Shown piece by piece: positions 1-64,000 of a stretch of 64,000 bases of DNA. Origin of the DNA: a virus. Its lineage: Duplodnaviria > Heunggongvirae > Uroviricota > Caudoviricetes. Location of the stretch: IMG/VR virus record IMGVR_UViG_2925450510_000002; one strand, 5' to 3'. How positions within the stretch are numbered: the first letter of the stretch is position 1; each line of letters opens with the position of its first letter. A program made the translations under genes and the position numbers. The notes under the pieces were generated by a model. That model ran no database searches. It was given only the letters and a program-made list of their open reading frames with translations, and had not been told where the DNA came from.

Positions 1-385
1 TCAGGCCAGAGCGGTTGAGCTCGTCATTGTTCTGCGAGACCAGCAGACCGTCACGAAAGCGCGTGGCCATTGCCAGCCCCTGCGGGCCATAGAAGCACAA
101 GATCAGGCTCACGGTCTCATGCGACCACTGTTCGGTGTTCTCTTCGCCCTGCACGTACGCCGGGTTGAAGTCCTCCTGAATGCCGGTGATACCGAACGCG
201 CACCAGGTGGTGCCGTTTTTGGGTATCTGCTTTTGCGGGTCAGTCCAGCGTGGGTAAACCAGCGTGGCAGCCAGCCCTGTCACACCCCGTATCCAGCGGC
301 TGATTAGCCGTTCCAGATCCTCATCGTAGGGCGGTGAATCACCGACGGGGGTCAGATATCCCGCCGTTGTGCTGTCGTTACTCAA
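1..385 (-). CDS. partial ORF running off the window start; putative head-tail/neck or tail gene of phage A late operon
   Basis: Minus-strand frame (codons starting at plus coordinates congruent to 2 mod 3) has no stop from 470 down to 1. It lies directly downstream of the structural operon. Start is ambiguous: TTG 385 preceded by GGGGGAA, or GTG 442. Confidence 0.3.
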   Translation of the reverse strand, partial: MSNDSTTAGYLTPVGDSPPYDEDLERLISRWIRGVTGLAATLVYPRWTDPQKQIPKNGTTWCAFGITGIQEDFNPAYVQGEENTEQWSHETVSLILCFYGPQGLAMATRFRDGLLVSQNNDELNRSGL

Positions 386-763
386 TTGGCGTTCCCCCGT
401 CGAATTCCAGAAGCTCGCAATGCGCCTGAACGAACCCGGCACCGTACGCCGTATACGGGTCGACAAACGTCACACGATAATCTCGCCCGCGGTAGGTTAC
501 GATATCGGCATCTAATCCGGGTTGCCCCTGAGTCAGCCTGAACTGCGTCACGATGAGAATGGCCCCGTTGATGTTCTGTCCGGCGGCCATACGCTTCGCT
601 TCCAGTGAACGGTCGACGGTTACGACACCAGAGAACGGAATAGCCTGCACGGTATTGGTTGGAAAATTATCTTCGTCCACTGTCTGCACCTGTCGATAAC
701 ACACCAGAGACAGGTCGACAAAGTCCGGATCAAGCAGAACATCCGTCACATCGAGAAACGGCA

Positions 764-764
<1 letters not shown>
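378..764 (-). CDS. hypothetical virion protein (head-tail joining region), 128 aa
   Basis: ORF in the structural operon; abuts the upstream gene at 764. Confidence 0.55.
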
Positions 765-1945
<1,181 letters not shown>

Positions 1946-1975
1946 TCATGAGCGGCCCTTTCGGGCCGCCGCAGG

Positions 1976-2917
1976 TTAGATGCCGTCGACGTAGGCCAGA
2001 GTTTCCGGATAAACCGGCTCTACTGCACCCAGCTTGCCGTAATAGGTTACGAGCTGATACAGGCCGCGATACTGGATCGGCACGCTCATCAGCGGAACCA
2101 TCGGGAAGCGAACGTATTTCTTGTCGTTGGTGTAGAACATCATGCGATCAGAGTTCGACACGCCACGACCTTTCGCCCATTTCACCGGACGGATGTTCAG
2201 AGGACGCCCGTTCTGGTGGTATGCGATGGTGTTGGTTTCCAGATAGGTCAGCAGGGACTGGTTACCAGCGCTGGATACGATGGTGCTTGCCAGCAGAGAG
2301 AACTGCTCCGGCGGGATCAGCATGTCCGTCGGTACCATGGAGTAAGCTGAGTTGGCCCACGCAGCACTCAACCCGGCATTAATGCTCGCCCGGATTTCGT
2401 CAGCGGTGGAGGTCGCCCAGGTCTTCGCGGCGTTGGTCGGCGTTACCTGCGTCAGGTTCAGCAGGCCTTTAACGTTCAGACCGGAATCGCCGATATAAAC
2501 CTGCTCGTCCGTGTCCATGTTCCACTTCAGCTGCATGCCGTCGTACTTCTGCGTGTCGATCGGGCGACCAACCTGCGCAGCTGCCTGCAATTCAGGAACG
2601 GTCCAGCCAAGCTCCATACCCCACAGTGTGAGCGGGAAGCCAGTTTTTGCGATGTCGACGTTAAGTCCAGCCATCGCGGTCGCGGCTTTGCTAAGCCAGT
2701 TTTTACCGTTAGCATTCGGCGTACCGGCAGCAGCAAAAGTGGTGTTAGTGAACGAGCTGATCTCATCAGCAATAGACACGTCTTCACGCAACTGGATATC
2801 GCGCGACCAGGTGAAATTCACCAGCGGCAGATTCAGTGTCTGATCGAGACGCTCCAGCTCATGGACAAGAAAGGCACCAGTGCCGTCGACTGTCGCCTGG
2901 TCAAATGTCATTGGCAT
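1976..2917 (-). CDS. major capsid protein (HK97-fold family, DUF2184-like)
   Basis: 313 aa. Position is after scaffold and decoration genes and downstream of portal, as expected for a capsid gene; sequence is globally capsid-like. Confidence 0.6.
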   Translation of the reverse strand: MPMTFDQATVDGTGAFLVHELERLDQTLNLPLVNFTWSRDIQLREDVSIADEISSFTNTTFAAAGTPNANGKNWLSKAATAMAGLNVDIAKTGFPLTLWGMELGWTVPELQAAAQVGRPIDTQKYDGMQLKWNMDTDEQVYIGDSGLNVKGLLNLTQVTPTNAAKTWATSTADEIRASINAGLSAAWANSAYSMVPTDMLIPPEQFSLLASTIVSSAGNQSLLTYLETNTIAYHQNGRPLNIRPVKWAKGRGVSNSDRMMFYTNDKKYVRFPMVPLMSVPIQYRGLYQLVTYYGKLGAVEPVYPETLAYVDGI

Positions 2918-2928
2918 TTGCGATTTCC

Positions 2929-3423
2929 TTAAATATTGAAGGCCAGCTCAATGTTGCCGCTGGTGTCGCCAGGGCCATTGAAGTAAGCGTTAGTGATCTG
3001 GACGGTATTCGAGCCATCAGCGGCGGCAAGGAACGCGCCGAGAGGGCTTGAGGCGGATGGTGTGGCCACTCGCATGTAGACCGGGCCATGCAGAGCAACG
3101 CTGGATGCATCCGCGCCGATGTTTACCGTGACGTAACCACGTACCAGGCAATCGCCGGTGAAGTTTTTACCGCTGCCTACCTGCTGGACTTTATCCGGCT
3201 GGCTGGCGGTCGGATACGGACGAACATAAATGCCCACCAGCACCGACGCTGTATCGCTCGCAGCGATTGGCACAAATTTCCCGGAGGAAATCTTGCCGCC
3301 AAGGCCGTAAGCGGGGAAAAGGTTGGAGGAGTCCAGCAGTTGAGGTTCAACCGTCAGATCCTGCGGACGAGAAATTGCCCCGGCGATGCCCGCTGGCATC
3401 CGGTAAAGAAATGTATTACCCAT
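2929..3423 (-). CDS. putative head decoration/structural protein, 164 aa
   Basis: Sits between the scaffold-like and capsid genes. Gly/Ala-rich and beta-rich. Confidence 0.4.
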   Translation of the reverse strand: MGNTFLYRMPAGIAGAISRPQDLTVEPQLLDSSNLFPAYGLGGKISSGKFVPIAASDTASVLVGIYVRPYPTASQPDKVQQVGSGKNFTGDCLVRGYVTVNIGADASSVALHGPVYMRVATPSASSPLGAFLAAADGSNTVQITNAYFNGPGDTSGNIELAFNI

Positions 3424-3426
3424 TAG

Positions 3427-4629
3427 TTAGCCTCGTTTAGACCAGAATTCCTGCGCGGCCTGATTCATACCGGCAATGGTTTTAACAGTGGTGGCAGTCT
3501 GCGTTTGCAGGCTGTCGACGGTTTTGGTATTGCGGTTTTTCGCCAGCTCAGAAACAGCCGTGAAAGCCATATCTACCGTGGCTTTTTTCAGCTTGCTGAT
3601 ATCGGCATCACCGACAATAGAGCGAACCAGAGATTGATCGGCAGAGGCAAGCACCTGGCGCTTGAATGCTGTCGGCTTCGCCTTTTCTGGCAACTGGATG
3701 CCTGGCTGAATCAGATCGGCACGATAAGCGGCATCGCCGGTAACCTTACCCTCCTCTTCCTTTTTCTCCTCTTCATCCTCGGCATCGCCGGTACCAGGAG
3801 CAGCTGCCGCAGGCGTGAGTTTGGCCACCGCCTCAATCAGCGCCTTACCCCATGCAGGAATTTCTTCCTCACCATCGCCAGTACCAGGCAATGCCGGGCC
3901 GGGAAGCGGATTTTGCGGTGCAAGGTTGATGACCACTCCGCCGGGTGTCATAGAGGTCGATACATCGTTATCGCCCGTGACATCATCAGGCGGGTTATCA
4001 ATGAGACTTGCCATTTCGGCAGCGTCCCCGGTTTTACGGGCCTTCAGGAGCCGGGTAAACCAGTTTTTAGTAGTGCTTGGCATAGAATCCCCTATTGCAC
4101 AACGGAAACCGGCCCGCCCGTTAGGGACAAGGGCCAGATGGTTAGCGGTAATCGCAGATTGCTTTGCGAGACCAGGTGAAATCTGTTCGTAATCGGCGTC
4201 GTACCCGCAGCTGACCTCGTCATCACCATCATCAATGGCCTGCAGGGCTTCCGGGGTTTTGACGATGACATCAGCCAGCAGCAGATCGATTTTATCGTCC
4301 GTGCCACGTCGTACGTTCTGGATGTGCCCGTGAGCCAGCTGGCGCCAGTTATCAGGGGTAACAAAGATGATCTGCCCGTCAAAATCTCGCGGATGGCCGA
4401 TAGTGACTGCCATTCCTTCGAATGACGCCATGGCTCGCTCGCTGAACACCTCTTCTGGCATCCGGCGTACGATGACCTTCCCTCTGTCGTTTGGGACAAG
4501 CTCAGGCCGCTCTGTGGCGTCGTACTCCTGCTCACCAGTCCTTGCGATCGGGACGTCCTTAAACAGGACAGACCCATCAGCAAGTTGAAAGCGGGTATTA
4601 CCCAGGCGGGTTTTAAAGAAATATTTCAT
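3427..4629 (-). CDS. DUF2213-like prohead scaffold/maturation protein with acidic [12 protein letters not shown] tract
   Basis: 400 aa. Acidic low-complexity centre typical of scaffolds. Lies between the head-morphogenesis and capsid genes. Confidence 0.5.
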
Positions 4630-4680
4630 GGGTTACCTGCTGAATTGCGGGCATTGAAAAGGCCGCTCATTGGCGGCCTG

Positions 4681-5229
4681 TTATTTTACAGGGTCAGGTA
4701 TTTGCACTTCCGACCAACACTTGCAGTTAGGCAGGCACCCGGCGTGTCCAGTCATGCCATCGAGCGTTGGCGGGCTATCCCAGCGCACAAACTTATCTTT
4801 CATTTTTCGGTGTGAGGGCCTGGTGCCTGCACCTTCAATGCGCCACCAGTATCCCTCTGATCCAACTGCCAGAGCCCGTGCCTGGGTCAGTGCGCCAGTT
4901 GCGCGCCCTATCTCTGTGCGGGCTATCATCCGCGCCCTGCTGGCCGCCACGTCACCGGATTGCATGATCATCTCGTAAAGCTGATCGGGGCGCTCACCAT
5001 GGATGACAGCCTGTATCGCACGCTCCTGAATTTCCCTGACACGTCCGGCCGCCTCTAATGGCAGAGACTTCATGTAGCGAATCTGTCGGTAAACGATGTC
5101 TTGCGCCACCATGCCGACAGGAGTGTTACCAATCACGTCACGCAGACCAGCGGATATTTCTTCCGAAACAGAGCGCCACTGATTCCACTCTTCACGCTCC
5201 ACCTGGGCAAACATCTTTCGACCGACCAT
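4681..5229 (-). CDS. phage head morphogenesis protein (SPP1 gp7 / Mu F family), start uncertain
   Basis: The track ORF 4681..5463 overlaps the portal 3' end by 178 nt. The Mu-F-like C-terminal part is clear; the real start is probably at or after Met 5229. Confidence 0.55.
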   Translation of the reverse strand: MVGRKMFAQVEREEWNQWRSVSEEISAGLRDVIGNTPVGMVAQDIVYRQIRYMKSLPLEAAGRVREIQERAIQAVIHGERPDQLYEMIMQSGDVAASRARMIARTEIGRATGALTQARALAVGSEGYWWRIEGAGTRPSHRKMKDKFVRWDSPPTLDGMTGHAGCLPNCKCWSEVQIPDPVK

Positions 5230-5284
5230 TTCGGCCCAGTCGTCGATCACCCCGGAGTAGTCAACAAGCGATTTAGCAATGCTC

Positions 5285-6736
5285 TCAGCGCTTGCCTGTG
5301 AACCATCGTAGGAACCCGTGACGATTTGATTTATCTGGTCGACTATCGCCAGTAGGCTTTTCTGATACTGGACCTCCGATCGGCGGCGGAGGGCTGGTTT
5401 CAGATTCAGTCTCCTGCCACTGTTTCGCCGCATTCTGGATATCCTCATCGCTAATTGAAGCACCGATGCCGGTAACGTCAGACAGCTCGCGCAAATCAGT
5501 CAGAGCAGCAGCCGGCGACATGCCCAAATCACGCACCGCGGTTGCAAGAGCGGTAGTTGTGTTGGTTGCCACCGTGGAGCGATCGGTGTCGCTCATCTGC
5601 CACAGGGGGTTAAACTCAAAGGTGAAATCTTGCGGCAACGGCTCGCCAAACTCTGAGCGATGCAGTACATCGAATAACAGGCGGATGTGAGGCCGTAAAT
5701 CTCGCTCCTGAAGCGCTCCCACGTCGTCGTAGTAGTTCGCGAGGTCAGCGTCACCGGTTGAAAAACCCTTCGGTGACTGGCGGAACAGACGGACAAGAGG
5801 AATGCCAACAGCACCCGCGATATCCTCTTTAAACTCGCTAAGCAGGTCAGACAGCCCTGCGAAAGAATAGGAATGTGTTTCAAATTCGTCCTCCGAATCA
5901 AACAGGGACATACCCTCGTTCGTCTGGTACTGGCGGACCATCTCCATATTCTTGATAAGCGCCTCAAACGCTTTACCGCCTGTGGCGATAATTTCACGCA
6001 GCTTTTTAATCTTTGCCGTTCGCAGATGTGCCTTGTAGGCAAGCTGGGCGGCGCCGACGCTGGTGCTATCGTAGGAAGTCAGGCGATCGAAGATGCGCTC
6101 GACAATGGACATCCCCCATTCGTTTTCGGTGATTTTCTGCTGATACGGCAGTTTCACACCATCCATGCGGATCAGGCGGCTGTGGTGAACAGTCCACGCA
6201 GGCAGCCCCTGCGCCGTTGTCACGATGTCATAGAATTCAGGCTTGCCGAGGTTAGGACCAAGTGCCTTAATGCGCCTGGTGAGCTGTGGGTTAATCATCC
6301 AGCGGTCAAGTACAGCCAGACCTTTAAAGCTGCCCTTGCCAACCTTATCCAGCACCAGCGGCGTCAGCGGTGCCTGACCTTCAATCAGAATCAGTGCCAC
6401 CGCCCCGCCATACAGCCGGGACCATTTCAGCGTCTCGTTGATGCAATCCCAAAGCTGAAGCTCATCGAACCGTGATTCCAGAATGCCACGACGTTTCGGG
6501 TCAATCTCACTGGTGATCCGCACGCCCTTTTTGGTCATATCGTCCGCTTTCGAATCGACTGCGGCGCCAATAATCCAGGAGGAACGATAAGCCCACTCGA
6601 TGAGCAGGCGGTTGCGGCTGGTATAGTTCGCCCTGTAGGTCGATGCGGCATGCTGATTAGGCTGCTGCATACCGACACGGGCAACAAAGTTATCGTACGA
6701 ATCCGCCGTGGCGACTCGTCCTGTTTTCTTCGCCAT
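5285..6736 (-). CDS. portal protein
   Basis: 483 aa, immediately downstream of terL. Portal-like sequence (DUF1073-like). Confidence 0.7.
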   Translation of the reverse strand: MAKKTGRVATADSYDNFVARVGMQQPNQHAASTYRANYTSRNRLLIEWAYRSSWIIGAAVDSKADDMTKKGVRITSEIDPKRRGILESRFDELQLWDCINETLKWSRLYGGAVALILIEGQAPLTPLVLDKVGKGSFKGLAVLDRWMINPQLTRRIKALGPNLGKPEFYDIVTTAQGLPAWTVHHSRLIRMDGVKLPYQQKITENEWGMSIVERIFDRLTSYDSTSVGAAQLAYKAHLRTAKIKKLREIIATGGKAFEALIKNMEMVRQYQTNEGMSLFDSEDEFETHSYSFAGLSDLLSEFKEDIAGAVGIPLVRLFRQSPKGFSTGDADLANYYDDVGALQERDLRPHIRLLFDVLHRSEFGEPLPQDFTFEFNPLWQMSDTDRSTVATNTTTALATAVRDLGMSPAAALTDLRELSDVTGIGASISDEDIQNAAKQWQETESETSPPPPIGGPVSEKPTGDSRPDKSNRHGFLRWFTGKR

Positions 6737-6973
6737 GGTGACTATTCTCCGGCTTTTTTGGTACTCGTGGCGGATAGGATAATTTGTTAAAAAACGACCC
6801 GATTTAACATAATGACTGTTACCCGCACCAGCCGGATCCCTCCCATGATGAAATGTCCGCCAAAGGCTTATTTATCGGGGTTAAGTGGCTAAAAGCGCGT
6901 GAATAAAACATGCATAAACAGGGTCGAAAAATGAATAGCGTGAATTTTGCGTGAAACGGTTATTTCCAGGTAT

Positions 6974-8374
6974 TTAGCTGTTTCCCAGCGCTTCCCAGAT
7001 ATCCATTGCCGTATCGGTTGGAGCAAACGCCATGATGAACGCGTCGGCCACGTTCGGCGATGGTACGTCACGCTTGGCGAGGTCTTTCTTGCTTTCCACC
7101 ATCACGCGACCGTTTTTGTCAAAATCACGGTGCGGGGTGGTAAGTTCCAGCTTGAGCTTTTCCAGCAGCGGGCAGGATGAGTCAATGCTAATCAGCTCAT
7201 CTACCGGGTACTGCTCGCCGTTCTTTACCGCGTTGAAGGTGTTACGGAAGCGATCCGCTACCAGCCACCAGGCTTGCGCTTTGAGGTTGGCGAAAAAATC
7301 CTTGTTCGGGATCCCACTATATTCGTAGTCCGGCTCATTCACACCAGCGCCTGCATTGAATCGCTGATAATTGATGCGGGATGCATTCATGTTTTCGCGC
7401 TTACGATCCTCATTAATTTCTGAGAATTTCGCGCCAGCAGATGCCCCAACGCCGATTGAGTCGTAGACGATATCAGCATCGCGCTCCAGTGCTGCCTGAT
7501 ACGTACGCTGGCAGCTCTTCAGCAATTCGTCTTCTTTCGCCTTCCACTCATCCGCCCAATACACGACGGAGCCGTGACGATAGACGTTAGCGCACTTATC
7601 GGCGCCGCTATCGGCGACGTCGAAGCCAATACGCTTACGCCCGCTTGGCTCGAAATTCAGGATTTTGTGGGCATCAACAGCCGCCTCAATCCATGACAGC
7701 TTGATAATGGCCGCATCATCATCCGACTCTGGCACGCCTTCGTAGACGTGCTTAAACCCATCCGGATCCCGGCGCTTAGCGGCTTCGATAACCTTCAGCA
7801 TCGTGTCGGACAAAAAGGGGTTTTCATCGTAGTTGATTTTGCGTATCAGCGTATCTTCTGGCGGATCGACCACAAAGTTACGCCAAACGAAATCAGTCAC
7901 CAGTCCGGGGTTAAAGATAAACCAGCACTCTGAGCCCTCTTTACGGATGGTAGGCTCCAGTATCTTCCACTGGTACTCCGTCAGCGCGTGGGCCTCTTCA
8001 AGCCACAGAACGCTGATACCTTCCAGAGACTTAATCTCTTCAATGTTGCGCCAGAGCCCATAAAACACGAATTCAGACCCGGTCACCCGGTTAATGATTT
8101 TGTTGTTCAGAATGCGGAAACGATGCCGCAGGCCAAAGCGGTCAATCTGAATTTTGAGCAGGGTATACACCGACTCTTCAATTTTGTTCTGGATCTGACG
8201 CGCACAACAAAAGCGCAGGCTGTATTTATTTGACAGGAATATGGCGATGCCAGCAGCATCCCATGACTTTGACGATGACCGGCCACCATAAAGCACTTTG
8301 TTACGCGCCTGCGTCGTCCAGAAGCTACGCAGGACCGGATTCAGCGTCGGTTTGGATGTCAGAGTAGAAGTCAT
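6974..8374 (-). CDS. terL: terminase large subunit
   Basis: Has an ATPase motif and a nuclease domain. Start is at MTSTLTSK, which overlaps the terS 3' end. The upstream part of the 502-aa track ORF is likely not translated. Confidence 0.85.
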   Translation of the reverse strand: MTSTLTSKPTLNPVLRSFWTTQARNKVLYGGRSSSKSWDAAGIAIFLSNKYSLRFCCARQIQNKIEESVYTLLKIQIDRFGLRHRFRILNNKIINRVTGSEFVFYGLWRNIEEIKSLEGISVLWLEEAHALTEYQWKILEPTIRKEGSECWFIFNPGLVTDFVWRNFVVDPPEDTLIRKINYDENPFLSDTMLKVIEAAKRRDPDGFKHVYEGVPESDDDAAIIKLSWIEAAVDAHKILNFEPSGRKRIGFDVADSGADKCANVYRHGSVVYWADEWKAKEDELLKSCQRTYQAALERDADIVYDSIGVGASAGAKFSEINEDRKRENMNASRINYQRFNAGAGVNEPDYEYSGIPNKDFFANLKAQAWWLVADRFRNTFNAVKNGEQYPVDELISIDSSCPLLEKLKLELTTPHRDFDKNGRVMVESKKDLAKRDVPSPNVADAFIMAFAPTDTAMDIWEALGNS

Positions 8375-9077
8375 TGAGGTCACGCTCTCCGTTGCCATCA
8401 TCAATACCAGCATCACGGCGAAGACGATCGGCCTCCAGCGACACCTTATCAGTAGCAGCCTTGCGATAGTCTGTATCAGCAAATATTTTGCCTACCGTCG
8501 CAAGCGTGCCGACGATGGACTCAATACGAACGGTATTGCGCATCATCGCCTTCTCGGCGGCGCTGATATTTTCCATCAGCACCTTTCTTTCCTGGTCCCC
8601 TTCAGCATCATCCAGCTTGGTCAACCACCGGCCAATATTCTCTGCGGCGACAAGGTTGTTAGCCCGAAGGCGAAATAATTCGTCTTCGAGTGTCAACGCT
8701 TTCGCGTCTTCAATGACCTCATCTTTAAGCAGAAGACGGCGGGCATAACCACCGTGTTTTAACGCCTGCTGGTTGCCGGGTTGAAATGGGTTAGTCGGCG
8801 GATCGGTACGCACCCCGCGTATCGGTTTCGTATCTGGTGGAGGTTCGGCTTTTGGTTGCGTACGGCCAGAGCTGGCAGGCTTTTCGCTGGTACGCGCCTT
8901 ACTCTTTTGCGTACCATTTTTGCGTACCTGCGTACTGGCCTTGCGTACCCAATCAAACTTTTTAGCCCTCTTCCTGATAGCCCCTTCAGTAACGCCGTAT
9001 TTATCGCCTATATCACGGAGACTAAGGACTCCGGCCCGGTATGCCGATTCGATGGCCTCCCAGTCCGGTGTTGCCAT
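8325..9077 (-). CDS. terS: terminase small subunit with N-terminal HTH
   Basis: 250 aa. N-terminal HTH-like region followed by a basic linker; immediately upstream of terL. Confidence 0.7.
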   Translation of the reverse strand: MATPDWEAIESAYRAGVLSLRDIGDKYGVTEGAIRKRAKKFDWVRKASTQVRKNGTQKSKARTSEKPASSGRTQPKAEPPPDTKPIRGVRTDPPTNPFQPGNQQALKHGGYARRLLLKDEVIEDAKALTLEDELFRLRANNLVAAENIGRWLTKLDDAEGDQERKVLMENISAAEKAMMRNTVRIESIVGTLATVGKIFADTDYRKAATDKVSLEADRLRRDAGIDDGNGERDLNDFYSDIQTDAESGPA

Positions 9078-9178
9078 AATTTTGTCCTCGCCTTGACATT
9101 ATCGAGCCACCTCTGGAAGTGGCTCTGTAATGCCCATAAAAAAACCCGCCGCAGCGGGTTTGGGATAAAGAATACTCT

Positions 9179-9499
9179 CTAAACCAACTCACCAATGAAT
9201 TTTGCACTTACCCTAAGCCGAGCTTGAGGAATTCCTTTAACGGCCCCTGATAAAAGGTAACCCCCCTGCACTTCTACAATGCTCATTTCCATCGTGTAGT
9301 CATTTACACCTTGAATGACATTCACCGCCTGAGGATTATGCTGAGAAACATGCAAATCTAATGTATCGCCCTGAATATGGCCTTGGTAAGTGAACCCGAA
9401 ATCACCACCGTTGATGGCATTGTCTTTTACTACTACAGTGCCTTGTCCAACATCATGGTTATTGCTGCTGAAGGTTACGAAGTAAATACCGTTTTTCAT
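9179..9499 (-). CDS. GrlR-like (lipocalin-fold) moron protein
   Basis: MKNGIYFVTFSSN...GGDFGFTYQG...KFIGELV matches the GrlR family pattern. Start at Met 9499 has an AAGGTG SD. Located between the lysis cassette and terS. Confidence 0.5.
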   Translation of the reverse strand: MKNGIYFVTFSSNNHDVGQGTVVVKDNAINGGDFGFTYQGHIQGDTLDLHVSQHNPQAVNVIQGVNDYTMEMSIVEVQGGYLLSGAVKGIPQARLRVSAKFIGELV

Positions 9500-9591
9500 G
9501 TCACACCTTATGTTGTAGCCAATCGGCAAAGGCATTATAGACACGCTACTTACGGGGAGAAAGATGGCATTTTAATAACTGCCGGATATGA

Positions 9592-9849
9592 CTAATTTTT
9601 CCCTCTAAATATTTCAGACCGACGTATGTCGGCCTTATCCCGGTTGCACTGCCCCAGCGCTGATAGCAGACTGACGTTTAAATCAAGGCTCTGGCCCCAC
9701 GTCATCTTGTCCGGTATATCAGGATAAGGCGTTTCAGCTGTCAGGCTGGAGGGTAGCGGCACTACCGGAACGGTGACGTAAACTGTCTTTGTATTGCTGC
9801 AACCGCTTAACTGCGCCAGCAGGAATACCAGCGGGAGCGCAATCATCAT
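9592..9849 (-). CDS. o-spanin (Rz1-like lipoprotein), overlapping i-spanin in the +1 frame
   Basis: LAQLSGC lipobox followed by a proline-rich mature region. Starts inside Rz and extends past its stop. Confidence 0.6.
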   Translation of the reverse strand: MMIALPLVFLLAQLSGCSNTKTVYVTVPVVPLPSSLTAETPYPDIPDKMTWGQSLDLNVSLLSALGQCNRDKADIRRSEIFRGKN

Positions 9850-10123
9850 TCGCAACAGCCACTTTGATATCCGCCGCGGCTCCCGATGCGTCCAGTGCGA
9901 TCTGCTCTTTGGCATTTTTGTTGGCCTCCGCGATGGAATTGAATATGGTCATGGTGGTAAGAACGTTGGCTGTGATGGCCTGAGTGCTGTTTACCTGCTG
10001 CTCGGCGCCATCGGCTCGGGTTTTCTGCTCAGCAGCAGCGTTGTGGTAATGCATTACCAGCCACCCAAGGCAAACCATCAGGCAGATCACAACAGCGCTG
10101 ATAATGGCTGCTAATCGGCTCAT
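9734..10123 (-). CDS. i-spanin (Rz-like)
   Basis: N-terminal TM then coiled coil. ATGA overlap with the endolysin stop. Confidence 0.65.
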   Translation of the reverse strand: MSRLAAIISAVVICLMVCLGWLVMHYHNAAAEQKTRADGAEQQVNSTQAITANVLTTMTIFNSIAEANKNAKEQIALDASGAAADIKVAVANDDCAPAGIPAGAVKRLQQYKDSLRHRSGSAATLQPDS

Positions 10124-10650
10124 TCATCTATCCCCCAACATGCCAGTGCGCTTTCCTGATCACGACGAGAGACCTGGCCGTAACAATTGTTCGAACGCAC
10201 GCGGCAATCTTTTCCGCCATCAAAAATCCACCGGCGAATTTCAGCGCAGGCGCCTTTCCGGTCACCGGCATTCAGCTTGCGGTAGAAGGTGGAAGGAAAG
10301 CATTTACCGGGCCCGATGTTATAGGGGCAGAAACTGGCAATCCCGACCTTTTGAGGGGGTGTCAGAGGAACACGCACATTCTGATCTACCCATGCCAGCG
10401 CCTTATTGCGCTCGACGGCATTAACCTGATCGCATTTGGCCTGGGTTAACTTCATTCCCTGGGTTACAGGTCTTCCATCTACCTGGGTAACTCCACGACA
10501 TATCGTCCATATGCCGGCGCCATCGCGGTATGACGTGAGGCTTTTGCCCTCTTTCTCATTCAGGAACTGGTCCATAAGAACGGGAGCTGAAGCGCCAGCA
10601 GCGATAAGCGCCAGCATGGCCGAACTGAGTTTCGTTTTCAGGTTAGCCAT
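10120..10650 (-). CDS. SAR endolysin, GH24 lysozyme (T4 lysozyme-like)
   Basis: N-terminal weakly hydrophobic SAR segment followed by a lysozyme catalytic region. Confidence 0.8.
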   Translation of the reverse strand: MANLKTKLSSAMLALIAAGASAPVLMDQFLNEKEGKSLTSYRDGAGIWTICRGVTQVDGRPVTQGMKLTQAKCDQVNAVERNKALAWVDQNVRVPLTPPQKVGIASFCPYNIGPGKCFPSTFYRKLNAGDRKGACAEIRRWIFDGGKDCRVRSNNCYGQVSRRDQESALACWGIDE

Positions 10651-10652
10651 CG

Positions 10653-10910
10653 CTATTCATCCTGCGGTGGCGGGCCACCATAGCCACGATCGAGGGATTG
10701 CTGATACATCTTCGTCCAGCGGCGCTTAAAGTAGAGATTGGTCAGATAAGTCGCTACACCGATTATCACGCCACTGGCCAGGGCAATAAAATTCCAGTCA
10801 AGGCCATGAAACCAGTCATAGGTCCTTGCCAGCCCGGTGCATATCAGGCCGCCTGACGAGCAGTACGAGGCCGCCGAAAAGATTTTGTCAGGCATTTTCA
10901 TAGTCTCCAC
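10653..10910 (-). CDS. holin (two-TM, pinholin-like)
   Basis: 85 aa with two TMs and a charged C-terminus. First gene of the lysis cassette. Confidence 0.6.
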   Translation of the reverse strand: METMKMPDKIFSAASYCSSGGLICTGLARTYDWFHGLDWNFIALASGVIIGVATYLTNLYFKRRWTKMYQQSLDRGYGGPPPQDE

Positions 10911-11162
10911 CTCCGATAATGTTCGGGGTGCTATCTGTAGTCAGTAAAAGGTTCAGGGCCGTCGGGCTGGATTTAACAACGAAGCGTGTCGATGATGATT
11001 CCCGTGAGCCTGAAATGAAAAAGGCCACGCAAATGCGCAGCCTGTAATTGTCGCGGGTAAAATTTAATTGTCGCTCGTTGGACGCTAACCCGCTTTTGAC
11101 AACGCGCCCATCCAGAGCGCGGCCTCAATGGAGGTCTTCCAGTCGGCCAACTTTTCAGTCGC

Positions 11163-11192
11163 CAGAAACAAAAAACCCCGCCGAAGCGAGGT
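11163..11192 (-). terminator. tR'-like rho-independent terminator of the short late-leader RNA
   Basis: Minus strand reads CCTCGC-TTCG-GCGGGG followed by a U-tract, about 40-60 nt downstream of the putative pR'. Confidence 0.5.
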
Positions 11193-11229
11193 TTCATGTT
11201 TTAATTTCGTACGGGCGTTATATCCCACG

Positions 11230-11270
11230 ATTGAAAGCATACTAGACACTTTTATGCAAAGTCAATACTA
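11230..11270 (-). promoter_or_regulatory. putative late promoter pR' (qut region) downstream of Q
   Basis: Minus strand TTGACT - 18 nt - TATGCT lies between the Q stop and the tR'-like hairpin. This is the lambdoid Q-pR'-tR'-lysis layout. Confidence 0.35.
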
Positions 11271-11306
11271 TCATGCAAAAAATAGCCGATATTTGTTCCG
11301 ATCATA

Positions 11307-12089
11307 TTAATAACTTGTCGCTTTCTCAAATTCTACTGCAGCCTGACGCTCCCCCTGACGCAGCATGTCCACCAGCCCCTCATAGAACGGTTTCCAGTTG
11401 CGTGACCACGAAGACTGATGGAGATCCGGGAGACGCTTCAGAATGGCGCGGTGAACCGTCGCTGAGGGTACAACAGAGAAGCCATTTCCAGAGCAGCGCT
11501 CACATGTTTTGAAAACCGGTGCGCCAAGTTCTTTGGTCGCTTTGCGATCTAACACCTCCCCTTTACCACCACACCTGCATCGCGCATGGATCACTTTCTT
11601 TCCTCCACACACTCCACAGACCCTTTTCACCAGTTCATTTCTAATCTTTGGGGCCTTCACCTCGACACCGTCTGCATCGAAAATACCAGGGTGCTTAATT
11701 ACATCTTCATGGCTGGAAATAAAGCCGGTTCCGCTGCAGCTGTGACACGTTGCGCTGGTGGCCGCCGAACGTGAGTACTCCGCAAAAGCAAATTGTGCCA
11801 GCGTCAACATGCAGGTGCCGAGCTTGTCACCGGCGGCTTTGCGGACATTTTTAGGAGCGTTTTTGATGGCAAACTGCGCCAGCGCCTGAATTGCAAGCTG
11901 TTCATCCGTTTTGCTGATACCAGCCTTTCCGAAGAAAGCGGCCAGGCCGAAGCGTGCCCTGCTGCTGGTCACACCGATCCCGGTCATAATGTCTGTGCCA
12001 TTCAGGCGATTCGGGGATGTGCTTTTCGCGTCGTCGGTGATATGCATGCCCTGAGGGCTAAAGTGTTTGAGGGAGGCTTCCAGTTTCAT
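11307..12089 (-). CDS. late antiterminator Q (phage 82/21 Q-like family)
   Basis: Cys-rich zinc-binding segments. Positioned just upstream of pR' and the lysis genes. ATGA overlap with the upstream gene. Confidence 0.65.
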   Translation of the reverse strand: MKLEASLKHFSPQGMHITDDAKSTSPNRLNGTDIMTGIGVTSSRARFGLAAFFGKAGISKTDEQLAIQALAQFAIKNAPKNVRKAAGDKLGTCMLTLAQFAFAEYSRSAATSATCHSCSGTGFISSHEDVIKHPGIFDADGVEVKAPKIRNELVKRVCGVCGGKKVIHARCRCGGKGEVLDRKATKELGAPVFKTCERCSGNGFSVVPSATVHRAILKRLPDLHQSSWSRNWKPFYEGLVDMLRQGERQAAVEFEKATSY

Positions 12090-12562
12090 TCTTCGCACTC
12101 CCCGACCAGGTTCAAAATAATGCGATCAAACAGCGAATCCCGTTCCTCAAAATAGTCACATGCCAGTAACCACTTGCAGACTGTTAATGCTTCAGCCCGG
12201 GTAACTGGTTTCATGGCGCACAAAAGGTCAGTGAGCCACCCGCGCCGATCCCAGATAATCTGGACGTAGCCATCGCCATTTTGTGTTTTATACCTGTGAC
12301 GAAGTACGGATTCCCAGTAATCCCATTCAATGGTTACATCGCTTAATGTCCAGGGAGAGAGGAGGATGTTTTTAAAACCTTTAATTTCTCTTACGCGAAG
12401 TTCTTCCGCCTCACGACTTAAGTTTTTTTCATCGGCCCAGTTTGCATAAATATGACTGAAGCGCTCCATAACAAGGCGCTCAGCATCAGTAATTTTCTCA
12501 GGCGAAAAGTCCTGTTCGATGGTGAAGAATTGGTTATGTTGCAGATTGTTATTGTTCATCAT
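12086..12562 (-). CDS. hypothetical nin-region protein, 158 aa
   Basis: ORF between primase and Q. Start overlaps the primase stop. Confidence 0.5.
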   Translation of the reverse strand: MMNNNNLQHNQFFTIEQDFSPEKITDAERLVMERFSHIYANWADEKNLSREAEELRVREIKGFKNILLSPWTLSDVTIEWDYWESVLRHRYKTQNGDGYVQIIWDRRGWLTDLLCAMKPVTRAEALTVCKWLLACDYFEERDSLFDRIILNLVGECEE

Positions 12563-13521
12563 GCTGCCACCTTTTTATAGAAAACTTGTTCACGAACCTG
12601 ATCGCCGTTCATAAGCATATCATTGAAATCTCCGTTATCCGGCCAGCGTATGCTGACTTTCACCAGGTCGTTTTTCGCCAGCAGGTTTGCGTGGGCGCAC
12701 TCGAACGCCGCGGCATGTCCAGTTGCAGAGTGCTTGTCCATGTCGGCAAAAATAATCAGATGCTTCACACCTGCCGGGACCCGGAATTTCTTCATAAACC
12801 CGCTGTTGATTACCGCCCAGGTGTTGACGCCATAAACCTGATAACAGGAGAGTGCTGTTTCGATACCTTCGGCAATGCCGATCGTCGTTGATACCGGAAA
12901 CATGCGAATGGCCACAGAGCGGGCGTGATCCAGATAGCTGTCCTCTTGAAGCGACTTAAGACGTTTGGCGCTATCAATATCTGCCTTCCTGTCGCCGTCC
13001 AGCAGCGTCTGGTGCAGGTAACAAAGCTCAGCTTTGTCATCGGTAGCCAGGGCATACAGAGCTTGATAAACGCGCCCCGCATGGCGTTGGCGGTCACAAA
13101 AACGGATGCCTTCTGCCGGCAGGCGACTTATCCCACGTTGAAGAAGGTAACCAGCCGCGCTAGTTCCCCGTAAATCGAGCAACTTGGAAAACTTACTGAT
13201 GACTCGCTGGCGCTGCCGCGCCGCCGAACTGTTAGAAGGCACGTTGATGCGCTGATAGTTATTCCCGATGAGCTGGTCCACTTCTGCGCAGATGGCGGAA
13301 AAGCTTTTTGACTGGGTCAGGGTCAGCAGCTTCATCCCGTCACCGCTACCGCATACACAGATCCATGTACCCTGACCGTCACGGTCATCAACGCGATACT
13401 TCCCCCGCGCCTTACAGACCGGACATTCTCCCTTGTAATGGTTTTTCCCGGTGATAGGCGGCAGCCCGTAATATTCAAAAATTTCTGACCACCGGCCTTT
13501 TGCTGCTTCTGCTGTTTTCAT
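12559..13521 (-). CDS. DNA primase (zinc-binding CHC2-like N-terminus plus TOPRIM)
   Basis: CPVCKARGKYRV zinc ribbon, IAEGIETALS and IFADMD TOPRIM motifs. Start placed 1 nt after the helicase stop. Confidence 0.75.
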   Translation of the reverse strand: MKTAEAAKGRWSEIFEYYGLPPITGKNHYKGECPVCKARGKYRVDDRDGQGTWICVCGSGDGMKLLTLTQSKSFSAICAEVDQLIGNNYQRINVPSNSSAARQRQRVISKFSKLLDLRGTSAAGYLLQRGISRLPAEGIRFCDRQRHAGRVYQALYALATDDKAELCYLHQTLLDGDRKADIDSAKRLKSLQEDSYLDHARSVAIRMFPVSTTIGIAEGIETALSCYQVYGVNTWAVINSGFMKKFRVPAGVKHLIIFADMDKHSATGHAAAFECAHANLLAKNDLVKVSIRWPDNGDFNDMLMNGDQVREQVFYKKVAA

Positions 13522-13522
13522 A

Positions 13523-15181
13523 TCACTGACTCGCACTATTTACGTTTTTCTGGAGTTTTCGTTTTGCTTCGATAATTAATTGCCCGTCGCTGCCCTCAGG
13601 AGGCTCATAGTTGATACTGGCGCTCGGAGGTGGAAATAGATCCTGGTCAGGTTTCTTCCCCATCTGCTGCAGGCGTTCGCGGCGTTTAGCAAATTTGATA
13701 AGTTTGTGTTTGATGTGATTGCTGACCTCCGGTGTGATCTCCATTGGAAAGTCGCTTAAGCCGTTGGGCCATTCGCCGAATTTCTCCTGAAAGGTATGAG
13801 CACACCAGCCATCGCTGACAGGTTTCCCCTGCGCCGCACGATGACGCTGGTAAAACTTGATCTGACTCCACCAGGACTGCTTGTCGCTTTTGGTATAAAC
13901 CGTTTCGTGCTTGCTCATTTTTTTGATGTTGCGGGTGCCGTCAGTCTCGACGTCCTGACCAACGAGCGGTTTAAATCCGCACTTTGGGCAGACGTAAACG
14001 CCGGATGGCTTCATGAAATGACATTCGGGGCATTCTTTCGGAAGTTTTTCTTCGCGCTCCTTAGTTGCGCCGGCAGCGGCCGCTTTCATGCCGTCGTTTG
14101 TGGATGGCAGATCGTCGTATTCGATGGAGTCAGGGAAGCCGAGGCGATGCACAGTGCCACTGTGATCAAAAATCAGGCAGGCATCTTTCCCGGGTGCAGT
14201 TCGCAGTCCGCGGCCCAGCGCCTGCAGCCAGCGAATTTCACTTTTTGTCGGACGGGCGTAGATAATGCAGCGAACATCACTATCAAAACCGGCCACCAGC
14301 ACACCCACACTGACGATTATTTTTGTGGCGCCAGTCTCGAAGCGGTGGATCATCGCCTGCCGTTCTTCGTGGGGTGTTTCTGCGACCATCACCTCAGCGT
14401 TAATGCCCGCCTTGTTAAACTGCATGGTTACAAAGTTTGCGTGGGCCTTGTTAACGCAGAACGCCACCGTAGGAAGGTCACGACCATGACGAAGCCAGTT
14501 ATCGACGATATCGCCCACCAGGTCAGAACCGCACATGATTTCCGCCAGCTGGGACTCGTCGTAATCAGTACCGAACTCTATAGATGGCTTCGTTTCTACC
14601 CCGCTAAGATCCGGTTTTGTTGGGGCGAAAAATTCGTACTTACTGAGGTCACCACGCTGGATCAATTCGCCAATCGTCGTTGGCTTAATCAGGTGTTGAT
14701 AGTAATGGCCCAGGAACGGCGCAAAAGGGGTACCAGATAAACCGATAACCTTCGCTTTTTTCTCCGCTGTGATCCGTTCGATTTCTTTCAGGATACGGCG
14801 TTTACGCAGGTGCGCCTCATCGACAATAAGCAGATCGATGTTTTTGGGAAATTCACGCCTAATGAGCGTGTCAGCGCTCGCAATCTGGATCAGCAGATTT
14901 GGGTCGTAGTTCGGGTGATCACGCCAGATAAAACTAATCTGGTCTTCCGGCAACCCGTATTCTGTAAAGCGCTGGGCGGTCTGGTTAATCAGGATCGTAT
15001 ACGGGGCGACAAACAGAACACGCATACCACGACTAACCAGGCCGGCGGCGATAAACGCAGCCAGGCCTGTTTTGCCGCTTCCGGTCGGTGCGTAGACCAT
15101 GAAGGAATCGTGCGCCTTCCAGGTGCGCCGCAGCATGTTAAGCCCACGTTCCTGTGCAAAGTTCGGTGTGATGTTAAGCAT
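13523..15181 (-). CDS. SF2 DEAH-box helicase with C-terminal zinc ribbon (replication)
   Basis: Walker A APTGSGKT, a DEAH motif, and CPECHF...CPKCGF. Confidence 0.8.
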   Translation of the reverse strand: MLNITPNFAQERGLNMLRRTWKAHDSFMVYAPTGSGKTGLAAFIAAGLVSRGMRVLFVAPYTILINQTAQRFTEYGLPEDQISFIWRDHPNYDPNLLIQIASADTLIRREFPKNIDLLIVDEAHLRKRRILKEIERITAEKKAKVIGLSGTPFAPFLGHYYQHLIKPTTIGELIQRGDLSKYEFFAPTKPDLSGVETKPSIEFGTDYDESQLAEIMCGSDLVGDIVDNWLRHGRDLPTVAFCVNKAHANFVTMQFNKAGINAEVMVAETPHEERQAMIHRFETGATKIIVSVGVLVAGFDSDVRCIIYARPTKSEIRWLQALGRGLRTAPGKDACLIFDHSGTVHRLGFPDSIEYDDLPSTNDGMKAAAAGATKEREEKLPKECPECHFMKPSGVYVCPKCGFKPLVGQDVETDGTRNIKKMSKHETVYTKSDKQSWWSQIKFYQRHRAAQGKPVSDGWCAHTFQEKFGEWPNGLSDFPMEITPEVSNHIKHKLIKFAKRRERLQQMGKKPDQDLFPPPSASINYEPPEGSDGQLIIEAKRKLQKNVNSASQ

Positions 15182-15489
15182 TGTCAGCCCTTTTTGAGTT
15201 CTACTCTTCCAGGAAGAAACATTCCTGACCTCTTGCCGGGATACCGTGTACCAGTTTGCTAGTGCGCCGCTCTTTTATGGTTCTGCCTTCAAGATCGGTA
15301 CCTACCTAACCCATGTACCTGTCTGTTGGAAAAGGACGCTATTCCTGCCCTAACTCCCAACTCCCCCCAACCCCCCTCTTCCCTCTTCCCCATCCCATGT
15401 ACTCGCAAGCTGGTACAAAGAACAAAAAACAGTCAAGGATTGTTCCCTGCTATCACCCGGCACCTTTAAGCCCGGTGACCAACGGATCG

Positions 15490-15783
15490 TTACTGAGATC
15501 CGGCCAGGGGTGGCTGGGTCGTATACCCCTGCAGTGCGCGTCCGTGTGCATCCACGAATCTGCGAAGCCTCACATTGGCTTCATGCCTTGCCCGGTTCTC
15601 CTTGCGGTATGGAACGGGCTCGGCTTCGAACGATTCCTGATACACAGCTGCATAACGCTGAATGGCTTTTTGTCGTGCTGCTGGCGTCAGGCTCAGTAAC
15701 TGCTGCTTGATCCATTCTTCATCTGCAGATGCGTACACAGATGGGAGCAAACCGTGGTCAGGCCTCATCCCGTGCAACATCAT
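15490..15783 (-). CDS. hypothetical protein in the cII position
   Basis: 97 aa, immediately downstream of cro. No recognisable HTH. Confidence 0.4.
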   Translation of the reverse strand: MMLHGMRPDHGLLPSVYASADEEWIKQQLLSLTPAARQKAIQRYAAVYQESFEAEPVPYRKENRARHEANVRLRRFVDAHGRALQGYTTQPPLAGSQ

Positions 15784-15979
15784 CTGAAAATACCTCGTCC
15801 AAACTTGTATTCAGGCCAAGCTGTTTAAACGCGCTGACGATCCGCTTTCCGACTGCAACATCAGGAATCCTTCTTCCTGTTTCGTAGTGGCTAACGGCCC
15901 CCTGGGAGCTATCAATCAGCGCGGCCAGCTCTCCCTGAGTTACCTTTGCTTTGCGTCTAAGGCTCTTGATTCCACTCAT
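15758..15979 (-). CDS. cro: Cro-like HTH repressor
   Basis: 73-aa XRE HTH (VTQGELAALIDSSQGAVSHYETGRR), divergent from cI. Confidence 0.65.
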   Translation of the reverse strand: MSGIKSLRRKAKVTQGELAALIDSSQGAVSHYETGRRIPDVAVGKRIVSAFKQLGLNTSLDEVFSDDVARDEA

Positions 15980-16076
15980 TCGATTAGTCTCGCATAAATA
16001 ATACATAACGTACTATACACGGTCACAAGAATAATACAAAATGGAAGTTGCTCAGTAAATACGGAATGTAATAATC
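15980..16076. promoter_or_regulatory. OR region between divergent cro and cI with three spaced ATAAT(A/C)CA repeats
   Basis: Repeats at about 15998, 16031 and 16070. The element CCATTTTGTATT (inverted) recurs downstream of cI. Confidence 0.45.
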
Positions 16077-16745
16077 ATGGCTATGAAACAGAGATGGCAG
16101 GACCTGGCCAAAACCAGGATGAAAGAAGTCGGCATGACTCAAGAACAGCTGGCAGAGGCGCTCGGCATAACGCAGGGCGGGCTGGGCCATTGGTTAAACG
16201 CCAGACGTGAACCGAACTTAGAGGTTATAGCTAAGATTTTTAACATATTGAAAATGCCCGGCTTCGTAGTAAATGCTGACGGCACTATCAGCGACTCAAG
16301 AGCCGATCACAATGTAAGTTTTAATAGCATTAACGAATCCAAGGGAAGCTACCCTGTTATAAGCTGGGTTAGCGCTGGAGATTGGATGGAAGCTGTAGAA
16401 CCGTACCACCGTAGAGCGATAGATCGATGGTATGACACCACCGTTGAATGCTCTGAGGATTCGTTCTGGTTAGACGTCAGAGGCGATTCCATGACATCAC
16501 CAGCAGGGCTGAGCATACCGGAAGGGATGGCGATACTTGTCGATCCCCAAGTGGAAGCAATCAACGGAAAATTGGTTGTAGCGAAACTTGACGGTGACAA
16601 TGAAGCCACTTTCAAAAAGCTTGTTATCGATGCCGGTCAAAGATTTCTCAAACCCCTCAACCCCCAATACCCAATAATCCCTATCAATGGCAATTGCCGT
16701 ATTATCGGGGTTGTAGTCGACGCAAAAATCACCAACCTCCCATAA
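16077..16745 (+). CDS. cI: CI-like repressor with C-terminal S24 (LexA-like) self-cleaving peptidase
   Basis: N-terminal HTH (QEQLAEALGITQGGLGHW) and C-terminal GDSM...K peptidase region. Confidence 0.85.
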   Translation: MAMKQRWQDLAKTRMKEVGMTQEQLAEALGITQGGLGHWLNARREPNLEVIAKIFNILKMPGFVVNADGTISDSRADHNVSFNSINESKGSYPVISWVSAGDWMEAVEPYHRRAIDRWYDTTVECSEDSFWLDVRGDSMTSPAGLSIPEGMAILVDPQVEAINGKLVVAKLDGDNEATFKKLVIDAGQRFLKPLNPQYPIIPINGNCRIIGVVVDAKITNLP

Positions 16746-16748
16746 ATT

Positions 16749-16772
16749 GGCCGCGAAAGCGGCTTTTTTTTT
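16749..16772 (+). terminator. rho-independent terminator after cI
   Basis: GCCGC-GAAA-GCGGC followed by nine T. Confidence 0.6.
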
Positions 16773-16906
16773 GCCTCCAACACCCCACCAGAAACTAAAA
16801 AACCTTGAAAAACAAAATGATGTGAAATAACACACCAAAATACTCCATTTTGTATTGATCTTATTTAATACGTTATGTATTGTTTATGCATTAGCGGATT
16901 AATGGA

Positions 16907-17133
16907 GTGCAAAAGATGAGTACAGAGAAATTTTTTCAACTGGTAACTATACCTGATTACCGTTTCTCTTCCGATAAAGAGCAATGTCAAAACATTGATT
17001 TCGACAAAATTGCTACTGATTGCGATACAAAAACAATATCTATTTTGCAAGCCATCAATCATATAGGGGTTAGCATAATGAGTGAGGCAGAAGAAAAGAG
17101 ATTAAATAAAGATAAAATAATGATGCTTTCTAG
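16907..17133 (+). pseudogene. 5' part of a small ORF disrupted by IS insertion; the 3' part is at 58857..58953
   Basis: The ORF reads from AT-rich phage DNA into the IS left end. Removing IS-phageB-IS and one CTAG copy rejoins it in frame as a 107-aa ORF. Confidence 0.5.
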
Positions 17134-18328
<1,195 letters not shown>

Positions 18329-19334
18329 TTAACAGCGTACTCCTGTCTACTTCATTTAAGTATTTAAATATACTACCTCTAATTATTAAAGATACAGGAG
18401 AATTTCCACAATAAACTAAATCGGCACCTGTTGGTTTCGCTAATTCTATTAATACATCAGCTGCTGATCCTGACTCGGGAAGTACACCAACAGGCCTCCC
18501 ACCTGAAAATGCAAGTATTTTACCTTCCAGCATGCTTAATTGGGGAAGCTCTTCAACATATGAATCAGGAACACGAAGGCTTCTTCGGAAATTGCTATCA
18601 ATCTTCTGATCAAGAATGGCATCACCAGCTTTCCAGGCATTAGTGTTGTCAACAATCTGCCTATCAACATAATTCTTCGTGGACGCATCCTGCGCCTGTG
18701 ACGGGTCACGCAGGTTACGAATGCGGTTGTTGAGTGCGTCGTAATAGTTCGCGAGCCACGATGGCTTCCTGAGAGATAGACCGGACCACCACCCATATGC
18801 CTGCTGCACCAGCATGGTCAACTTATCGAGAGCATCTTCGTGGATCTCAGGGAAAAAGCCACCCTGGTTCCTGATGCTGGCTTCCTGCGTAACCGGCGTG
18901 CTGCGCTCGATAGAGATTTTGTAGCCAGCTGGCAGCGCTGATGTCAGAACCACCTTCCCCCCGTTGTAACGGTTTACTCCGGTAACCGTGTAGTCGGTAC
19001 CGAGTGTTAGCGTCACGATGCTTTCGGAGGTATCCAGGGTCTGCACCAGCAGGTGGCTTTTATCCAGGATGCGGAACGTGAAATCGTATTGGGTAGTGGC
19101 GCCGTTTCCGGTGTACTCGTTACGGCTTACCTGCGTTGAAACTGTCATAGTCTGCTCCAGTGGTCAGCGCTGGCGCGCGTGCATAGAAGCATTCTATTAC
19201 CCATCAAACCATATATGAATAAAACAGATCGAAACGAGCAAAAACATTACCATTAAGGTAAATAAAACCTTCTGGAAAACCCTGTTACCTTTTGATATAT
19301 GTATATATATACAGTATTTATCGGAGTAATCCTA

Positions 19335-19595
19335 ATGCCAGAGCGGTACCAGTATCCTGTCGACGAAGGTTTTGCGGATCGTATTCACACCCCGGAAGGG
19401 GTCAGATCCCTGGTTGTAAAATCACAGCTGATGGAGTTGCTCAGGGAGATGGAGCGAGACGGCCACGATGTCAGCGGTGCGGCGGCGGAACTGGTGGCAC
19501 TGGTTAACTATGTGACGAGCTCGCAGTTGTCGATGCGGGAGCTGCAAACACACCTGGATTTCTGCGCAATGCAGTTGCGGCAGCAACTCAGATAG
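19335..19595 (+). CDS. small protein paralogous to the C-terminal domain of the downstream antirepressor
   Basis: ERYQYPVDEGFADRIHTPEGVRSLVVKSQLMELLREMERDGHDVSGAAAE aligns with RRYQDHIHSPDGLRELAKSSMVMKLLRELDADGHDVSGAAAE of 19910..20599. GGAG SD. Confidence 0.5.
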   Translation: MPERYQYPVDEGFADRIHTPEGVRSLVVKSQLMELLREMERDGHDVSGAAAELVALVNYVTSSQLSMRELQTHLDFCAMQLRQQLR

Positions 19596-19733
19596 TGATT
19601 GAAATCAAAATAAAGATGGGTTTATCATTACCAAAATGGTAAATTTACAACCCATTTTCCTTGTGCCATAGTGATCGGGCATCGGCAAAATCCGGTGCCG
19701 GGATTGGCGTCCCGGATAACTAAACGGCGCACA

Positions 19734-19756
19734 ACACGCGCACTGCGTGTTTTTTT
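19734..19756 (+). terminator. rho-independent terminator
   Basis: ACACGC-GCACT-GCGTGT followed by TTTTTT. Confidence 0.5.
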
Positions 19757-19909
19757 GTGCACGCGCTCTGACGCACCTATCCAATGGTGGGCTGGGCGGG
19801 GGTCCGAAAGGACGCCGGTATCCGTTTAGGCCGGTACGCCAACTCCGTTCAGTTCACCACCAGTAATTGGCGTTGCGGTGGTGATAACTCTACTAAGCGG
19901 GGTATCACA

Positions 19910-20599
19910 ATGAACACCAAACCTTCCATTTTCAATTTCGAATCAGACTCAGCTATTCGCGCCATTATGATCGATGGCAATCCTTGGTTTTTTGCATCCG
20001 ATGTTTGCCGCGCGATTGGCATCGCAAACCATCGTGATGCAGTTCGCAAACTTGATGATGACGAGAAGGGCGTCGGCTCAACCGACACCCTTGGTGGTGA
20101 GCAAGAATCAGTTATCATCTCCGAGTCTGGCCTCTACACCCTTATCCTCCGCTGCCGCGATGCGGTGACGCCGGGCACCATCCCCTACCGCTTCCGCAAA
20201 TGGGTAACCAGCGAGGTGCTGCCGCAGATCCGCAAGACTGGCCGCTACGTTCGGGAAGAACTCTCCCAGGCTGATAAAGCCCGCATGCTGGCGCAGGAGA
20301 TGACCAGCAGCATGTTGCCGGCGATCATGGATGCATTGCAGGTCGAGCAGAAGCATTACACCTTCCCTCTTAACCGACGCTATCAGGATCACATCCATTC
20401 ACCTGATGGCCTGCGTGAACTGGCGAAAAGCTCAATGGTGATGAAGCTGCTCCGCGAACTCGATGCTGACGGGCATGATGTTTCCGGCGCCGCCGCAGAG
20501 GTCACGGCCATGCTCAGCTACATTGTTGGTATCGGTGCCGTACTGCGCGACATAGAGACGCATGCTCAGTACGTGATGGTTAAGGCCAAGGGTTACTGA
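19910..20599 (+). CDS. antirepressor (Bro-N / AntA-like N-domain plus C-terminal domain)
   Basis: SIFNFESDSAIRAIMIDGNPWFFASDVCRAIG is a Bro-N signature. Confidence 0.7.
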   Translation: MNTKPSIFNFESDSAIRAIMIDGNPWFFASDVCRAIGIANHRDAVRKLDDDEKGVGSTDTLGGEQESVIISESGLYTLILRCRDAVTPGTIPYRFRKWVTSEVLPQIRKTGRYVREELSQADKARMLAQEMTSSMLPAIMDALQVEQKHYTFPLNRRYQDHIHSPDGLRELAKSSMVMKLLRELDADGHDVSGAAAEVTAMLSYIVGIGAVLRDIETHAQYVMVKAKGY

Positions 20600-20759
20600 G
20601 GCTGCTGGCGCAGGGAAGCGCCTTAAAAAGCATGATGCGTAACCTATTCATATCTATTGATATCACGTTTTTATTGCTTTGCTCATCTTGCAACCAACAA
20701 TACCTGTGAGTATATTTAGCCCAAAGGTATTCAACCTTTTGTTGAGTGTAGGAGGCAGT

Positions 20760-20972
20760 ATGCGTATCAAAAAATCAGGCAGAAAAGCCATGATGCTGGA
20801 AGGTATCATGACAGACAATGTTGTGACCGCAGATGCCGCATCCTTCCTGAGCATAGCCAACAAGAGCAGGAACGAGATCGAGTCTGTAAAATTTGAACCA
20901 CCAAAAATTGGTGGTAAAGGTTTTGGTTACTTCAGAGTCAGAATGAAAACCAGACATTATGAGGCTCAGTAA
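20760..20972 (+). CDS. small basic hypothetical protein, about 70 aa
   Basis: GGAGG SD. Low-GC segment. Confidence 0.4.
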   Translation: MRIKKSGRKAMMLEGIMTDNVVTADAASFLSIANKSRNEIESVKFEPPKIGGKGFGYFRVRMKTRHYEAQ

Positions 20973-20976
20973 GTAA

Positions 20977-21375
20977 ATGGCCGACCATAACAATGGAGTG
21001 CAAAGGCATCAGGCTGAAGTATTAGAGCAACTTATCGAGAATCAAAGGCTTGATATTGAGGTCAGGCGAGCAGAAGTAGAAACAAAATCTAAGGAAATTG
21101 AGGCCAATGAAAGAATTGGCCTCAGATCTATTGAGGCCCAGGAAAAAGTCCAGGTATCTCTAGGGCGTAGAGAAACGACCAATATTCTCATCCGCGTTGG
21201 TGGGTTTCTTTTGGCGTTTCTTTTCGTTCTGATCTTCATTGGTTTTGCCATAAAAAATGATGCTAAAGATATAGTTATTGAGCTAATGAAGTATGTTGTC
21301 CCGCTTATCATTGGTGGACTTGGTGGTTTTTATATTGGTAAAGCCAAGGGAAAAGATGAGGCTAGTGGTGAGTAA
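20977..21375 (+). CDS. coiled-coil protein with C-terminal double TM anchor
   Basis: 132 aa. Starts 5 nt after the previous stop. Low GC. Confidence 0.5.
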   Translation: MADHNNGVQRHQAEVLEQLIENQRLDIEVRRAEVETKSKEIEANERIGLRSIEAQEKVQVSLGRRETTNILIRVGGFLLAFLFVLIFIGFAIKNDAKDIVIELMKYVVPLIIGGLGGFYIGKAKGKDEASGE

Positions 21376-21445
21376 CTAACTGTACTTGATTTTTATGGAT
21401 GAAATCTAAGCGCAGCGCTAAACTCATGAAGCCACGTTCAGTGGT

Positions 21446-21844
21446 CTACACATGGTAAGTGAAAATGAAAAAAGCATTCGCAGTGCTGTTTGTTCTGTTG
21501 TCTCTGGGTTCTTCTGCACAGGCTTTCGCGTACTGGATAACCCGATCGCGGATTTCAGGACGGACTTTGTTGGGACTGATGGTATTGAGCCAACCGGCCA
21601 ACTTGCGAAGAGCGAGGCAAATCATTTTGCGGGTTTTACCATCAGCGGCAACCATAGAGATTTCCTCTATAGTTGATGAGAAGCGCTGTTTCAGCTTGGT
21701 GTATTGACCCATCCAGTCCATACCCATCCCCTCAACGATAGGTTTCATCGGGGTATACGGCTCGCCGTTGTGGTTAACGACGTAGAGGCTTGCACCGTGG
21801 AAAGGTACATTGATTGTACGATCTGCAATTGCTAAACTTGTCAT
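21446..21844 (-). CDS. antirepressor, P22 Ant N-terminal-domain-like
   Basis: LAIADRTINVPFHGASLYVVNHNGEPYTPMKPIVEGMGMDW fits the P22_AR_N pattern. AGGAAA SD. Downstream of the arc-like gene. Confidence 0.55.
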   Translation of the reverse strand: MTSLAIADRTINVPFHGASLYVVNHNGEPYTPMKPIVEGMGMDWMGQYTKLKQRFSSTIEEISMVAADGKTRKMICLALRKLAGWLNTISPNKVRPEIRDRVIQYAKACAEEPRDNRTNSTANAFFIFTYHV

Positions 21845-21915
21845 GTCAATATTTCCTACGCTGGTTTGTTGATAATGAAGCCCCGAAGGTGCCAGCCAAC
21901 GGGGCTTCGCTGTTT

Positions 21916-22068
21916 TTACTGCGCATGCATTTGCCCTCTGAACTTCAGTGCCCATACAAGCGCCTGAACTAAAGCTGCATTTTCAGAAAGCCCCTCCTCC
22001 TCCGCAATGCGTTTGAACTCTTCTTTTACTTTCTGCGGATAACGCAGAGTTGTTTTTGCCTCTTTCAT
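21916..22068 (-). CDS. Arc-like ribbon-helix-helix repressor, 50 aa
   Basis: MKEAKTTLRYPQKVKEEFKRIAEEEGLSENAALVQALVWAL parallels P22 Arc (LRWPREVLDLVRKVAEENGRSVNSEIYQRVMES). Confidence 0.6.
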   Translation of the reverse strand: MKEAKTTLRYPQKVKEEFKRIAEEEGLSENAALVQALVWALKFRGQMHAQ

Positions 22069-22157
22069 TCCTACCCCTCCTCCTCCGCAATGCGTTTGAA
22101 CTCTTCTTTTACTTTCTGCGGATAACGCAGAGTTGTTTTTGCCTCTTTCATTCCTAC
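21992..22157. repeat. perfect 83-bp tandem duplication (2 copies) covering the arc-like 5' end and its upstream region
   Basis: The unit CCCTCCTCCTCCGCAATGCG...CATTCCTAC is repeated head to tail. Confidence 0.8.
22071..22151 (-). pseudogene. truncated duplicate of the arc-like gene (26 codons, stop created at the repeat junction)
   Basis: The second repeat copy carries the same RBS and ATG. The frame ends at a TAG formed by the junction. Confidence 0.5.
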
Positions 22158-22251
22158 CCCTCCATTGATGGCATTATGCCTTGAAAGCAGAATGCCATCA
22201 TTGAAATTAAATAGCAATATGCCATCATCGTTTTTTTCTAAGGTTGATGTG

Positions 22252-22617
22252 ATGACAGAAAAACAGGTTAAAGATTACGAAAAATTTGTCGTGCGATTCC
22301 CCGATGGGATGCGCGACGCCGTCGCTGAGCGAGCCAAAAGCAACGGGAGATCCATGAATTCAGAGATCGTGCAGATAATTGAGGATGCGCTTTCTGGTGC
22401 CCCGGCTGTCGCCATTGACAGTCACAAAGAACTGGTTGAGCGCTACCGTGCGCTGGCGAAATCACTACCTGATAATGGCAACAGTGAGGAGTGGCAAAAA
22501 GAGATCGACAGGCTTAGTATTGCTATCATTGATGCAATGACTCCACTTGTGTTGCTACGAACTGAGTTAGTGAAACTCTCTGATAAAGCTAAAAATCATG
22601 ATGAAACCCAAAAATAA
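22252..22617 (+). CDS. Mnt-like ribbon-helix-helix repressor
   Basis: SNGRSMNSEIVQIIEDAL matches P22 Mnt ANGRSMNSELLQIVQDAL. Divergent from arc/ant. Confidence 0.7.
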   Translation: MTEKQVKDYEKFVVRFPDGMRDAVAERAKSNGRSMNSEIVQIIEDALSGAPAVAIDSHKELVERYRALAKSLPDNGNSEEWQKEIDRLSIAIIDAMTPLVLLRTELVKLSDKAKNHDETQK

Positions 22618-23194
22618 ACTATTTATTATTTCTGCTGTGATTTTCTGCTCGGGATTGTTTGTTTATTCAGCGGTGGCGGCGCTCAAGCACTTCACTCGGG
22701 ATGAATCCATAGTTCTTTCTGGGAAAGAAGCTAACAATTTCTTTTCTAATTACATCATCCCTATCACGGGACCAGGAATCCAGATTACCAATCAATATGC
22801 TGGATACGATGTCACCTATGGTATTGATAATGATGATAGAATCGAACTGCACGTGTCGGTATTGCGTCTACGAACATACAAAGAGAATGCAGACCTCGGC
22901 GAATCTAATAAAAACTATGTAGAAGGAAGTAAAACCGTATTCAGCTTTGGCACTGATGTTTACACTGAGGACTTTATAAAATTCACATCAGAAGCTACTA
23001 AAAGATCGACAAAGGAAGGTTTAAAGAAACTGTATTGTAATCCTGATGGATTTTATCCTATGTCATCACAGGAAAGGATCTTCTACGAAGCGCGGAAAGA
23101 ACATAAAAAAATAATTATAGATTATTACAGTGACTCGGGGAAAACCCTTATGTTTGGCATTGGGATTTCTCCCGAGTCATGCAGCCAAAAATGA
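22598..23194 (+). CDS. AT-rich secreted or membrane-anchored hypothetical protein (moron)
   Basis: 198 aa with an N-terminal hydrophobic signal/anchor. GC is much lower than the surrounding DNA. Confidence 0.5.
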   Translation: MMKPKNKLFIISAVIFCSGLFVYSAVAALKHFTRDESIVLSGKEANNFFSNYIIPITGPGIQITNQYAGYDVTYGIDNDDRIELHVSVLRLRTYKENADLGESNKNYVEGSKTVFSFGTDVYTEDFIKFTSEATKRSTKEGLKKLYCNPDGFYPMSSQERIFYEARKEHKKIIIDYYSDSGKTLMFGIGISPESCSQK

Positions 23195-26083
23195 TTAACG
23201 CATACCAGGATCAAATTGGTTCAGTATCGGTGCAATCCAAAACAGGTTGTTACCAGGAATTACCGTACGCACGTTATGCAATACCCGATCACCAGCATCA
23301 CCATTCAGCACGCCAGCCGTCACATCAGTAACAGTATCAAGCAGCCCGAACGTTGGCCCCAGCGCAGAACCGATAAAGCCTCGGCTGGCGTAGCGGGATT
23401 GCGTACCGGTACCGAGCATCGGCCCTAAGCCAAACATCCCGCCAGTAGCCTTCTCCGCCATGTTGTTGTATTCCATCAGCGGGCCGAGAATACCAGAGCG
23501 ATCGATCCCCTCCAGCGCAAGTTTCTGCGGTGACCAGTCTACCTCTTTACCATTCGCGGCCTGCTTAAGTGCGTAGGTTAGCGCTCCAAGCGCAATTTGA
23601 AAGGCCGTGCCATAGTAAAACTGTGCGTTACCTTCTGATAATCCGCCAATTGTGGCGCGGTTATATGATGCAGTCGTGAACGAGCGGAACTGGAAAACCG
23701 TTCGCCCGATAGGGGAGCTGGCCCACAATGGCGTATCGCCTATCCCCGGCGTGATAATGATGTTGTTGGTATCCTTCAAAACTGCCGACTGGAATACACC
23801 TGAAGCATAATCATCATCCCATTTATCAAAATTGCCAATGTGCCAACCATCAAGCACCTCGCCATGCTTACGAAACTGTTCATTTATGCGCACAGCCGTG
23901 GCCGGACTGATGCCCAGTTTCGCAATCCTGGAGGCTGGAGCCGACCCGGACAGAATGCTGTCAGCGGTCACCATGCCATTAATCGCTTTGTTAATGTCGT
24001 TATACTGCCCCATCAGTGTGAGCTTTCCGAACACATCGGTGACACGGTCTAGCCCGGCTTCAGCCGCGTTTGTACGCGTGGAACTGTCAACCAGATCAGC
24101 CATCAGGCGCGAACGGGAGTTAAGCACCGTTTCAACCATAACCCCCATCTTTTTCATTTCGCTTTTGTTGGCGGCGAACGCCGGTGACCTGGATATCAGG
24201 GCACCATAACCCTTCATGGTTTTACTGAATCCATTGACCATCACGCCGCGGGCGAGATCGGGAATCGCGGAAACCGTCATTCCACCAAGTTTGGTAACGA
24301 AGTTTACGTTACGCATAGCCCGACCAGCGCGAACAAAAAATGATGATGGGTCATCAGGCATTCCATACGTACCGACTAAACGATCACGCATAGCAGTGAT
24401 ATCCCGAATATCATTCTCACGTGCTTTAGCTAATTTGGCCTGCTCCTGAGGACGCGCTCGCATCAGTTCGTCATATTCATCCTGTATAGCCTTAAGCTGG
24501 GACTCAAGGTTGCGGTTTCCGAAAACGCGGGTTAATTCGATATCCGGAGAAGCCTCCCGGATATGCCGCTGCAATACATAGTTAGCGTCACTCTCCAGAT
24601 AATCGCGCATCATATTATCAGGCAGATTTAAAGTACGCTGCCGTGAGCTTCCAGGAACTTTGACGGTAAAAACGTTCGCAAAATCCTGGGGGATTTTTGC
24701 ACCAACGATTTTATTTATTGTTGCGTCTGCGGCGATCTCCGCATCTTCTCGTGACATAGCGGAAGGCCCACGCGACCACCAGTTAACTAAAAGATCACGG
24801 AATTTATCGCGCTCCTCAACAATTTTCCCCACTCTGTATACTCGAGGGAAATAACTGGTCTGCCCCAATGCTTTTAGCTCCGCATCAGGCGGTAGTAAGC
24901 CAAGATCCTGTTGAGCAACTTTCACCCTGTCGACTACCTGACGCAATGCCCGCGCGGCATCCTGAACAGCGGCATTGCCATGAATGTCACCATTTCGCAT
25001 GGCGTCGCCGACTTCTTCACGGAATCGTGTGTAATTGAGATCGCCACCATCAGATTTATATTTGGCATACGCCTGCTTATTGGTGACCACTACTGCGGCC
25101 TCCTCCCTCCTCCAACCACGCACGCGGGTTTCAGCCGCAACAGGGGTCTCAAATCCGCGTTGGTTACCCCGCAGCGCAAAGTTATTTTCCGCCAGTTCCA
25201 GCGCCGTGATCCGAGCGTTACGCGATGGCGACGAAATGACCCGCGATATTGGCGTCATATACCCGCCAGCCTTTAACGCGATATCCGCCGCTTTTCCCCC
25301 ATCAAGTGTGAGATCGTCAAGCGTTGCCTGCCTGATCTGCATCGCACCGACACTACCACCATCGGGCAGGCTATCCATCCCACGATTAATAGCGTTAGTC
25401 ATGCCGACATTTTCCAGCGCATCAGCCATTTCCCGTGTGGCCGCTGTTCTTACCGACGGGGTGATCATCGCTCCAGCAGTCGCAAAAATACCGCTGAGCA
25501 TGGCTCCTGCGGTGATGTGTGCGGCACTTTCCCCCAGAGTCCTTGTGTACTGCTGGTTGTTAAGTGCGACTTCGCTCAACGCAGTACCGGCGGCACCGAT
25601 CGCAACCTGTGAACCGATACGCGCTGCAAGAGTACCCTGAGTGCCGGGGATGAACATCGAGGCAATGGTAACAGGGTCGATAAGACCGGCGGCAATACTC
25701 GCCAGAGTACCTTCGGCGCCCGCCTCCCCCAACACCCGACGATCTTCATTTTCGTTGTCAATTTGACTTTTAATCCATGCGGTTTCCTCTGGCGACTGAG
25801 AATCTGCGAAAGCAGATCCCCATTGCTCATAACCATGAATTTCATTCTTATCAGAATACGGGTTATAACCTTGTGCTGGTTCGAATTGTTTTGCCGGACG
25901 AAACATCCCAGCCAGCAAGTTATTCTGACGAAACGCAGCCCCCCATACAGACGGCTGCTGCTGCGGCGGCTCTGGATTGGTGCCGGCTGGTAGTGATACG
26001 TCAAAACCGGCTGGCTCCTGCAGGGCGCTACCTGCTGGCACGTATCCATTGCCGTATTCATCAGGAGTTGGATAGATAGGCAT
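23195..26083 (-). CDS. internal virion / ejection protein (T7 gp15/gp16 class), 962 aa
   Basis: Large Gly/Ala-rich protein in series with gp14-like and SLT-containing proteins, downstream of the tail tube genes. Confidence 0.55.
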   Translation of the reverse strand: MPIYPTPDEYGNGYVPAGSALQEPAGFDVSLPAGTNPEPPQQQPSVWGAAFRQNNLLAGMFRPAKQFEPAQGYNPYSDKNEIHGYEQWGSAFADSQSPEETAWIKSQIDNENEDRRVLGEAGAEGTLASIAAGLIDPVTIASMFIPGTQGTLAARIGSQVAIGAAGTALSEVALNNQQYTRTLGESAAHITAGAMLSGIFATAGAMITPSVRTAATREMADALENVGMTNAINRGMDSLPDGGSVGAMQIRQATLDDLTLDGGKAADIALKAGGYMTPISRVISSPSRNARITALELAENNFALRGNQRGFETPVAAETRVRGWRREEAAVVVTNKQAYAKYKSDGGDLNYTRFREEVGDAMRNGDIHGNAAVQDAARALRQVVDRVKVAQQDLGLLPPDAELKALGQTSYFPRVYRVGKIVEERDKFRDLLVNWWSRGPSAMSREDAEIAADATINKIVGAKIPQDFANVFTVKVPGSSRQRTLNLPDNMMRDYLESDANYVLQRHIREASPDIELTRVFGNRNLESQLKAIQDEYDELMRARPQEQAKLAKARENDIRDITAMRDRLVGTYGMPDDPSSFFVRAGRAMRNVNFVTKLGGMTVSAIPDLARGVMVNGFSKTMKGYGALISRSPAFAANKSEMKKMGVMVETVLNSRSRLMADLVDSSTRTNAAEAGLDRVTDVFGKLTLMGQYNDINKAINGMVTADSILSGSAPASRIAKLGISPATAVRINEQFRKHGEVLDGWHIGNFDKWDDDYASGVFQSAVLKDTNNIIITPGIGDTPLWASSPIGRTVFQFRSFTTASYNRATIGGLSEGNAQFYYGTAFQIALGALTYALKQAANGKEVDWSPQKLALEGIDRSGILGPLMEYNNMAEKATGGMFGLGPMLGTGTQSRYASRGFIGSALGPTFGLLDTVTDVTAGVLNGDAGDRVLHNVRTVIPGNNLFWIAPILNQFDPGMR

Positions 26084-28785
26084 TATTCATTACCCCACGA
26101 AAAATAGTCTTTAAACTTATCCATGCGCTCATCATGCAAGCGCTGATATTGCTCATCTAAAGCTCGATGCTTGGCTTTAAAGCCTCTAATTTCCTGCCCA
26201 CGGATTAGTTCATTCTGCCCAGCTTGTTCGCGCAACTTCTGCATATCCTGATATGGTTTCCAGTCCTCTAACGAAGGCTTCCAGCGCATAGGGCGGCCAA
26301 ACTTATCGTAATAAGGCTGAACTCCTGGAATGCCATTTTCATCTTTGGTGCGGACTACTATCGAGTACCCGCCGTCCCTCGGCGTCAATAAGTCTGGGAC
26401 AACTTCCAAATCCCCTGCAATTTTTGATTCAGGGGTGTTGGTCGTAATGACAGGCGCAGAACCTGATGTAACCCCTAACTTTGTTGGGCTGGTAGAGATC
26501 TCTTCGCTACGATCGCCATACATCAGGCGCTCCTTCTCCTCTTTCCACTGCGCGGCCTGCCAGCCTGATGGCCCGTAGTTATAAAGGGCTTCTGGAGCAT
26601 ACTTCATAAATTTAGCGCTTCCGTTAACATCACTAATACTCCAGTTTCTGGAGATTTGCTTGTTAGTCATTTCCTTTGCTATTTCTGCATTTCCTCCAGT
26701 GCTACGGTAGTTAATATCGTATAAAGACTGATAGTCATTACGGAAATTAACGGCATCGGTTGTTGCATCACTGGCATTAGGGTCTATACGGAGCCACTGA
26801 GCCATGCTGTTGCGAGCCGAGTCCATTGCACTATCTCTCTCTTTTTTGTATTCCTTGGTGCTCTGTATAGAAGAGAGTTGGTTTTTTAGAGCATCAGTTT
26901 GATTGTATGTTATCTCTTGAGCCTGCTTTACAGCTTCTTCTGATGACATTCCAGAATCAGTTAGCTGCTTTACCGTCAAATAAAATGCTTGAGTTTGTTT
27001 AGGCATTTCAATTACTGATGCACGATCTGTTCCGTAAAGACGATTAAATAATTCCGCCCCTTGAATAACTACCTCTGGGCTACTGGCTCTGGAAAGAGCA
27101 TTGAGTTTCGATGTAACCTGAGAAGGTATAATTCCAGTCTGCGCCACTTGATTTACAATTCCATCATGGGTGCTCGCATCATTAATCCGAAAGTTAAGGG
27201 CCATTGGTGTGTTATCTGCCGCCTTCTGCATGGATTTATTGCTCGGGTCGAGCTTTTCACCCATAACAAAGGCGTCATTAAACCTGCCAGCATCGCGCTG
27301 CGCCTGAATTTTTTCGTTGCTACTCTGTACCAGCGCACTAATTTTTCCATAGGCTTGCAATTTCAGAGCATAATCCGGGTCATTAGCCTGCGGTTTCAAC
27401 TTAGCAAGCTCTGCCTGCTGCTCAGATGGAGGCGCATACTGGATGTACTGGAATACTCTGGCATTGTTAATTGCAATATCTAACTGCTTAACTACGGTCT
27501 GTCCTTGCTCGCCATACGAAAACATAATCTTCGATATGTTAGGCATCGAGTCAGGAACTTCACCATTATAAAGCTGCGTCATTGTATTATTCAGCTCTGG
27601 ATCTAATGTTTTGCGTGCATTAGCCCGCTGCCTATTGATTTGCGACTCTGCCAAATTATCAATTTGATTAATTGCCACGGGGTCCATTCCCGTCCTGTTT
27701 TTATTATATCGAGAAAGCCACCCTCTTGTTTCTGCTGGAAGTTGCTTGACGAAATCAGCCATTGAAATTTCGCCTTTTCTCGGGTCACCTACTTTCGCTA
27801 TAAGATTATCAACATTCCCCATTCCCCAATTATAAGCTGCGCCAGCTAGGGTTTCTGATTGATATTTTTTACTCAATTGACCGGCATAATCGCGTGCAAG
27901 TTGCGCATGCTGCTCTGGATCTTCAGGGTTATATTCCACACCTCTTTTTGCCGCCAGCTCCTTCCCCGTACCTGGCATCAACTGAAATTCTCCCTGCGCC
28001 CCTTTTGGCGAGGTTACAATGCTGCCATCGGCATTGCGGTGCTTGCCGCCCGTCTCTACCAGACCAACGGCGCGTAAATCAAGATCGCCGCCATCTGCGG
28101 ATCTGAAATCCCCGTTAAGCCACCCTGTTGGGTTGGCGGCTGCATAATTCTTTGCACGCATCTCAGTCGCGACACGATCATCACTTTCAATTTGTGCAAG
28201 CATTTGCTCCCTAGACCAGCCTCTTGCGGCCCCATAACTAGAAGTCGCAATTATCCTCTGCTGCCTGGCGAAAGCTGCCGCCTGTTGATCGTCCCATGAT
28301 TCTGATTCTCTTTGTATCCATAATTTTCTTGTTGCATCGTGCATACCAGTCTCATACTGCTGATGCTGATCCACTTCATATTTTACAGCCTGATTTTTTA
28401 ATGACAGGATCTGCATTTGCGCCTGGCGCATAAAGTTATCGCGCACATCACCATCAGGCAGGGTTGCGGCTATCTCCTCAGCGTTTTTAGTAGCATTTGA
28501 AATAATTAAATCCGACTGCCCGAGAGCGGCCTTTCCTTGCTTAGTAATTAAGCCGGTCTGAGGGCTATTCATTTGATCATCGTTAAATGTAGCGACTTTC
28601 AGTAGCCCGTCCTGAATGTTTGCCACGTCAGCTTTACGCTTGGCCTGAACCATCATATTTATCGACGTGTCGGCTGCCTGCTGGACGCCCTGAGCAAGCG
28701 GATTCTCCGGGATACGAAGATTACTCGTCATCACCGGCGCGGTTTGAGTTTGGCTCTGGCGTTGATACTGCGGTACTGTTGGCAT
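26083..28785 (-). CDS. internal virion protein with lytic transglycosylase (SLT) domain (gp16-like), 900 aa
   Basis: AQGEFQLMPGTGKELA...AYNWGMGNV is an SLT motif. Confidence 0.65.
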   Translation of the reverse strand: MPTVPQYQRQSQTQTAPVMTSNLRIPENPLAQGVQQAADTSINMMVQAKRKADVANIQDGLLKVATFNDDQMNSPQTGLITKQGKAALGQSDLIISNATKNAEEIAATLPDGDVRDNFMRQAQMQILSLKNQAVKYEVDQHQQYETGMHDATRKLWIQRESESWDDQQAAAFARQQRIIATSSYGAARGWSREQMLAQIESDDRVATEMRAKNYAAANPTGWLNGDFRSADGGDLDLRAVGLVETGGKHRNADGSIVTSPKGAQGEFQLMPGTGKELAAKRGVEYNPEDPEQHAQLARDYAGQLSKKYQSETLAGAAYNWGMGNVDNLIAKVGDPRKGEISMADFVKQLPAETRGWLSRYNKNRTGMDPVAINQIDNLAESQINRQRANARKTLDPELNNTMTQLYNGEVPDSMPNISKIMFSYGEQGQTVVKQLDIAINNARVFQYIQYAPPSEQQAELAKLKPQANDPDYALKLQAYGKISALVQSSNEKIQAQRDAGRFNDAFVMGEKLDPSNKSMQKAADNTPMALNFRINDASTHDGIVNQVAQTGIIPSQVTSKLNALSRASSPEVVIQGAELFNRLYGTDRASVIEMPKQTQAFYLTVKQLTDSGMSSEEAVKQAQEITYNQTDALKNQLSSIQSTKEYKKERDSAMDSARNSMAQWLRIDPNASDATTDAVNFRNDYQSLYDINYRSTGGNAEIAKEMTNKQISRNWSISDVNGSAKFMKYAPEALYNYGPSGWQAAQWKEEKERLMYGDRSEEISTSPTKLGVTSGSAPVITTNTPESKIAGDLEVVPDLLTPRDGGYSIVVRTKDENGIPGVQPYYDKFGRPMRWKPSLEDWKPYQDMQKLREQAGQNELIRGQEIRGFKAKHRALDEQYQRLHDERMDKFKDYFSWGNE

Positions 28786-28796
28786 CGTTTGTCTCC

Positions 28797-29357
28797 TTAC
28801 AGCGAACCGGTGAGATAGTTATTCCAGGCAGAACCGAATCCTCCGGTAGAGGTCGATTTCTTCATCAGCGAGCCGCTCAGGCTGGTACCGCCCAGCGTCT
28901 TGTATGCATTAAGACCGGTCAGCGTGGAGTTGAGCAGTGTTGAACCTGCGCCAAGCATTCCGGACTGCTTATCAATTTTCCCTTGCGCTCGGCTGGTATC
29001 AGCCTGGAACTGCAACCCGGCGGCCTGTCGCTGGCCGTTGTTGATGGTGGTCAGCGCGTCGAGCGTGCCCTGCTGCATGGTTTCAGTTGTCAGGTCCAAT
29101 GCGTTACCGCTCGTCAGGTCGGCGCCGTTAGCAGCCAGTGCATTGGTTTGCTGTCCGGCAACCCGCCGGGCCTGCTGCCGCTGCTGGTATGCCTGGTCAT
29201 TAGCTGTGTTGATAGTGTCGCGGGCGGCCTGCTCCTGAGCGTCGGCGTTAGCGTTCGCCAGCGCGGCGTTAGCGCGGCCTGTCTGAATCTGACTGTAAGC
29301 GCTGAGACCGCCGGAGACGGCGGAAACTGCCAGCGCTGCGGTACCGACATCACACAT
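28797..29357 (-). CDS. internal virion protein B-like (gp14-like)
   Basis: 186 aa, Ala/Gln-rich. Position matches T7 gp14. Confidence 0.45.
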   Translation of the reverse strand: MCDVGTAALAVSAVSGGLSAYSQIQTGRANAALANANADAQEQAARDTINTANDQAYQQRQQARRVAGQQTNALAANGADLTSGNALDLTTETMQQGTLDALTTINNGQRQAAGLQFQADTSRAQGKIDKQSGMLGAGSTLLNSTLTGLNAYKTLGGTSLSGSLMKKSTSTGGFGSAWNNYLTGSL

Positions 29358-29820
29358 GGTCGATCTCCTTCGTAAAGTGGTGAAATGGCATGCCCTTTAA
29401 TCCGTATGGCTCAGGATCTGCCAGGGTGAACCCCATCCAGTGAAGCCAGGATTTTGCTGCGTGGTTACGCGCATCTACGTAATTTTCAAGCACGCGATAT
29501 CCGCGTGACATGTCACGAAGAACCGGGCGGCAATGGCGGAGGAATGTCAGCGGCTGATGCTCAATGTGGTCGGTGCTTACAAGCCACGGAATACCGCGCC
29601 CGGTGATGATCGATGCAGGAGATATACCGAAGATGGTTACCACCTGGCCGTTAATCATTCCTGCAGCGGCTACCGAAGCGCTTTTCATGGCGCGAGTGAT
29701 GACTTCCTCCGGAGTCATCCCGGCAGCAGCCATAAACTCATCGTGGTCTGCCTGGCGGACATGCGGGAGAATGGCGCAGATATGCTCGTCAGTAACGCTG
29801 ACTATCTCAACTTTCCGCAT
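29350..29820 (-). CDS. hypothetical virion protein (gp13 position)
   Basis: 156-aa ORF. Confidence 0.4.
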   Translation of the reverse strand: MRKVEIVSVTDEHICAILPHVRQADHDEFMAAAGMTPEEVITRAMKSASVAAAGMINGQVVTIFGISPASIITGRGIPWLVSTDHIEHQPLTFLRHCRPVLRDMSRGYRVLENYVDARNHAAKSWLHWMGFTLADPEPYGLKGMPFHHFTKEIDHV

Positions 29821-29821
29821 A

Positions 29822-32299
29822 TCAGCCCCCTACCGTTACGCGCGGTATAATGGCCAGAATGCCAAGCGGCAGCGGATCGGAATGGCTAATTACAACCCGC
29901 CCGTTACGCTCCCAGTTTGCATCGAGGTTCATATCGATGATGCCCGTCTTTAGCCCTACCGGGTCGTCGTAGAATTCCCACTCACGCTGGGTATACTCCA
30001 GTAAGTGAGCATCATCTGTTCCGGCCCAAACCGAGCGCCCGCTGTTGAGCATTACGCAAAGCTGATTGATGAGTTTGGTCTTATCCAACAGCGTTGACTG
30101 CCCTGCAACGTTCACGTCCAGCGTTTCGATAACCGCGGCTACCGGCAAACCGATATGCACCACTGACGAGTGGTTTTCGATCGTCACTTCGCCGCCTGAT
30201 ACAACCTGCTGAGGTTCAACGTTACCGTCGGCAAGAATGCTAACCGTCTGCCCCTCGAGGTGAGACAGTCCCGCAAATATCCGACGTGCTATTGACCATG
30301 TTGATTGCGCAGTGTTGCGCAGCGCTGTCGGCACATCACGGTTTGCTAATACGGTAGCCACTGTTGATGAGATAACACCAGCAATGCTTAAACGCATCGA
30401 CTTGCTGACACCGCCTTCGGTGTAGGGAATATGGATCTCGTAATCAGTGCTCGATGAGTCGAAGATTGCAGAGCTGCACGTTAGCGTGAATTCATCCTGG
30501 TAGGTCCAGCCCCCGGCGGAACTGATCGTCATTGTGCGTGAATAGTCGGTGTTTTCTCCACTGTAAGACAGGCCAGAATCCACGAAAAATGCATCCTGCT
30601 GTTCTGTAAACTGCCTGGTGTTCAGTCGCTCAACATAACGAACTGTCGATCCATTCACCGTACGGCGAATAAGCGCATAGACTGCATCTTCCTGCCCTTC
30701 GCTAATACTGCAGATCGATTCGACATAGCCATTAGTCATTGGGTGAGGATGCCAGGCATATACCTGCTGCTCGCGGAGATAAGTAAGGCCAAGCAGCATG
30801 CCGTCACTCCTCGCACACCATGCAACGCTGAACGGCTGTACAGATAAGGCCCAGTCCCTGATGCTGTAACCGTTAAACAGATGGCTGGCAAGGAGGGTCA
30901 GATCACTGGATTGATAGCTGTCCTGGTCGAATGAGTAAAACAGGTCGCGGATGATGGAGCCCTTCTGCTGAACGTACAGTGCAACGCTGCCAACGTTGAT
31001 TGGTGCCAGATCGCTGCTACCGTTGAACGACTGACCGGACATCGCAAAGCCACCGGTTCCCGTCAGGTTGCCGTTGCTGTCGCCTGTCACCTTGAACTCT
31101 CCGCCGCTGGTCAGCACGATAAGCTGACCGACATCGAGAAGGTGCAGGATTTTGTTCAGCTGGCGACCGGCGTAGTTATAGGTGATCGCATCGTCGTCAA
31201 CCTTCGGGTTGCTGCGATAGAAGTTGTGATAATCACCGGTACGGCTACACCATATAGTTTGAGGAAATGCCCGGCTGCCGCCGAAAATCAGCCTCTGCTG
31301 GTAATAGGTAACTGTACCCGGGTAGCCGTCTGTATCGTTCCAGGCATAATGCGCCCATTTGTAAGTGGCGAAGGTGCTACCTACCACTTGCGCTGGCAGC
31401 TCGATCTCACCATCCTGACGTGGCACAACGTCGGCTGTTGCAGTTAGTCCATCTCCGGCGACGGCGGTAATACGGCACACGCCAAAACCACTATGCAAAT
31501 AGCGCCACAGCACACCGTTACGGCCACCAAGACCCCAGCCATCCCAGGAATCTCCCGTTGTATGGGTAGGAGCAACAGTGCCGGTTGTGCCATTAGAACC
31601 GCCGTCAACACAGCGATAAAAGTTCTCCTGATATCGGCACTCGTCACCGATCCCGATGTCTTTATCGGTTTCCCACCGACCAACACTATCTACCGCTTTC
31701 TGTTCCATGTAGAACAGTTTTCCCACGTGCTGGCTTTTGAAAATCGGGCTGCTGGCAGTCAACGTTACGGATCCAGTTCGGCCTGAGGCGTACACCGTTA
31801 CCGAGTCGTCTGTGTTCAGGTCCTGGAATGGCCCGCTGGTTGTTGTCACTGCGGCGGTGCGCCAGTCAGCCTCTCCGTAACGGCGGATCTCAAGCGGCGG
31901 ATAATCGTTGTGGCACACCGTCATCACATCGGCAGACTGCGTAAATTTCAGCTCAGAGATGACGCTAACCGGCCATGGGGTAGCAACTTCAACAGGGCTG
32001 CCGCCGTCCGTAACCAGCGCTCCGTTAGACCAGACACGGAAATAGTGATCACCGAGCTCGAGCGCATAGGTTTGCGATACACTGAACTGGAACGGTATTA
32101 GCCGGCAGTAACGGTCTGCATATTTCGCGCTCCCCAGGAACCGGAAACCGGGACGATTTTCAATGCCGCCTGACTGCCGGACGATGAAATTGCGGCAGCG
32201 GCGCAATGACGTCTGGTATTTTTCAAGATCGATTCGACCATACAGTGAAGGCGATATCTCGCCGCCGGCAAGCGACGGCTGCACCAGTGAATAGGCCAT
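29822..32299 (-). CDS. tail tubular protein B (T7 gp12-like)
   Basis: 825 aa, gp12-like N-terminus (MAYSLVQPSLAGGEISPSL...). Follows the gp11-like gene. Confidence 0.6.
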   Translation of the reverse strand: MAYSLVQPSLAGGEISPSLYGRIDLEKYQTSLRRCRNFIVRQSGGIENRPGFRFLGSAKYADRYCRLIPFQFSVSQTYALELGDHYFRVWSNGALVTDGGSPVEVATPWPVSVISELKFTQSADVMTVCHNDYPPLEIRRYGEADWRTAAVTTTSGPFQDLNTDDSVTVYASGRTGSVTLTASSPIFKSQHVGKLFYMEQKAVDSVGRWETDKDIGIGDECRYQENFYRCVDGGSNGTTGTVAPTHTTGDSWDGWGLGGRNGVLWRYLHSGFGVCRITAVAGDGLTATADVVPRQDGEIELPAQVVGSTFATYKWAHYAWNDTDGYPGTVTYYQQRLIFGGSRAFPQTIWCSRTGDYHNFYRSNPKVDDDAITYNYAGRQLNKILHLLDVGQLIVLTSGGEFKVTGDSNGNLTGTGGFAMSGQSFNGSSDLAPINVGSVALYVQQKGSIIRDLFYSFDQDSYQSSDLTLLASHLFNGYSIRDWALSVQPFSVAWCARSDGMLLGLTYLREQQVYAWHPHPMTNGYVESICSISEGQEDAVYALIRRTVNGSTVRYVERLNTRQFTEQQDAFFVDSGLSYSGENTDYSRTMTISSAGGWTYQDEFTLTCSSAIFDSSSTDYEIHIPYTEGGVSKSMRLSIAGVISSTVATVLANRDVPTALRNTAQSTWSIARRIFAGLSHLEGQTVSILADGNVEPQQVVSGGEVTIENHSSVVHIGLPVAAVIETLDVNVAGQSTLLDKTKLINQLCVMLNSGRSVWAGTDDAHLLEYTQREWEFYDDPVGLKTGIIDMNLDANWERNGRVVISHSDPLPLGILAIIPRVTVGG

Positions 32300-32922
32300 C
32301 AGCAGATCCTCGCACTGGCAAGGTCAGACATCGCCTGCTGCGGTTCATGCGCCTCATCAAGAGAGCGTTGCATGGCCGCCGTAAGCACCTGCTGATAATT
32401 GGCCATTGCCTGCTGACCGAGACTGGCATTTGCCGCGATCGGCATGGCTATCTCTGCCGCCATACGCCACGAAAGAGCATCAGCGAACAAGGCATCAAAC
32501 ATCGTCGGGTCAGTGATGCTTTTCACGTATAGCAGTACCGCCTGAGACTCATTGGTATGAATGACGCGGCCAGTGCCATCTTCATTGCTGCCAACTTCAA
32601 AAACAGGCTTATCCTGCAGAATGATATGAGACCCAGTGAACCACTTCGGTAATATGGCAGCTATGCGCGCGCAGTCGGTCGGGTACTGATACCGGAACAA
32701 CCATCCCGGCGCAGGGTCGCCAAGGTCGGCCAGGACAACGCGCGACATGGCAAAGTTCCAGTCGTTGTCTGCCAGAACTGCGTCGCGCATGGACTCGTAA
32801 AACAGGTTGCAGATATATGCCTCTTTGGTCTTTTCGGTGAGGCTGTTAATCGTCCGGCTGTTGCCTATACGTGCCAGCGCGATATTACAGATATTGATCA
32901 CTGATGCCATATCATCCACCAA
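32299..32922 (-). CDS. tail tubular protein A (T7 gp11-like)
   Basis: 207 aa. Abuts the gp12-like gene. Confidence 0.5.
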   Translation of the reverse strand: MVDDMASVINICNIALARIGNSRTINSLTEKTKEAYICNLFYESMRDAVLADNDWNFAMSRVVLADLGDPAPGWLFRYQYPTDCARIAAILPKWFTGSHIILQDKPVFEVGSNEDGTGRVIHTNESQAVLLYVKSITDPTMFDALFADALSWRMAAEIAMPIAANASLGQQAMANYQQVLTAAMQRSLDEAHEPQQAMSDLASARIC

Positions 32923-32958
32923 CTAAAAAGGGGCTTTCGCCCCTTTGGTTATGAGGGC

Positions 32959-33237
32959 TTACACCCCGAGTTCTTTTCGCCTTTCGGCGATCTTCGCCTT
33001 CAGAGTTTCCGCTTTGGTATTGAAATGCGGCGCTTCGCCGAACATTTCTTCATACTGTTTGCGCAAATCATCAAGCTCGGTTAACTCTTCTGCACTGACC
33101 GGAATAATCTTTTCGCTCAGGCTGGCATCAACGGAAACCAGATTACTTCCCGGCTCACCGTCGTAGGTAACGATGTCACCCGGCTCATGCAGGCGGCCAT
33201 TGATGAATGACCGCTTAGCGACTTTGTACTCAGGCAT
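32959..33237 (-). CDS. hypothetical protein
   Basis: 92-aa ORF. Confidence 0.4.
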   Translation of the reverse strand: MPEYKVAKRSFINGRLHEPGDIVTYDGEPGSNLVSVDASLSEKIIPVSAEELTELDDLRKQYEEMFGEAPHFNTKAETLKAKIAERRKELGV

Positions 33238-33622
33238 TGGTTTGCACGCCTCCGGTGATACCCGCAGTGACTTTGCCAGTGGTCGGCGCAGTACCAGTCA
33301 CCGTATAGTTCAGACGGATGTAGCGTTCCATCTTCATCGGCAACGTGATAACCGGAGACTTATAGCCCAGCACCAGAGACGCCAGAGGGATCGTCATGGA
33401 CAGCACGTCCGCAGCGGAACTGAATGCAGAGTTGTCATCGGTTTGCACCGTCACAGTCAGGCTGGTCAGGTTGTTGAAACCTTCAACCACCTGGATAAGC
33501 AGCGGGATATCGCCATATTTACCGACATCTTTATTGCTGCCGGTATCAATGACGTTGGTCGAAGCAGCCGTGGCCGTAATGGCCTGAGCTGCGGAAAAAA
33601 GCGCTTGCTGGTCGAGCAGCAT
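33230..33622 (-). CDS. putative minor capsid / decoration protein
   Basis: 130 aa, Thr/Gly-rich, just downstream of the capsid gene. Confidence 0.4.
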   Translation of the reverse strand: MLLDQQALFSAAQAITATAASTNVIDTGSNKDVGKYGDIPLLIQVVEGFNNLTSLTVTVQTDDNSAFSSAADVLSMTIPLASLVLGYKSPVITLPMKMERYIRLNYTVTGTAPTTGKVTAGITGGVQTNA

Positions 33623-33631
33623 GATCCCCCC

Positions 33632-34639
33632 TTACGCCGTTACGGCTGATTCAGTATTCAGGATGGCGTCAGCGCGACGGACCGGAATACCCAGGAAAGA
33701 AACGATTTTCTTACCGGCATATTCGTCGATCGTCAGGTTAACGTTTTTCGCATTCATAGCCTGCTTGTGCAGCCAGGCATGGATGGTCTTGTTGCAGTAG
33801 ATGACCTCTTTGCCATCGCCCAGCATTGCTACATCACGCGCGTAGTACGCATCGACCATCATGCTGATGAGGTCGGCGCCGGTTGCAGCATCTTTGGTCA
33901 ACGTGGTGACATCGATGTTGCAGATGCGCGAGATCGAACGCCAGTCACGGACTGACAGGCCGAGATGCCATTTGAACTCATCACGGTAAGCCAGGAACTG
34001 ACCGCCGTTCGCATCGCTGACCAGGTCATTACCCAGATCCTGATGCTGGAACCCGGCGACCATACCTTCCGGATAGATCATGTGCGCGGTGTTCTCACCC
34101 CAGGACATGAACCAGATGGAGGTATTGGTAGAACCACTACCACCGGCGCTGAATACGTTCTCCGCGCTGGCCGCTTTGGAAGTGCTCAGAGTGTTGAAGC
34201 GCGGAGCCAGGCCCATGAACGCTTCCGGCTCAGCATCGGTATTGCCGTAGAAGGTGTAGCGGGAAACCTTGTTGTTAAAGCCCTGCAGCTTGCCCATGTT
34301 CTCGGACACGCGGAACGAGTCCGCATTACCGGAGCGATCGGCCAGGTCTTTATCCACAAAGCCAAGGTCGTACAGCATACCGGTAGTGTCAGTCACCGGA
34401 ACGGTCTGGGTTTTGGTAGGCTGCACGCCCTGGTTGTAACGGCGCCACACCGGCTCGGGGATACCGGCACGGATGGTGGTTTTGTGTTTGGAACCGTCGT
34501 TACACGGCACGTAAATCGCATCGGTAATGACATCGTTGCTTTTCGCCAGTTGCTCGACGATTTTAGCGATCCGCCCGTTCTTGTCGGTACGGCTGTACAC
34601 GTCAAGAAGAGAAGGCAGCGTCTGACCAATTAAAGCCAT
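33632..34639 (-). CDS. major capsid protein (T7 gp10-like)
   Basis: 335 aa, downstream of the scaffold gene. Confidence 0.65.
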   Translation of the reverse strand: MALIGQTLPSLLDVYSRTDKNGRIAKIVEQLAKSNDVITDAIYVPCNDGSKHKTTIRAGIPEPVWRRYNQGVQPTKTQTVPVTDTTGMLYDLGFVDKDLADRSGNADSFRVSENMGKLQGFNNKVSRYTFYGNTDAEPEAFMGLAPRFNTLSTSKAASAENVFSAGGSGSTNTSIWFMSWGENTAHMIYPEGMVAGFQHQDLGNDLVSDANGGQFLAYRDEFKWHLGLSVRDWRSISRICNIDVTTLTKDAATGADLISMMVDAYYARDVAMLGDGKEVIYCNKTIHAWLHKQAMNAKNVNLTIDEYAGKKIVSFLGIPVRRADAILNTESAVTA

Positions 34640-34651
34640 GATTACACCTCA

Positions 34652-35329
34652 CTATTTTTTGCTTGGATAAAACGCTTCGACCAGATCGTTTTTCGGCGAT
34701 CCGTTACCCTGGCCAGTGACGAAACTGTCTTCACTCATCAACTTGCCTACCTTTGCGAACGCCCGAACCATTTCCGGGTGGTTACCCAGGCCGGTAGAGT
34801 CAAGGAATTCGCGGAACTCTTTCGATGCGAAGGTATCCAGCGCCTTCTGCGCGTGCCCTACGGATACCGTTAATTTGTCGCCACCGATTTCTTTGTCAGC
34901 CTTCGTGTCAGCTGCCCACTGTTCAACCTGCTGCCCCCACGACTCAGCCTGGCGGTTCTGGATTTGCTCCTGCAGTTGTGGCCACAGTCCAGCCAACTTC
35001 TGCGCCTGGTCATTAGAAAGACCAAGCTCGCGCGCCACGGGCTCAAACAACTCAACAGCTTTTGAGTCCAGCTCAGTGCCTTCAGGTGCCGTTAGTTCAT
35101 ATTTTTCTGGAACCGATGGCTCAGCAGAAGGAGTTGGCTTATCGCCAGTCGGCTCAGGTTTACCTCCATCAGCTGGCGAAGGTTCTGGATCTGCTGCTGG
35201 TTGTTGCGCTGCTTCAGATTGCTCAGCCGCAGGAGCCGGGGATGGTTCGGATGCTGCTGGAGCTGCTCCACCATCAGCAGGCTGCTCATTGCACAAACGC
35301 CGATACATCAGACGCTCAAATAAATTCAT
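34652..35329 (-). CDS. scaffolding protein (gp9-like, acidic Pro/Ala/Glu-rich)
   Basis: Low-complexity acidic N-half. Start at MNLFERL with a GAGGAA SD. Confidence 0.55.
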   Translation of the reverse strand: MNLFERLMYRRLCNEQPADGGAAPAASEPSPAPAAEQSEAAQQPAADPEPSPADGGKPEPTGDKPTPSAEPSVPEKYELTAPEGTELDSKAVELFEPVARELGLSNDQAQKLAGLWPQLQEQIQNRQAESWGQQVEQWAADTKADKEIGGDKLTVSVGHAQKALDTFASKEFREFLDSTGLGNHPEMVRAFAKVGKLMSEDSFVTGQGNGSPKNDLVEAFYPSKK

Positions 35330-35331
35330 CG

Positions 35332-35637
35332 CTATTCCTCGCTGGCCTCTTTGGCCATTGCCAGATACTGATCGGGACACGCCTCCATCACGTCGGAAAA
35401 GACTTTCAGTCCCGTGTTACGTTTTCCTTCGGCGAAGGCTGCCGAGAGTGCCTCACCGGTATAAGTCGTACGCCACACTCCAGCCTGCTCAATCAGGCGC
35501 CAGATGAAACGGCGGCCGTGTTCTGTCTCGCAGATAAGGCGCAGGTCATTAAGTTCGTTCTCGCGCCGTAACTGCTGCCTTTTGAGCTCATCTGCTGCCA
35601 GTTCTTCACGCTCTTCTTCGCTCAGGTAATCAGTCAT
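35332..35637 (-). CDS. hypothetical protein
   Basis: 101 aa, between the portal and scaffold genes. Confidence 0.45.
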   Translation of the reverse strand: MTDYLSEEEREELAADELKRQQLRRENELNDLRLICETEHGRRFIWRLIEQAGVWRTTYTGEALSAAFAEGKRNTGLKVFSDVMEACPDQYLAMAKEASEE

Positions 35638-37313
35638 TGCGTCACCGCCGGCTGCTGAGCAGCATCAGAGAGGGTTTTTAACAGGCTAGGGTCAGCGGTG
35701 TTGGTATCGCTCAGGGTCTTAGCGGTTGCGCCAGCTTGCTGGGCCATAGCCATCATCTGCTGCTGTTGCTGCTGCTGAGCGCGCTGCTCGCGCGTAGCTT
35801 GCACCTCATCATCAGAGTTAACGATCGTGGCCGGGACGCCGAGCATATTTCCGTACTCGTCAATCGTCTGGTCGATATTGAGTTTGTCGAGCGCCGCAGG
35901 ATTGGCTTTTGCAAGATTCCCAACAAAGCCAACAAAGCGCTCAACGCTGCTGATCCCTATGGATTTTTGGGCCTGTGCCAAAATGGATACATATTCAACT
36001 TTCAGAGGAGTGCCCTGCAGTTCTTCCGGTGGCTCAGGAAATAGGTTGCGGCGCGCCATGATGTTGAATGTGCGATCAACGAAAGGATCAAGGAATTCAT
36101 CATTAAGTCGCTCCAGTACTGGACCAAGCTGCAGGAGCTTCTCATCCTGCATTGCAGCCACAGCTTCCACTGGCATGCTCCTGGTGTTGATGGTGCTGAA
36201 CAGGTTAAACAGGTCAGAGAAGAAGCAGGCTTCAATCATTTGGCGGTCATCAGCAATGCTGCCGAGCATGTCATTAAGCTGAGGGCTGACGGCGTAAGCC
36301 GGACGCACTAGCTTGGTAGCATCAACCTCATCAACATAAGTAACGCCGCCAGGGGCAAGGTTGATCAGCTTATTTTTAAGACCTGTCGGGGCAACCATTG
36401 GCGGGTTAACAAGCTTATCGATCGCGTTAGCTTTGCGAATTTGCTCCAGCTGCAGCGCCTTACCAGTACCGAGCGCCATCATTCCCGGGCAGTTACTCCC
36501 GTAAACATCTTCCCCGTTAATCTCCCAGCGCGGTGAAAGGATCGGCGGCTCATCAAAACCAGCCTCACGAAGGAGCTTGTCACCGTCTCCGGACAACTCG
36601 AAATACACCGATTTGAATGCCTTGTTGCGGGAGTTCAGCTTGCCATTCACACGATCGATATTGGGCTCTGTCAGATGGACCACATCGAACCATGCTTCAT
36701 AGTTCGCGTTATCCCAGGCGCCGCGCACGGCGTTACTGACGTTGTCCAGGCCAAACTGCATAACAATCTGGCGGGCAGTCATGGAGAAAACGCGATACGT
36801 GGTATCGACTGACAAACGATGCGAGTTTGACAGGTAGTAACTTCCGATCGGCAGAGGATGAGTACGAATCACATCTTCGTCGTCTTCGAGAACCGCCATA
36901 GCCGCGGTACCAAAAACACCAAGGTGCCGGTAGATAATCGGCAGGGACTGGTAGACGTTAGAGCGGTTCATGACGTCGTTCATCCTGGTCATGACCACAT
37001 CAAGCCAGCGTTTTACCGGTCCATATTGCATCATCTCCGGATCCGGCGTTGCCAGCTTAAACCATGGGCGGGTTGGGCTGGTGATACCTGACAGCATGCC
37101 TGATTGCAGAGTGCGGGCAGCTTTAGAGGCGGTAGGGTCAACGATGCGGGTATTACGCTTGCTGCCGTTGTTTCTCTCCGTCGTAAGAAAGCGCGTGCTG
37201 CGCGGATCGATAAATTCCGCCAGTTCGCGCCAGTGCTCCTCAAAGCTGGTGCGCTCATTTTTGAGCTGCCCCAGGTGTTTGAGGTAATGCTGTTTCGGAG
37301 AGAGTTCGGCCAT
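35634..37313 (-). CDS. portal (head-to-tail connector) protein, T7 gp8-like
   Basis: 559 aa with a C-terminal poly-Gln/Met/Ala tail (QQQQQQQMMAMAQQAGA) like T7 gp8. Confidence 0.75.
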   Translation of the reverse strand: MAELSPKQHYLKHLGQLKNERTSFEEHWRELAEFIDPRSTRFLTTERNNGSKRNTRIVDPTASKAARTLQSGMLSGITSPTRPWFKLATPDPEMMQYGPVKRWLDVVMTRMNDVMNRSNVYQSLPIIYRHLGVFGTAAMAVLEDDEDVIRTHPLPIGSYYLSNSHRLSVDTTYRVFSMTARQIVMQFGLDNVSNAVRGAWDNANYEAWFDVVHLTEPNIDRVNGKLNSRNKAFKSVYFELSGDGDKLLREAGFDEPPILSPRWEINGEDVYGSNCPGMMALGTGKALQLEQIRKANAIDKLVNPPMVAPTGLKNKLINLAPGGVTYVDEVDATKLVRPAYAVSPQLNDMLGSIADDRQMIEACFFSDLFNLFSTINTRSMPVEAVAAMQDEKLLQLGPVLERLNDEFLDPFVDRTFNIMARRNLFPEPPEELQGTPLKVEYVSILAQAQKSIGISSVERFVGFVGNLAKANPAALDKLNIDQTIDEYGNMLGVPATIVNSDDEVQATREQRAQQQQQQQMMAMAQQAGATAKTLSDTNTADPSLLKTLSDAAQQPAVTQ

Positions 37314-37316
37314 GGA

Positions 37317-37535
37317 TTACGCCCCGAGCAGGGTCTTACCCTGAGTGCCGCCAGAAGGCTGCGTTACACCCTGGCTCGACGTCAGGATTGTTGATTTCTG
37401 CCCGCCCGCTGCGGCACGGCGACGACGATCGCTATCAGCGGCGTTCTGTACAGCAGAATCGGAAACCTGCGGCGCCGCCTGAACCTGCGGAGAACTCACT
37501 TTCGGCTTGCTGATGCACATTTTGCTGCGCTCCAT
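37317..37535 (-). CDS. small hypothetical virion-region protein
   Basis: 72 aa, first gene of the structural block. Confidence 0.4.
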   Translation of the reverse strand: MERSKMCISKPKVSSPQVQAAPQVSDSAVQNAADSDRRRRAAAGGQKSTILTSSQGVTQPSGGTQGKTLLGA

Positions 37536-37941
37536 ACGCGTTTAAATTATTACCAATTTAACCACATATGATTTATTTGTCGTAGTGTATTGACCTTTTG
37601 ACGATAAATTATTACCTTTTTGGTAAACACAACATGAAAGCGCACCCCATTCCCTTCCATTGGTGGCTTTGTCGTTACTCAGATGGCGGAGTGCGCTTCC
37701 AGGTGTGAAAGCATCCGGCGTATGGCACATGCGCCGATAGCGGTCCGGGGGCTCCTTGGTACATGGCCCAGCGGGTAGCCGGAATGTGCAAGCCATGCCC
37801 TGCATGCACGACAGCGACTCACCATCGTGGCGGTACGGTGTGACACCTCGGAAGAGACGAGGATGCAACGATGAGAGCATTGGCGGAAGCAACGCCTCCC
37901 TCGCCGGGTGGTCCACTGTGGTAATCAGTGCTCTCTTCGTT

Positions 37942-38018
37942 GTGGCATTAGCTCAGTCGGATAGAGCAACCGCCTTCTAAGCGGTTGGTCGCAGGTTCGA
38001 ATCCTGCATGCTGCACCA
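37942..38018 (+). tRNA. tRNA-Arg (anticodon UCU), CCA encoded
   Basis: Cloverleaf: D-arm GCTC-AGTCGGATA-GAGC, anticodon loop CTTCTAA, T-arm GCAGG-TTCGAAT-CCTGC. Acceptor stem has 2 G-U pairs. Confidence 0.7.
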
Positions 38019-38053
38019 GAATCACGCCTCAGGACCGTGATACCCGAAGTTCC

Positions 38054-38093
38054 AGAGCAAGTTTGGCGGTGGCAGTTATTCCCTTTCTGACCA
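38054..38093 (+). terminator. hairpin GGCGGTGG...CCACCGCC followed by CTTTTT
   Basis: 8-bp GC stem with a long loop and a T-tract. Confidence 0.4.
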
Positions 38094-38188
38094 CCGCCCT
38101 TTTTACAGCAGGACGCCATTGCGATGACTTCATGCTGTAAACCCTGTGACACCCAGCCAAGGACGGAACTTTCCATCATCCCTGTTTC

Positions 38189-38213
38189 GCCCGGTTCGTC
38201 CGGGCATTTTTTT
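38189..38213 (+). terminator. rho-independent terminator immediately upstream of the next gene's RBS
   Basis: GCCCGG-TTCGT-CCGGGC followed by ATTTTTTT. Confidence 0.5.
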
Positions 38214-38225
38214 AGAGAGGAAATC

Positions 38226-38747
38226 ATGACCCAGCACATAGGTGTAAAATTAATCAACGCATTTCCCATGACTCGCCAGGCATACAACGATTTTCGTGGA
38301 TGGCAACTTCCTGCCGATGAGAACGGCTCTGATGATGGCTATCTTGTTGAATATCTGGACGGCGGAAAACCTAACACCGATCGCTTTGATGGCTACGTTA
38401 GCTGGAGTCCGAAAGAGGTATTCGAAAAGGCTTACCGTCCGGTATCAGGGTTAAGTTTTGGCATTGCCATTGAAGCGCTCAGGCAGGGTAAAAAAGTTGC
38501 CCGCGCTGGCTGGAACGGTAAGGGGATGTGGTTGGCATACGTTAAGCCGTACACTGAAGCAGTTCACACTGGCAGTACACCTTGCTTTTGCAGTCGCGTC
38601 TTTGAGTTGCCGGAAGGTGCGCAGGGAGACCCGAAACGCGCTCCGGAACAACTGCCATATATCGCCATGAAAACAGCGGACGAAAAATTAGTGCCGTGGC
38701 TGGCTAGTCAGACCGATGTTCTGGCCGAAGACTGGCAAATCGTTTAA
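38226..38747 (+). CDS. DUF2829-like (Tad2-like) protein with a 70-aa N-terminal extension
   Basis: ALRQGKKVARAGWNGKGMWLAYV...LPYIAMKTADEKLVPWLASQTDVLAEDWQIV recalls the DUF2829 signature. GAGAGG SD. Confidence 0.5.
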   Translation: MTQHIGVKLINAFPMTRQAYNDFRGWQLPADENGSDDGYLVEYLDGGKPNTDRFDGYVSWSPKEVFEKAYRPVSGLSFGIAIEALRQGKKVARAGWNGKGMWLAYVKPYTEAVHTGSTPCFCSRVFELPEGAQGDPKRAPEQLPYIAMKTADEKLVPWLASQTDVLAEDWQIV

Positions 38748-38767
38748 CACCGTAACATGTCGCAATC

Positions 38768-38793
38768 AGCCCGCCGATGTGCGGGCTTTTTCA
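38768..38793. terminator. terminator between the convergent genes
   Basis: CAGCCCGC-CGATGT-GCGGGCT followed by TTTT on the plus strand. Confidence 0.5.
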
Positions 38794-40266
38794 TGCCCAC
38801 GGGTCGTACTCGCTGATCACGTTGGGCTGCTTGCCGCCGGCAGCAGGGAAATCTGAACGCTTCGCCACTGGATAGGCGAACGTCAGAAGCAGCGCATCGC
38901 CCTTGCCAGGAGACCGGCCCAAACGCTCTTTGATATCCTCTTTCGGCTCCATGACGATCTTACCGTCCACCCTCACCTTGTACTCTGCTGCGGACAGGTC
39001 GTCCGCAGTCTCCTGGTCGTCAATCGCGCCGCCGAGCTTGAGCCACGTCTTGCAGGCGTTGAACATCTCGCCGCGCTTATTCAGCATCTGAGGATCTGCC
39101 GATGCGCCGCCGAACGGTACAAGCTGCCAGGTACGGCCCCAGCCGTCACCGATTGACTTCAGCCCGGTGCCGTATCCGAAGTCGATAAACACCGCGTCAG
39201 CCTGGTACTGGTCCTCAAAGTCAGCGATACGCTTAGCCATAATCAGATCGTCAGTGGTCTTGTTGCCGGTCCACAGCACTTTGCTGTGCAGCCCCTGGCG
39301 GAGATAAATCACCGCGTCATCCACGCCGGAATATGCCGGGTCGACGCCGATTATCCGCGGGGCGTGCGCCACCTGCGCAGCGGTCACAACGCGCTTCATC
39401 GCCTCGTCTGTCAGACCGGTAGGGATGAACTGCAGCTCTGACGCATCAGGGAAGATCCCGCGCACGCGGACCTTCACGAAATCGCTGTCCTCGCCGTAGT
39501 CATCGACCCACTTTTGCAGCTGCTGCTTGTTGGTGCCTTCGACGGTGCGGCTGTCGATTTGCGCGCATTTCCAGCGGTGCTTGTATTTGCGGAAGCACTC
39601 TCGGAATCGCCCGGTGTTACGCGTCGGGTTACCGAACGCCACCCAGATAATTTCGGTGTCCTCGTCCGTCAGCGCGCCCTCGGCAACCTCCCAGACCAGA
39701 TCCGCGATGTTGGATGCTTCGTCGAACACCACAACGATGCGCTTACGCTCGTTGTGCAGGCCTGCAAACGCCTCGGTGTTGTGCTCAGACCAGGGAATAG
39801 CATCGGCGCGCCAGCGTTTGTCGTGGCCCGGATCGTTGCTGTACATCGCGGTGGCGGTGCAGGTGAACCACTCTTTCGTGATAGCCAGGTTCGACCATTT
39901 GATGATTTCCGGCCAGGTCTTCGTGCGCAGCTGGTTATCGGTGTTAGCGGTCACCACCACCTTGCAATCTTCACAGGTGGACATGGCCCAGTTAATCAGC
40001 ATGGAGATAAACGCAGATTTTCCGATGCCGTGGCCGGATGCGCGGGACAGCATCAGCGGCTGGTGACGTGTCGCGGGATTCTGCAGGTGCTCGCCTATTT
40101 CGCGGAATGCGTCAGCCTGCCACTGGCGCGGACCAGTGGCGTGCGCCAGTTCTGTGCCATCCTCGCCCCACGGAAACGCATACAGCGCATAGCCCAGCGG
40201 GTCATGGGTGAAGCTGGCGATATCGTCGATCAGCTGTTCTTCCGGGGATAAAGCGGCGTCTGTCAC
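38791..40266 (-). CDS. terL: terminase large subunit (phage B)
   Basis: Walker A SRASGHGIGKS plus a nuclease domain. Confidence 0.8.
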   Translation of the reverse strand: MTDAALSPEEQLIDDIASFTHDPLGYALYAFPWGEDGTELAHATGPRQWQADAFREIGEHLQNPATRHQPLMLSRASGHGIGKSAFISMLINWAMSTCEDCKVVVTANTDNQLRTKTWPEIIKWSNLAITKEWFTCTATAMYSNDPGHDKRWRADAIPWSEHNTEAFAGLHNERKRIVVVFDEASNIADLVWEVAEGALTDEDTEIIWVAFGNPTRNTGRFRECFRKYKHRWKCAQIDSRTVEGTNKQQLQKWVDDYGEDSDFVKVRVRGIFPDASELQFIPTGLTDEAMKRVVTAAQVAHAPRIIGVDPAYSGVDDAVIYLRQGLHSKVLWTGNKTTDDLIMAKRIADFEDQYQADAVFIDFGYGTGLKSIGDGWGRTWQLVPFGGASADPQMLNKRGEMFNACKTWLKLGGAIDDQETADDLSAAEYKVRVDGKIVMEPKEDIKERLGRSPGKGDALLLTFAYPVAKRSDFPAAGGKQPNVISEYDPWA

Positions 40267-40856
40267 TGGTCACCACCCTGGCGCTCTTTCAGGCGGCGCC
40301 GGGCGGCGGCCATGCGGTCAGCAATGGTGACATTCACGTTAACTTCCATGCGCTCTTTGAATGCCATCACATCAACGTGCTTACCAATCAGCTCGAGGTT
40401 CTTCACCTTGTCTGGCCATTTTATTTTTTTGAGGATAGTCTCGATCGTGGTCTCATCCATGTTCATGATGGTTGAGGACAGATCGAAACCGCTGAGCGTG
40501 GTGCGCCAGATTTTCGGCCACTCGCGGATAGGCTTCAGGCCGCCGTCATCATTCAGGATATCCAGCACGTCCATCTGGTCTATTTCCACCAGGCGCAGCA
40601 GCACGTAATCGGCGCTGACGCGCAGGCGCTTGTTGCGCTCCTCCATCAGCTCAGCGATTCGTTTTTGGATACGCTCATCACGCATCATAGTGCTGGCTTT
40701 GACGTGGGCAGACTTTGGGGAGAACCCGGCATTGATGGCCGCCTGCGTCTGATTTTCAGGGCATTTCACATACTCCTGGGCGTAGGCTTCCTGCATCACC
40801 GTCAACGGTTTGTATTGAGTTGATTTGCGCTTCGGATCCTTTGGCATGGTAAACAC
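40263..40856 (-). CDS. terS: terminase small subunit (phage B)
   Basis: 197 aa with an N-terminal HTH-like region. Overlaps the terL start by 4 nt. Confidence 0.6.
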   Translation of the reverse strand: MFTMPKDPKRKSTQYKPLTVMQEAYAQEYVKCPENQTQAAINAGFSPKSAHVKASTMMRDERIQKRIAELMEERNKRLRVSADYVLLRLVEIDQMDVLDILNDDGGLKPIREWPKIWRTTLSGFDLSSTIMNMDETTIETILKKIKWPDKVKNLELIGKHVDVMAFKERMEVNVNVTIADRMAAARRRLKERQGGDQ

Positions 40857-40924
40857 CCCGAAAATAATTACCTTTTAGGTAATAGTAACACGCAAAACAA
40901 AGCCGCCATAGTCGGCGGCCGCGG

Positions 40925-41191
40925 TCATTCCAGTTTAAATTCATCCTCTAACTCATGAGATCGGGCGGCGACATGGTCGTATAGCACGACGTACTCAACG
41001 CAGCTTGATAGGGGCATTGGCCGCTCAAACTCAAGCCAGAAGCAGTCGGCATAAGCTCGACCAAACCAGTACCCGCCGCCGAACTCCTTACCACGCTGGA
41101 TCATCATCCATCGGCCATCAGGTACAGCGTCGATAAAATCCCCGCGGTAAACGACAGTATAATTACGGTCTTTGCCACCCATGATCTTCAC
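40925..41191 (-). CDS. small hypothetical protein behind an SOS box (candidate antirepressor or inducer)
   Basis: 88 aa with an AGGGGTGAAG SD. A LexA box lies 9 nt upstream. Confidence 0.5.
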   Translation of the reverse strand: MKIMGGKDRNYTVVYRGDFIDAVPDGRWMMIQRGKEFGGGYWFGRAYADCFWLEFERPMPLSSCVEYVVLYDHVAARSHELEDEFKLE

Positions 41192-41199
41192 CCCTAAAA

Positions 41200-41219
41200 T
41201 ACTGTATATTTAAACAGTA
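41200..41219. promoter_or_regulatory. LexA (SOS) box TACTGTATATTTAAACAGTA
   Basis: CTGT-N8-ACAG with 18/20 match to the consensus. Overlaps a candidate -10; a TTGACT -35 lies upstream on the minus strand. Confidence 0.6.
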
Positions 41220-41256
41220 TAATCATGCGAGGATTTAGTCAATCTGTCGTGACATG

Positions 41257-41595
41257 TCACAGCGGTAGTTTTGTTTCGTGCCAGCCGTACATAACCCAGC
41301 ATGCGGCTTCCCCTGAGTGCGGGCATGATGCCACTGGCAGTTGATCTCCGCACTTGCCGCAGCGCCGTTTGCTGATGGCGTTAATCCGGCCGCGCACCCG
41401 GGCATCATCCTGGCGGATCAGCAGCGCGATGTACTCGGCCATTTCGTATGGATCGCGACCAGGGCGCCGGGCGGCGCAGTTCCGCGCCAGCATCTCTACT
41501 TCCTGCTCGTCGAGCACCAGTTCAATTTTGCGCTCACCGGCGGCGGACTGCCGCGCGCGCTGCGCGGCTTTGCGTTCTGCTGGGGATTTAGGCAT
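41257..41595 (-). CDS. hypothetical protein with C-terminal Cys cluster
   Basis: 112 aa, CGKCGD...CPHSGEAAC. Confidence 0.45.
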   Translation of the reverse strand: MPKSPAERKAAQRARQSAAGERKIELVLDEQEVEMLARNCAARRPGRDPYEMAEYIALLIRQDDARVRGRINAISKRRCGKCGDQLPVASCPHSGEAACWVMYGWHETKLPL

Positions 41596-41834
41596 CAGTC
41601 GTCATCCTCATCCCAATCGTCACCTTCCTCATCCTCTTCATCATCGCAGGATGCGAGCAGAGGATTCATCCGCCGCCCTACCTGGCTGGCGTAGCCGCGG
41701 CGACAGAGGTTGTGCAGCACGCTGTAAATTTCGAACATTTCGGTCCGCTCATCACCAATATCAAGCTCACAGGCCAGCGTGTGGCATTCAGTAGCGAGTG
41801 CCGATATCTTCTCAAGCAGTTCGACCTTATTCAC
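41595..41834 (-). CDS. small protein with a poly-acidic C-terminal tail (DDEEDEEGDDWDEDDD)
   Basis: 79 aa. Start overlaps the stop of the upstream gene. Confidence 0.45.
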   Translation of the reverse strand: MNKVELLEKISALATECHTLACELDIGDERTEMFEIYSVLHNLCRRGYASQVGRRMNPLLASCDDEEDEEGDDWDEDDD

Positions 41835-42495
41835 CTTTCACCTCCTGAGGGGCGGCTGGCAGCGGCATCCAGTGGGTTACGTTTTGCAACTTCAATCTGT
41901 CGCATGGCTCATAGCCATCAATGGTAAATCCATCATCAGAACTATACATAGCCTCGCCATAAACCTGATCTCCATCGAAAGCGATAACTGCCTCAAAATC
42001 TATCGGCATCTGCTCGCTTACCGGAATCCATTTACCCGGCACGGTAGCGGGTTCACTGCCGGGTGACTGAGGGGCGGCTGCGAGCATGGCGGCGCGGCAG
42101 GCGTTCCAGGAATCAGCGGCCGCATTTCGCTGGTCTTCATCCCACTGGAATACAGCGCGGTCACGACGCCTGGCACTGGCAAGAATTTCGATACTGTCCG
42201 GAGTGGCTTCTTCCGGCACTACCGGCGCTGGCTGCGCGTGGCGATAGAGCGGCTCAACCTCTCCCGCCAGGTCACCTCTACTGGCGAGATGCCACCGTTT
42301 ATCTGGCCCACTGCGCCAACGCCACGCCACCGGCTCGCTGTCCATCGCGGCCAGCGCCAGTTCAGCAAGCTGCAGGTCAGCCAATATTTCTTCGCGTGCG
42401 CTTTCGAATGCTTTCTGTCGTGATGCCATTTTCAGCGCTTTGACGTTTTCACGAGCGCGTTCGTGAAGCTGCGCTCTGGTTAATTTGCTGGTCAT
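41827..42495 (-). CDS. DUF551-family protein
   Basis: C-terminal ...VTHWMPLPAAP motif. Confidence 0.5.
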   Translation of the reverse strand: MTSKLTRAQLHERARENVKALKMASRQKAFESAREEILADLQLAELALAAMDSEPVAWRWRSGPDKRWHLASRGDLAGEVEPLYRHAQPAPVVPEEATPDSIEILASARRRDRAVFQWDEDQRNAAADSWNACRAAMLAAAPQSPGSEPATVPGKWIPVSEQMPIDFEAVIAFDGDQVYGEAMYSSDDGFTIDGYEPCDRLKLQNVTHWMPLPAAPQEVKGE

Positions 42496-42704
42496 TGGTT
42501 GGCTCCCCGTGAAATTTTGTGGCCCGGCGCATAGCAGCGCTGGCGGTCTTTGCTGATGCGCCAGCCAGCTTTGCGCGCCTGCTGAGAAATATCGGTCATA
42601 TTCCGGCCAATAAAATCAGCCTGCCCCTGCGGATAGATTTTCCCTGACTGACAACCATCACAGTCGCAGTAGAGGTCCGCGCAAAATCCTTCAGTGATAG
42701 CCAT
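42492..42704 (-). CDS. Cys-rich small zinc-binding protein
   Basis: 70 aa with 8 Cys (CADLYCDCDGCQSGK...). Confidence 0.45.
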   Translation of the reverse strand: MAITEGFCADLYCDCDGCQSGKIYPQGQADFIGRNMTDISQQARKAGWRISKDRQRCYAPGHKISRGANQ

Positions 42705-42875
42705 CTACTCATCCTCCCCGGTAATTTCGTGGTAGCCGTAATTGCATTGATTCAGGAAAATATCCTTAGCTTCTGCCGCAATCTCTTCATCGGTTGCATC
42801 ATCTTCAACTTCGAATATTTCCTCGAAATTTCCGCCAACAATCCCGGTCTCAATGGTCACTTTGAATTTACGCAT
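42705..42875 (-). CDS. small acidic protein, 56 aa (below the ORF-track threshold)
   Basis: ATGA and TAG/ATG couplings to both neighbours. MRKFKVTIETGIVGGNFEEIFEVEDDATDEEIAAEAK... Confidence 0.35.
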   Translation of the reverse strand: MRKFKVTIETGIVGGNFEEIFEVEDDATDEEIAAEAKDIFLNQCNYGYHEITGEDE

Positions 42876-43633
42876 CACTCAGCCTCCACCTTGATGCCAG
42901 CGGCAGACGAGAGTAACTCAAGCGCCAATCGCACTTGATGCTCAACTTCATCAGCTAATGGTGATTTGTAAGTATTCCTATAGTCCGGCAACTTCACAGT
43001 GACGGTGCGGGGTTCCAGGCATTCAGCAGGCTTAGTGCTCCAGCCGTGCCACCACATGAAGGCGCAGTAAGCGGCAACGTCGCGCGGATCACCTTTGGCG
43101 ATATGCTGGTGAAAGTGCGTCTGGCATTGACTTGGCCACCCATCCTGTTTCCAGTCCGCGTCGTAGCCGTATTTTAATTGGGCCTTGTACAGCTTCTCTG
43201 CTAGGGCAGTGCAGAAGTCGGTCACCAACTTCTGCGTATCCGGGTGAAGCTCGGATGGAATTACCGGTGCAGGCTTCACGGTGCGGGACTCCAGCTCGGC
43301 GATGCGAAACATCACGCGCCGTGATTTTTCTCTCTCCCGCTCAAGCTCTGCGTCCAGCTCGGCGATGCGCTTCTCTGCCGCTTCCGCCCTGGCCTCCTGC
43401 TCATGCGCTTCGCTCCATCCGCGATTGCAGTGAGCCTCCGTGGCTTGCGACTTCTCCAGCGCCTCTACCAATGCGAGAATGTTTTCCGGCGTCATTAACT
43501 CTTTGAATGTTTGCCTGGCAATGGTCGCCTTCACATATCGAGCTATATGGGCAGTCTCCTTGACGTCAGTTGCCGCCGCTTTCAGGCTCTGCGCCAGTTT
43601 GGTGATATCAGTTGTCATGCGGCACGCTCCCAT
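42875..43633 (-). CDS. coiled-coil hypothetical protein (Ea22-like class)
   Basis: 252 aa with a central coiled coil. Confidence 0.45.
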   Translation of the reverse strand: MGACRMTTDITKLAQSLKAAATDVKETAHIARYVKATIARQTFKELMTPENILALVEALEKSQATEAHCNRGWSEAHEQEARAEAAEKRIAELDAELEREREKSRRVMFRIAELESRTVKPAPVIPSELHPDTQKLVTDFCTALAEKLYKAQLKYGYDADWKQDGWPSQCQTHFHQHIAKGDPRDVAAYCAFMWWHGWSTKPAECLEPRTVTVKLPDYRNTYKSPLADEVEHQVRLALELLSSAAGIKVEAE

Positions 43634-44040
43634 TTCACGCCATTTTTCACCAACTGGCGGCAGTGCTGAATAATTTCAGCTCGCCCAACTTTGTTACCCA
43701 GCCTCCATGGGGAATAAAACTTCTCTTTATCAACCTCTTCCCCGGTTGAGTTTTCGGCGTCATACGCATACCCAATGCCATCCCAATCAGTGGTTTCATC
43801 GATTAGCCGGTTGTGGAGAATGTCAAACGCCTCTTGGCTATCTGCCTCCCCCCAATAGTCAACGGTGACGACTTCCCACGTCTGGTACCACATGCAGTTT
43901 GAATAAATCATCCCTTCGCCGCGTGACCACACTTCCCGTCGGTATTGGCGTGGCATAAGAGCAATCAAAATCTTCATGGCGGCGGTGTTAATTTTTTTCT
44001 CAATGCGCGGTTTTTCGTTGGTATAGCGTCGCTTGTTCAT
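43615..44040 (-). CDS. hypothetical protein
   Basis: 141-aa ORF. Confidence 0.45.
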   Translation of the reverse strand: MNKRRYTNEKPRIEKKINTAAMKILIALMPRQYRREVWSRGEGMIYSNCMWYQTWEVVTVDYWGEADSQEAFDILHNRLIDETTDWDGIGYAYDAENSTGEEVDKEKFYSPWRLGNKVGRAEIIQHCRQLVKNGVKWERAA

Positions 44041-44228
44041 TTGGCCCCCTCGCGCAGCTGCTTGGCAATATAATCCGCAAGTTCGCCTTTTTTATTTAGG
44101 TTTTGCATCTCAATCAGGTCGGACATTGCAAGTCCATTGGTCGGCGAGATAACAACAAAGTTACCGTTAACTTCAAACTGGCGACCTTGCTTCTCCATGC
44201 GTTTCACAAAATCAGCGACCTTTGACAT
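44037..44228 (-). CDS. hypothetical protein
   Basis: 63-aa ORF, coupled to its neighbours. Confidence 0.4.
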   Translation of the reverse strand: MSKVADFVKRMEKQGRQFEVNGNFVVISPTNGLAMSDLIEMQNLNKKGELADYIAKQLREGAK

Positions 44229-44622
44229 TTAACACCTCCAAAACGAAAGACTTCGCCCACTCGGCCTCTAGATGACATTCCATTGACACAAGATGCGCGG
44301 CAAACTCCTCCACCCCATCAGCCTTAATCCCGGCTACGATGCGATCGGTGGCGGGGGTTTGTACTGCCGTGACATTAGACCGGTGGTCATTCCATCCGCG
44401 CGCATATATCGGATTTATGGACATGCCGTCCTTCACGCAGTACCGCTGGCCACCACCATTGATAACTTCAATCTCTTCCGCAACGGCTGCCTTCAGCGCC
44501 ATATTCTCCGCAGCAAGCTGCTGGTACGATTTCGCCAGCTTCAGGAACTTCTGCTCTCTGATCGACAGCTCGCCCGCAGACTCCAGCGACCGAATGAGCT
44601 CGTTTACTGTTTCGATGTTCAT
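44212..44622 (-). CDS. hypothetical protein (start at MNIETV)
   Basis: ATGA overlap with the upstream small membrane ORF. Confidence 0.45.
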   Translation of the reverse strand: MNIETVNELIRSLESAGELSIREQKFLKLAKSYQQLAAENMALKAAVAEEIEVINGGGQRYCVKDGMSINPIYARGWNDHRSNVTAVQTPATDRIVAGIKADGVEEFAAHLVSMECHLEAEWAKSFVLEVLNVKGR

Positions 44623-44755
44623 GCTGTCACCCACTCGATCGCCAGATAAGCCACATACAGGACGGCGACGATTGCCACCCAACCAATGATGTTTGCCACC
44701 ATCACGAACAGCAGCAGTGACCGCCGACTGTAATTCACGAAATCAAAATCCATAC
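44621..44755 (-). CDS. small single-TM membrane peptide, about 44 aa
   Basis: MDFDFVNYSRRSLLLFVMVANIIGWVAIVAVLYVAYLAIEWVT. Below the track threshold. Confidence 0.3.
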
Positions 44756-44814
44756 TTACCCCCGCTTACCCGTTTAACTTATTGATTCAATTGATATCAA
44801 TGAAGATCGTTGTT

Positions 44815-45162
44815 TTAGAACTCTTCGACCTTCCACCCGCCGCCGGCTTTTGCCGGGAGCTTCGTTACTCCGATGATCCGGAATGGGTACTGGTCGGCGG
44901 CGACTTTGGTTTTCACCCTGGCATCGTCGGTCCAGTAACCCCCCTTCACTTCGTGCATTTCCAGTTGGCCGTTTGCCAGCATCACGGCGAAGTCAGGCGT
45001 GTAGAACGTGTTGTCAGCCAGACGCAGCTTGATGCCTTCGAACCGGTACCAGGCTATCTCCCCGTAGCGCTTACGCAGTTCAAGCTCTTGCGCATACGCC
45101 GTTTCGGTTTTGTTCATCTGGCCCGCTTTAAGCCGGCCTAGTGCCTGTACTGTCTTTCGCAT
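44815..45162 (-). CDS. DUF1064-family protein (putative nuclease / resolvase-like)
   Basis: KTETAYAQELELRKRYGEIAWYRFEG...YTPDFAV...EVKGGYW fits the DUF1064 pattern. Confidence 0.5.
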   Translation of the reverse strand: MRKTVQALGRLKAGQMNKTETAYAQELELRKRYGEIAWYRFEGIKLRLADNTFYTPDFAVMLANGQLEMHEVKGGYWTDDARVKTKVAADQYPFRIIGVTKLPAKAGGGWKVEEF

Positions 45163-45281
45163 GATTTTTACCTTATTGGTAATTTATAACCATAAACGGA
45201 TCAATATCAATAGTCTTGCGCATATTTTATTACCCTTTTGGTAAACATTAAGGCGTAAAAAAACGCGCTTCCGCGCCGGTA

Positions 45282-46067
45282 TTACTTGATGAGTCCTGCT
45301 GCCTTCCCTCGCCGGTATTCCTCCATCAGCCACTGTGCCGGGGTTATACCTCCGAGTGTCGCCGCGTTAGGCATGCATCCGAAGCTTCGACCTGGTGGAT
45401 GGTAGGTATTGCCACCGGGGTCTGGAGGGGTGCTTATAGGCTCTGGCTTCGACTGGATGCTCAGAATCGGATCAGGTATCTGATGACCTGCCGCGACCTT
45501 TGATGCCCATTCGTCAAGAAGCTTACGCGCATGTTTCTCAACTTCAATCTCACTTAACTGACGCTGGTACATCGCGCGCCTGGTATCGCACACAATCCAG
45601 TACATGACAGGGTGGCGCCACGGGAATTGTTCTGGTCCGCCAGGCTGTAGGCTTTTCTCCTTGGCGTAGCGGTGAAACTCCCCCATCACATCTTCGATGC
45701 TCACGCCAAGCACCATCTTGCTGTCTTTGCACCACTTGATGAATTGACCTGGTGACGGCCAGAACGGTGATTCACAGGCACGGGCATGGCGCATTCCTGC
45801 TGATACCTGCTCGCGGGTACGGATACCACCTTCGGCGAAAGCGGCGATCCACTGGCGCTTAGCGTCGGTCTCCTGCTGTGCGGTCTTAAGGTTGGTCTGC
45901 TCTGCTGCCGGAAACAGTTGCTTGAGCTGTTTAAACAGGGCATCGACAAGTCTCTCTGCGCTGATGTTCACAACATTGTCTTGCTGAGCCTGGTGATTGT
46001 CCGGACCCATCATGCGAGCCAGGGCGCCGGCATCACGATTCTGAATTGCTGCGAATACGTTACTCAT
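45282..46067 (-). CDS. replication protein P-like (helicase loader)
   Basis: KRQWIAAFAEGGIRTREQVSAGMRHARACESPFWPSPGQFIKWCKD parallels lambda P (RRQWVLAFRENGITTMEQVNAGMRVARRQNRPFLPSPGQFVAWCRE). Confidence 0.65.
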   Translation of the reverse strand: MSNVFAAIQNRDAGALARMMGPDNHQAQQDNVVNISAERLVDALFKQLKQLFPAAEQTNLKTAQQETDAKRQWIAAFAEGGIRTREQVSAGMRHARACESPFWPSPGQFIKWCKDSKMVLGVSIEDVMGEFHRYAKEKSLQPGGPEQFPWRHPVMYWIVCDTRRAMYQRQLSEIEVEKHARKLLDEWASKVAAGHQIPDPILSIQSKPEPISTPPDPGGNTYHPPGRSFGCMPNAATLGGITPAQWLMEEYRRGKAAGLIK

Positions 46068-46831
46068 AAGAAATCCTTCCAGCCTTCAGGGCTGTTCCAG
46101 TGTGGTACTTCATCGTCAGAGCTTTCACCGCGCTTTCCTGCCGCTCTTTTTTTCCTGTTCATCAGCAGCCGGGCAAACTTCTGCTCCCACTGCACGTGTT
46201 GCATCACATTGCCTTCTGCCATCCAGTAGGTGATGAATTCGATCAGATCTGATTTCTTGTAACCGTCAGCTGGTAGCGCATGGCCCCATGTTCTGGCGCG
46301 CATGACAAAGTCCTCTGACGGCTTCCAGTTTTCATGCATGGTGAATTTGCCAATTGGCTCTCCGATACCATCAACGACAACCGGAGGGACTTGAATTACT
46401 TCGCGCGCAGAGAGAGGGGTTTTTATTTCCCTGATCCCTGATCCCTGATCCATTCCTAATGGTACTTGTACCGTATCAGTACCGTACTCATACGGTACTA
46501 GGGGTAAACCTTTGATTTTGCTTTCTTTTGGCTTATTCACTACCTGATGTTTAAGGAAATTAGTTATGACCCCAAAATGCTTGCCATCAGGGGTGGAAAA
46601 CATGGATAAATAACCACAGTTGGAAAGCTCCCGTATTAGTACCGGAATAGGAACGGATGGTTCTCGGATAGGGAAAACTGCAGCTTTGATAAGCTTCGGG
46701 TTTGCATTGAAATAGCCTTCATCATCTGCGTAATTAAGCAGACCAATAGCCAACAAGCAGGCTGGTTCTGATACCTCTGCCATGTCTTCATCGGTCCAGA
46801 ACTCGGGCTTAATGGTGCGAATGCGGGCCAT
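46064..46831 (-). CDS. replication initiator / replisome organiser (O position)
   Basis: 255 aa, MARIRTIKPEFW N-terminus. Coupled upstream of the P-like gene. Confidence 0.45.
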   Translation of the reverse strand: MARIRTIKPEFWTDEDMAEVSEPACLLAIGLLNYADDEGYFNANPKLIKAAVFPIREPSVPIPVLIRELSNCGYLSMFSTPDGKHFGVITNFLKHQVVNKPKESKIKGLPLVPYEYGTDTVQVPLGMDQGSGIREIKTPLSAREVIQVPPVVVDGIGEPIGKFTMHENWKPSEDFVMRARTWGHALPADGYKKSDLIEFITYWMAEGNVMQHVQWEQKFARLLMNRKKRAAGKRGESSDDEVPHWNSPEGWKDFL

Positions 46832-47085
46832 CAGATCACCTCCACGGCATTACCTTTTGAGGCCTCATGCATTAGCCGTTTTATCTCAGCATGGCGGCGG
46901 CGGTTAGTCTCGAGGGTGCATTCGACACAATGCCCGTTGTATACCCATCGCTCACTGTCATGGCCGTGCTTACATTGCTTACCGGTGTAGTAGCGCTTTA
47001 GTCCTGCCTTTGCCGCTTCGACGCGAGTAATGATCTCCATAGTTCCTGTCTCACTCTGGTTGTGGTTACGGTAATTTTGCAGCAA
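46831..47085 (-). CDS. small Cys/His-rich hypothetical protein
   Basis: 84 aa, CKHGHD...CVEC. Confidence 0.4.
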   Translation of the reverse strand: MLQNYRNHNQSETGTMEIITRVEAAKAGLKRYYTGKQCKHGHDSERWVYNGHCVECTLETNRRRHAEIKRLMHEASKGNAVEVI

Positions 47086-47186
47086 GCCAAAAAAAGATCA
47101 ACCGTATTTGGATAATTATTACCGAATTGGTGTACAGGGAGAGGCAGGAGCCGCCTGGGGGTGGCGGCGAGGGTGAGTTTTGAGGA

Positions 47187-47420
47187 TTAACGTTCGTGGA
47201 ACCAGAGGACCAGGTCGGATTTTGCGGAGATCCACTTACGGGATTTGCAGGCTTTAAACAGTCTTTCTAACAGAGGCTTACGTGGAATTCTTCTACGGCC
47301 AGTCAGGTGAACCTGAATGTAGTGGCTGGTCGTGCCGGCGTCACTTGCGAACTCTTCACGCTCTGCCGGAGAGAGGTCGAGCCAGCAGCGTTTGAAGTCA
47401 AATTTTTGCACATCGCTCAT
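47187..47420 (-). CDS. Cro/CII-like small HTH regulator (start uncertain)
   Basis: HTH-like SDAGTTSHYIQVHLTGRRRIP. Divergent from the plus-strand repressor. Confidence 0.45.
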   Translation of the reverse strand: MSDVQKFDFKRCWLDLSPAEREEFASDAGTTSHYIQVHLTGRRRIPRKPLLERLFKACKSRKWISAKSDLVLWFHER

Positions 47421-47458
47421 ATTTTTTAGTCCCGGACTAACTTTAGACAGCCTGATTA

Positions 47459-47520
47459 TTACCAATCTGGTGTAAAAATCAATGACTGTTACCTTTTTGG
47501 TAAGTTTACCTTTATGGTAA
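47459..47520. promoter_or_regulatory. operator cluster: TTACC-N5-GGTAA palindromes (47489..47503, 47506..47520) and an imperfect copy (47459..47473)
   Basis: Perfect 15-bp palindromes TTACCTTTTTGGTAA and TTACCTTTATGGTAA between the divergent regulators. Confidence 0.5.
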
Positions 47521-47573
47521 TATTCTATTAAATTTAATCAGTTAGGTAACAATTCCAGGCTAAAAAAATAGAA

Positions 47574-48155
47574 ATGAAAAGCATCTACGACATAAGACGC
47601 GACAACCTCAATGAGATAATCCGGAAGGATTTCGATAACACGCAACTCCGGTTTGCCGAGAGAATCAAAAAATCAGCTAACCTCGTTAACAGGTGGAGCA
47701 AGGGGACAAAAAATATCGGCGCTAACGCGGCACGCGAGATCGAGTCGTTCGCCGGAAAAGGTCGTTTCTGGCTGGATATCGACCATCTGTCAGATACCCC
47801 GACGCTGCCGGAGATTATCGACCCGCAGGAATGGAGTGTGGAAAAGCAGGCAGCGTTTACCCTGGGTGTATGGATGGGACAGCATCCGGATCTGAACTCA
47901 GAGAAAAAGGTTTCGGAAGCGGCCGGTATCGGCCAGGCGACCGTAAATCGCATCCTGAACTGCGAAGGCTCCACCAGCATTGGCGTACTGTCGGCTATCG
48001 CCAGGGCGTTCGGCCGCGATGCATATGAGCTGATCCTGCCGCCTGGTAATGCTGGTCTGATTGACTATGACCACCATGAATACGCCGGGCTGCCGCAGGA
48101 AGAGAAAAACAAGATCACCGCCTTCATCAAGTTCATCGTCAGCCAGAACCAGTAA
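47574..48155 (+). CDS. phage B repressor candidate with two HTH domains and no peptidase domain
   Basis: N-terminal and C-terminal XRE-like HTH segments. No Ser-Lys peptidase motif. Confidence 0.55.
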   Translation: MKSIYDIRRDNLNEIIRKDFDNTQLRFAERIKKSANLVNRWSKGTKNIGANAAREIESFAGKGRFWLDIDHLSDTPTLPEIIDPQEWSVEKQAAFTLGVWMGQHPDLNSEKKVSEAAGIGQATVNRILNCEGSTSIGVLSAIARAFGRDAYELILPPGNAGLIDYDHHEYAGLPQEEKNKITAFIKFIVSQNQ

Positions 48156-48219
48156 GCCTCTAATCTACCTGTCAATGCTGCAATCCTGCCGGGGGGATAA
48201 CTTCCCGCGCCTCATACAT

Positions 48220-48372
48220 TTACCATTTTGGTAAACTTTTCCTCGTCACATCTATTGACTAATTCGAAAATTGATCAGATTATTACCTTAACGGTAACAG
48301 CAGGGCGTTGAATTACCAGAAACCCACCACCGGGTGGCTTTCTCATACCCCCTGACATTTACCAAATGGTAA
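48220..48372. promoter_or_regulatory. second operator cluster: TTACCATTTTGGTAA (48220), TTACCTTAACGGTAA (48283), TTACCAAATGGTAA (48359)
   Basis: Three palindromes upstream of the plus-strand recombination operon. Confidence 0.45.
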
Positions 48373-48379
48373 TAGTGAG

Positions 48380-49471
48380 GTGTGTATGCAATGGCAAATC
48401 ATTAACGGCTGGTACTGCGTTACGGCATGCGGGCTGATGAGTTGGAAGTTTCGCACGCTGCCGGAAGCAATCAGCTGGGGCGTTCGTCAGCAAACTGGCA
48501 GCAAAAACGGAAATGGGTATGGGGGTGAGAAAGTGACTGATTTAGCAATTATCGAAATCGCGCCAGACATGGCGCCGGCAATTTACGTTGAGAACGGGCT
48601 TGATTCCTTCCTGGAAAAGATCCGCGCCGGAGTAAACGAAGTTCCTGACCTGAGCACTGCAAAGGGACGGGCTCGTATTGCATCGCTGGCCGCACAGGTA
48701 TCACGCAGCAAAACTGCTGTAGAGAAACCTGGCAGGGATTACCTGAAGCGCCTCAAGGAGCAGCCAAAAGTGGTTGAAGCTGAATTGCGCCGCTTCGTCA
48801 CCGAATGCGATCAGCTGCGCGATGAAGTACGCCGCCCTCTTACCGAGTGGGAAGATGCTGAAAAGGCGCGCACCGAAGCACTGCAGCAGCGCCTTGTGGA
48901 TTTGCGTGCGCTGGCTGACGTGATCGACACCGCCGGTAACTACCTGCCTTCTGCTGATATTCAGGCGCGCATTCTGGAAGCTAAATCCGTGGTACTGGAT
49001 GACAGTTGGCAGGAACGTGCAACAGAGGCGGGCGTGGCTAAGGATTCAACTATTCAGCAACTGGAAGCGTCGCTGGTAATAGCGCAAAAGCGCGAACATG
49101 AAGCCGCCGAGCTTGATCGCCTGCGCAAAGAGGCAGAAGAAAAAGCACGCCTTGAGCGTGAAGAGAATATCCGCCGTGAAGCCGCTGAACAGGCTAAGCG
49201 TGATGCAGAGGAAAAGGCACAGGCTGAAATTGATGCTGCTATCGCAGCGGAGCGCCGCCGTCAGGAAGAAGCTGAATCAGCGCGCCTGGCTGACCAGAAG
49301 CGCATTGCGGAAGAAGAAGCGCGCCGGGCCGCTGATAAAGAGCACCGCCGCAGCATCAATCGACAGGCTATCGCAGACCTGATTGAAAGCGGCCTTACGC
49401 AGAAAATGGCAGAGAAGGCACTGATCGCCATCGCCAGCGGGAAGGTATCTGCAGTCTCTATCAAGTACTAA
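48380..49471 (+). CDS. DUF1351-like coiled-coil protein (recombination module; start uncertain)
   Basis: C-terminal charged coiled coil (EAEEKARLEREENIRREAAEQAKRDAEEKAQ). Confidence 0.45.
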   Translation: MCMQWQIINGWYCVTACGLMSWKFRTLPEAISWGVRQQTGSKNGNGYGGEKVTDLAIIEIAPDMAPAIYVENGLDSFLEKIRAGVNEVPDLSTAKGRARIASLAAQVSRSKTAVEKPGRDYLKRLKEQPKVVEAELRRFVTECDQLRDEVRRPLTEWEDAEKARTEALQQRLVDLRALADVIDTAGNYLPSADIQARILEAKSVVLDDSWQERATEAGVAKDSTIQQLEASLVIAQKREHEAAELDRLRKEAEEKARLEREENIRREAAEQAKRDAEEKAQAEIDAAIAAERRRQEEAESARLADQKRIAEEEARRAADKEHRRSINRQAIADLIESGLTQKMAEKALIAIASGKVSAVSIKY

Positions 49472-49472
49472 G

Positions 49473-49778
49473 GTGCGTATGAACACTCAGCAGATTAACA
49501 ACCTGAAAAAAATCATGACCAGCATCGACAGCAACTACCAGCTGAGCCAGATGCACTATGAGCGACAGGTGGAGCTGATCGACGCGATCAAATACCACCA
49601 GCTGCAGAAACCTTTCTACGAACTGGAGCGCAAAGGCGTGCGCACCGAGATTCTGGAAGAACTGATGATGAGCCCGGAATTCGAAGAAGTTCTAGCGGCG
49701 TACCAGGCCGCGCTGACCAGCATCATCGCGAAGTGGGATCTGGCTGACCAACTGGATACGGCGAGGAACGCGGCATGA
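49473..49778 (+). CDS. hypothetical protein
   Basis: 101 aa. Confidence 0.45.
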   Translation: MRMNTQQINNLKKIMTSIDSNYQLSQMHYERQVELIDAIKYHQLQKPFYELERKGVRTEILEELMMSPEFEEVLAAYQAALTSIIAKWDLADQLDTARNAA

Positions 49779-50596
49779 CACCAGGAATTTACTTCGATAT
49801 CAGCAACGAGGACTACCACGCCGGCGACGGCGTGAGTAAGTCACAGCTGGATATGGTGGCGCTGAGCCCGGCCCTTCTGCAGTGGCAGAAATCAGCACCG
49901 GTCGATACCGAAAAGCTGAAAGCTCTGGATATGGGAACTGCCCTGCACTGCCTGCTTCTGGAGCCGGAAGAGTTCGATAAGCGCTTCATCGTGGCGCCAC
50001 CCTTTAACCGTCGAACAAACCAGGGGAAAGCGGATGAAGCGGCTTTCATGAAGGATTGCGAGGGGAGCGGGAAAACAATTATGGAGGCGGAGCAGGATCG
50101 TCAGTTGAAACTGATGCGTGATAGCGCAATGGCGCACCCGGCAGCGCGCTGGCTGCTTGAGGCGGAAGGATTCTGCGAAGCCTCTCACTACTGGAAGGAT
50201 CCGGAGACTGGAGAGTTGTGCCGCATACGCCCGGACAAGCGCCTGAAGAATCACCCTGTCCTGCTGGACGTGAAGAAGGTTGCCGATATGGAGCGTTTCT
50301 CGCGCCACATTGAGGAATTCCGGTATCACGTACAGGACGCGATGTACCGCGAAGGTGCGCAGCAGACCACCGGCGATCCGCATGGATTCTTCTTCCTGGC
50401 AGTGAGCGAAACCATTGACTGCGGCCGCTACCCGGTGCGGGTGTTCGAACTGGATGCGCAGGACGTGGACACAGGGTATGCGCTCTACCGCCGGGATCTG
50501 AATACCTATCACCAGTGCCGAGAAACCGGAGACTGGGGTGGATTTGAAGTTATTAAACGCCCTGAGTGGGCACGCAAACAGGATATGTACGTATGA
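49775..50596 (+). CDS. PD-(D/E)XK exonuclease (YqaJ/DUF3799-like), RecT partner
   Basis: DISNEDYHAGDGVSKSQL...RPDKR...LLDVKK motifs. Confidence 0.6.
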   Translation: MTPGIYFDISNEDYHAGDGVSKSQLDMVALSPALLQWQKSAPVDTEKLKALDMGTALHCLLLEPEEFDKRFIVAPPFNRRTNQGKADEAAFMKDCEGSGKTIMEAEQDRQLKLMRDSAMAHPAARWLLEAEGFCEASHYWKDPETGELCRIRPDKRLKNHPVLLDVKKVADMERFSRHIEEFRYHVQDAMYREGAQQTTGDPHGFFFLAVSETIDCGRYPVRVFELDAQDVDTGYALYRRDLNTYHQCRETGDWGGFEVIKRPEWARKQDMYV

Positions 50597-51474
50597 GCAA
50601 CGACATCGCAATCACTTCTCAGCCTGGTGCTACCGTCGGCACCGCCGCGGCAATCTTCAGCCCGGAAGGGATGGATCGCCTGGTGCGATTTGCCACCCTG
50701 ATGGCTGACAGCAAAGCCACCGTTCCGGCGCACCTGGCTGGAAAGCCAGCTGACTGCCTGGCGGTGACTATGCAAGCGGCGCAGTGGGGAATGAACCCGT
50801 TCGCGGTAGCGCAGAAAACTCATGTGGTAAACGGCACGCTTGGCTATGAAGCGCAACTGGTTAATGCGGTTGTCTCTTCCTCAAACCTTCTGGCCACTCG
50901 TCTGAACTACAAATGGGATGGCGACTGGTCAAAGGTAAGCGGGAAAACCGACAAATCGCCGAGCCTGACAGTGACAGTGTGGGCAACCATTAAAGGCGAA
51001 TCTGAGCCTCGCACCCTGACCATCAGCATGGCGCAAGCCGGAGTGCGCAACTCACCCCTCTGGGAGCAGGATCCGCGTCAGCAACTGGCTTACCTGTGTG
51101 TTAAGCGCTGGGCACGCCTGCACGCCCCTGATGTTCTCCTTGGCGTCTACACCCCTGACGAATTGCAGGAAGCAGCACCGCGTGTTGAGCGCGACATTAC
51201 GCCACCGGCTAGCACCGCTGCGGGGATGAATCAGCTGATCAATTCGCACCCCGATCAGCACCATGAAGAGAAGGCGAAAAAGACTGACGACCGCGCCCCA
51301 GAAGACATTCTCTCTGGCTTCTCTTCTGCGGCTATGGCGGCTCGTAACGTTGCAGAACTGGACAAGGCATACAAATACGCGGCCCACCGTCTGGCTGGCA
51401 ACCAGGAGTTACTGGACGCTGCCACCGATGTATACGGCATCCGCAAAGACGAACTGAACGAAGTCCATATGTAA
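50593..51474 (+). CDS. RecT-family single-strand annealing recombinase
   Basis: CLAVTMQAAQWGMNPFAVAQKTHVVNGTLGYEAQL. ATGA overlap with the exonuclease gene. Confidence 0.65.
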   Translation: MSNDIAITSQPGATVGTAAAIFSPEGMDRLVRFATLMADSKATVPAHLAGKPADCLAVTMQAAQWGMNPFAVAQKTHVVNGTLGYEAQLVNAVVSSSNLLATRLNYKWDGDWSKVSGKTDKSPSLTVTVWATIKGESEPRTLTISMAQAGVRNSPLWEQDPRQQLAYLCVKRWARLHAPDVLLGVYTPDELQEAAPRVERDITPPASTAAGMNQLINSHPDQHHEEKAKKTDDRAPEDILSGFSSAAMAARNVAELDKAYKYAAHRLAGNQELLDAATDVYGIRKDELNEVHM

Positions 51475-51522
51475 TCACCACCGCGGCGCGCCCGGCGCCG
51501 CACTGAAAAAAGAGAGGTAACG

Positions 51523-51771
51523 ATGAAAGGTGCATTAGGCAAAAAGGAACTGCTGGCGGTGGTGCCTGTATCGATGAGCACTATCGACCGCATGGAGAAA
51601 AACGGGGAGTTCCCTAAGCGTTTCTGGATCACAGACAAGCGCTGTGCCTGGAACAGCGAAGAGATCGAGCGCTGGCTTGATGAACGTCAGCAGAACGGCA
51701 CCACAGAGTTTGCTGGAAAAAAGCCTCCGGTTGAGCAGCGAGTATTTCGCCCGGTTGGTAACGCGGCGTGA
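51523..51771 (+). CDS. AlpA-family HTH (excisionase/regulator)
   Basis: LLAVVPVSMSTIDRMEKNGEFPKRFWITDKRCAWNSEEIERW. Confidence 0.55.
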   Translation: MKGALGKKELLAVVPVSMSTIDRMEKNGEFPKRFWITDKRCAWNSEEIERWLDERQQNGTTEFAGKKPPVEQRVFRPVGNAA

Positions 51772-51880
51772 CGTCGCTGGCGAGGTACTGGGAAAGGTGG
51801 TCAGGATGGTTTCTGTACCTGGCCGCTGTATCCGCCTGGCTGTTCCTGCTGGCGGTCATTTTTCGAGAGGGTTGGATACG

Positions 51881-52174
51881 ATGAATCGGATGGAAAAATA
51901 CCACGCGGATTATGTCTCGCAGCGCAAAGCACCCCCTCTTGTCGCCGTAACGCCGGCGGCAATGGAGATCGAGCAGCGCGCTATTGCCCGCGAGAACAAA
52001 GGCCAGTTCCGCCTGGCCGCTCGCCTCTGGCTTGAGTGCATGGATGCGGCCACTGGCGAGGTTGAGCGGGCCCGTATCGCTATACGCCGCGATCAGTGCA
52101 TTGGCCGCGGGAACCGGCTTCGCCAGGGATGCTATGCCGGGATCTGCGCCACCGCCGGGGTGATTTATGACTAA
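51881..52174 (+). CDS. PerC-like small regulator
   Basis: AIARENKGQFRLAARLWLECMDAATGEVERARIAIRRDQC. GAGAGGG SD. Confidence 0.4.
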   Translation: MNRMEKYHADYVSQRKAPPLVAVTPAAMEIEQRAIARENKGQFRLAARLWLECMDAATGEVERARIAIRRDQCIGRGNRLRQGCYAGICATAGVIYD

Positions 52175-52321
52175 CCCACACGACAGCATTCGCGTAGGAA
52201 GTATCACGCTGGTTTATTCGTCCGTGCGGCGTGGCTGGCTGGCGCCGGGCGGCCAGGTTATCCAGAACCCGCTGAAGGCTCAGCGCCTGGCTGAGCAACT
52301 GAATAGCAAGAAGGTGGCAGT

Positions 52322-53071
52322 ATGAAAGAACGCGGAATGATTTTTAACGGGGAGATGGTGCGGGCCATCCTCGACGGCCGGAAGACGCAGACTCGGCGGG
52401 TTATGAAGGTACAGCCGAAGCCATCGAAATCACGACCAGGGGATTTTTGGTTTTCATCGAAAAAATTAGAAAGCATGGTGCACGTTTCTGACCTTGCGCC
52501 TGGCAACTCACCTATTGCCGATTATCACCTTTTCATTCAGGAGCATTGCTGCCCGTTCGGAGCAGTCGGCGACCGCATCTGGGTGCGTGAAACGTGGGGA
52601 GTAGTCAGCCACGAATTGGATGAGGATGGTCGAATCCAACCATGGACGCCAGACCGGCCGGCTACGGTTATTCATGAAATGCCGTTTGGCAACGGCTATT
52701 ACTCTGGTCACGCCATTTATGCAGCTGATGGCGATTTCACCTGGGGTGATGACGATGGTTATGAAGATGGTCGTTCGTGCTGGAAACCTTCCATTCATAT
52801 GCCGAGAGCAGCCAGCCGCATTCTTCTGGAAATCACCGACGTGCGGGTTGAGCGGCTGAACGCTATTAGCCAAGAAGATGCTCAAGCTGAAGGCATGGAG
52901 CTTACCGGGTGGCGGCCTACATACTCTGACCCGGATAGCGGCGGCGAGGTTATGACGCCATACGACAACTTTGCTGAGTTGTGGTCATCCATCTACGGCG
53001 AAGGAAGCTGGAAGGCTGACCCCTGGGTTTGGGTTATTTCGTTTAAGCGCGTTGAAGGCGGTGCAGCATGA
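52322..53071 (+). CDS. ASCH (PUA-like) domain protein
   Basis: MIFNGEMVRAILDGRKTQTRR...GDRIWVRETW pattern. Overlaps the methylase start. Confidence 0.5.
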   Translation: MKERGMIFNGEMVRAILDGRKTQTRRVMKVQPKPSKSRPGDFWFSSKKLESMVHVSDLAPGNSPIADYHLFIQEHCCPFGAVGDRIWVRETWGVVSHELDEDGRIQPWTPDRPATVIHEMPFGNGYYSGHAIYAADGDFTWGDDDGYEDGRSCWKPSIHMPRAASRILLEITDVRVERLNAISQEDAQAEGMELTGWRPTYSDPDSGGEVMTPYDNFAELWSSIYGEGSWKADPWVWVISFKRVEGGAA

Positions 53072-53661
53072 GCGGAAAATACACCCTGATCTATGCGGAT
53101 CCGCCTTGGGCATACCGCGACAAGGCCGCTGACGGTGACCGCGGCGCCGGTTTCAAATATCCAGTTATGAATTACCTGGATATCTGCCGGCTGCCTGTGT
53201 GGGAACTGGCTGCCAACGATTGCCTTCTGGCTATGTGGTGGGTACCGACTCAGCCGATTGAGGCGCTGAAAGTCATGGAGGCTTGGGGATTCCGCCTGAT
53301 GACCATGAAGGGATTCACCTGGCACAAGACGAACAAGCACAAAGGGAACAGCGCGATCGGCATGGGCCATATGACCCGGGCGAACAGCGAAGACTGCCTG
53401 TTTGCGGTGCGCGGGAAACTTCCGGCCCGCATGGACGCCTCGATCTGCCAGCACGTCACGGCGCCGCGCCTGGAGAACTCGCGCAAACCGGACATTATCC
53501 GCGAGAAACTGGTGCAGCTGCTTGGCGATGTCCCGCGCATTGAGCTCTTCGCCCGCCAGTCGTCTCACGGTTTCGATGTGTGGGGGAACCAGTGCACGGC
53601 GCCGGCGGTTGAGTTGCTGCCAGGCTGCGCAGTGCCGGTAGTGAAGACGGAGGCCGCATGA
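53068..53661 (+). CDS. MT-A70 family N6-adenine DNA methyltransferase (orphan)
   Basis: IYADPPW motif. No adjacent restriction endonuclease. Confidence 0.8.
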   Translation: MSGKYTLIYADPPWAYRDKAADGDRGAGFKYPVMNYLDICRLPVWELAANDCLLAMWWVPTQPIEALKVMEAWGFRLMTMKGFTWHKTNKHKGNSAIGMGHMTRANSEDCLFAVRGKLPARMDASICQHVTAPRLENSRKPDIIREKLVQLLGDVPRIELFARQSSHGFDVWGNQCTAPAVELLPGCAVPVVKTEAA

Positions 53662-53849
53662 ACATTGCCGAAGAGGCCTCGCTGATACGACAACTCGAAG
53701 AGGCGCGCGCCATTATCAACCAGAGGAATGGTGAGATCCTTCACCTGCAGCGAGAAGCGGCGCGCTACCGTGAGCAGCGGGATTCTGCAAACGCGATGGT
53801 TAAGTTCCTGCGCGGGCTTTTTGAGAATTCTTCGAAGGCGACACAATGA
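53658..53849 (+). CDS. small coiled-coil protein
   Basis: 63 aa. Confidence 0.4.
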   Translation: MNIAEEASLIRQLEEARAIINQRNGEILHLQREAARYREQRDSANAMVKFLRGLFENSSKATQ

Positions 53850-53865
53850 GCCGCCTCCGGGCGGA

Positions 53866-55116
53866 CTATTGTTCATTCATCCACTTTTCAAATGCAGACG
53901 GGGAGAACGGCACCAGGTCGTAATGCTCCCCGTTTATCCATGCATCAACCATATTTGCCCACTGCTGCAGCATGTAGGCCCGCTGCCTGGAATACTCGGC
54001 CTTGTTGTAAACGGCCCTCACGCCCTTCTGTTCATGCGCCAGCGCCTTCTCTATCCAGTCTGAAGGGAATCCCGCTTCATGCAAAAGCGTGCTCGCTGTG
54101 CGCCGCAGGTCGTGCACTGTTAGAGGTTGCAGGTTCTCCCCGGCATCCGATGCCGCAGCAACCGCGCGATCGATGACTGAGTTCAGAGCGGCATTGGATA
54201 GCGGCTTACTGGTGCTGTAGCGACCTGGCAACAGATAATCACTCCCGCCGGCGCACATCTGCAGGCCTATCATCAGATCCTGCGCCTGAGGCGGCAGATA
54301 GATGACGTGCAACCGGCTCCCCTTCATCCTGTCAGATGGGATCGTCCAGGTTCCTTTGCTGAAATCCACCTCTTTCCACGTCGCCATGATGAACTCGGTT
54401 TTGCGCACCATCGTGATCAGGATGAGCTTCACAGCCAGTTTTAAGGTTGGCAAAGTGCTGACGGTATCGAGAGACCTGAACAGCACGCCGATTTCTTCCG
54501 GCTGCAGGCAACGGTCACGCGGTTTAAACATGGCGATCGCCGAAGGTTTGATATCTGCGGCCGGGTTGAATAACCCGTGCCCGCGGTCATTGGCGTACCG
54601 GTACACGCTGCTGATGATTTCACGCGCCTGCACCGCCGTCGCACGTCCACCGCGCTCGACTATGCGATCGCAAAGATCACGCACCATAGGGGTCGTTATC
54701 TCGGACATCATTTTGTTTCCGAGAACAGGCAAAATATCCCGGTCGATTACTGATTGTTTCATAGCCCGCGTGCTGTCAGCCAGGACCACATGTTTCATGT
54801 AGGCGTCGGTATGTACCGTAAATGTTTCGGCGCCGCGGATCCGCTTGATACCGTCACGCTTCGCTGCAGCCGGCGACTGGCCTGCGTTCAGCAGTTTTTT
54901 AGCGGCTATCAGCTCATCCCTGGCTTCAGCCAGTGTGATACCGTCACGACCATACTGACCGATAACCAGCGTCTCCCGGCGGCCGTTGATGCGGTAATCG
55001 TAACGAAACGAGATGGTGCCTGAGATCAGCACGGCTACATACAGACCGTCGCGATCGGAGACCTTGTACATTTTGCCCTGCGGTTTCAGGTTTTTTAATT
55101 TGGTATCGGTAAGCAC
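53866..55116 (-). CDS. int: tyrosine integrase (P4-like, DUF4102 N-terminal arm-binding domain)
   Basis: MLTDTKLKNLKP N-terminus and a C-terminal catalytic domain with a conserved RHDLRRT motif. Confidence 0.85.
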   Translation of the reverse strand: MLTDTKLKNLKPQGKMYKVSDRDGLYVAVLISGTISFRYDYRINGRRETLVIGQYGRDGITLAEARDELIAAKKLLNAGQSPAAAKRDGIKRIRGAETFTVHTDAYMKHVVLADSTRAMKQSVIDRDILPVLGNKMMSEITTPMVRDLCDRIVERGGRATAVQAREIISSVYRYANDRGHGLFNPAADIKPSAIAMFKPRDRCLQPEEIGVLFRSLDTVSTLPTLKLAVKLILITMVRKTEFIMATWKEVDFSKGTWTIPSDRMKGSRLHVIYLPPQAQDLMIGLQMCAGGSDYLLPGRYSTSKPLSNAALNSVIDRAVAAASDAGENLQPLTVHDLRRTASTLLHEAGFPSDWIEKALAHEQKGVRAVYNKAEYSRQRAYMLQQWANMVDAWINGEHYDLVPFSPSAFEKWMNEQ

Positions 55117-55139
55117 ATTTCACCCGTGATGCATCATTT

Positions 55140-55410
55140 TTCTGACGGTACGAGAGTATACCGTAATGGTAATACCGTCATGTATACCGTCAAAAAATGT
55201 GAGATAGAGTGAATTGATATGGTGTGATATAAAGAAAAACCCCCTGAATTAACAGAGGGTTAAAGAAGTATTTGAGTAGATATGATTAGCTATAAGGTAG
55301 CCGTTAATCATTCCCACTCAATTATTTACAACACTCGTAACCAATTGACTGGAAACAAGTTTATTAAACGATAAATTCTGCATACCGTTTTATATACCGT
55401 CACCGGGAAA
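55140..55410. promoter_or_regulatory. attP-like region: clustered ATACCGT arm-type repeats flanking an AT-rich core
   Basis: ATACCGT at about 55158, 55172 and 55184, an inverted copy at 55145, two more at 55383 and 55394, and TACCATG twice at 55414-55432. Immediately upstream of int. Confidence 0.45.
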
Positions 55411-55432
55411 CAGTACCATGAAAAATACCATG

Positions 55433-55915
55433 CTACCTGGTCAGTTCATCGTACTGCCTTTCGCATACCCTTCCGGCTTCAGCTGCCCGGTCAGCGTATT
55501 CTGCCAGTTGTCGGTTTCGTTCGAGAGATTTTTCGAACACGTCGGTAAGCAAAATTCCGGTGTCTGCGGCTGACGACCCAGCGCCGACAGTGGCGTTATA
55601 CTGCCTGAGCTGCTCACGGATGGCAACGAGCTGCTGCTGCAGCCGGCCAGCGCGAGCGGCAGCATCAAGAGCATCATTGCGCGCCTGGTCGATCCTCTGC
55701 TGCGCCTCACGTTCATTGGTTGCTTTCTCCTGTTCATCATGTTGACGGGCTTTCTCATCTTCTGCTTTGCGGTCAGCCTTCGCCTGCGCATACCCGGCGT
55801 CGTACTGTCTGTCACCGTGAATATTCCAGGCTATAACGCCGCCGGCCACCAGAGCAGCAAGCATCGACACGATAAGCAACTGTTTCCAGTATGCTTCCAC
55901 AAATGCCGTGATCAT
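55433..55915 (-). CDS. i-spanin (Rz-like)
   Basis: Starts at MITAFVEAYW (TM) followed by a coiled coil. ATGA overlap with the endolysin stop. Confidence 0.55.
   Translation of the reverse strand: MITAFVEAYWKQLLIVSMLAALVAGGVIAWNIHGDRQYDAGYAQAKADRKAEDEKARQHDEQEKATNEREAQQRIDQARNDALDAAARAGRLQQQLVAIREQLRQYNATVGAGSSAADTGILLTDVFEKSLERNRQLAEYADRAAEAGRVCERQYDELTR
55441..55677 (-). CDS. o-spanin (Rz1-like) fully embedded in the i-spanin gene
   Basis: MMLLMLPLALAGCSS lipobox in the +1 frame. Confidence 0.5.
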   Translation of the reverse strand: MMLLMLPLALAGCSSSSLPSVSSSGSITPLSALGRQPQTPEFCLPTCSKNLSNETDNWQNTLTGQLKPEGYAKGSTMN

Positions 55916-56541
55916 GATGCCAGCACCTTCTTGGCCGACAGGTAACGCACACGGCGATCGTCGATGCCATTCTGCCCGCCGTTGATGATCTGCGTGACGC
56001 GCATCAGGTCGTCGGTGTACTTCAGGCATCCATATTTCACGAAGTACCACGCCGCGCTCCGCGCCGCATACTCGTCCTGCGCCAGCAGCTCCGGCTGCTT
56101 AACCAGATCCACCCTCAGGGCAGCCCCGCAATCGCGGTAGTTGTTTAGTCCGGTGGTCTGGATGAGACCGCGACCGCGGTAAAACCAGCCGTCGGTAGGC
56201 CCGTTATTCCCCATGCGTTTGCTGTACACCAGATTGGCAATGGCCCGCTGCCTCTCCAGTGGCAACGATGGTTCACCCTGCCGGCGCCCGAGGGAATTAG
56301 CCTGTCCCTGCGTCAGCCTCCCGGCACGGACGAAACCAGCCAGCCCCGCCACGCTGTAATTGAAGCTCTCAACGAGCTGGGTAAATCCAGTGCTTTCATG
56401 CCCGGCCTGGGCAATAAACATCGCCTGATCCAACGGCTTGATGATGCCAAACTCTTTCATGGCCGCCACAATGTGCGGATGCCAGCGTGTGGCCAACGCC
56501 AGGCTAACGCCGGCAGCTTTCTGAAACTCGTTAATGTCCAT
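55912..56541 (-). CDS. GH19 chitinase-like endolysin
   Basis: GHESTGF and GRGLIQTTG motifs. Confidence 0.75.
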   Translation of the reverse strand: MDINEFQKAAGVSLALATRWHPHIVAAMKEFGIIKPLDQAMFIAQAGHESTGFTQLVESFNYSVAGLAGFVRAGRLTQGQANSLGRRQGEPSLPLERQRAIANLVYSKRMGNNGPTDGWFYRGRGLIQTTGLNNYRDCGAALRVDLVKQPELLAQDEYAARSAAWYFVKYGCLKYTDDLMRVTQIINGGQNGIDDRRVRYLSAKKVLAS

Positions 56542-56836
56542 GTTGCGACCTCGATATCTTGAAGATTTGCACGACGTTGCCGCGCGTCTTCAGCACCGCG
56601 GCGAACATCACAGCATTGATAACGACCTCAGAAAGATCTGCGGTCATGGGGAAGTGGTACAGGTATGAGTACGCGGTGCGAAGCGGGATACTGGCCGCCG
56701 CCACGATGAGGAAATAGGCTATCCACCCGCCCCAGCGGCGGTGGCGCGATCCGTTGCGCTGGAAGAACATCACCCGCAGCGCTATCCCGCCGCAGATGAT
56801 TGCATTAGCGATAAGCAGCAGATCATGGCCTGTCAT
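56531..56836 (-). CDS. holin/antiholin-like membrane protein
   Basis: 101 aa with 3 TM segments. Confidence 0.45.
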   Translation of the reverse strand: MTGHDLLLIANAIICGGIALRVMFFQRNGSRHRRWGGWIAYFLIVAAASIPLRTAYSYLYHFPMTADLSEVVINAVMFAAVLKTRGNVVQIFKISRSQHGH

Positions 56837-57236
56837 CGTCTTTTCCTCCCGGGATTAAATCGCGCGGATTGTCAGAGCGGTGATACAGCCATATTCCAAC
56901 CCGCACAGCGACAATCGCCGCAACGAACGCGCCGGCGGAGTAGACAATGCCGCGCTCGAACGAGTCCTGTGTGATGGTGGGGATCATGCTGGCAACGCCG
57001 ATAAGGATTGATGCTGTGGGTTTGTAGAAGAGAAGACCGCAGAGAAAGCTGAGTAGTGCCAGGAGAACGCGGCGCTTGACCGGATACTCAACTGCAGAGG
57101 TAACAAAAATTACCGCCCCGGCCAGCGATCCCAGCGCCACTTCAGGAGGTACGCCGGCGATAACTGCCGCCAGCGCACCGTAGCTAAGCCCCTGATTTAT
57201 TGTATCAGCGGTTAGCGATGCAGACATGATGACCAC
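56823..57236 (-). CDS. holin-like membrane protein
   Basis: 137 aa with 3-4 TM segments. First gene of the lysis cassette. Confidence 0.5.
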   Translation of the reverse strand: MVIMSASLTADTINQGLSYGALAAVIAGVPPEVALGSLAGAVIFVTSAVEYPVKRRVLLALLSFLCGLLFYKPTASILIGVASMIPTITQDSFERGIVYSAGAFVAAIVAVRVGIWLYHRSDNPRDLIPGGKDDDRP

Positions 57237-57489
57237 CGTTTACTATGCATGATGAACCTCCTTAGTTTGGTAAGTTCATCATACACAATAAACCAAATAC
57301 GGATAGATGGTAATTTACTAATTAATTATTTCACTAGGTCCTTGATTCGCTGCATCTTGCACAGATAGTCCTTGCTCATAAAATTCATACCATGCCATTT
57401 TGTAGGGTGCACATTTTCCATTATGTGCCAGAATAATACATAATTCTTGATACCATGCATCAAATGCATCATTTTCACTTTGTTCCATA

Positions 57490-57655
57490 TTATGCCCTTA
57501 GTTTTGCACTGATAACTCTGCTGGCAGAGTCTATCGCTGTTAATGTTACGGTTAAGGTCTTACCATCAGAAGAGATAGCAAAAGAAAGCGAAACCCCGGT
57601 TGGACTAGCAGAGGTAATGCCCCACGTTCCACCACTAACAGTGGCAAAAGTTCTA
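57490..57655 (-). pseudogene. orphan C-terminal fragment, probably the displaced 3' end of the phage B tail fibre gene
   Basis: The open frame runs from inside IS copy 2 out to a stop at 57490. Encodes a beta-rich ...GVSLSFAISSDGKTLTVTLTAIDSASRVISAKLRA tail. Confidence 0.35.
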
Positions 57656-58851
<1,196 letters not shown>

Positions 58852-58856
58852 CCTAG

Positions 58857-58953
58857 TGTGGTTGCAGACCTCGCTGAATTAGCAATAGCAACAAATAAAA
58901 TAGCTAACTCAGCAACATATTCTTCCGGTTATAAGGATGCTAAAAATGTCTGA
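58857..58953 (+). pseudogene. 3' part of the IS-disrupted phage A ORF (pairs with 16907..17133)
   Basis: Same reading frame once the TSD is collapsed (...LSSVVADLAELAIATNKIANSATYSSGYKDAKNV). Confidence 0.5.
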
Positions 58954-59134
58954 TATCACTTTGCAAAAAGCAGCATCAAAGGCTTACCAGGCTGAGATTG
59001 TGGCGAGGATGCTTGAGAACTACCCTCATAAACTGACCGACTCAGACGTGGAATCTGTCGCCTCACTTTTGGCTGATCTGATTGGGCCAGTTGCAGCGTA
59101 CCTTATTGAGGAAGAGTCTAAAAACCCGGCTTAA
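58946..59134 (+). CDS. small hypothetical protein
   Basis: 62 aa with an AAGGA SD. ATGTCTGA overlap with the upstream stop. Confidence 0.4.
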   Translation: MSDITLQKAASKAYQAEIVARMLENYPHKLTDSDVESVASLLADLIGPVAAYLIEEESKNPA

Positions 59135-59303
59135 AAATTTAATTAGTAATTTTAATTACAGGAGTAATCCCGGGGATTTCTGCAATCAAATTAAGGGTAA
59201 CCATGATTAATAAACAAGCATTTAAAACAGCTCAGTTATTTGTCTCTCTTGGTTATTGGTCTATAGCCATGCTTTATTTAAAAAAGGCTTACGGTAAATA
59301 AAA

Positions 59304-59669
59304 GTGAATAATTTAATTAGCACTTATAGACGCAGAATTTTAAAAGCGGCCTTGTTACGCCACCAGCGAAAGACTGGGAGTAGCTTACTTGTCATTAAGC
59401 TCAACAAGGGTGGGATTAGTACTATCGAATTAACTGAGATTCTTCTTGATGGATTGTTGCGGAAATTCGAGCGACTGGCGCTCGGTGAATACGGAAATGT
59501 GGAAGGTGTGAAAGCTCTTAAGGGAATTTACAGCAACTCTGTTGATGTTAATGGCAGCGGCGAATTCCTCACAGAAAGCGGGAAAGAGTTAATCGACGAG
59601 CTTATTTCTGAACTGGTTGAGTTCGTCAAAAAGCAGAAACCAGTTACTGCGGAGTCCGGCAATGAATAA
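59304..59669 (+). CDS. hypothetical protein
   Basis: 121 aa. Confidence 0.45.
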   Translation: MNNLISTYRRRILKAALLRHQRKTGSSLLVIKLNKGGISTIELTEILLDGLLRKFERLALGEYGNVEGVKALKGIYSNSVDVNGSGEFLTESGKELIDELISELVEFVKKQKPVTAESGNE

Positions 59670-59916
59670 CCAGCAAACAATGCTCTATCAGGGTGTGCTG
59701 ATCCCCCGCCCCGTGTTGAACGTGGATCTGCATGTCCTCCCTGATTTTACCGGGCGGGTAGTCTTGCACATCGAGAACGGGAGGGTGATATGCGACCGCC
59801 AGCTGTTCGACGACGAGCACATTTGCACACTGGCCACGTTTATCGAAATGGCCCGCGACGCGGGGTTGAGGATCGAGGAGGAAGCTGGTGGCACTGACAG
59901 CGATACGAATTCCTGA
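59662..59916 (+). CDS. hypothetical protein
   Basis: 84 aa. Start overlaps the previous stop. Confidence 0.4.
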   Translation: MNNQQTMLYQGVLIPRPVLNVDLHVLPDFTGRVVLHIENGRVICDRQLFDDEHICTLATFIEMARDAGLRIEEEAGGTDSDTNS

Positions 59917-60102
59917 GAGGGTTCACCTGCAGGCGCTGCAGGTCCTGCTGCGGTATCGGCGCCGGCGGATATTCCCGCGGCGAATGCGCCGCACCGGCTA
60001 CCTCAGCCTGAAGGTTAACCCACGCTGGCGCCTGTTATCGAAAGACGATGGCCGGAACTGGGAAGTTATGAGTCATGAAACCTATAACCGGGAGAAAGAC
60101 AA

Positions 60103-60528
60103 ATGATTGACAACAGAACTGTCAGCGCCATTGACCTGGCGTTGCAAAAGCACCCAACGCCAGTTGGTGATCTGTTCGCCGCGATCCGCCACGGACGCAT
60201 GAAGCGGTGCTTCAGCCGGGATACCGCAATTCGTTACCTGGCGTTCTTCATGACCTCCCGAGCTTTTGGGCGTTCTGGTTTCAAGCAGCGTTATCCGGAC
60301 GTGCAGGTAATTCATCCACTGAATCCAGAACTGAGTAGCTGGCAACGTGGCGCCGTGACCACTGAGTATTTTAACGCCCACCAGCGCACCGTTCGCCGGC
60401 TGCGTCGCATCCTCGCCCGCAAAAGAGAAATGCAAAAGTGGTGCAAAAAGTGGGATGCCATGCACGACCGCTACGTGAAAGAGCGCGAAGAACTACAGGC
60501 CTGTAAGCCTGGAGGGCTGAGTCGATGA
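60103..60528 (+). CDS. hypothetical protein, first gene of a coupled 4-gene block
   Basis: 141 aa. Stop overlaps the next start. Confidence 0.45.
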   Translation: MIDNRTVSAIDLALQKHPTPVGDLFAAIRHGRMKRCFSRDTAIRYLAFFMTSRAFGRSGFKQRYPDVQVIHPLNPELSSWQRGAVTTEYFNAHQRTVRRLRRILARKREMQKWCKKWDAMHDRYVKEREELQACKPGGLSR

Positions 60529-60719
60529 TTGCTTACTTACGCATTGTTCTATCGGTGGTGATTGTCGCCAGCGTTTATGGGCTGTTCGTTCCGATCCTCA
60601 TTTCGATGAAGGACACGACAGCAGTTATATCCGGTTTTGCCCTGGCGATTCTGACCCCGCCGTGCATCTACGCCATTTGTAAGGGTCTTGTGCTTACCGT
60701 AACGAAGGAAAAGAAATGA
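60525..60719 (+). CDS. small two-TM membrane protein
   Basis: 64 aa. ATGA coupling on both sides. Confidence 0.45.
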   Translation: MIAYLRIVLSVVIVASVYGLFVPILISMKDTTAVISGFALAILTPPCIYAICKGLVLTVTKEKK

Positions 60720-61543
60720 AAAAAGCAATTATGGCTTCAATTATCGCACTCTCTGCCATCGGCCTTGTTGGTTGCGATCGAGTTGAGCCCGGCAACGTGG
60801 GTATCAAGGTGAATAAGTTGGGCGACGATAAAGGCGTTGGTGAAGTCGTCGGCGTCGGCCGCTACTGGACCGGCTGGAATACCGAGGTTTATATCTTTCC
60901 GACCTTCAAGCAGATGAAAACGTATGAAGACGCTTTCAACTTCCAGATGAGCGATGGAACCACCATCGGCTACCACATCGGGGTCGCGTACAAGGTTGAT
61001 CCGACCAAAGTTACAACCGTTTTCCAGACCTACCGTAAAGGCGTGGACGACATCACCGACACCGACCTGCGGCAGAAAATTGCTGACGCCCTTAATCGTC
61101 TCGCAAGTCGGATGAGCACCGATAAATTCATTGACGGCGGGAAAGCTGAGCTGCTTGAAAACGCACTGAAAGAGATCCAGTCCGATATGGGGCCGGTTGG
61201 TATCCAGGTGATCAGCCTTTCTTACGTTGGCCGTCCGGAATACCCGCCGACAGTGATCGAAAGCATCAACGCCAAAGTTACGGCCAACCAGAAGACGCTG
61301 CAGCGCGAGCAGGAAGTTAAACAACGTGAAGCTGAAGCCAACATGTTACGAGCCGAAGCCGATGGCCAGGCGGATGCAAAGCTGAAATTGGCTGAAGCAG
61401 AAGCAAAGTCTATCCAGATCCGTGGGCAGGCCTTGCGTGAGAACCCTGAGGTACTGCAACTGGAGGCCATCAACAAATGGAATGGCACCCTGCCCCAGTA
61501 CATGACCAGCGGAACAAACACCCCTTTTATCCAGGTTAAATGA
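60716..61543 (+). CDS. SPFH/band-7 (prohibitin/flotillin-like) lipoprotein
   Basis: Lipobox LVGC, an SPFH core, and a C-terminal coiled coil (EQEVKQREAEANMLRAEADGQADAKLKLAEAEAK). Confidence 0.7.
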   Translation: MKKAIMASIIALSAIGLVGCDRVEPGNVGIKVNKLGDDKGVGEVVGVGRYWTGWNTEVYIFPTFKQMKTYEDAFNFQMSDGTTIGYHIGVAYKVDPTKVTTVFQTYRKGVDDITDTDLRQKIADALNRLASRMSTDKFIDGGKAELLENALKEIQSDMGPVGIQVISLSYVGRPEYPPTVIESINAKVTANQKTLQREQEVKQREAEANMLRAEADGQADAKLKLAEAEAKSIQIRGQALRENPEVLQLEAINKWNGTLPQYMTSGTNTPFIQVK

Positions 61544-62166
61544 TCCACCAGCCCGGCGACAAGCCGGGCACATATGAGAGGTTCGCAATGCTTCAGAACA
61601 TGCTTAACCCGGAACCAACCTCAACAGGGATCCGGTCTGGAAACCGGGTGATTGGCTACTCCGCTGCTATTCGCCTGCTGGATAACGGTCGCTATGACAA
61701 ACACCTTGCCGATGGAATGGAAATTCTGGCCTGCATCATGGAAGCGGTAGAAAGCAACTGGATCACGCTCAATATCGAAAAAGAGTTGATCCTCTGGCGC
61801 TGGTTACTGGCTGCCGTGTTCATCACTGAGGAGCTGGAGAAAAACGGAACTGTCGACGTTCCGAATGATACTGGCGGTGTTGATACTGCTGTTATCTATT
61901 CCAGCAAGCATGGCGCCATTAGCGTCTATCCGGGACCTGAACGCTTTGCACTCGCCAACCATATTGAGCTGGGGGCAATCGAGAAATATGGGCCAGAGGT
62001 TGGCCAGCAGCTGGCGCTGCGGATGTATCAGGACATGGTTATTGCTGACGAAGAATTTGGGTTCAGGTTATCAGCACTTGGCCGGGAGGGGCTTAACCTC
62101 CTCCATGACAGCTTTATCGAACACATCCAGATCGAAGGTGTGCCCGAAGCACCGATTATGCATTGA
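61540..62166 (+). CDS. hypothetical protein
   Basis: 208 aa. Coupled to the SPFH gene. Confidence 0.5.
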   Translation: MIHQPGDKPGTYERFAMLQNMLNPEPTSTGIRSGNRVIGYSAAIRLLDNGRYDKHLADGMEILACIMEAVESNWITLNIEKELILWRWLLAAVFITEELEKNGTVDVPNDTGGVDTAVIYSSKHGAISVYPGPERFALANHIELGAIEKYGPEVGQQLALRMYQDMVIADEEFGFRLSALGREGLNLLHDSFIEHIQIEGVPEAPIMH

Positions 62167-62882
62167 GGGGAATGATGATGAATAACTTGATCACTAACAA
62201 ACCATCCATGACCAGCCTTGAGATCGCCGAGCTGGTAGAAAAACGCCACGACAACGTGAAACGCACGATTGAGACCCTGATTATGCGTGGCGTTATTACT
62301 TCTCCTCAAATTGAGGAAAAGCCTACTGCCGGGCGCCCCACAACAATTTACGTTTTTGAAAGTGAAGAAGGGAAGCGTGACAGCATCATTGTGGTCGCGC
62401 AACTCAGCCCCGAGTTTACCGCCAGACTGGTAGATCGCTGGAAAGAGCTGGAAGAAGAACGCTCCCGGCCAAAATCGCAGGCAGAGCTGATCGCTGAAAT
62501 GGCCCTGCTGAATGTTGAGCAGGAACGACGCCTCTACCAGGTTGAAGAACAGGTGGAAACCGTAGTCGAAGCTGTCGAAAACATTAAGCGTGGAAATATG
62601 CGGGCCGGGTATGTCGGTTATCGCCAGGTGGTCGCAAAAAGCGGCATGACCGATGCCAAGTGTCGAAACCTTGTTAACGCATACCGTATCCCAACCGATA
62701 CACACGAATTCATGACGCCTGATGGTTTACTGTCTCGCCGGGCGATCGTGGAGTTTGAACCTTTTATGAAAGCATTCCGCCAAATGATGGCAGAAGCCGA
62801 ACCACGTGGGACCCGTTGGTATCACCCGAAAATGGGACTCTTTCAGGCTATCGGATGGGAGGAAAAACATTGTGAAAATTGA
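62163..62882 (+). CDS. Rha-family phage regulatory protein
   Basis: TSLEIAELVEKRHDNVKRTIETL Rha N-domain. Confidence 0.65.
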   Translation: MRGMMMNNLITNKPSMTSLEIAELVEKRHDNVKRTIETLIMRGVITSPQIEEKPTAGRPTTIYVFESEEGKRDSIIVVAQLSPEFTARLVDRWKELEEERSRPKSQAELIAEMALLNVEQERRLYQVEEQVETVVEAVENIKRGNMRAGYVGYRQVVAKSGMTDAKCRNLVNAYRIPTDTHEFMTPDGLLSRRAIVEFEPFMKAFRQMMAEAEPRGTRWYHPKMGLFQAIGWEEKHCEN

Positions 62883-63096
62883 GTTTAATGATCAAGGGTC
62901 GGTTTCAGTTATCACGGTCACCAGCACCGTGTTTGAGTTCCGCCGGCACAACCGGGCGATTGATGTCGCGTTGTTCCTCACGCCTGAAATTACCAGCCAG
63001 AGCAGCGGTTTTTTCATTATGAAAACGATCTTAAGCGGGAAGACACATCACGCGCTGCGGGCCTATAAACATCTGATCCGGGAGGCTAAGCAATGA
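62872..63096 (+). CDS. small hypothetical protein (GTG start)
   Basis: GGGAGGA SD. Confidence 0.35.
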   Translation: MKIEFNDQGSVSVITVTSTVFEFRRHNRAIDVALFLTPEITSQSSGFFIMKTILSGKTHHALRAYKHLIREAKQ

Positions 63097-63305
63097 GAAA
63101 CGGCCAGCATTATGCATACCCAAATCCAAGCAACGCAACGCCTGGTGGTATGACTTATCGTCAGTATCTTATCGCAAAAATTGCACCAGTTATGATCACG
63201 AACTTCTTCAGCAACGATGCTTGGACGGATTACGACGACCTCGCCAGAACTCTGATGATGGCTGTGGATGCCATCATCGAAGCTGAACAGGAGACAGCTG
63301 AATGA
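63093..63305 (+). CDS. hypothetical protein
   Basis: 70 aa, coupled. Confidence 0.4.
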   Translation: MRNGQHYAYPNPSNATPGGMTYRQYLIAKIAPVMITNFFSNDAWTDYDDLARTLMMAVDAIIEAEQETAE

Positions 63306-63781
63306 CAATCTGCGAAAAACGGCTTAAAAGAATCGCCGGCGGTGAACCTTTCTTCCCGGGCGAGGTGGTTGCGATGGCTCTTGAGCTTCTGGCGAATTCT
63401 AAAGAAACATTGCGGCCGGAATACCCTGAAACACTCCCCTGCCCGGTCATTCTTGAACCCGGCTTCCGGTTTGGCAAAGGCGTTGGCACTCACCTGGTTC
63501 TGCGAGCACTTAACAACAGGGCTAAACGTTACGCTGAATTGGATGCCATGGGTCCAGAGGCCCGCGCAGAGCATGATGCCGCTATCGTTGAACTTCGGGA
63601 AAAACTGGGTTTTGGTACCCAAGCAAAAACAGCTGTGCAGGTGAAGCTTCCGGGACTGCCGCAGCTCGGATCTAACGCCGAATGGTATCAGGGATTTGCT
63701 GCTGGTGCAGGAAGCATGCGCGAAGCATGTGCGGCCGCTCTGATTTCTGCGGGTATTGAAATTATTGGGGAGACAATGTAA
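63302..63781 (+). CDS. hypothetical protein
   Basis: 159 aa. Confidence 0.45.
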   Translation: MTICEKRLKRIAGGEPFFPGEVVAMALELLANSKETLRPEYPETLPCPVILEPGFRFGKGVGTHLVLRALNNRAKRYAELDAMGPEARAEHDAAIVELREKLGFGTQAKTAVQVKLPGLPQLGSNAEWYQGFAAGAGSMREACAAALISAGIEIIGETM

Positions 63782-63852
63782 TGGACTGGCCAACAGCATT
63801 TTGCATCGTCGGTTGTGCGTTTGCCATAGCCTGGCTGTTTCGGAGTTAGTGT

Positions 63853-64000
63853 CATGAATAGAGAATTTGAGATATGGATCAGACTGCGCTACGGCGGCCG
63901 CTATGACCTAACGCGAGACGGTCACGGCTACTACAGCCGGGAAGTAGTTAAGCGGATGTATGAAGTGTGGTGCCACTGCCGTGGCCTGGAAGTGGTGTGA
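63853..64000 (+). CDS. small hypothetical protein, about 48 aa
   Basis: ORF ending exactly at the window end, preceded by a 22-codon hydrophobic mini-ORF (63781..63849). Confidence 0.3.

Follow-up and report, generated by a model that had tools for sequence, protein, structure and literature searches.

In phage lambda, attP is made up of the arm sites P1, P2 and P'1-3, sites for IHF, Xis and Fis, and a C-O-C' core, and the excisionase sites are normally confined to one arm. Phage P4, the founder of the P4 integrase family, targets a tRNA-Leu gene; its int is immediately preceded by attP, in which arm-type sites are repeated around a short core, and an AlpA/Vis-type protein is encoded nearby. 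The sequence of the P4 arm sites is, to our knowledge, unrelated to the ATACCGT repeats considered here. A further type of site, which targets guaA, has already been described in the phages epsilon15, phiV10 and vB_EcoP_ZX5. A 17-mer identical to the core reported below was identified in ZX5 as the attP core and confirmed by PCR and Sanger sequencing; the same paper cites the core as proven for phiV10 and epsilon15 and places it 190 bp from the 5' end of int (PMC9782041).

The DNA analysed here (the window) is the whole 64,000-nucleotide stretch of IMG/VR record IMGVR_UViG_2925450510_000002, and it adds a Klebsiella member to this guaA-targeting type. Positions 55117..55432 are very probably the complete and unrecombined attP of a temperate Klebsiella podophage of the epsilon15/phiV10 type (Uetakevirus-like), hereafter phage B, in which the repeats are most likely arm-type sites of the integrase and which went unused through arrival by an insertion sequence (IS). 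The genes and core elements of this region are as follows.

51523..51771, plus strand: AlpA-family gene, candidate excisionase or directionality factor, about 2.1 kb beyond the 3' end of int.
53866..55116, minus strand: int, a P4-type tyrosine integrase of 416 aa with a GTG start, from its open reading frame and Pfam domains.
55306..55322, no strand: attP core AATCATTCCCACTCAAT, 17 bp, equal to the E. coli attB, from comparison of attP, attB, attL and attR.
55313..55322, no strand: strand-exchange segment CCCACTCAAT, from the Klebsiella attL and attR junctions.
55313..55319, no strand: candidate 7-bp overlap CCCACTC.
55323..55329, no strand: TATTTAC, candidate C' core-type Int site, a phage-side extension of the invariant core block that is absent from attB.
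55433..55918, minus strand: DUF2514 Rz-like spanin (Pfam DUF2514), last gene of the lysis cassette and bound of attP on the P' side.

Int contains the Pfam domains Arm-DNA-bind_3 (residues 2-87, E = 8e-19), Phage_int_M and Phage_integrase, so that a distinct arm-binding domain at the N terminus precedes the core-binding and catalytic domains, as in the heterobivalent integrases of the lambda/P4 type. It shares 99% of its amino acids with the integrase of the guaA-integrated Klebsiella prophage phi13.3 and 82% with that of phiV10. The module of int, gap and lysis genes is 77-79% identical to its counterparts in epsilon15, phiV10, SPN1S and ZX5 and 95.7% identical to that of Klebsiella phage BUCT711. 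The order of lysis cassette, attP and int recurs in epsilon15, phiV10, SPN1S, BUCT554, Tyrion and BUCT711, and the records of relatives annotate the DUF2514 gene as a spanin. The product of the AlpA-family gene has 100% amino acid identity to the BUCT711 'AlpA family regulatory protein' and matches Pfam Phage_AlpA (E = 5e-6). A preliminary description, made from the letters of the window, had placed an AlpA-like gene nearby on the other strand and an AT-rich stretch beside a P4-like integrase; both are borne out, the AlpA-family gene lying on the plus strand and int on the minus strand, and the A+T content being 64% in the intergenic region 55117..55432 and 47% in the whole window.

The core has a single copy in the window; it stands between the two repeat clusters and begins 190 bp from the int start (55306 - 55116). 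Its reverse complement consists of the guaA 3' end, ATTGAGTGGGAATGA (I-E-W-E-stop), and TT, and the published core attgagtgggaatgatt matches it exactly on the complementary strand. Complete E. coli genomes split the match at this point, such that window 53800..55322 adjoins guaA and 55306..56600 adjoins yfgI, and the junctions of integrated E. coli and Klebsiella relatives fall there. Read directly, the four kinds of site are gccgttAATCATTCCCACTCAATtatttac (attP), ggtcaAATCATTCCCACTCAATggtagc (attB, E. coli K-12), gccgttAATCATTCCCACTCAATggtagc (attL, E. coli EC25) and ggtcaAATCATTCCCACTCAATtatttac (attR, E. coli PK6); in EC25, PK6 and Klebsiella phi13.3, attL is the guaA side with int and attR the yfgI side with the lysis genes. 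At least 120 contigs in IMG/VR contain the core together with the P' arm, and among the 97 with enough upstream sequence 87 are attR, with the host yfgI-side terminator left of the core, and 10 are intact attPs. The preliminary description had proposed an intact attP in this interval, had suggested comparison with the attL and attR of homologous integrated prophages, and would have given way had such prophages integrated elsewhere. That comparison defines the core as 55306..55322, and since the junctions of relatives lie at the core inside the interval, the published core is identical and 87 of the 97 informative contigs are attRs there, integration at another place is not what the relatives display. 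These comparisons establish the identity of the attP and of its core.

A census of one genome per species returned a single intact attP of the guaA type, on contig NZ_MAYS01000362.1 (2643 bp) of Candidatus Erwinia dacicola, a very short contig from an insect symbiont assembly. A tRNA gene, the usual target of P4-type integrases, was considered and rejected: the sole tRNA found by ARAGORN is Arg-tct at 37942..38018, with none at the core, and the integration target is the guaA 3' end. The tRNA-Arg(tct) gene is located in phage B beside the terminase region, and the matching region of the O157 typing phages 9 and 10 also has a tRNA-Arg.

The Klebsiella junctions place the point of exchange more narrowly. 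The native guaA end of K. pneumoniae reads TTACTCCCACTCAAT, and its attB has 15 of 17 bases, 10 of them contiguous, in common with the 17-mer core. In prophage phi13.3, attL (gccgttAATCATTCCCACTCAATcgttgc) retains phage bases (AATCATT) and attR (ggggaTTACTCCCACTCAATtatttac) retains host bases (TTACT). Because the mismatches between attP and the Klebsiella attB fall in the left part of the 17-mer, and because the phage-specific and host-specific bases keep to their own sides, exchange is placed to their right, within CCCACTCAAT, a refinement of the known system. Around CCCACTC, TTAATCATT and AATTATTTA form a 7/9 inverted repeat, and the core can be read as a putative C-O-C' arrangement with CCCACTC as the overlap. 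The invariant phage block extends 7 bp beyond the identity with attB, to 55329.

That the site has not been used for integration here, as the preliminary description held, is established by the single core in the window and by the phage B DNA on both sides of it, which is collinear with the virion-derived Klebsiella phage BUCT711. The reason that the attP went unused is that ISKpn26, in two direct copies, encloses the entire phage genome within another prophage (prophage A); the bounds are the following features.

17130..17133 and 58853..58856, no strand: the two copies of the CTAG target duplication in prophage A; without the interruption, phage A (MN166823) has gctttCTAGtgtgg.
17134..18328, plus strand: left ISKpn26, with a 1-nt deletion in the transposase gene, left bound of the phage B insert (ends +/-1 bp).
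57656..58852, plus strand: right ISKpn26, with an intact 326-aa transposase at 57724..58704, right bound of the phage B insert.

Outside these bounds, 15001..17133 and 58853..64000 of the window match at 100% a contiguous stretch of the Klebsiella prophage ST512-KPC3phi13.5, with a 4-bp overlap. Between the IS copies, 18329..57656 (about 39.3 kb, phage B) is collinear with phi13.3 and, when that genome is circularly permuted, with BUCT711. More specifically, window 18685..57172 follows circularly permuted BUCT711 at 94-98% identity, in blocks of about 40-46% of each query, and phi13.3 at 98% identity with about 52-55% coverage, the tailspike being excepted in both. A perfect tandem duplication with an 83-nt unit was found by repeat search at 21991..22156 in phage B.

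The two ISKpn26 copies are direct repeats, with 41.7 kb between the CTAG copies, and 57657..58852 is 100% identical to plasmid copies annotated as ISKpn26 and contains Pfam DDE_Tnp_1 and DUF772. The copies differ at three places. At 17257..17263 the left copy reads gaccc-aaaag and at 57780..57786 the right copy reads gacccgaaaag, which frameshifts the start of the left transposase; the terminal bases also differ, with G at 17134 and A at 57656 and with CCTTCC followed by T in one copy and CCTTCCC in the other. On the inner side the copies are flanked by TTAA and CTAA, which both conform to the YTAR target of IS5-type elements and do not form a duplication.

The genome permutation of phage B opens in the tailspike gene, which is split by the IS such that the N-terminal 273 codons (18329..19148, minus strand) and the last 55 codons (57490..57656, minus strand) remain and the central part is missing; the tailspikes of relatives have about 780 aa. 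What remains of the C-terminal part is similar to the ends of Klebsiella depolymerase tailspikes. A simple IS insertion in phage B was rejected: the inner flanks are not a duplication, removing 4 bp breaks the tailspike frame, and the joined remnants would be without the central part of the protein. Insertion with an adjacent deletion, or two separate events, is favoured for the junctions of phage B with the IS. ISKpn26 insertions with adjacent deletions are on record in Klebsiella prophages (PMC6908951). This copy of phage B is probably unable to make infectious particles, and with no intact tailspike gene in it, its attP may never be used again in this genome.

The pair of ISKpn26 copies and the CTAG flanks indicate that the phage was placed by the IS, or by a wrong assembly path, and not by Int. 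Phage B could have entered prophage A when an IS in a circular B recombined with one in A, or as a transpositional cointegrate, or the join could be that of an assembler. A replicative cointegrate that started from one IS copy seems less economical than recombination between two copies already present; the three points of difference favour two parents. It is tentatively suggested, at somewhat short of an even chance, that a complete temperate phage opened in its tailspike gene, with attP, int and the AlpA-family gene intact, was captured in the chromosome as a 41.7-kb ISKpn26-bounded insert resembling a composite transposon.

An alternative to this capture is that the intact chromosomal attP is an assembly artefact, phage B::ISKpn26 having been a free circle or integrated elsewhere, prophage A having held a single ISKpn26, and the assembler having threaded through the repeated IS. 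This is rather unlikely. The insert is bounded by 1.2-kb near-identical repeats of the kind that are mis-resolved in assembly graphs, and searches of IMG/VR for three exact junctions (IS/tailspike twice and phage A/IS once) returned no match; the differences between the IS copies would fit two parental copies, from A and from B, whether these were joined in the cell or in silico. Against an artefact, the sequence is internally consistent, with the CTAG duplication outside and inner flanks of YTAR type. The identification of the attP is unaffected by the choice between an artefact and a real insertion.

The remaining alternatives concern the repeats themselves, which are listed below with the other elements of the two arms.

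54848..54857, plus strand: intragenic ATACCGTCAC, antisense of R-D-G-I codons, a possible extra Int site, at offset -267 from the int start in 7/7 phages.
54938..54947, plus strand: second intragenic ATACCGTCAC, at a second R-D-G-I, offset -177 in 7/7 phages, within a 12-column invariant run (TGATACCGTCAC).
55143..55150, minus strand: inverted P-arm site, TACCGTCA, at offset -162 from the core in most, not all, distinct attPs.
55158..55164, plus strand: P-arm ATACCGT of the Klebsiella lineage only; TATACCTTT in Salmonella, E. coli and Enterobacter relatives.
55172..55180, plus strand: putative arm-type site ATACCGTCA, best conserved on the P arm, offset -134 in every attP examined, marked as an integrase site in the epsilon15 record.
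55184..55192, plus strand: P-arm site ATACCGTCA, partly conserved, offset -122; TACCGTC in about half of the relatives.
55205..55214, no strand: conserved block TAGAGTGAAT of 10 bp, with the P-arm sites on one side and the terminator on the other, invariant in 7 phages.
55238..55261, minus strand: Rho-independent terminator inside the P arm, between the arm sites and the core, from a terminator scan (hairpin and T run).
55382..55388, plus strand: P'-arm site ATACCGT (TACCGTTTTA), offset +76 in all attPs.
55394..55403, plus strand: putative P' arm-type site ATACCGTCAC, offset +88 in all attPs, an integrase site in the epsilon15 record.
55414..55420 and 55426..55432, plus strand: TACCATG twice, at a spacing of 12 bp, shortly before the stop codon of the spanin gene; no more than weak candidates.

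The 316-bp gap between the P4-type int and the lysis genes contains five exact copies of ATACCGT, all on the plus strand (55158-55164, 55172-55178, 55184-55190, 55382-55388 and 55394-55400, by direct reading and pattern search), and one inverted copy with a 6/7 match. Four copies, one of them inverted, had earlier been placed at 55145..55190; the three direct ones are exact, and the inverted one (ACGGTAC, 55145-55151) falls one base short, whereas the longer motif TACCGTCA is matched exactly at the same site in inverted orientation (55143-55150, minus strand). The second cluster, given before as 55383..55400, likewise has its two copies and starts one base earlier, at 55382. The two TACCATG copies were also correctly noted; the first is kept in 5 of the 7 aligned phages, and the second varies (ATGCCATG or ATGACATG) in the relatives that still align and has no counterpart in BUCT711 and Tyrion. 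Over the whole window ATACCGT has 16 matches where 4.21 +/- 1.91 are expected, a count reached in 0 of 100 shuffles, and TACCGTCA has 9 where 1.14 are expected, with 7 of the 9 inside 54459..55402 and no shuffle that high.

Conservation was assessed in an alignment of the attPs of seven phages, whose hosts are Klebsiella, Salmonella, Escherichia and Enterobacter, and in a set of 16 distinct attPs made up of these seven and nine further intact ones from IMG/VR, with mutual identities of 75-89%. The longest invariant run in the alignment, 23 columns, is the core block ATCATTCCCACTCAATTATTTAC (55307..55329). It is followed by a run of 21 columns in the P' arm (TACCGTTTTATATACCGTCAC), which contains the double site, by one of 13 columns in the P arm (GGTAATACCGTCA), which contains the site at 55172, and by one of 12 columns inside int (TGATACCGTCAC); the spacers between sites are invariant at only 35-49% of positions. 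Offsets from the core are fixed in the 16 attPs, at -162 (the inverted site, in most), -134 (all), -122 (some), and +76 and +88 (all). The copies are unequally conserved, those at 55172, 55394 and 55382 occurring in all relatives, the inverted one at 55143 in most, that at 55184 in some and that at 55158 in the Klebsiella lineage only.

The RefSeq record of epsilon15 marks four ATACCGTCAC copies as 'protein_bind: integrase', together with IHF sites and a terminator, and since these integrase-binding sites are already marked, the present attP belongs to a known system. The integrase-site annotation of that record appears to be a sequence prediction, and a literature search for Int-binding experiments on the arm sites of any member of this group found none. 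Judged from the sequence, the N-terminal Arm-DNA-binding domain of Int most likely uses the ATACCGT(CA) repeats as its arm-type sites.

The TAGAGTGAAT block, which may be a site for AlpA or for a host factor or accessory protein, carries no annotation at the homologous place in the epsilon15 record. The IHF consensus WATCAANNNNTTR has only two matches, each with one mismatch, at 55316-55328 (plus strand) and 55338-55350 (minus strand); the epsilon15 record has three predicted IHF sites. In the coding region of guaA, 45 bp from the core, the sequence ATACCGTTCAC in E. coli and GATACCGTTCAC in Klebsiella resembles the arm motif with one extra base; this is probably a coincidence.

Both intragenic copies fall where int encodes R-D-G-I motifs within its own arm-binding domain, and the homologous positions in the epsilon15 RefSeq record are annotated as integrase sites. 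Among 15 distinct int genes, 41 of the 253 degenerate codons with an invariant amino acid are invariant as codons; only 4 of the 21 Gly codons are so, two of them the GGT of the intragenic sites, and the Asp codon GAC is invariant at both sites. In the seven-phage alignment, the two sites together have 8 third positions, of which 6 do not vary, where the background is 30%. These invariant synonymous positions weakly suggest an extra constraint on the intragenic copies (roughly p = 0.01).

An improbable alternative is that the region is an attP but that the ATACCGT(CA) repeats are operators for the AlpA-family excisionase or for a regulator of int. The P-arm copies precede the int start by 27-76 bp and overlap the sole promoter-like match, and the two exact intragenic copies, about 370-460 bp from the core, are too distant for a lambda-sized intasome, so that their placement suits regulation better than recombination. 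Two further points count against the arm-site reading: the copies at 55158 and 55184 are not in all relatives, and the IHF matches have one mismatch each. Against operators, the motif flanks the core left and right, occurs in direct and in inverted orientation and keeps fixed offsets, as expected of arm-type sites; excisionase sites, as known from lambda, are normally found in one arm only; and Int has a dedicated arm-binding domain. The promoter-like match itself is not above chance. For an int promoter over the P-arm sites there is one sigma-70-like match (55193..55166, minus strand) where 1.4 are expected by chance, with a -35 hexamer that is not kept in epsilon15; autoregulation of int through such a promoter is no more than a possibility. 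That the cluster is a chance product of AT-rich intergenic DNA is negligibly probable: short 7-mers do recur at random and one listed copy matches at only 6/7, but 0 of 100 shuffles reach the observed counts, and the repeats are the most conserved blocks outside the core across phages from four host genera.

With the repeats read as arm-type sites, the P4-type Int would recombine the core with the host guaA 3' end by exchange within CCCACTCAAT, and the phage core would re-supply the last guaA codons and the stop codon. Toward int, at 116-163 bp from the core, the P arm would contribute an inverted copy and as many as three direct ones; toward the lysis genes, at 60-80 bp, the P' arm would contribute two direct ones. 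Int bridging arm and core sites, DNA-bending proteins and, for excision, the AlpA-family protein would form an intasome as in lambda and P4.

The P arm also contains the hairpin of the terminator, which is conserved in the seven-phage alignment and annotated as a terminator in epsilon15 and phiV10. In most of the phages it reads AAAAACCCTCTGTAAAAACAGAGGGTT, nearly equal to the native terminator beside attB (AAAAACCCTCTGTAGTAACAGAGGGTT in E. coli, ending in CTGTAAACACAGAGGGTT in Klebsiella). The native guaA/yfgI terminator next to attB is bidirectional. The likeness of the hairpins suggests either captured host sequence or selection that keeps guaA terminated in lysogens. After integration, guaA faces the phage hairpin and the lysis operon faces the host hairpin. 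In the phage form the P-arm hairpin would close the lysis operon, and in the lysogen it would become the guaA terminator while the near-identical host hairpin would terminate the lysis operon. Since the phage arm has a near-copy of the host guaA terminator, both transcription units would keep a terminator in either state; such a swap is the putative function of the arrangement, and the presence of this near-copy is a second refinement of the known system.

The known attP/guaA integration system thus gains a Klebsiella member and little else in it changes, and the map of arm sites offers a ready design for work on Int binding or on integration vectors. What is unusual at the locus is confined to the capture, between ISKpn26 copies, of a whole phage that has a live attP. 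An intact chromosomal attP marks a prophage that was not brought by its own integrase, here by ISKpn26, and predictors of prophage boundaries would miss or mis-call a prophage bounded in this way. If the capture is real, a live attP/Int pair stands at an ectopic place, where the attP could recombine with the chromosomal guaA attB and invert or delete a large segment, and the insert could leave as a circle by IS recombination or move as a unit.

Compared with lambda, the layout is similar in its two-sided arm sites, its AT-rich region of about 260 bp and its imperfect inverted repeat around a 7-bp candidate overlap. It differs in integrase subfamily, in target and in directionality factor (AlpA-type here, Xis in lambda), in that attP lies upstream of int here and downstream in lambda, and in IHF consensus matches that each carry one mismatch. 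P4 is similar in architecture: the integrase has the Arm-DNA-bind_3 and catalytic domains of the P4 family, int is immediately preceded by the attP with its repeats around a short core, and a small AlpA/Vis-type protein is encoded nearby. Unlike in P4, the target is the end of a protein-coding gene, with no tRNA or tRNA fragment at the core. IS-bounded cointegrates and composites in K. pneumoniae, of ISKpn26 and of other IS, share with the present insert the two direct IS copies and the outer 4-bp duplication, here CTAG, but the present insert carries the whole genome of a temperate phage, circularly permuted and with attP, int and AlpA intact, and it lies inside a second prophage.

The Uetakevirus attPs of epsilon15, phiV10 and ZX5 have the same 17-bp core, the same 190 bp to the int start, the same gene order, the same ATACCGTCAC offsets and the same terminator hairpin. 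The present phage differs from these in belonging to a Klebsiella lineage with an extra ATACCGT at 55158, and in being trapped between ISKpn26 copies in another prophage and not at guaA. By every sequence criterion tested, its attP is a member of the epsilon15/phiV10/ZX5 family.

Follow-up and report, generated by a model that had tools for sequence, protein, structure and literature searches.

The four genes at positions 60103-62166 of the window (the whole 64,000-nucleotide stretch of viral DNA analyzed here) are not one system; rather, the middle two genes, g2 and g3, are a cassette within a pair formed by g1 and g4. With moderate confidence, we interpret the block as two unrelated modules, one inside the other, within an early-left (PL-type) operon under cI repression. 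The operon belongs to phage A, a lambdoid prophage of Klebsiella, and g2-g3 would be an early-lytic membrane module. An earlier note on this DNA had instead described a single coupled block in the rex position, resembling abortive-infection modules. The genes concerned are as follows.

59984-60106 (+): u40, a 40-aa basic ORF, ATGA-coupled to g1; it travels with g1 and g4
60103-60528 (+): g1, 141 aa, basic (pI 10.7), predicted cytoplasmic, phrog_1886
60510-61576 (+): g2-g3 cassette of 1,067 bp, sited precisely where g1 and g4 otherwise meet
60525-60719 (+): g2, 64 aa, two-TM hairpin, phrog_1130, with turn motif P23-x-L-I-S27 and basic tail KEKK
60716-61543 (+): g3, 275 aa, SPFH/Band-7 lipoprotein, phrog_200 (E 2e-111)
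61588-62166 (+): g4, 192 aa, acidic (pI 4.7), predicted cytoplasmic, phrog_1515; the ORF is open from 61540 (61540-62166, 208 aa if read from there)

As previously described, these are four + strand ORFs with short overlaps, and a 4-nt ATGA overlap is found at every ORF junction (g1/g2, g2/g3 and g3/g4). However, u40 also overlaps g1 by ATGA, and the operon is tightly packed throughout, so coupling is not special to g1-g4. Moreover, the start codon of g4 is most likely M17 (61588), in which case the g3/g4 overlap is probably not real coupling. This start is consistent with the g4 homologues, nearly all of which have 192-193 aa, with a GAGAGG Shine-Dalgarno sequence preceding 61588 (the one preceding 61540 is weak), and with the cassette-less relatives, in which the first 7 codons of the ORF read from 61540 are absent.

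The separation of the modules is directly visible in related loci. Among 80 viral loci that contain g4, 58 show g1 running straight into g4 with an overlap, and the cassette is present in 22; the architecture is u40-g1-g4 in 56 of these loci and u40-g1-g2-g3-g4 in 22. Adjacent g1 and g4 also occur in the E. coli prophage L167, and the two genes overlap when no insert lies between them. A near-isogenic locus without the cassette, L189, defines the insertion precisely: window positions 59900-60509 correspond to L189 3404-4013 (98.9%), and positions 61577-62300 correspond to L189 4017-4740 (99.9%). The cassette thus extends from 15 nt before the g2 ATG to 33 nt after the g3 stop, and the last 6 codons of g1 derive from it. 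We scanned the cassette for its own signals, and found no + strand promoter-like site and no convincing terminator. It is therefore not a moron, i.e., an autonomous prophage insert with its own promoter and terminator.

The genes around the cassette have a narrow distribution. Homologues of g1 (about 315) are confined to Enterobacterales, almost all of them in Enterobacteriaceae, and those of g4 (about 357) are nearly all from Enterobacteriaceae. Neither protein matched a known family in Pfam, NCBIfam or PADLOC or a known fold, in agreement with the earlier statement that the flanking genes have no assignable function; in particular, the match to a metabolic family that would have argued against the earlier reading was not found for g1 or g4. 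Two database labels in this module were unsupported, namely "ParE family toxin-like protein" (RefSeq) for the u40 homologue in L167, for which there was no NCBIfam support, and "2-polyprenylphenol hydrolase", an old GenBank label for g4 that no scan supported. We suggest that u40, g1 and g4 may constitute a lineage-specific set of cytoplasmic early proteins.

Immunity region and operon position

The block was earlier placed downstream of cI, in the position that rexAB occupies in lambda. The two do lie on the same (+) strand, but the block is only loosely downstream. In this window, 43 kb separate it from cI (16077-16745) because of a 41,719-bp insertion at 17134-58852, which also splits PL from the block. 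In MK416019, a relative without the interruption, the distance from the end of cI to g1 is 1.6 kb, with six ORFs between them. The relevant features of the window are the following.

15758-16006 (-): cro-like repressor gene of phage A (Klebsiella prophage), "regulatory protein Cro" in MK416019 (100% identical)
16000-16072: OR region, with operator-like AATAC-N5-GTATT at 16000-16014 and 16058-16072 and PR-like promoters on the - strand
16077-16745 (+): cI repressor, 222 aa, HTH and S24 peptidase type
16749-16772 (+): intrinsic terminator directly 3' of cI, GGCCGC-GAAA-GCGGC followed by T9
16840-16890 (+): OL/PL-like region, mirroring OR; it contains a perfect operator (16867-16881) and two hexamers, TTGATC and TATTGT, read from the sequence as candidate -35 and -10 elements and missed by the consensus scan
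16907-17133 (+): first gene of the early-left operon, broken by the insertion
58937-59916 (+): three small early-operon ORFs, phrog_1478, phrog_1737 and phrog_340
62175-62882 (+): Rha/Ant-type antirepressor-like gene after the block (Pfam Phage_pRha 6.3e-10, phrog_63 1.3e-51)

The mirror relationship between the two operator regions is apparent from inverted repeats between 15992-16045 and 16844-16889 (I1, 34 nt, 82%; I2, 19 nt, 89%). The operator pattern AATAC-N5-GTATT has 5 matches in 64 kb, where 1.2 are expected, and 3 of the 5 are in the immunity region. Because a terminator and then a mirror image of OR with its operator directly follow cI, we assign the g1-g4 block, on sequence grounds, to a cI-repressed PL-type operon. 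The order of cI, small genes, g1-g2-g3, antirepressor and int is common to phage Fraca and MK416019. In the lambda map, rexA and rexB occupy the interval from cI to OL and share the cI transcript. Here, the terminator is expected to stop that transcript ahead of every downstream gene, leaving nothing in the rex slot, and the proposed rex position is not supported. A consensus-matching scan found no + strand promoter-like site in 58700-64000, although an internal or lysogen-active promoter could escape such a scan.

The SPFH lipoprotein and its two-TM partner

The description of g3 as an SPFH lipoprotein with a C-terminal coiled coil was confirmed by Pfam, by its lipobox and by profile alignment. 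Residues 22-208 match Band_7 (PF01145) with E 8e-32 and 111.1 bits (cut-off 23.6). The signal peptide ends in the lipobox MKKAIMASIIALSAIGLVG-C20 (L-V-G-C20), which conforms to the pattern [LVI][ASTVI][GAS]C and is followed by Asp at +2, so that g3 is predicted to be a bacterial lipoprotein. By this crude pattern, 93 of 142 full-length family representatives have a lipobox-like Cys. The +2 position varies across the family (T 21, S 21, D 12 and G 11 among representatives).

The coiled coil spans about positions 190-250, and a conserved motif, KWNGxLPxYM, is found at the C-terminus. A single-sequence phmmer search of g3 against solved structures yielded nothing; only a profile search gave matches (2.9e-6 to 1.3e-5 overall), in which positions 194-253 align to the prohibitin-2 coiled coil (2.9e-6) and positions 115-247 align to HflK, HflC and QmcA. 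The C-terminal segment is thus predicted to be a coiled coil of the type that forms the walls of SPFH rings and cages, with oligomerisation of g3 putative.

The family is widespread. We found relatives of g3 in 689 phage records and in 719 of 5,426 complete E. coli genomes (13%). They include strictly virulent phages: N4-like, Vequintavirinae (rV5-like phages among the carriers), Ounavirinae, Bruynoghevirus, phiCbK-like, Kayvirus and crAss-like. In all four virulent phages inspected, the g3-type gene lies amid early or middle (DNA-metabolism) genes. Rhodanobacteraceae chromosomes keep conserved cellular orthologues in non-phage contexts. Phage SPFH proteins already annotated but uncharacterised, i.e., PHROG 200 "lipoprotein", Kayvirus MbpS and N4-like "lipoprotein/serine protease" ORFs, belong to the same family as g3, with no difference in kind. 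The "serine protease" of an old GenBank label for g3 was unsupported in any scan.

We also confirmed that g2 is a 64-aa protein with two hydrophobic segments, predicted to adopt an N-in/C-in topology. In an alignment of partner proteins, P23 is invariant and S27 and G37 are nearly invariant. A g2-like ORF lies directly upstream in 136 of 146 loci with g3 relatives at least 33% identical, compared with 4 of 18,955 background frames; in reading these counts, it should be considered that the loci counted had also served to define the partner motif and that many of them are close relatives. Paired loci nevertheless span Enterobacterales, Sutterella, Cupriavidus, Rhodanobacteraceae, Methylococcales, Dependentiae and Bacteroidota. 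Among virulent phages, the partner is present in N4-like Fifi011 and rV5-like 4MG, and no recognisable two-TM partner was seen in PaP4 or SunLIRen.

Among 142 representative proteins, at least 11 are fusions of the two in a single reading frame: the partner comes first, then a basic linker, a third hydrophobic segment with Cys at its end, and the SPFH domain. g2 aligns to the N-terminus of one such fusion, P0385 (40% identity, E 2e-9), and the fusions are encoded amid small ORFs in phage-like arrays. Together, the conserved adjacency and the fusions show that g2 is a genuine partner of g3 and that the two work jointly; the earlier suggestion of a small membrane partner was therefore correct. 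Pfam gave no match for g2 at E≤0.1, and no consistent family, including NfeD (PF01957), for g2 or 17 diverse partners. The NCBIfam scan of g2 likewise returned nothing. A YrhC-like match of a Dyella partner was below cut-off (21.3 bits, cut-off 27) and was not seen for g2, so we treated it as composition noise.

A close organizational parallel is the NfeD-SPFH operon, of which examples are YbbJ-QmcA and YqiJ-YqiK in E. coli, YuaF-FloT in B. subtilis and PH1510-PH1511 in Pyrococcus. In both cases a small membrane gene lies directly upstream of, and is translationally coupled to, the SPFH gene with which it is co-conserved, and the pairing is conserved between phyla, with occasional fusions. In g3, as in the cage formers, an SPFH domain is combined with a coiled coil. 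However, the g2-type partner has about 52-75 aa, with two TM segments and a short turn, and lacks an NfeD/OB-fold domain. In addition, g3 is predicted to be anchored by its lipobox and to face the periplasm, whereas NfeD-linked SPFH proteins have an N-terminal TM segment or hairpin and face the cytoplasm. Finally, most g2-g3 members are phage-borne.

Possible roles of the membrane pair

Given these features and the established Sec/Lgt/Lsp and Lol rules, g3 would be exported and lipid-modified at Cys20. Asp at +2 suggests that it is probably retained in the inner membrane, although the following Arg may weaken this signal; with such retention, the SPFH domain and coiled coil would face the periplasm. 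By homology to prohibitin, HflK/C and QmcA, g3 may form ring-shaped or cage-like oligomers. Judging by positive-inside charges and the build of the fusions, g2 would be a hairpin (N-in/C-in) lying in the membrane that anchors g3. There, its conserved periplasmic turn P-x-L-I-S could adjoin the conserved lipid-proximal segment C-D-R-V-E-P-G of g3, the protein with which it is expected to work. The operon anatomy predicts that the pair is made early in lytic growth, and not in the lysogen. Our tentative proposal is that g3 might corral g2 or a patch of inner membrane, thereby keeping envelope integrity and membrane potential under control during infection. A general membrane-stress type of role may apply to g2-g3.

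The next most likely role after membrane control, if itself rather unlikely, is early superinfection exclusion, in which the periplasmic lipoprotein and the hairpin would alter or shield inner-membrane components that later phages need for DNA entry, following the logic of T4 Imm/Sp or T5 Llp. T5 Llp is made early in infection, and both it and Cor of phi80/N15 are phage-encoded exclusion lipoproteins, as g3 would be; predicted early expression, an envelope location and the presence of the pair in virulent and temperate phages alike also fit. However, Llp and Cor are small outer-membrane proteins that block receptors, whereas g3 is an SPFH scaffold of 28 kDa whose partner is an inner-membrane protein; a sequence relationship to Llp or Cor is not expected. 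The comparison with known exclusion proteins, lambda SieB included, showed no similarity, the literature search found no experimental report, and the cellular orthologues in Rhodanobacteraceae point to a more general membrane function. We regard it as improbable that the pair, in the manner of HflK/C, modulates FtsH or a different membrane protease and so adjusts how stable phage or host proteins are, as a counterpart of lambda cIII. HflK/HflC-FtsH has historically been linked to the lysis-lysogeny decision of lambda, whose cIII is also a PL-operon product, and the block likewise occupies a PL operon. HflK and HflC are among the closest solved sequences to g3 (E 3.5e-6 and 1.2e-5) and its weak best matches in NCBIfam, and its SPFH domain would be periplasmic, as theirs are. 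Yet these matches are far under the equivalog cut-offs (TIGR01932 hflC, 27.5 vs 134.4 bits; TIGR01933 hflK, 18.9 vs 159.4). HflK and HflC are a tandem heteropair of paralogues with N-terminal TM anchors, while g3 is a single, lipid-anchored protein whose neighbor is a 64-aa hairpin. Moreover, no cII-like gene is annotated by cro in the intact relative MK416019, and virulent phages, in which the family is common, take no lysogeny decision.

The abortive-infection identity suggested by the earlier note corresponds to a Rex-like module, expressed from the prophage, in which infection of the lysogen by a second phage would cause the SPFH protein and its partner to depolarise the membrane, g1 and g4 serving as sensor or accessory proteins. 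As in lambda, a small membrane protein is encoded by a prophage on the cI strand, g2 has the size and topology of a holin, SPFH proteins regulate channels and proteases, and constitutive read-through from an IS5 transposase gene that reads toward the block in this window is conceivable. However, rexAB is made in the lysogen, whereas here the terminator and OL/PL separate cI from the operon, and the scan revealed no promoter belonging to the cassette. RexB has four TM segments and g2 has two, the block has no RexA-like partner, and when the block proteins were compared with RexA and RexB by blastp and phmmer --max, no match had an E-value below 0.3. PADLOC-DB v2 has no matching model for any of the four genes, the sole hit being g3 to PbeC over the coiled coil (E 0.032, 10.7 bits). 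Also, g1 and g4 are outside the conserved unit, and the pair is frequent in strictly virulent phages, for which abortive infection would be pointless, as well as in conserved non-phage chromosomal contexts. We conclude that g2-g3 is not a Rex-like abortive-infection switch, and give this reading very little credence; a false lead is thereby removed. It is also doubtful that g2 is a holin-like or antiholin-like hairpin sequestered by g3 to adjust lysis timing. Its size, two TM segments and charged C-terminus do resemble class II holins, and the Kayvirus SPFH gene mbpS, located in the lysis region rather than the early region, adjoins holin-like mbpV between lysK and tgl (PMC7150955). Nonetheless, g2 matches no holin family, phage A has a separate, complete lysis cassette elsewhere, and the pair occupies early or DNA-metabolism regions in phage A and the four Gram-negative virulent phages inspected. 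Least credible of all is a lysogenic-conversion lipoprotein of the surface or of vesicles, acting in host-pathogen interaction. A possible precedent is PM0222 of Pasteurella multocida, an HflK/C-like SPFH protein of a prophage island that is reported to be released in outer-membrane vesicles and to signal via TLR1/2 (PMC9872710); the host here is also a pathogen, K. pneumoniae. Against this, the operon anatomy predicts repression in lysogens, Asp+2 predicts retention in the inner membrane, and members of the family are found widely among virulent phages and those from the environment.

SPFH genes are among the most common phage genes lacking an assigned function. A full-text literature search on their function found only speculation (PMC7150955, PMC13239085) and the report on PM0222 (PMC9872710), and a 2026 paper states that the reason for an SPFH gene in a phage genome "remains unclear" (PMC13239085). 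The same search found no description of an obligate two-TM partner or of fusions. The present analysis adds that the SPFH lipoprotein has a fixed small-membrane-protein partner, with natural fusions that give the topology, that the pair travels as a promoter-less cassette, and that near-isogenic prophages exist with and without it. Because of this combination, function is directly testable. More speculatively, g2-g3 might represent a so far undescribed two-component SPFH system, i.e., a lipid-anchored, periplasm-facing scaffold with an obligate hairpin of about 60 aa bearing a P-x-L-[IV]-S turn, which many unrelated phage families carry as an early-gene cassette and some bacteria as a chromosomal pair, and which would guard inner-membrane integrity or potential in infection. 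If true, it would be a widespread phage membrane-protection or counter-defence device, for example one that blunts membrane-targeting abortive-infection effectors or premature lysis.

The IS5-bracketed insertion in this strain

The insertion between cI and the block is bracketed by two IS5 copies.

about 17134-18328: left IS5, with a frameshifted transposase
about 57656-58852: right IS5, with an intact transposase (57724-58704) reading toward the block

A CTAG target duplication flanks the 41.7-kb insertion, and the surrounding sequence is that of the MK416019 locus, with window positions 6177-17133 corresponding to 1-10957 and positions 58853-64000 to 10954-16101. In this strain, expression of the block could come from read-through of the IS5 transposase gene. 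An epsilon15-like prophage genome (phage B) lies between the IS5 copies. The inner flanking 4-mers of the two copies differ (TTAA and CTAA), and when the junction joined across them was searched, no phage record spanned it. The host strain thus carries an unusual IS5-bracketed insertion of a whole phage within the early operon of another prophage.

A cassette at the g1/g4 junction

The four ORFs of the block are real, and an ATGA overlap occurs at every junction among them:

59984-60106: u40, a 40-aa ORF just upstream of the block, ATGA-coupled to g1
60103-60528, + strand: g1, 141 aa
60525-60719, + strand: g2, 64 aa
60716-61543, + strand: g3, 275 aa
61540-62166, + strand: g4, 208 aa as an ORF, with a more likely start at 61588

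The earlier note, which is partly confirmed overall, took these overlaps as the mark of a coupled four-gene block. The ORF overlaps do exist; however, u40 is joined to g1 by an ATGA overlap as well, so close spacing of genes belongs to the operon as a whole, and the start of g4 is almost certainly M17 (61588). Of the 357 g4 homologues, nearly all are 192-193 aa long, and a GAGAGG Shine-Dalgarno sequence lies ahead of 61588, with a poor one at 61540.

Among 80 IMG/VR loci found with g3, g2 is directly upstream of g3 in all, g1 is 36-100% identical or missing, and g4 is present only in Klebsiella-type loci, with a g4 relative upstream of g2 in two. When 80 loci were instead found with g4, u40-g1-g2-g3-g4 occurred in 22, and g1 was followed directly by g4, without g2-g3, in the other 58 (u40 in 56 of these). 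The near-isogenic locus L189, which lacks g2-g3, is 98.9% identical to window positions 59900-60509 and 99.9% identical to 61577-62300. Between these flanks it has 3 nt, versus 1,067 nt (60510-61576) in the window, and its 146-aa g1 overlaps the g4 start codon. The two genes also adjoin in an E. coli prophage whose g4 is 58% identical. L189 and this adjacency mark g2-g3 as an inserted cassette, without promoter or terminator, placed exactly at the g1/g4 junction; it swaps g1's last codons and brings a new Shine-Dalgarno sequence for g4. The reading of the block as one four-gene system is thus not supported.

The genes u40-g1-g4 (59984-60528 and 61588-62166; L189 3489-4603) are a conserved trio of overlapping genes in many enterobacterial prophages: a small basic ORF, a basic 141-146-aa protein and an acidic 192-aa protein. 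Both g1 (315 homologues) and g4 are almost confined to Enterobacteriaceae and are predicted to be cytoplasmic, with pI values of 10.7 and 4.7. Because of the basic/acidic pairing and the gene overlap, we suggest that they may form a complex. That no known function can be assigned to them still stands: their only matches are to function-less PHROGs (phrog_1886 and phrog_1515, respectively), and family and fold searches gave no match for either gene, to metabolic families or otherwise, or for the trio. The GenBank label "2-polyprenylphenol hydrolase" on g4 found no support in our scans.

The SPFH lipoprotein and its partner

The g3 protein belongs to the SPFH/Band-7 family (PF01145, E 8e-32) and begins with a lipoprotein signal peptide, MKKAIMASIIALSAIGLVG-C20-DR; g2 carries two hydrophobic stretches and ends in a basic tail. 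The previous description of an SPFH lipoprotein with a small two-TM partner therefore holds, and their pairing is supported. Annotations of the SPFH family already exist, and its members are common; the possible novelties are the fixed partner, the fusions and the cassette behaviour.

When 1.84 billion representatives were searched exhaustively, 2,808 g3 relatives reached E<=1e-3, and 219 reached E<=1e-30; tblastn found relatives in 689 phage records. Strictly virulent carriers include N4-like, Vequintavirinae, Ounavirinae, Bruynoghevirus, phiCbK-like, Kayvirus and crAss-like phages; further carriers are Stx phages and one P1-like phage. In all four virulent phages inspected, the relative lies among early or DNA-metabolism genes. 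N4-like Fifi011 (gp56) and rV5-like 4MG (gp235) have a 63-67-aa two-TM protein just upstream, with the same turn as the partner family (VPxLVSAKDT and FPRMVSAPDT). When one genome per species was scanned, relatives turned up in Enterobacterales, Sutterella, Cupriavidus, many Dyella and other Rhodanobacteraceae, Methylococcales, Dependentiae and Bacteroidota, with a 52-75-aa two-TM ORF directly upstream.

Defining the partner as P-x-[LFMAVI]-[IVLFM]-[SN] between two hydrophobic stretches, we found it directly upstream in 136 of 146 loci with g3 relatives at least 33% identical, and in 4 of 18,955 frames elsewhere; the motif was built from those very loci, many of which are closely related. Aligning the partners shows P23 to be invariant and S27 and G37 to be nearly so; no Pfam family, including NfeD, matched. 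Among 39 Rhodanobacteraceae loci, 21 have conserved flanking genes; in the sole locus scanned (L117) these are non-phage, namely a BlaI-type repressor gene and one for a BlaR1-type M56 peptidase. Thus, the pair is also a cellular module. Distant relatives in Gemmatimonadaceae (L149-L166; 26-29% identity) have no lipobox, and the conserved partner that precedes them is a different one, a protein of ~87 aa in which a single TM segment is combined with a CPxC...CPxC zinc ribbon. In Shigella flexneri and E. coli (L090/L091 4027-5001), the g2 and g3 homologues are ~790 nt apart and do not overlap, which suggests an IS-sized insertion between them.

At least 11 of 142 full-length representatives are in-frame fusions, which start with the partner and its P-x-L-[IV]-S turn, continue through a basic linker into a third hydrophobic segment with a lipobox-like Cys at its end, and close with the SPFH domain. 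The N-terminus of one, P0385, is 40% identical to g2 (E 2e-9), and all four fusions looked up are within phage-like arrays of small ORFs. Judging from this architecture, the fusions link partner and SPFH protein functionally and fix their topology: the partner would be N-in/C-in with its conserved turn periplasmic, and the SPFH domain would be periplasmic in the same membrane. According to the Lol-avoidance rule, Asp at +2 leads to inner-membrane retention; the Asp at +2 of g3 fits such retention, and this residue is variable across the family. In a metagenomic phage contig (L248), the P0385 gene lies two genes downstream of an Acb2/Tad1 hairpin domain gene (PF24729, an anti-CBASS/anti-Thoeris sponge family; 218-520), a single case that is no evidence of a link.

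A profile of g3 relatives matches the prohibitin-2 coiled coil (2.9e-6), HflK (3.5e-6), and HflC and QmcA (~1.2e-5), all of which build rings or cages; g3 scores far below the HflK/HflC equivalog cut-offs. NfeD-SPFH operons have a parallel gene arrangement, but g2-g3 has a non-NfeD mini-partner and a lipid anchor.

Position relative to cI and possible roles

The sequence following cI is laid out as follows:

16077-16745: cI
16749-16772: strong intrinsic terminator (GGCCGC-GAAA-GCGGC then T9), four bases past cI
16844-16889: inverted copy of 15992-16045, the stretch between cro and cI, ~70 nt beyond the terminator

The inverted copy is complementary over 34 nt at 82% and 19 nt at 89%. The 64 kb contain five copies of the palindrome AATAC-N5-GTATT with at most one mismatch (1.2 expected); two of them, at 16000 and 16058, are in OR, and a third, at 16867, lies past cI, 26 nt before the next gene. 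The cI flanks thus appear to be a classic OR/OL arrangement. From this anatomy we infer that the genes from 16907 on, including the block, form a cI-repressed early-left operon, which runs toward the antirepressor and integrase. In the HK97-like phage Fraca, g1-g2-g3 lie in the same cI-to-int interval, and no promoter-like site was found on the + strand of 58700-64000.

The block had been placed in the rex position and considered Abi-like. In the annotated lambda map, rexA and rexB occupy the interval from cI to the OL operators and are co-transcribed with cI, whereas here a terminator and then the OL-like copy follow cI; the block is not in the rex position. Moreover, g1-g4 show no resemblance to RexA or RexB, or to any of the lambda PL products, and match no PADLOC model. 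The Rex/Abi reading is not supported, and we rank Rex-like abortive infection last, as very improbable. The best-supported part of a mechanism is a periplasm-facing SPFH assembly over the hairpin partner, probably in the inner membrane, in which g3 may form a ring or cage; g2-g3 would be produced from PL early in lytic growth. Our first-ranked, tentative proposal for its role is that it controls the integrity or potential of the membrane during infection. Early superinfection exclusion, ranked second, seems unlikely, and modulation of a protease or of lysis timing is in each case more doubtful still.

No function for phage SPFH proteins is offered in the literature searched; one paper states that the reason for their presence "remains unclear" (PMC13239085, 2026), and another offers speculation on secretion (PMC7150955). 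A P. multocida prophage SPFH protein is reported to be a TLR1/2 agonist (PMC9872710).

The insertion between cI and the block

The block is downstream of cI on the same strand, as had been reported, but in the window an insertion puts cI 43 kb away. Several Klebsiella pneumoniae prophages match the region at 100% identity, e.g., ST11-VIM1phi8.3 (MK416019), in whose locus 1-10957 corresponds to window 6177-17133 and 10954-16101 to 58853-64000:

17134-58852: insertion, 41,719 bp, CTAG duplication on both sides
17130-17133 and 58853-58856: CTAG target duplication, at the outer ends of the composite
17202-18181: left IS5 transposase, frameshifted
53866-55116: phage B integrase
55433-57236: phage B lysis genes
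57724-58704: right IS5 transposase, intact, 326 aa, reading toward the SPFH block

The IS5 copies, in direct orientation, bracket the whole ~39.3-kb genome of an epsilon15-like phage (phage B). A 1-bp deletion in the left copy (repeat spacing 40522 versus 40523) breaks its transposase into 71-aa and 299-aa ORFs. The inner flanks, TTAA and CTAA, are not identical. The composite looks like a circular IS5-carrying phage genome recombined with a pre-existing IS5 in phage A (the lambdoid Klebsiella prophage), or a cointegrate. The gene that the insertion interrupts comes right after cI, as the first of phage A's PL genes, so in this strain 43 kb separate the block from both cI and the block's natural promoter.

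An E. coli prophage that is unrelated but shares the early-left gene set (NZ_LR536431; L167 1937-2917) also carries an IS5-family transposase near PL, in the corresponding interval from the first small genes to a phrog_1737-like gene, which hints that this interval is a recurrent IS5 target. Within phage B, the palindrome TTACC-N5-GGTAA has 10 perfect copies dispersed over 19247-48297, or 14 with at most one mismatch (0.78 expected), with pairs at 45168/45230, 47489/47506 and 48220/48283; a regulator of phage B probably binds at these sites. Phage B also has a perfect tandem duplication of an 83-nt unit at 21991-22156.
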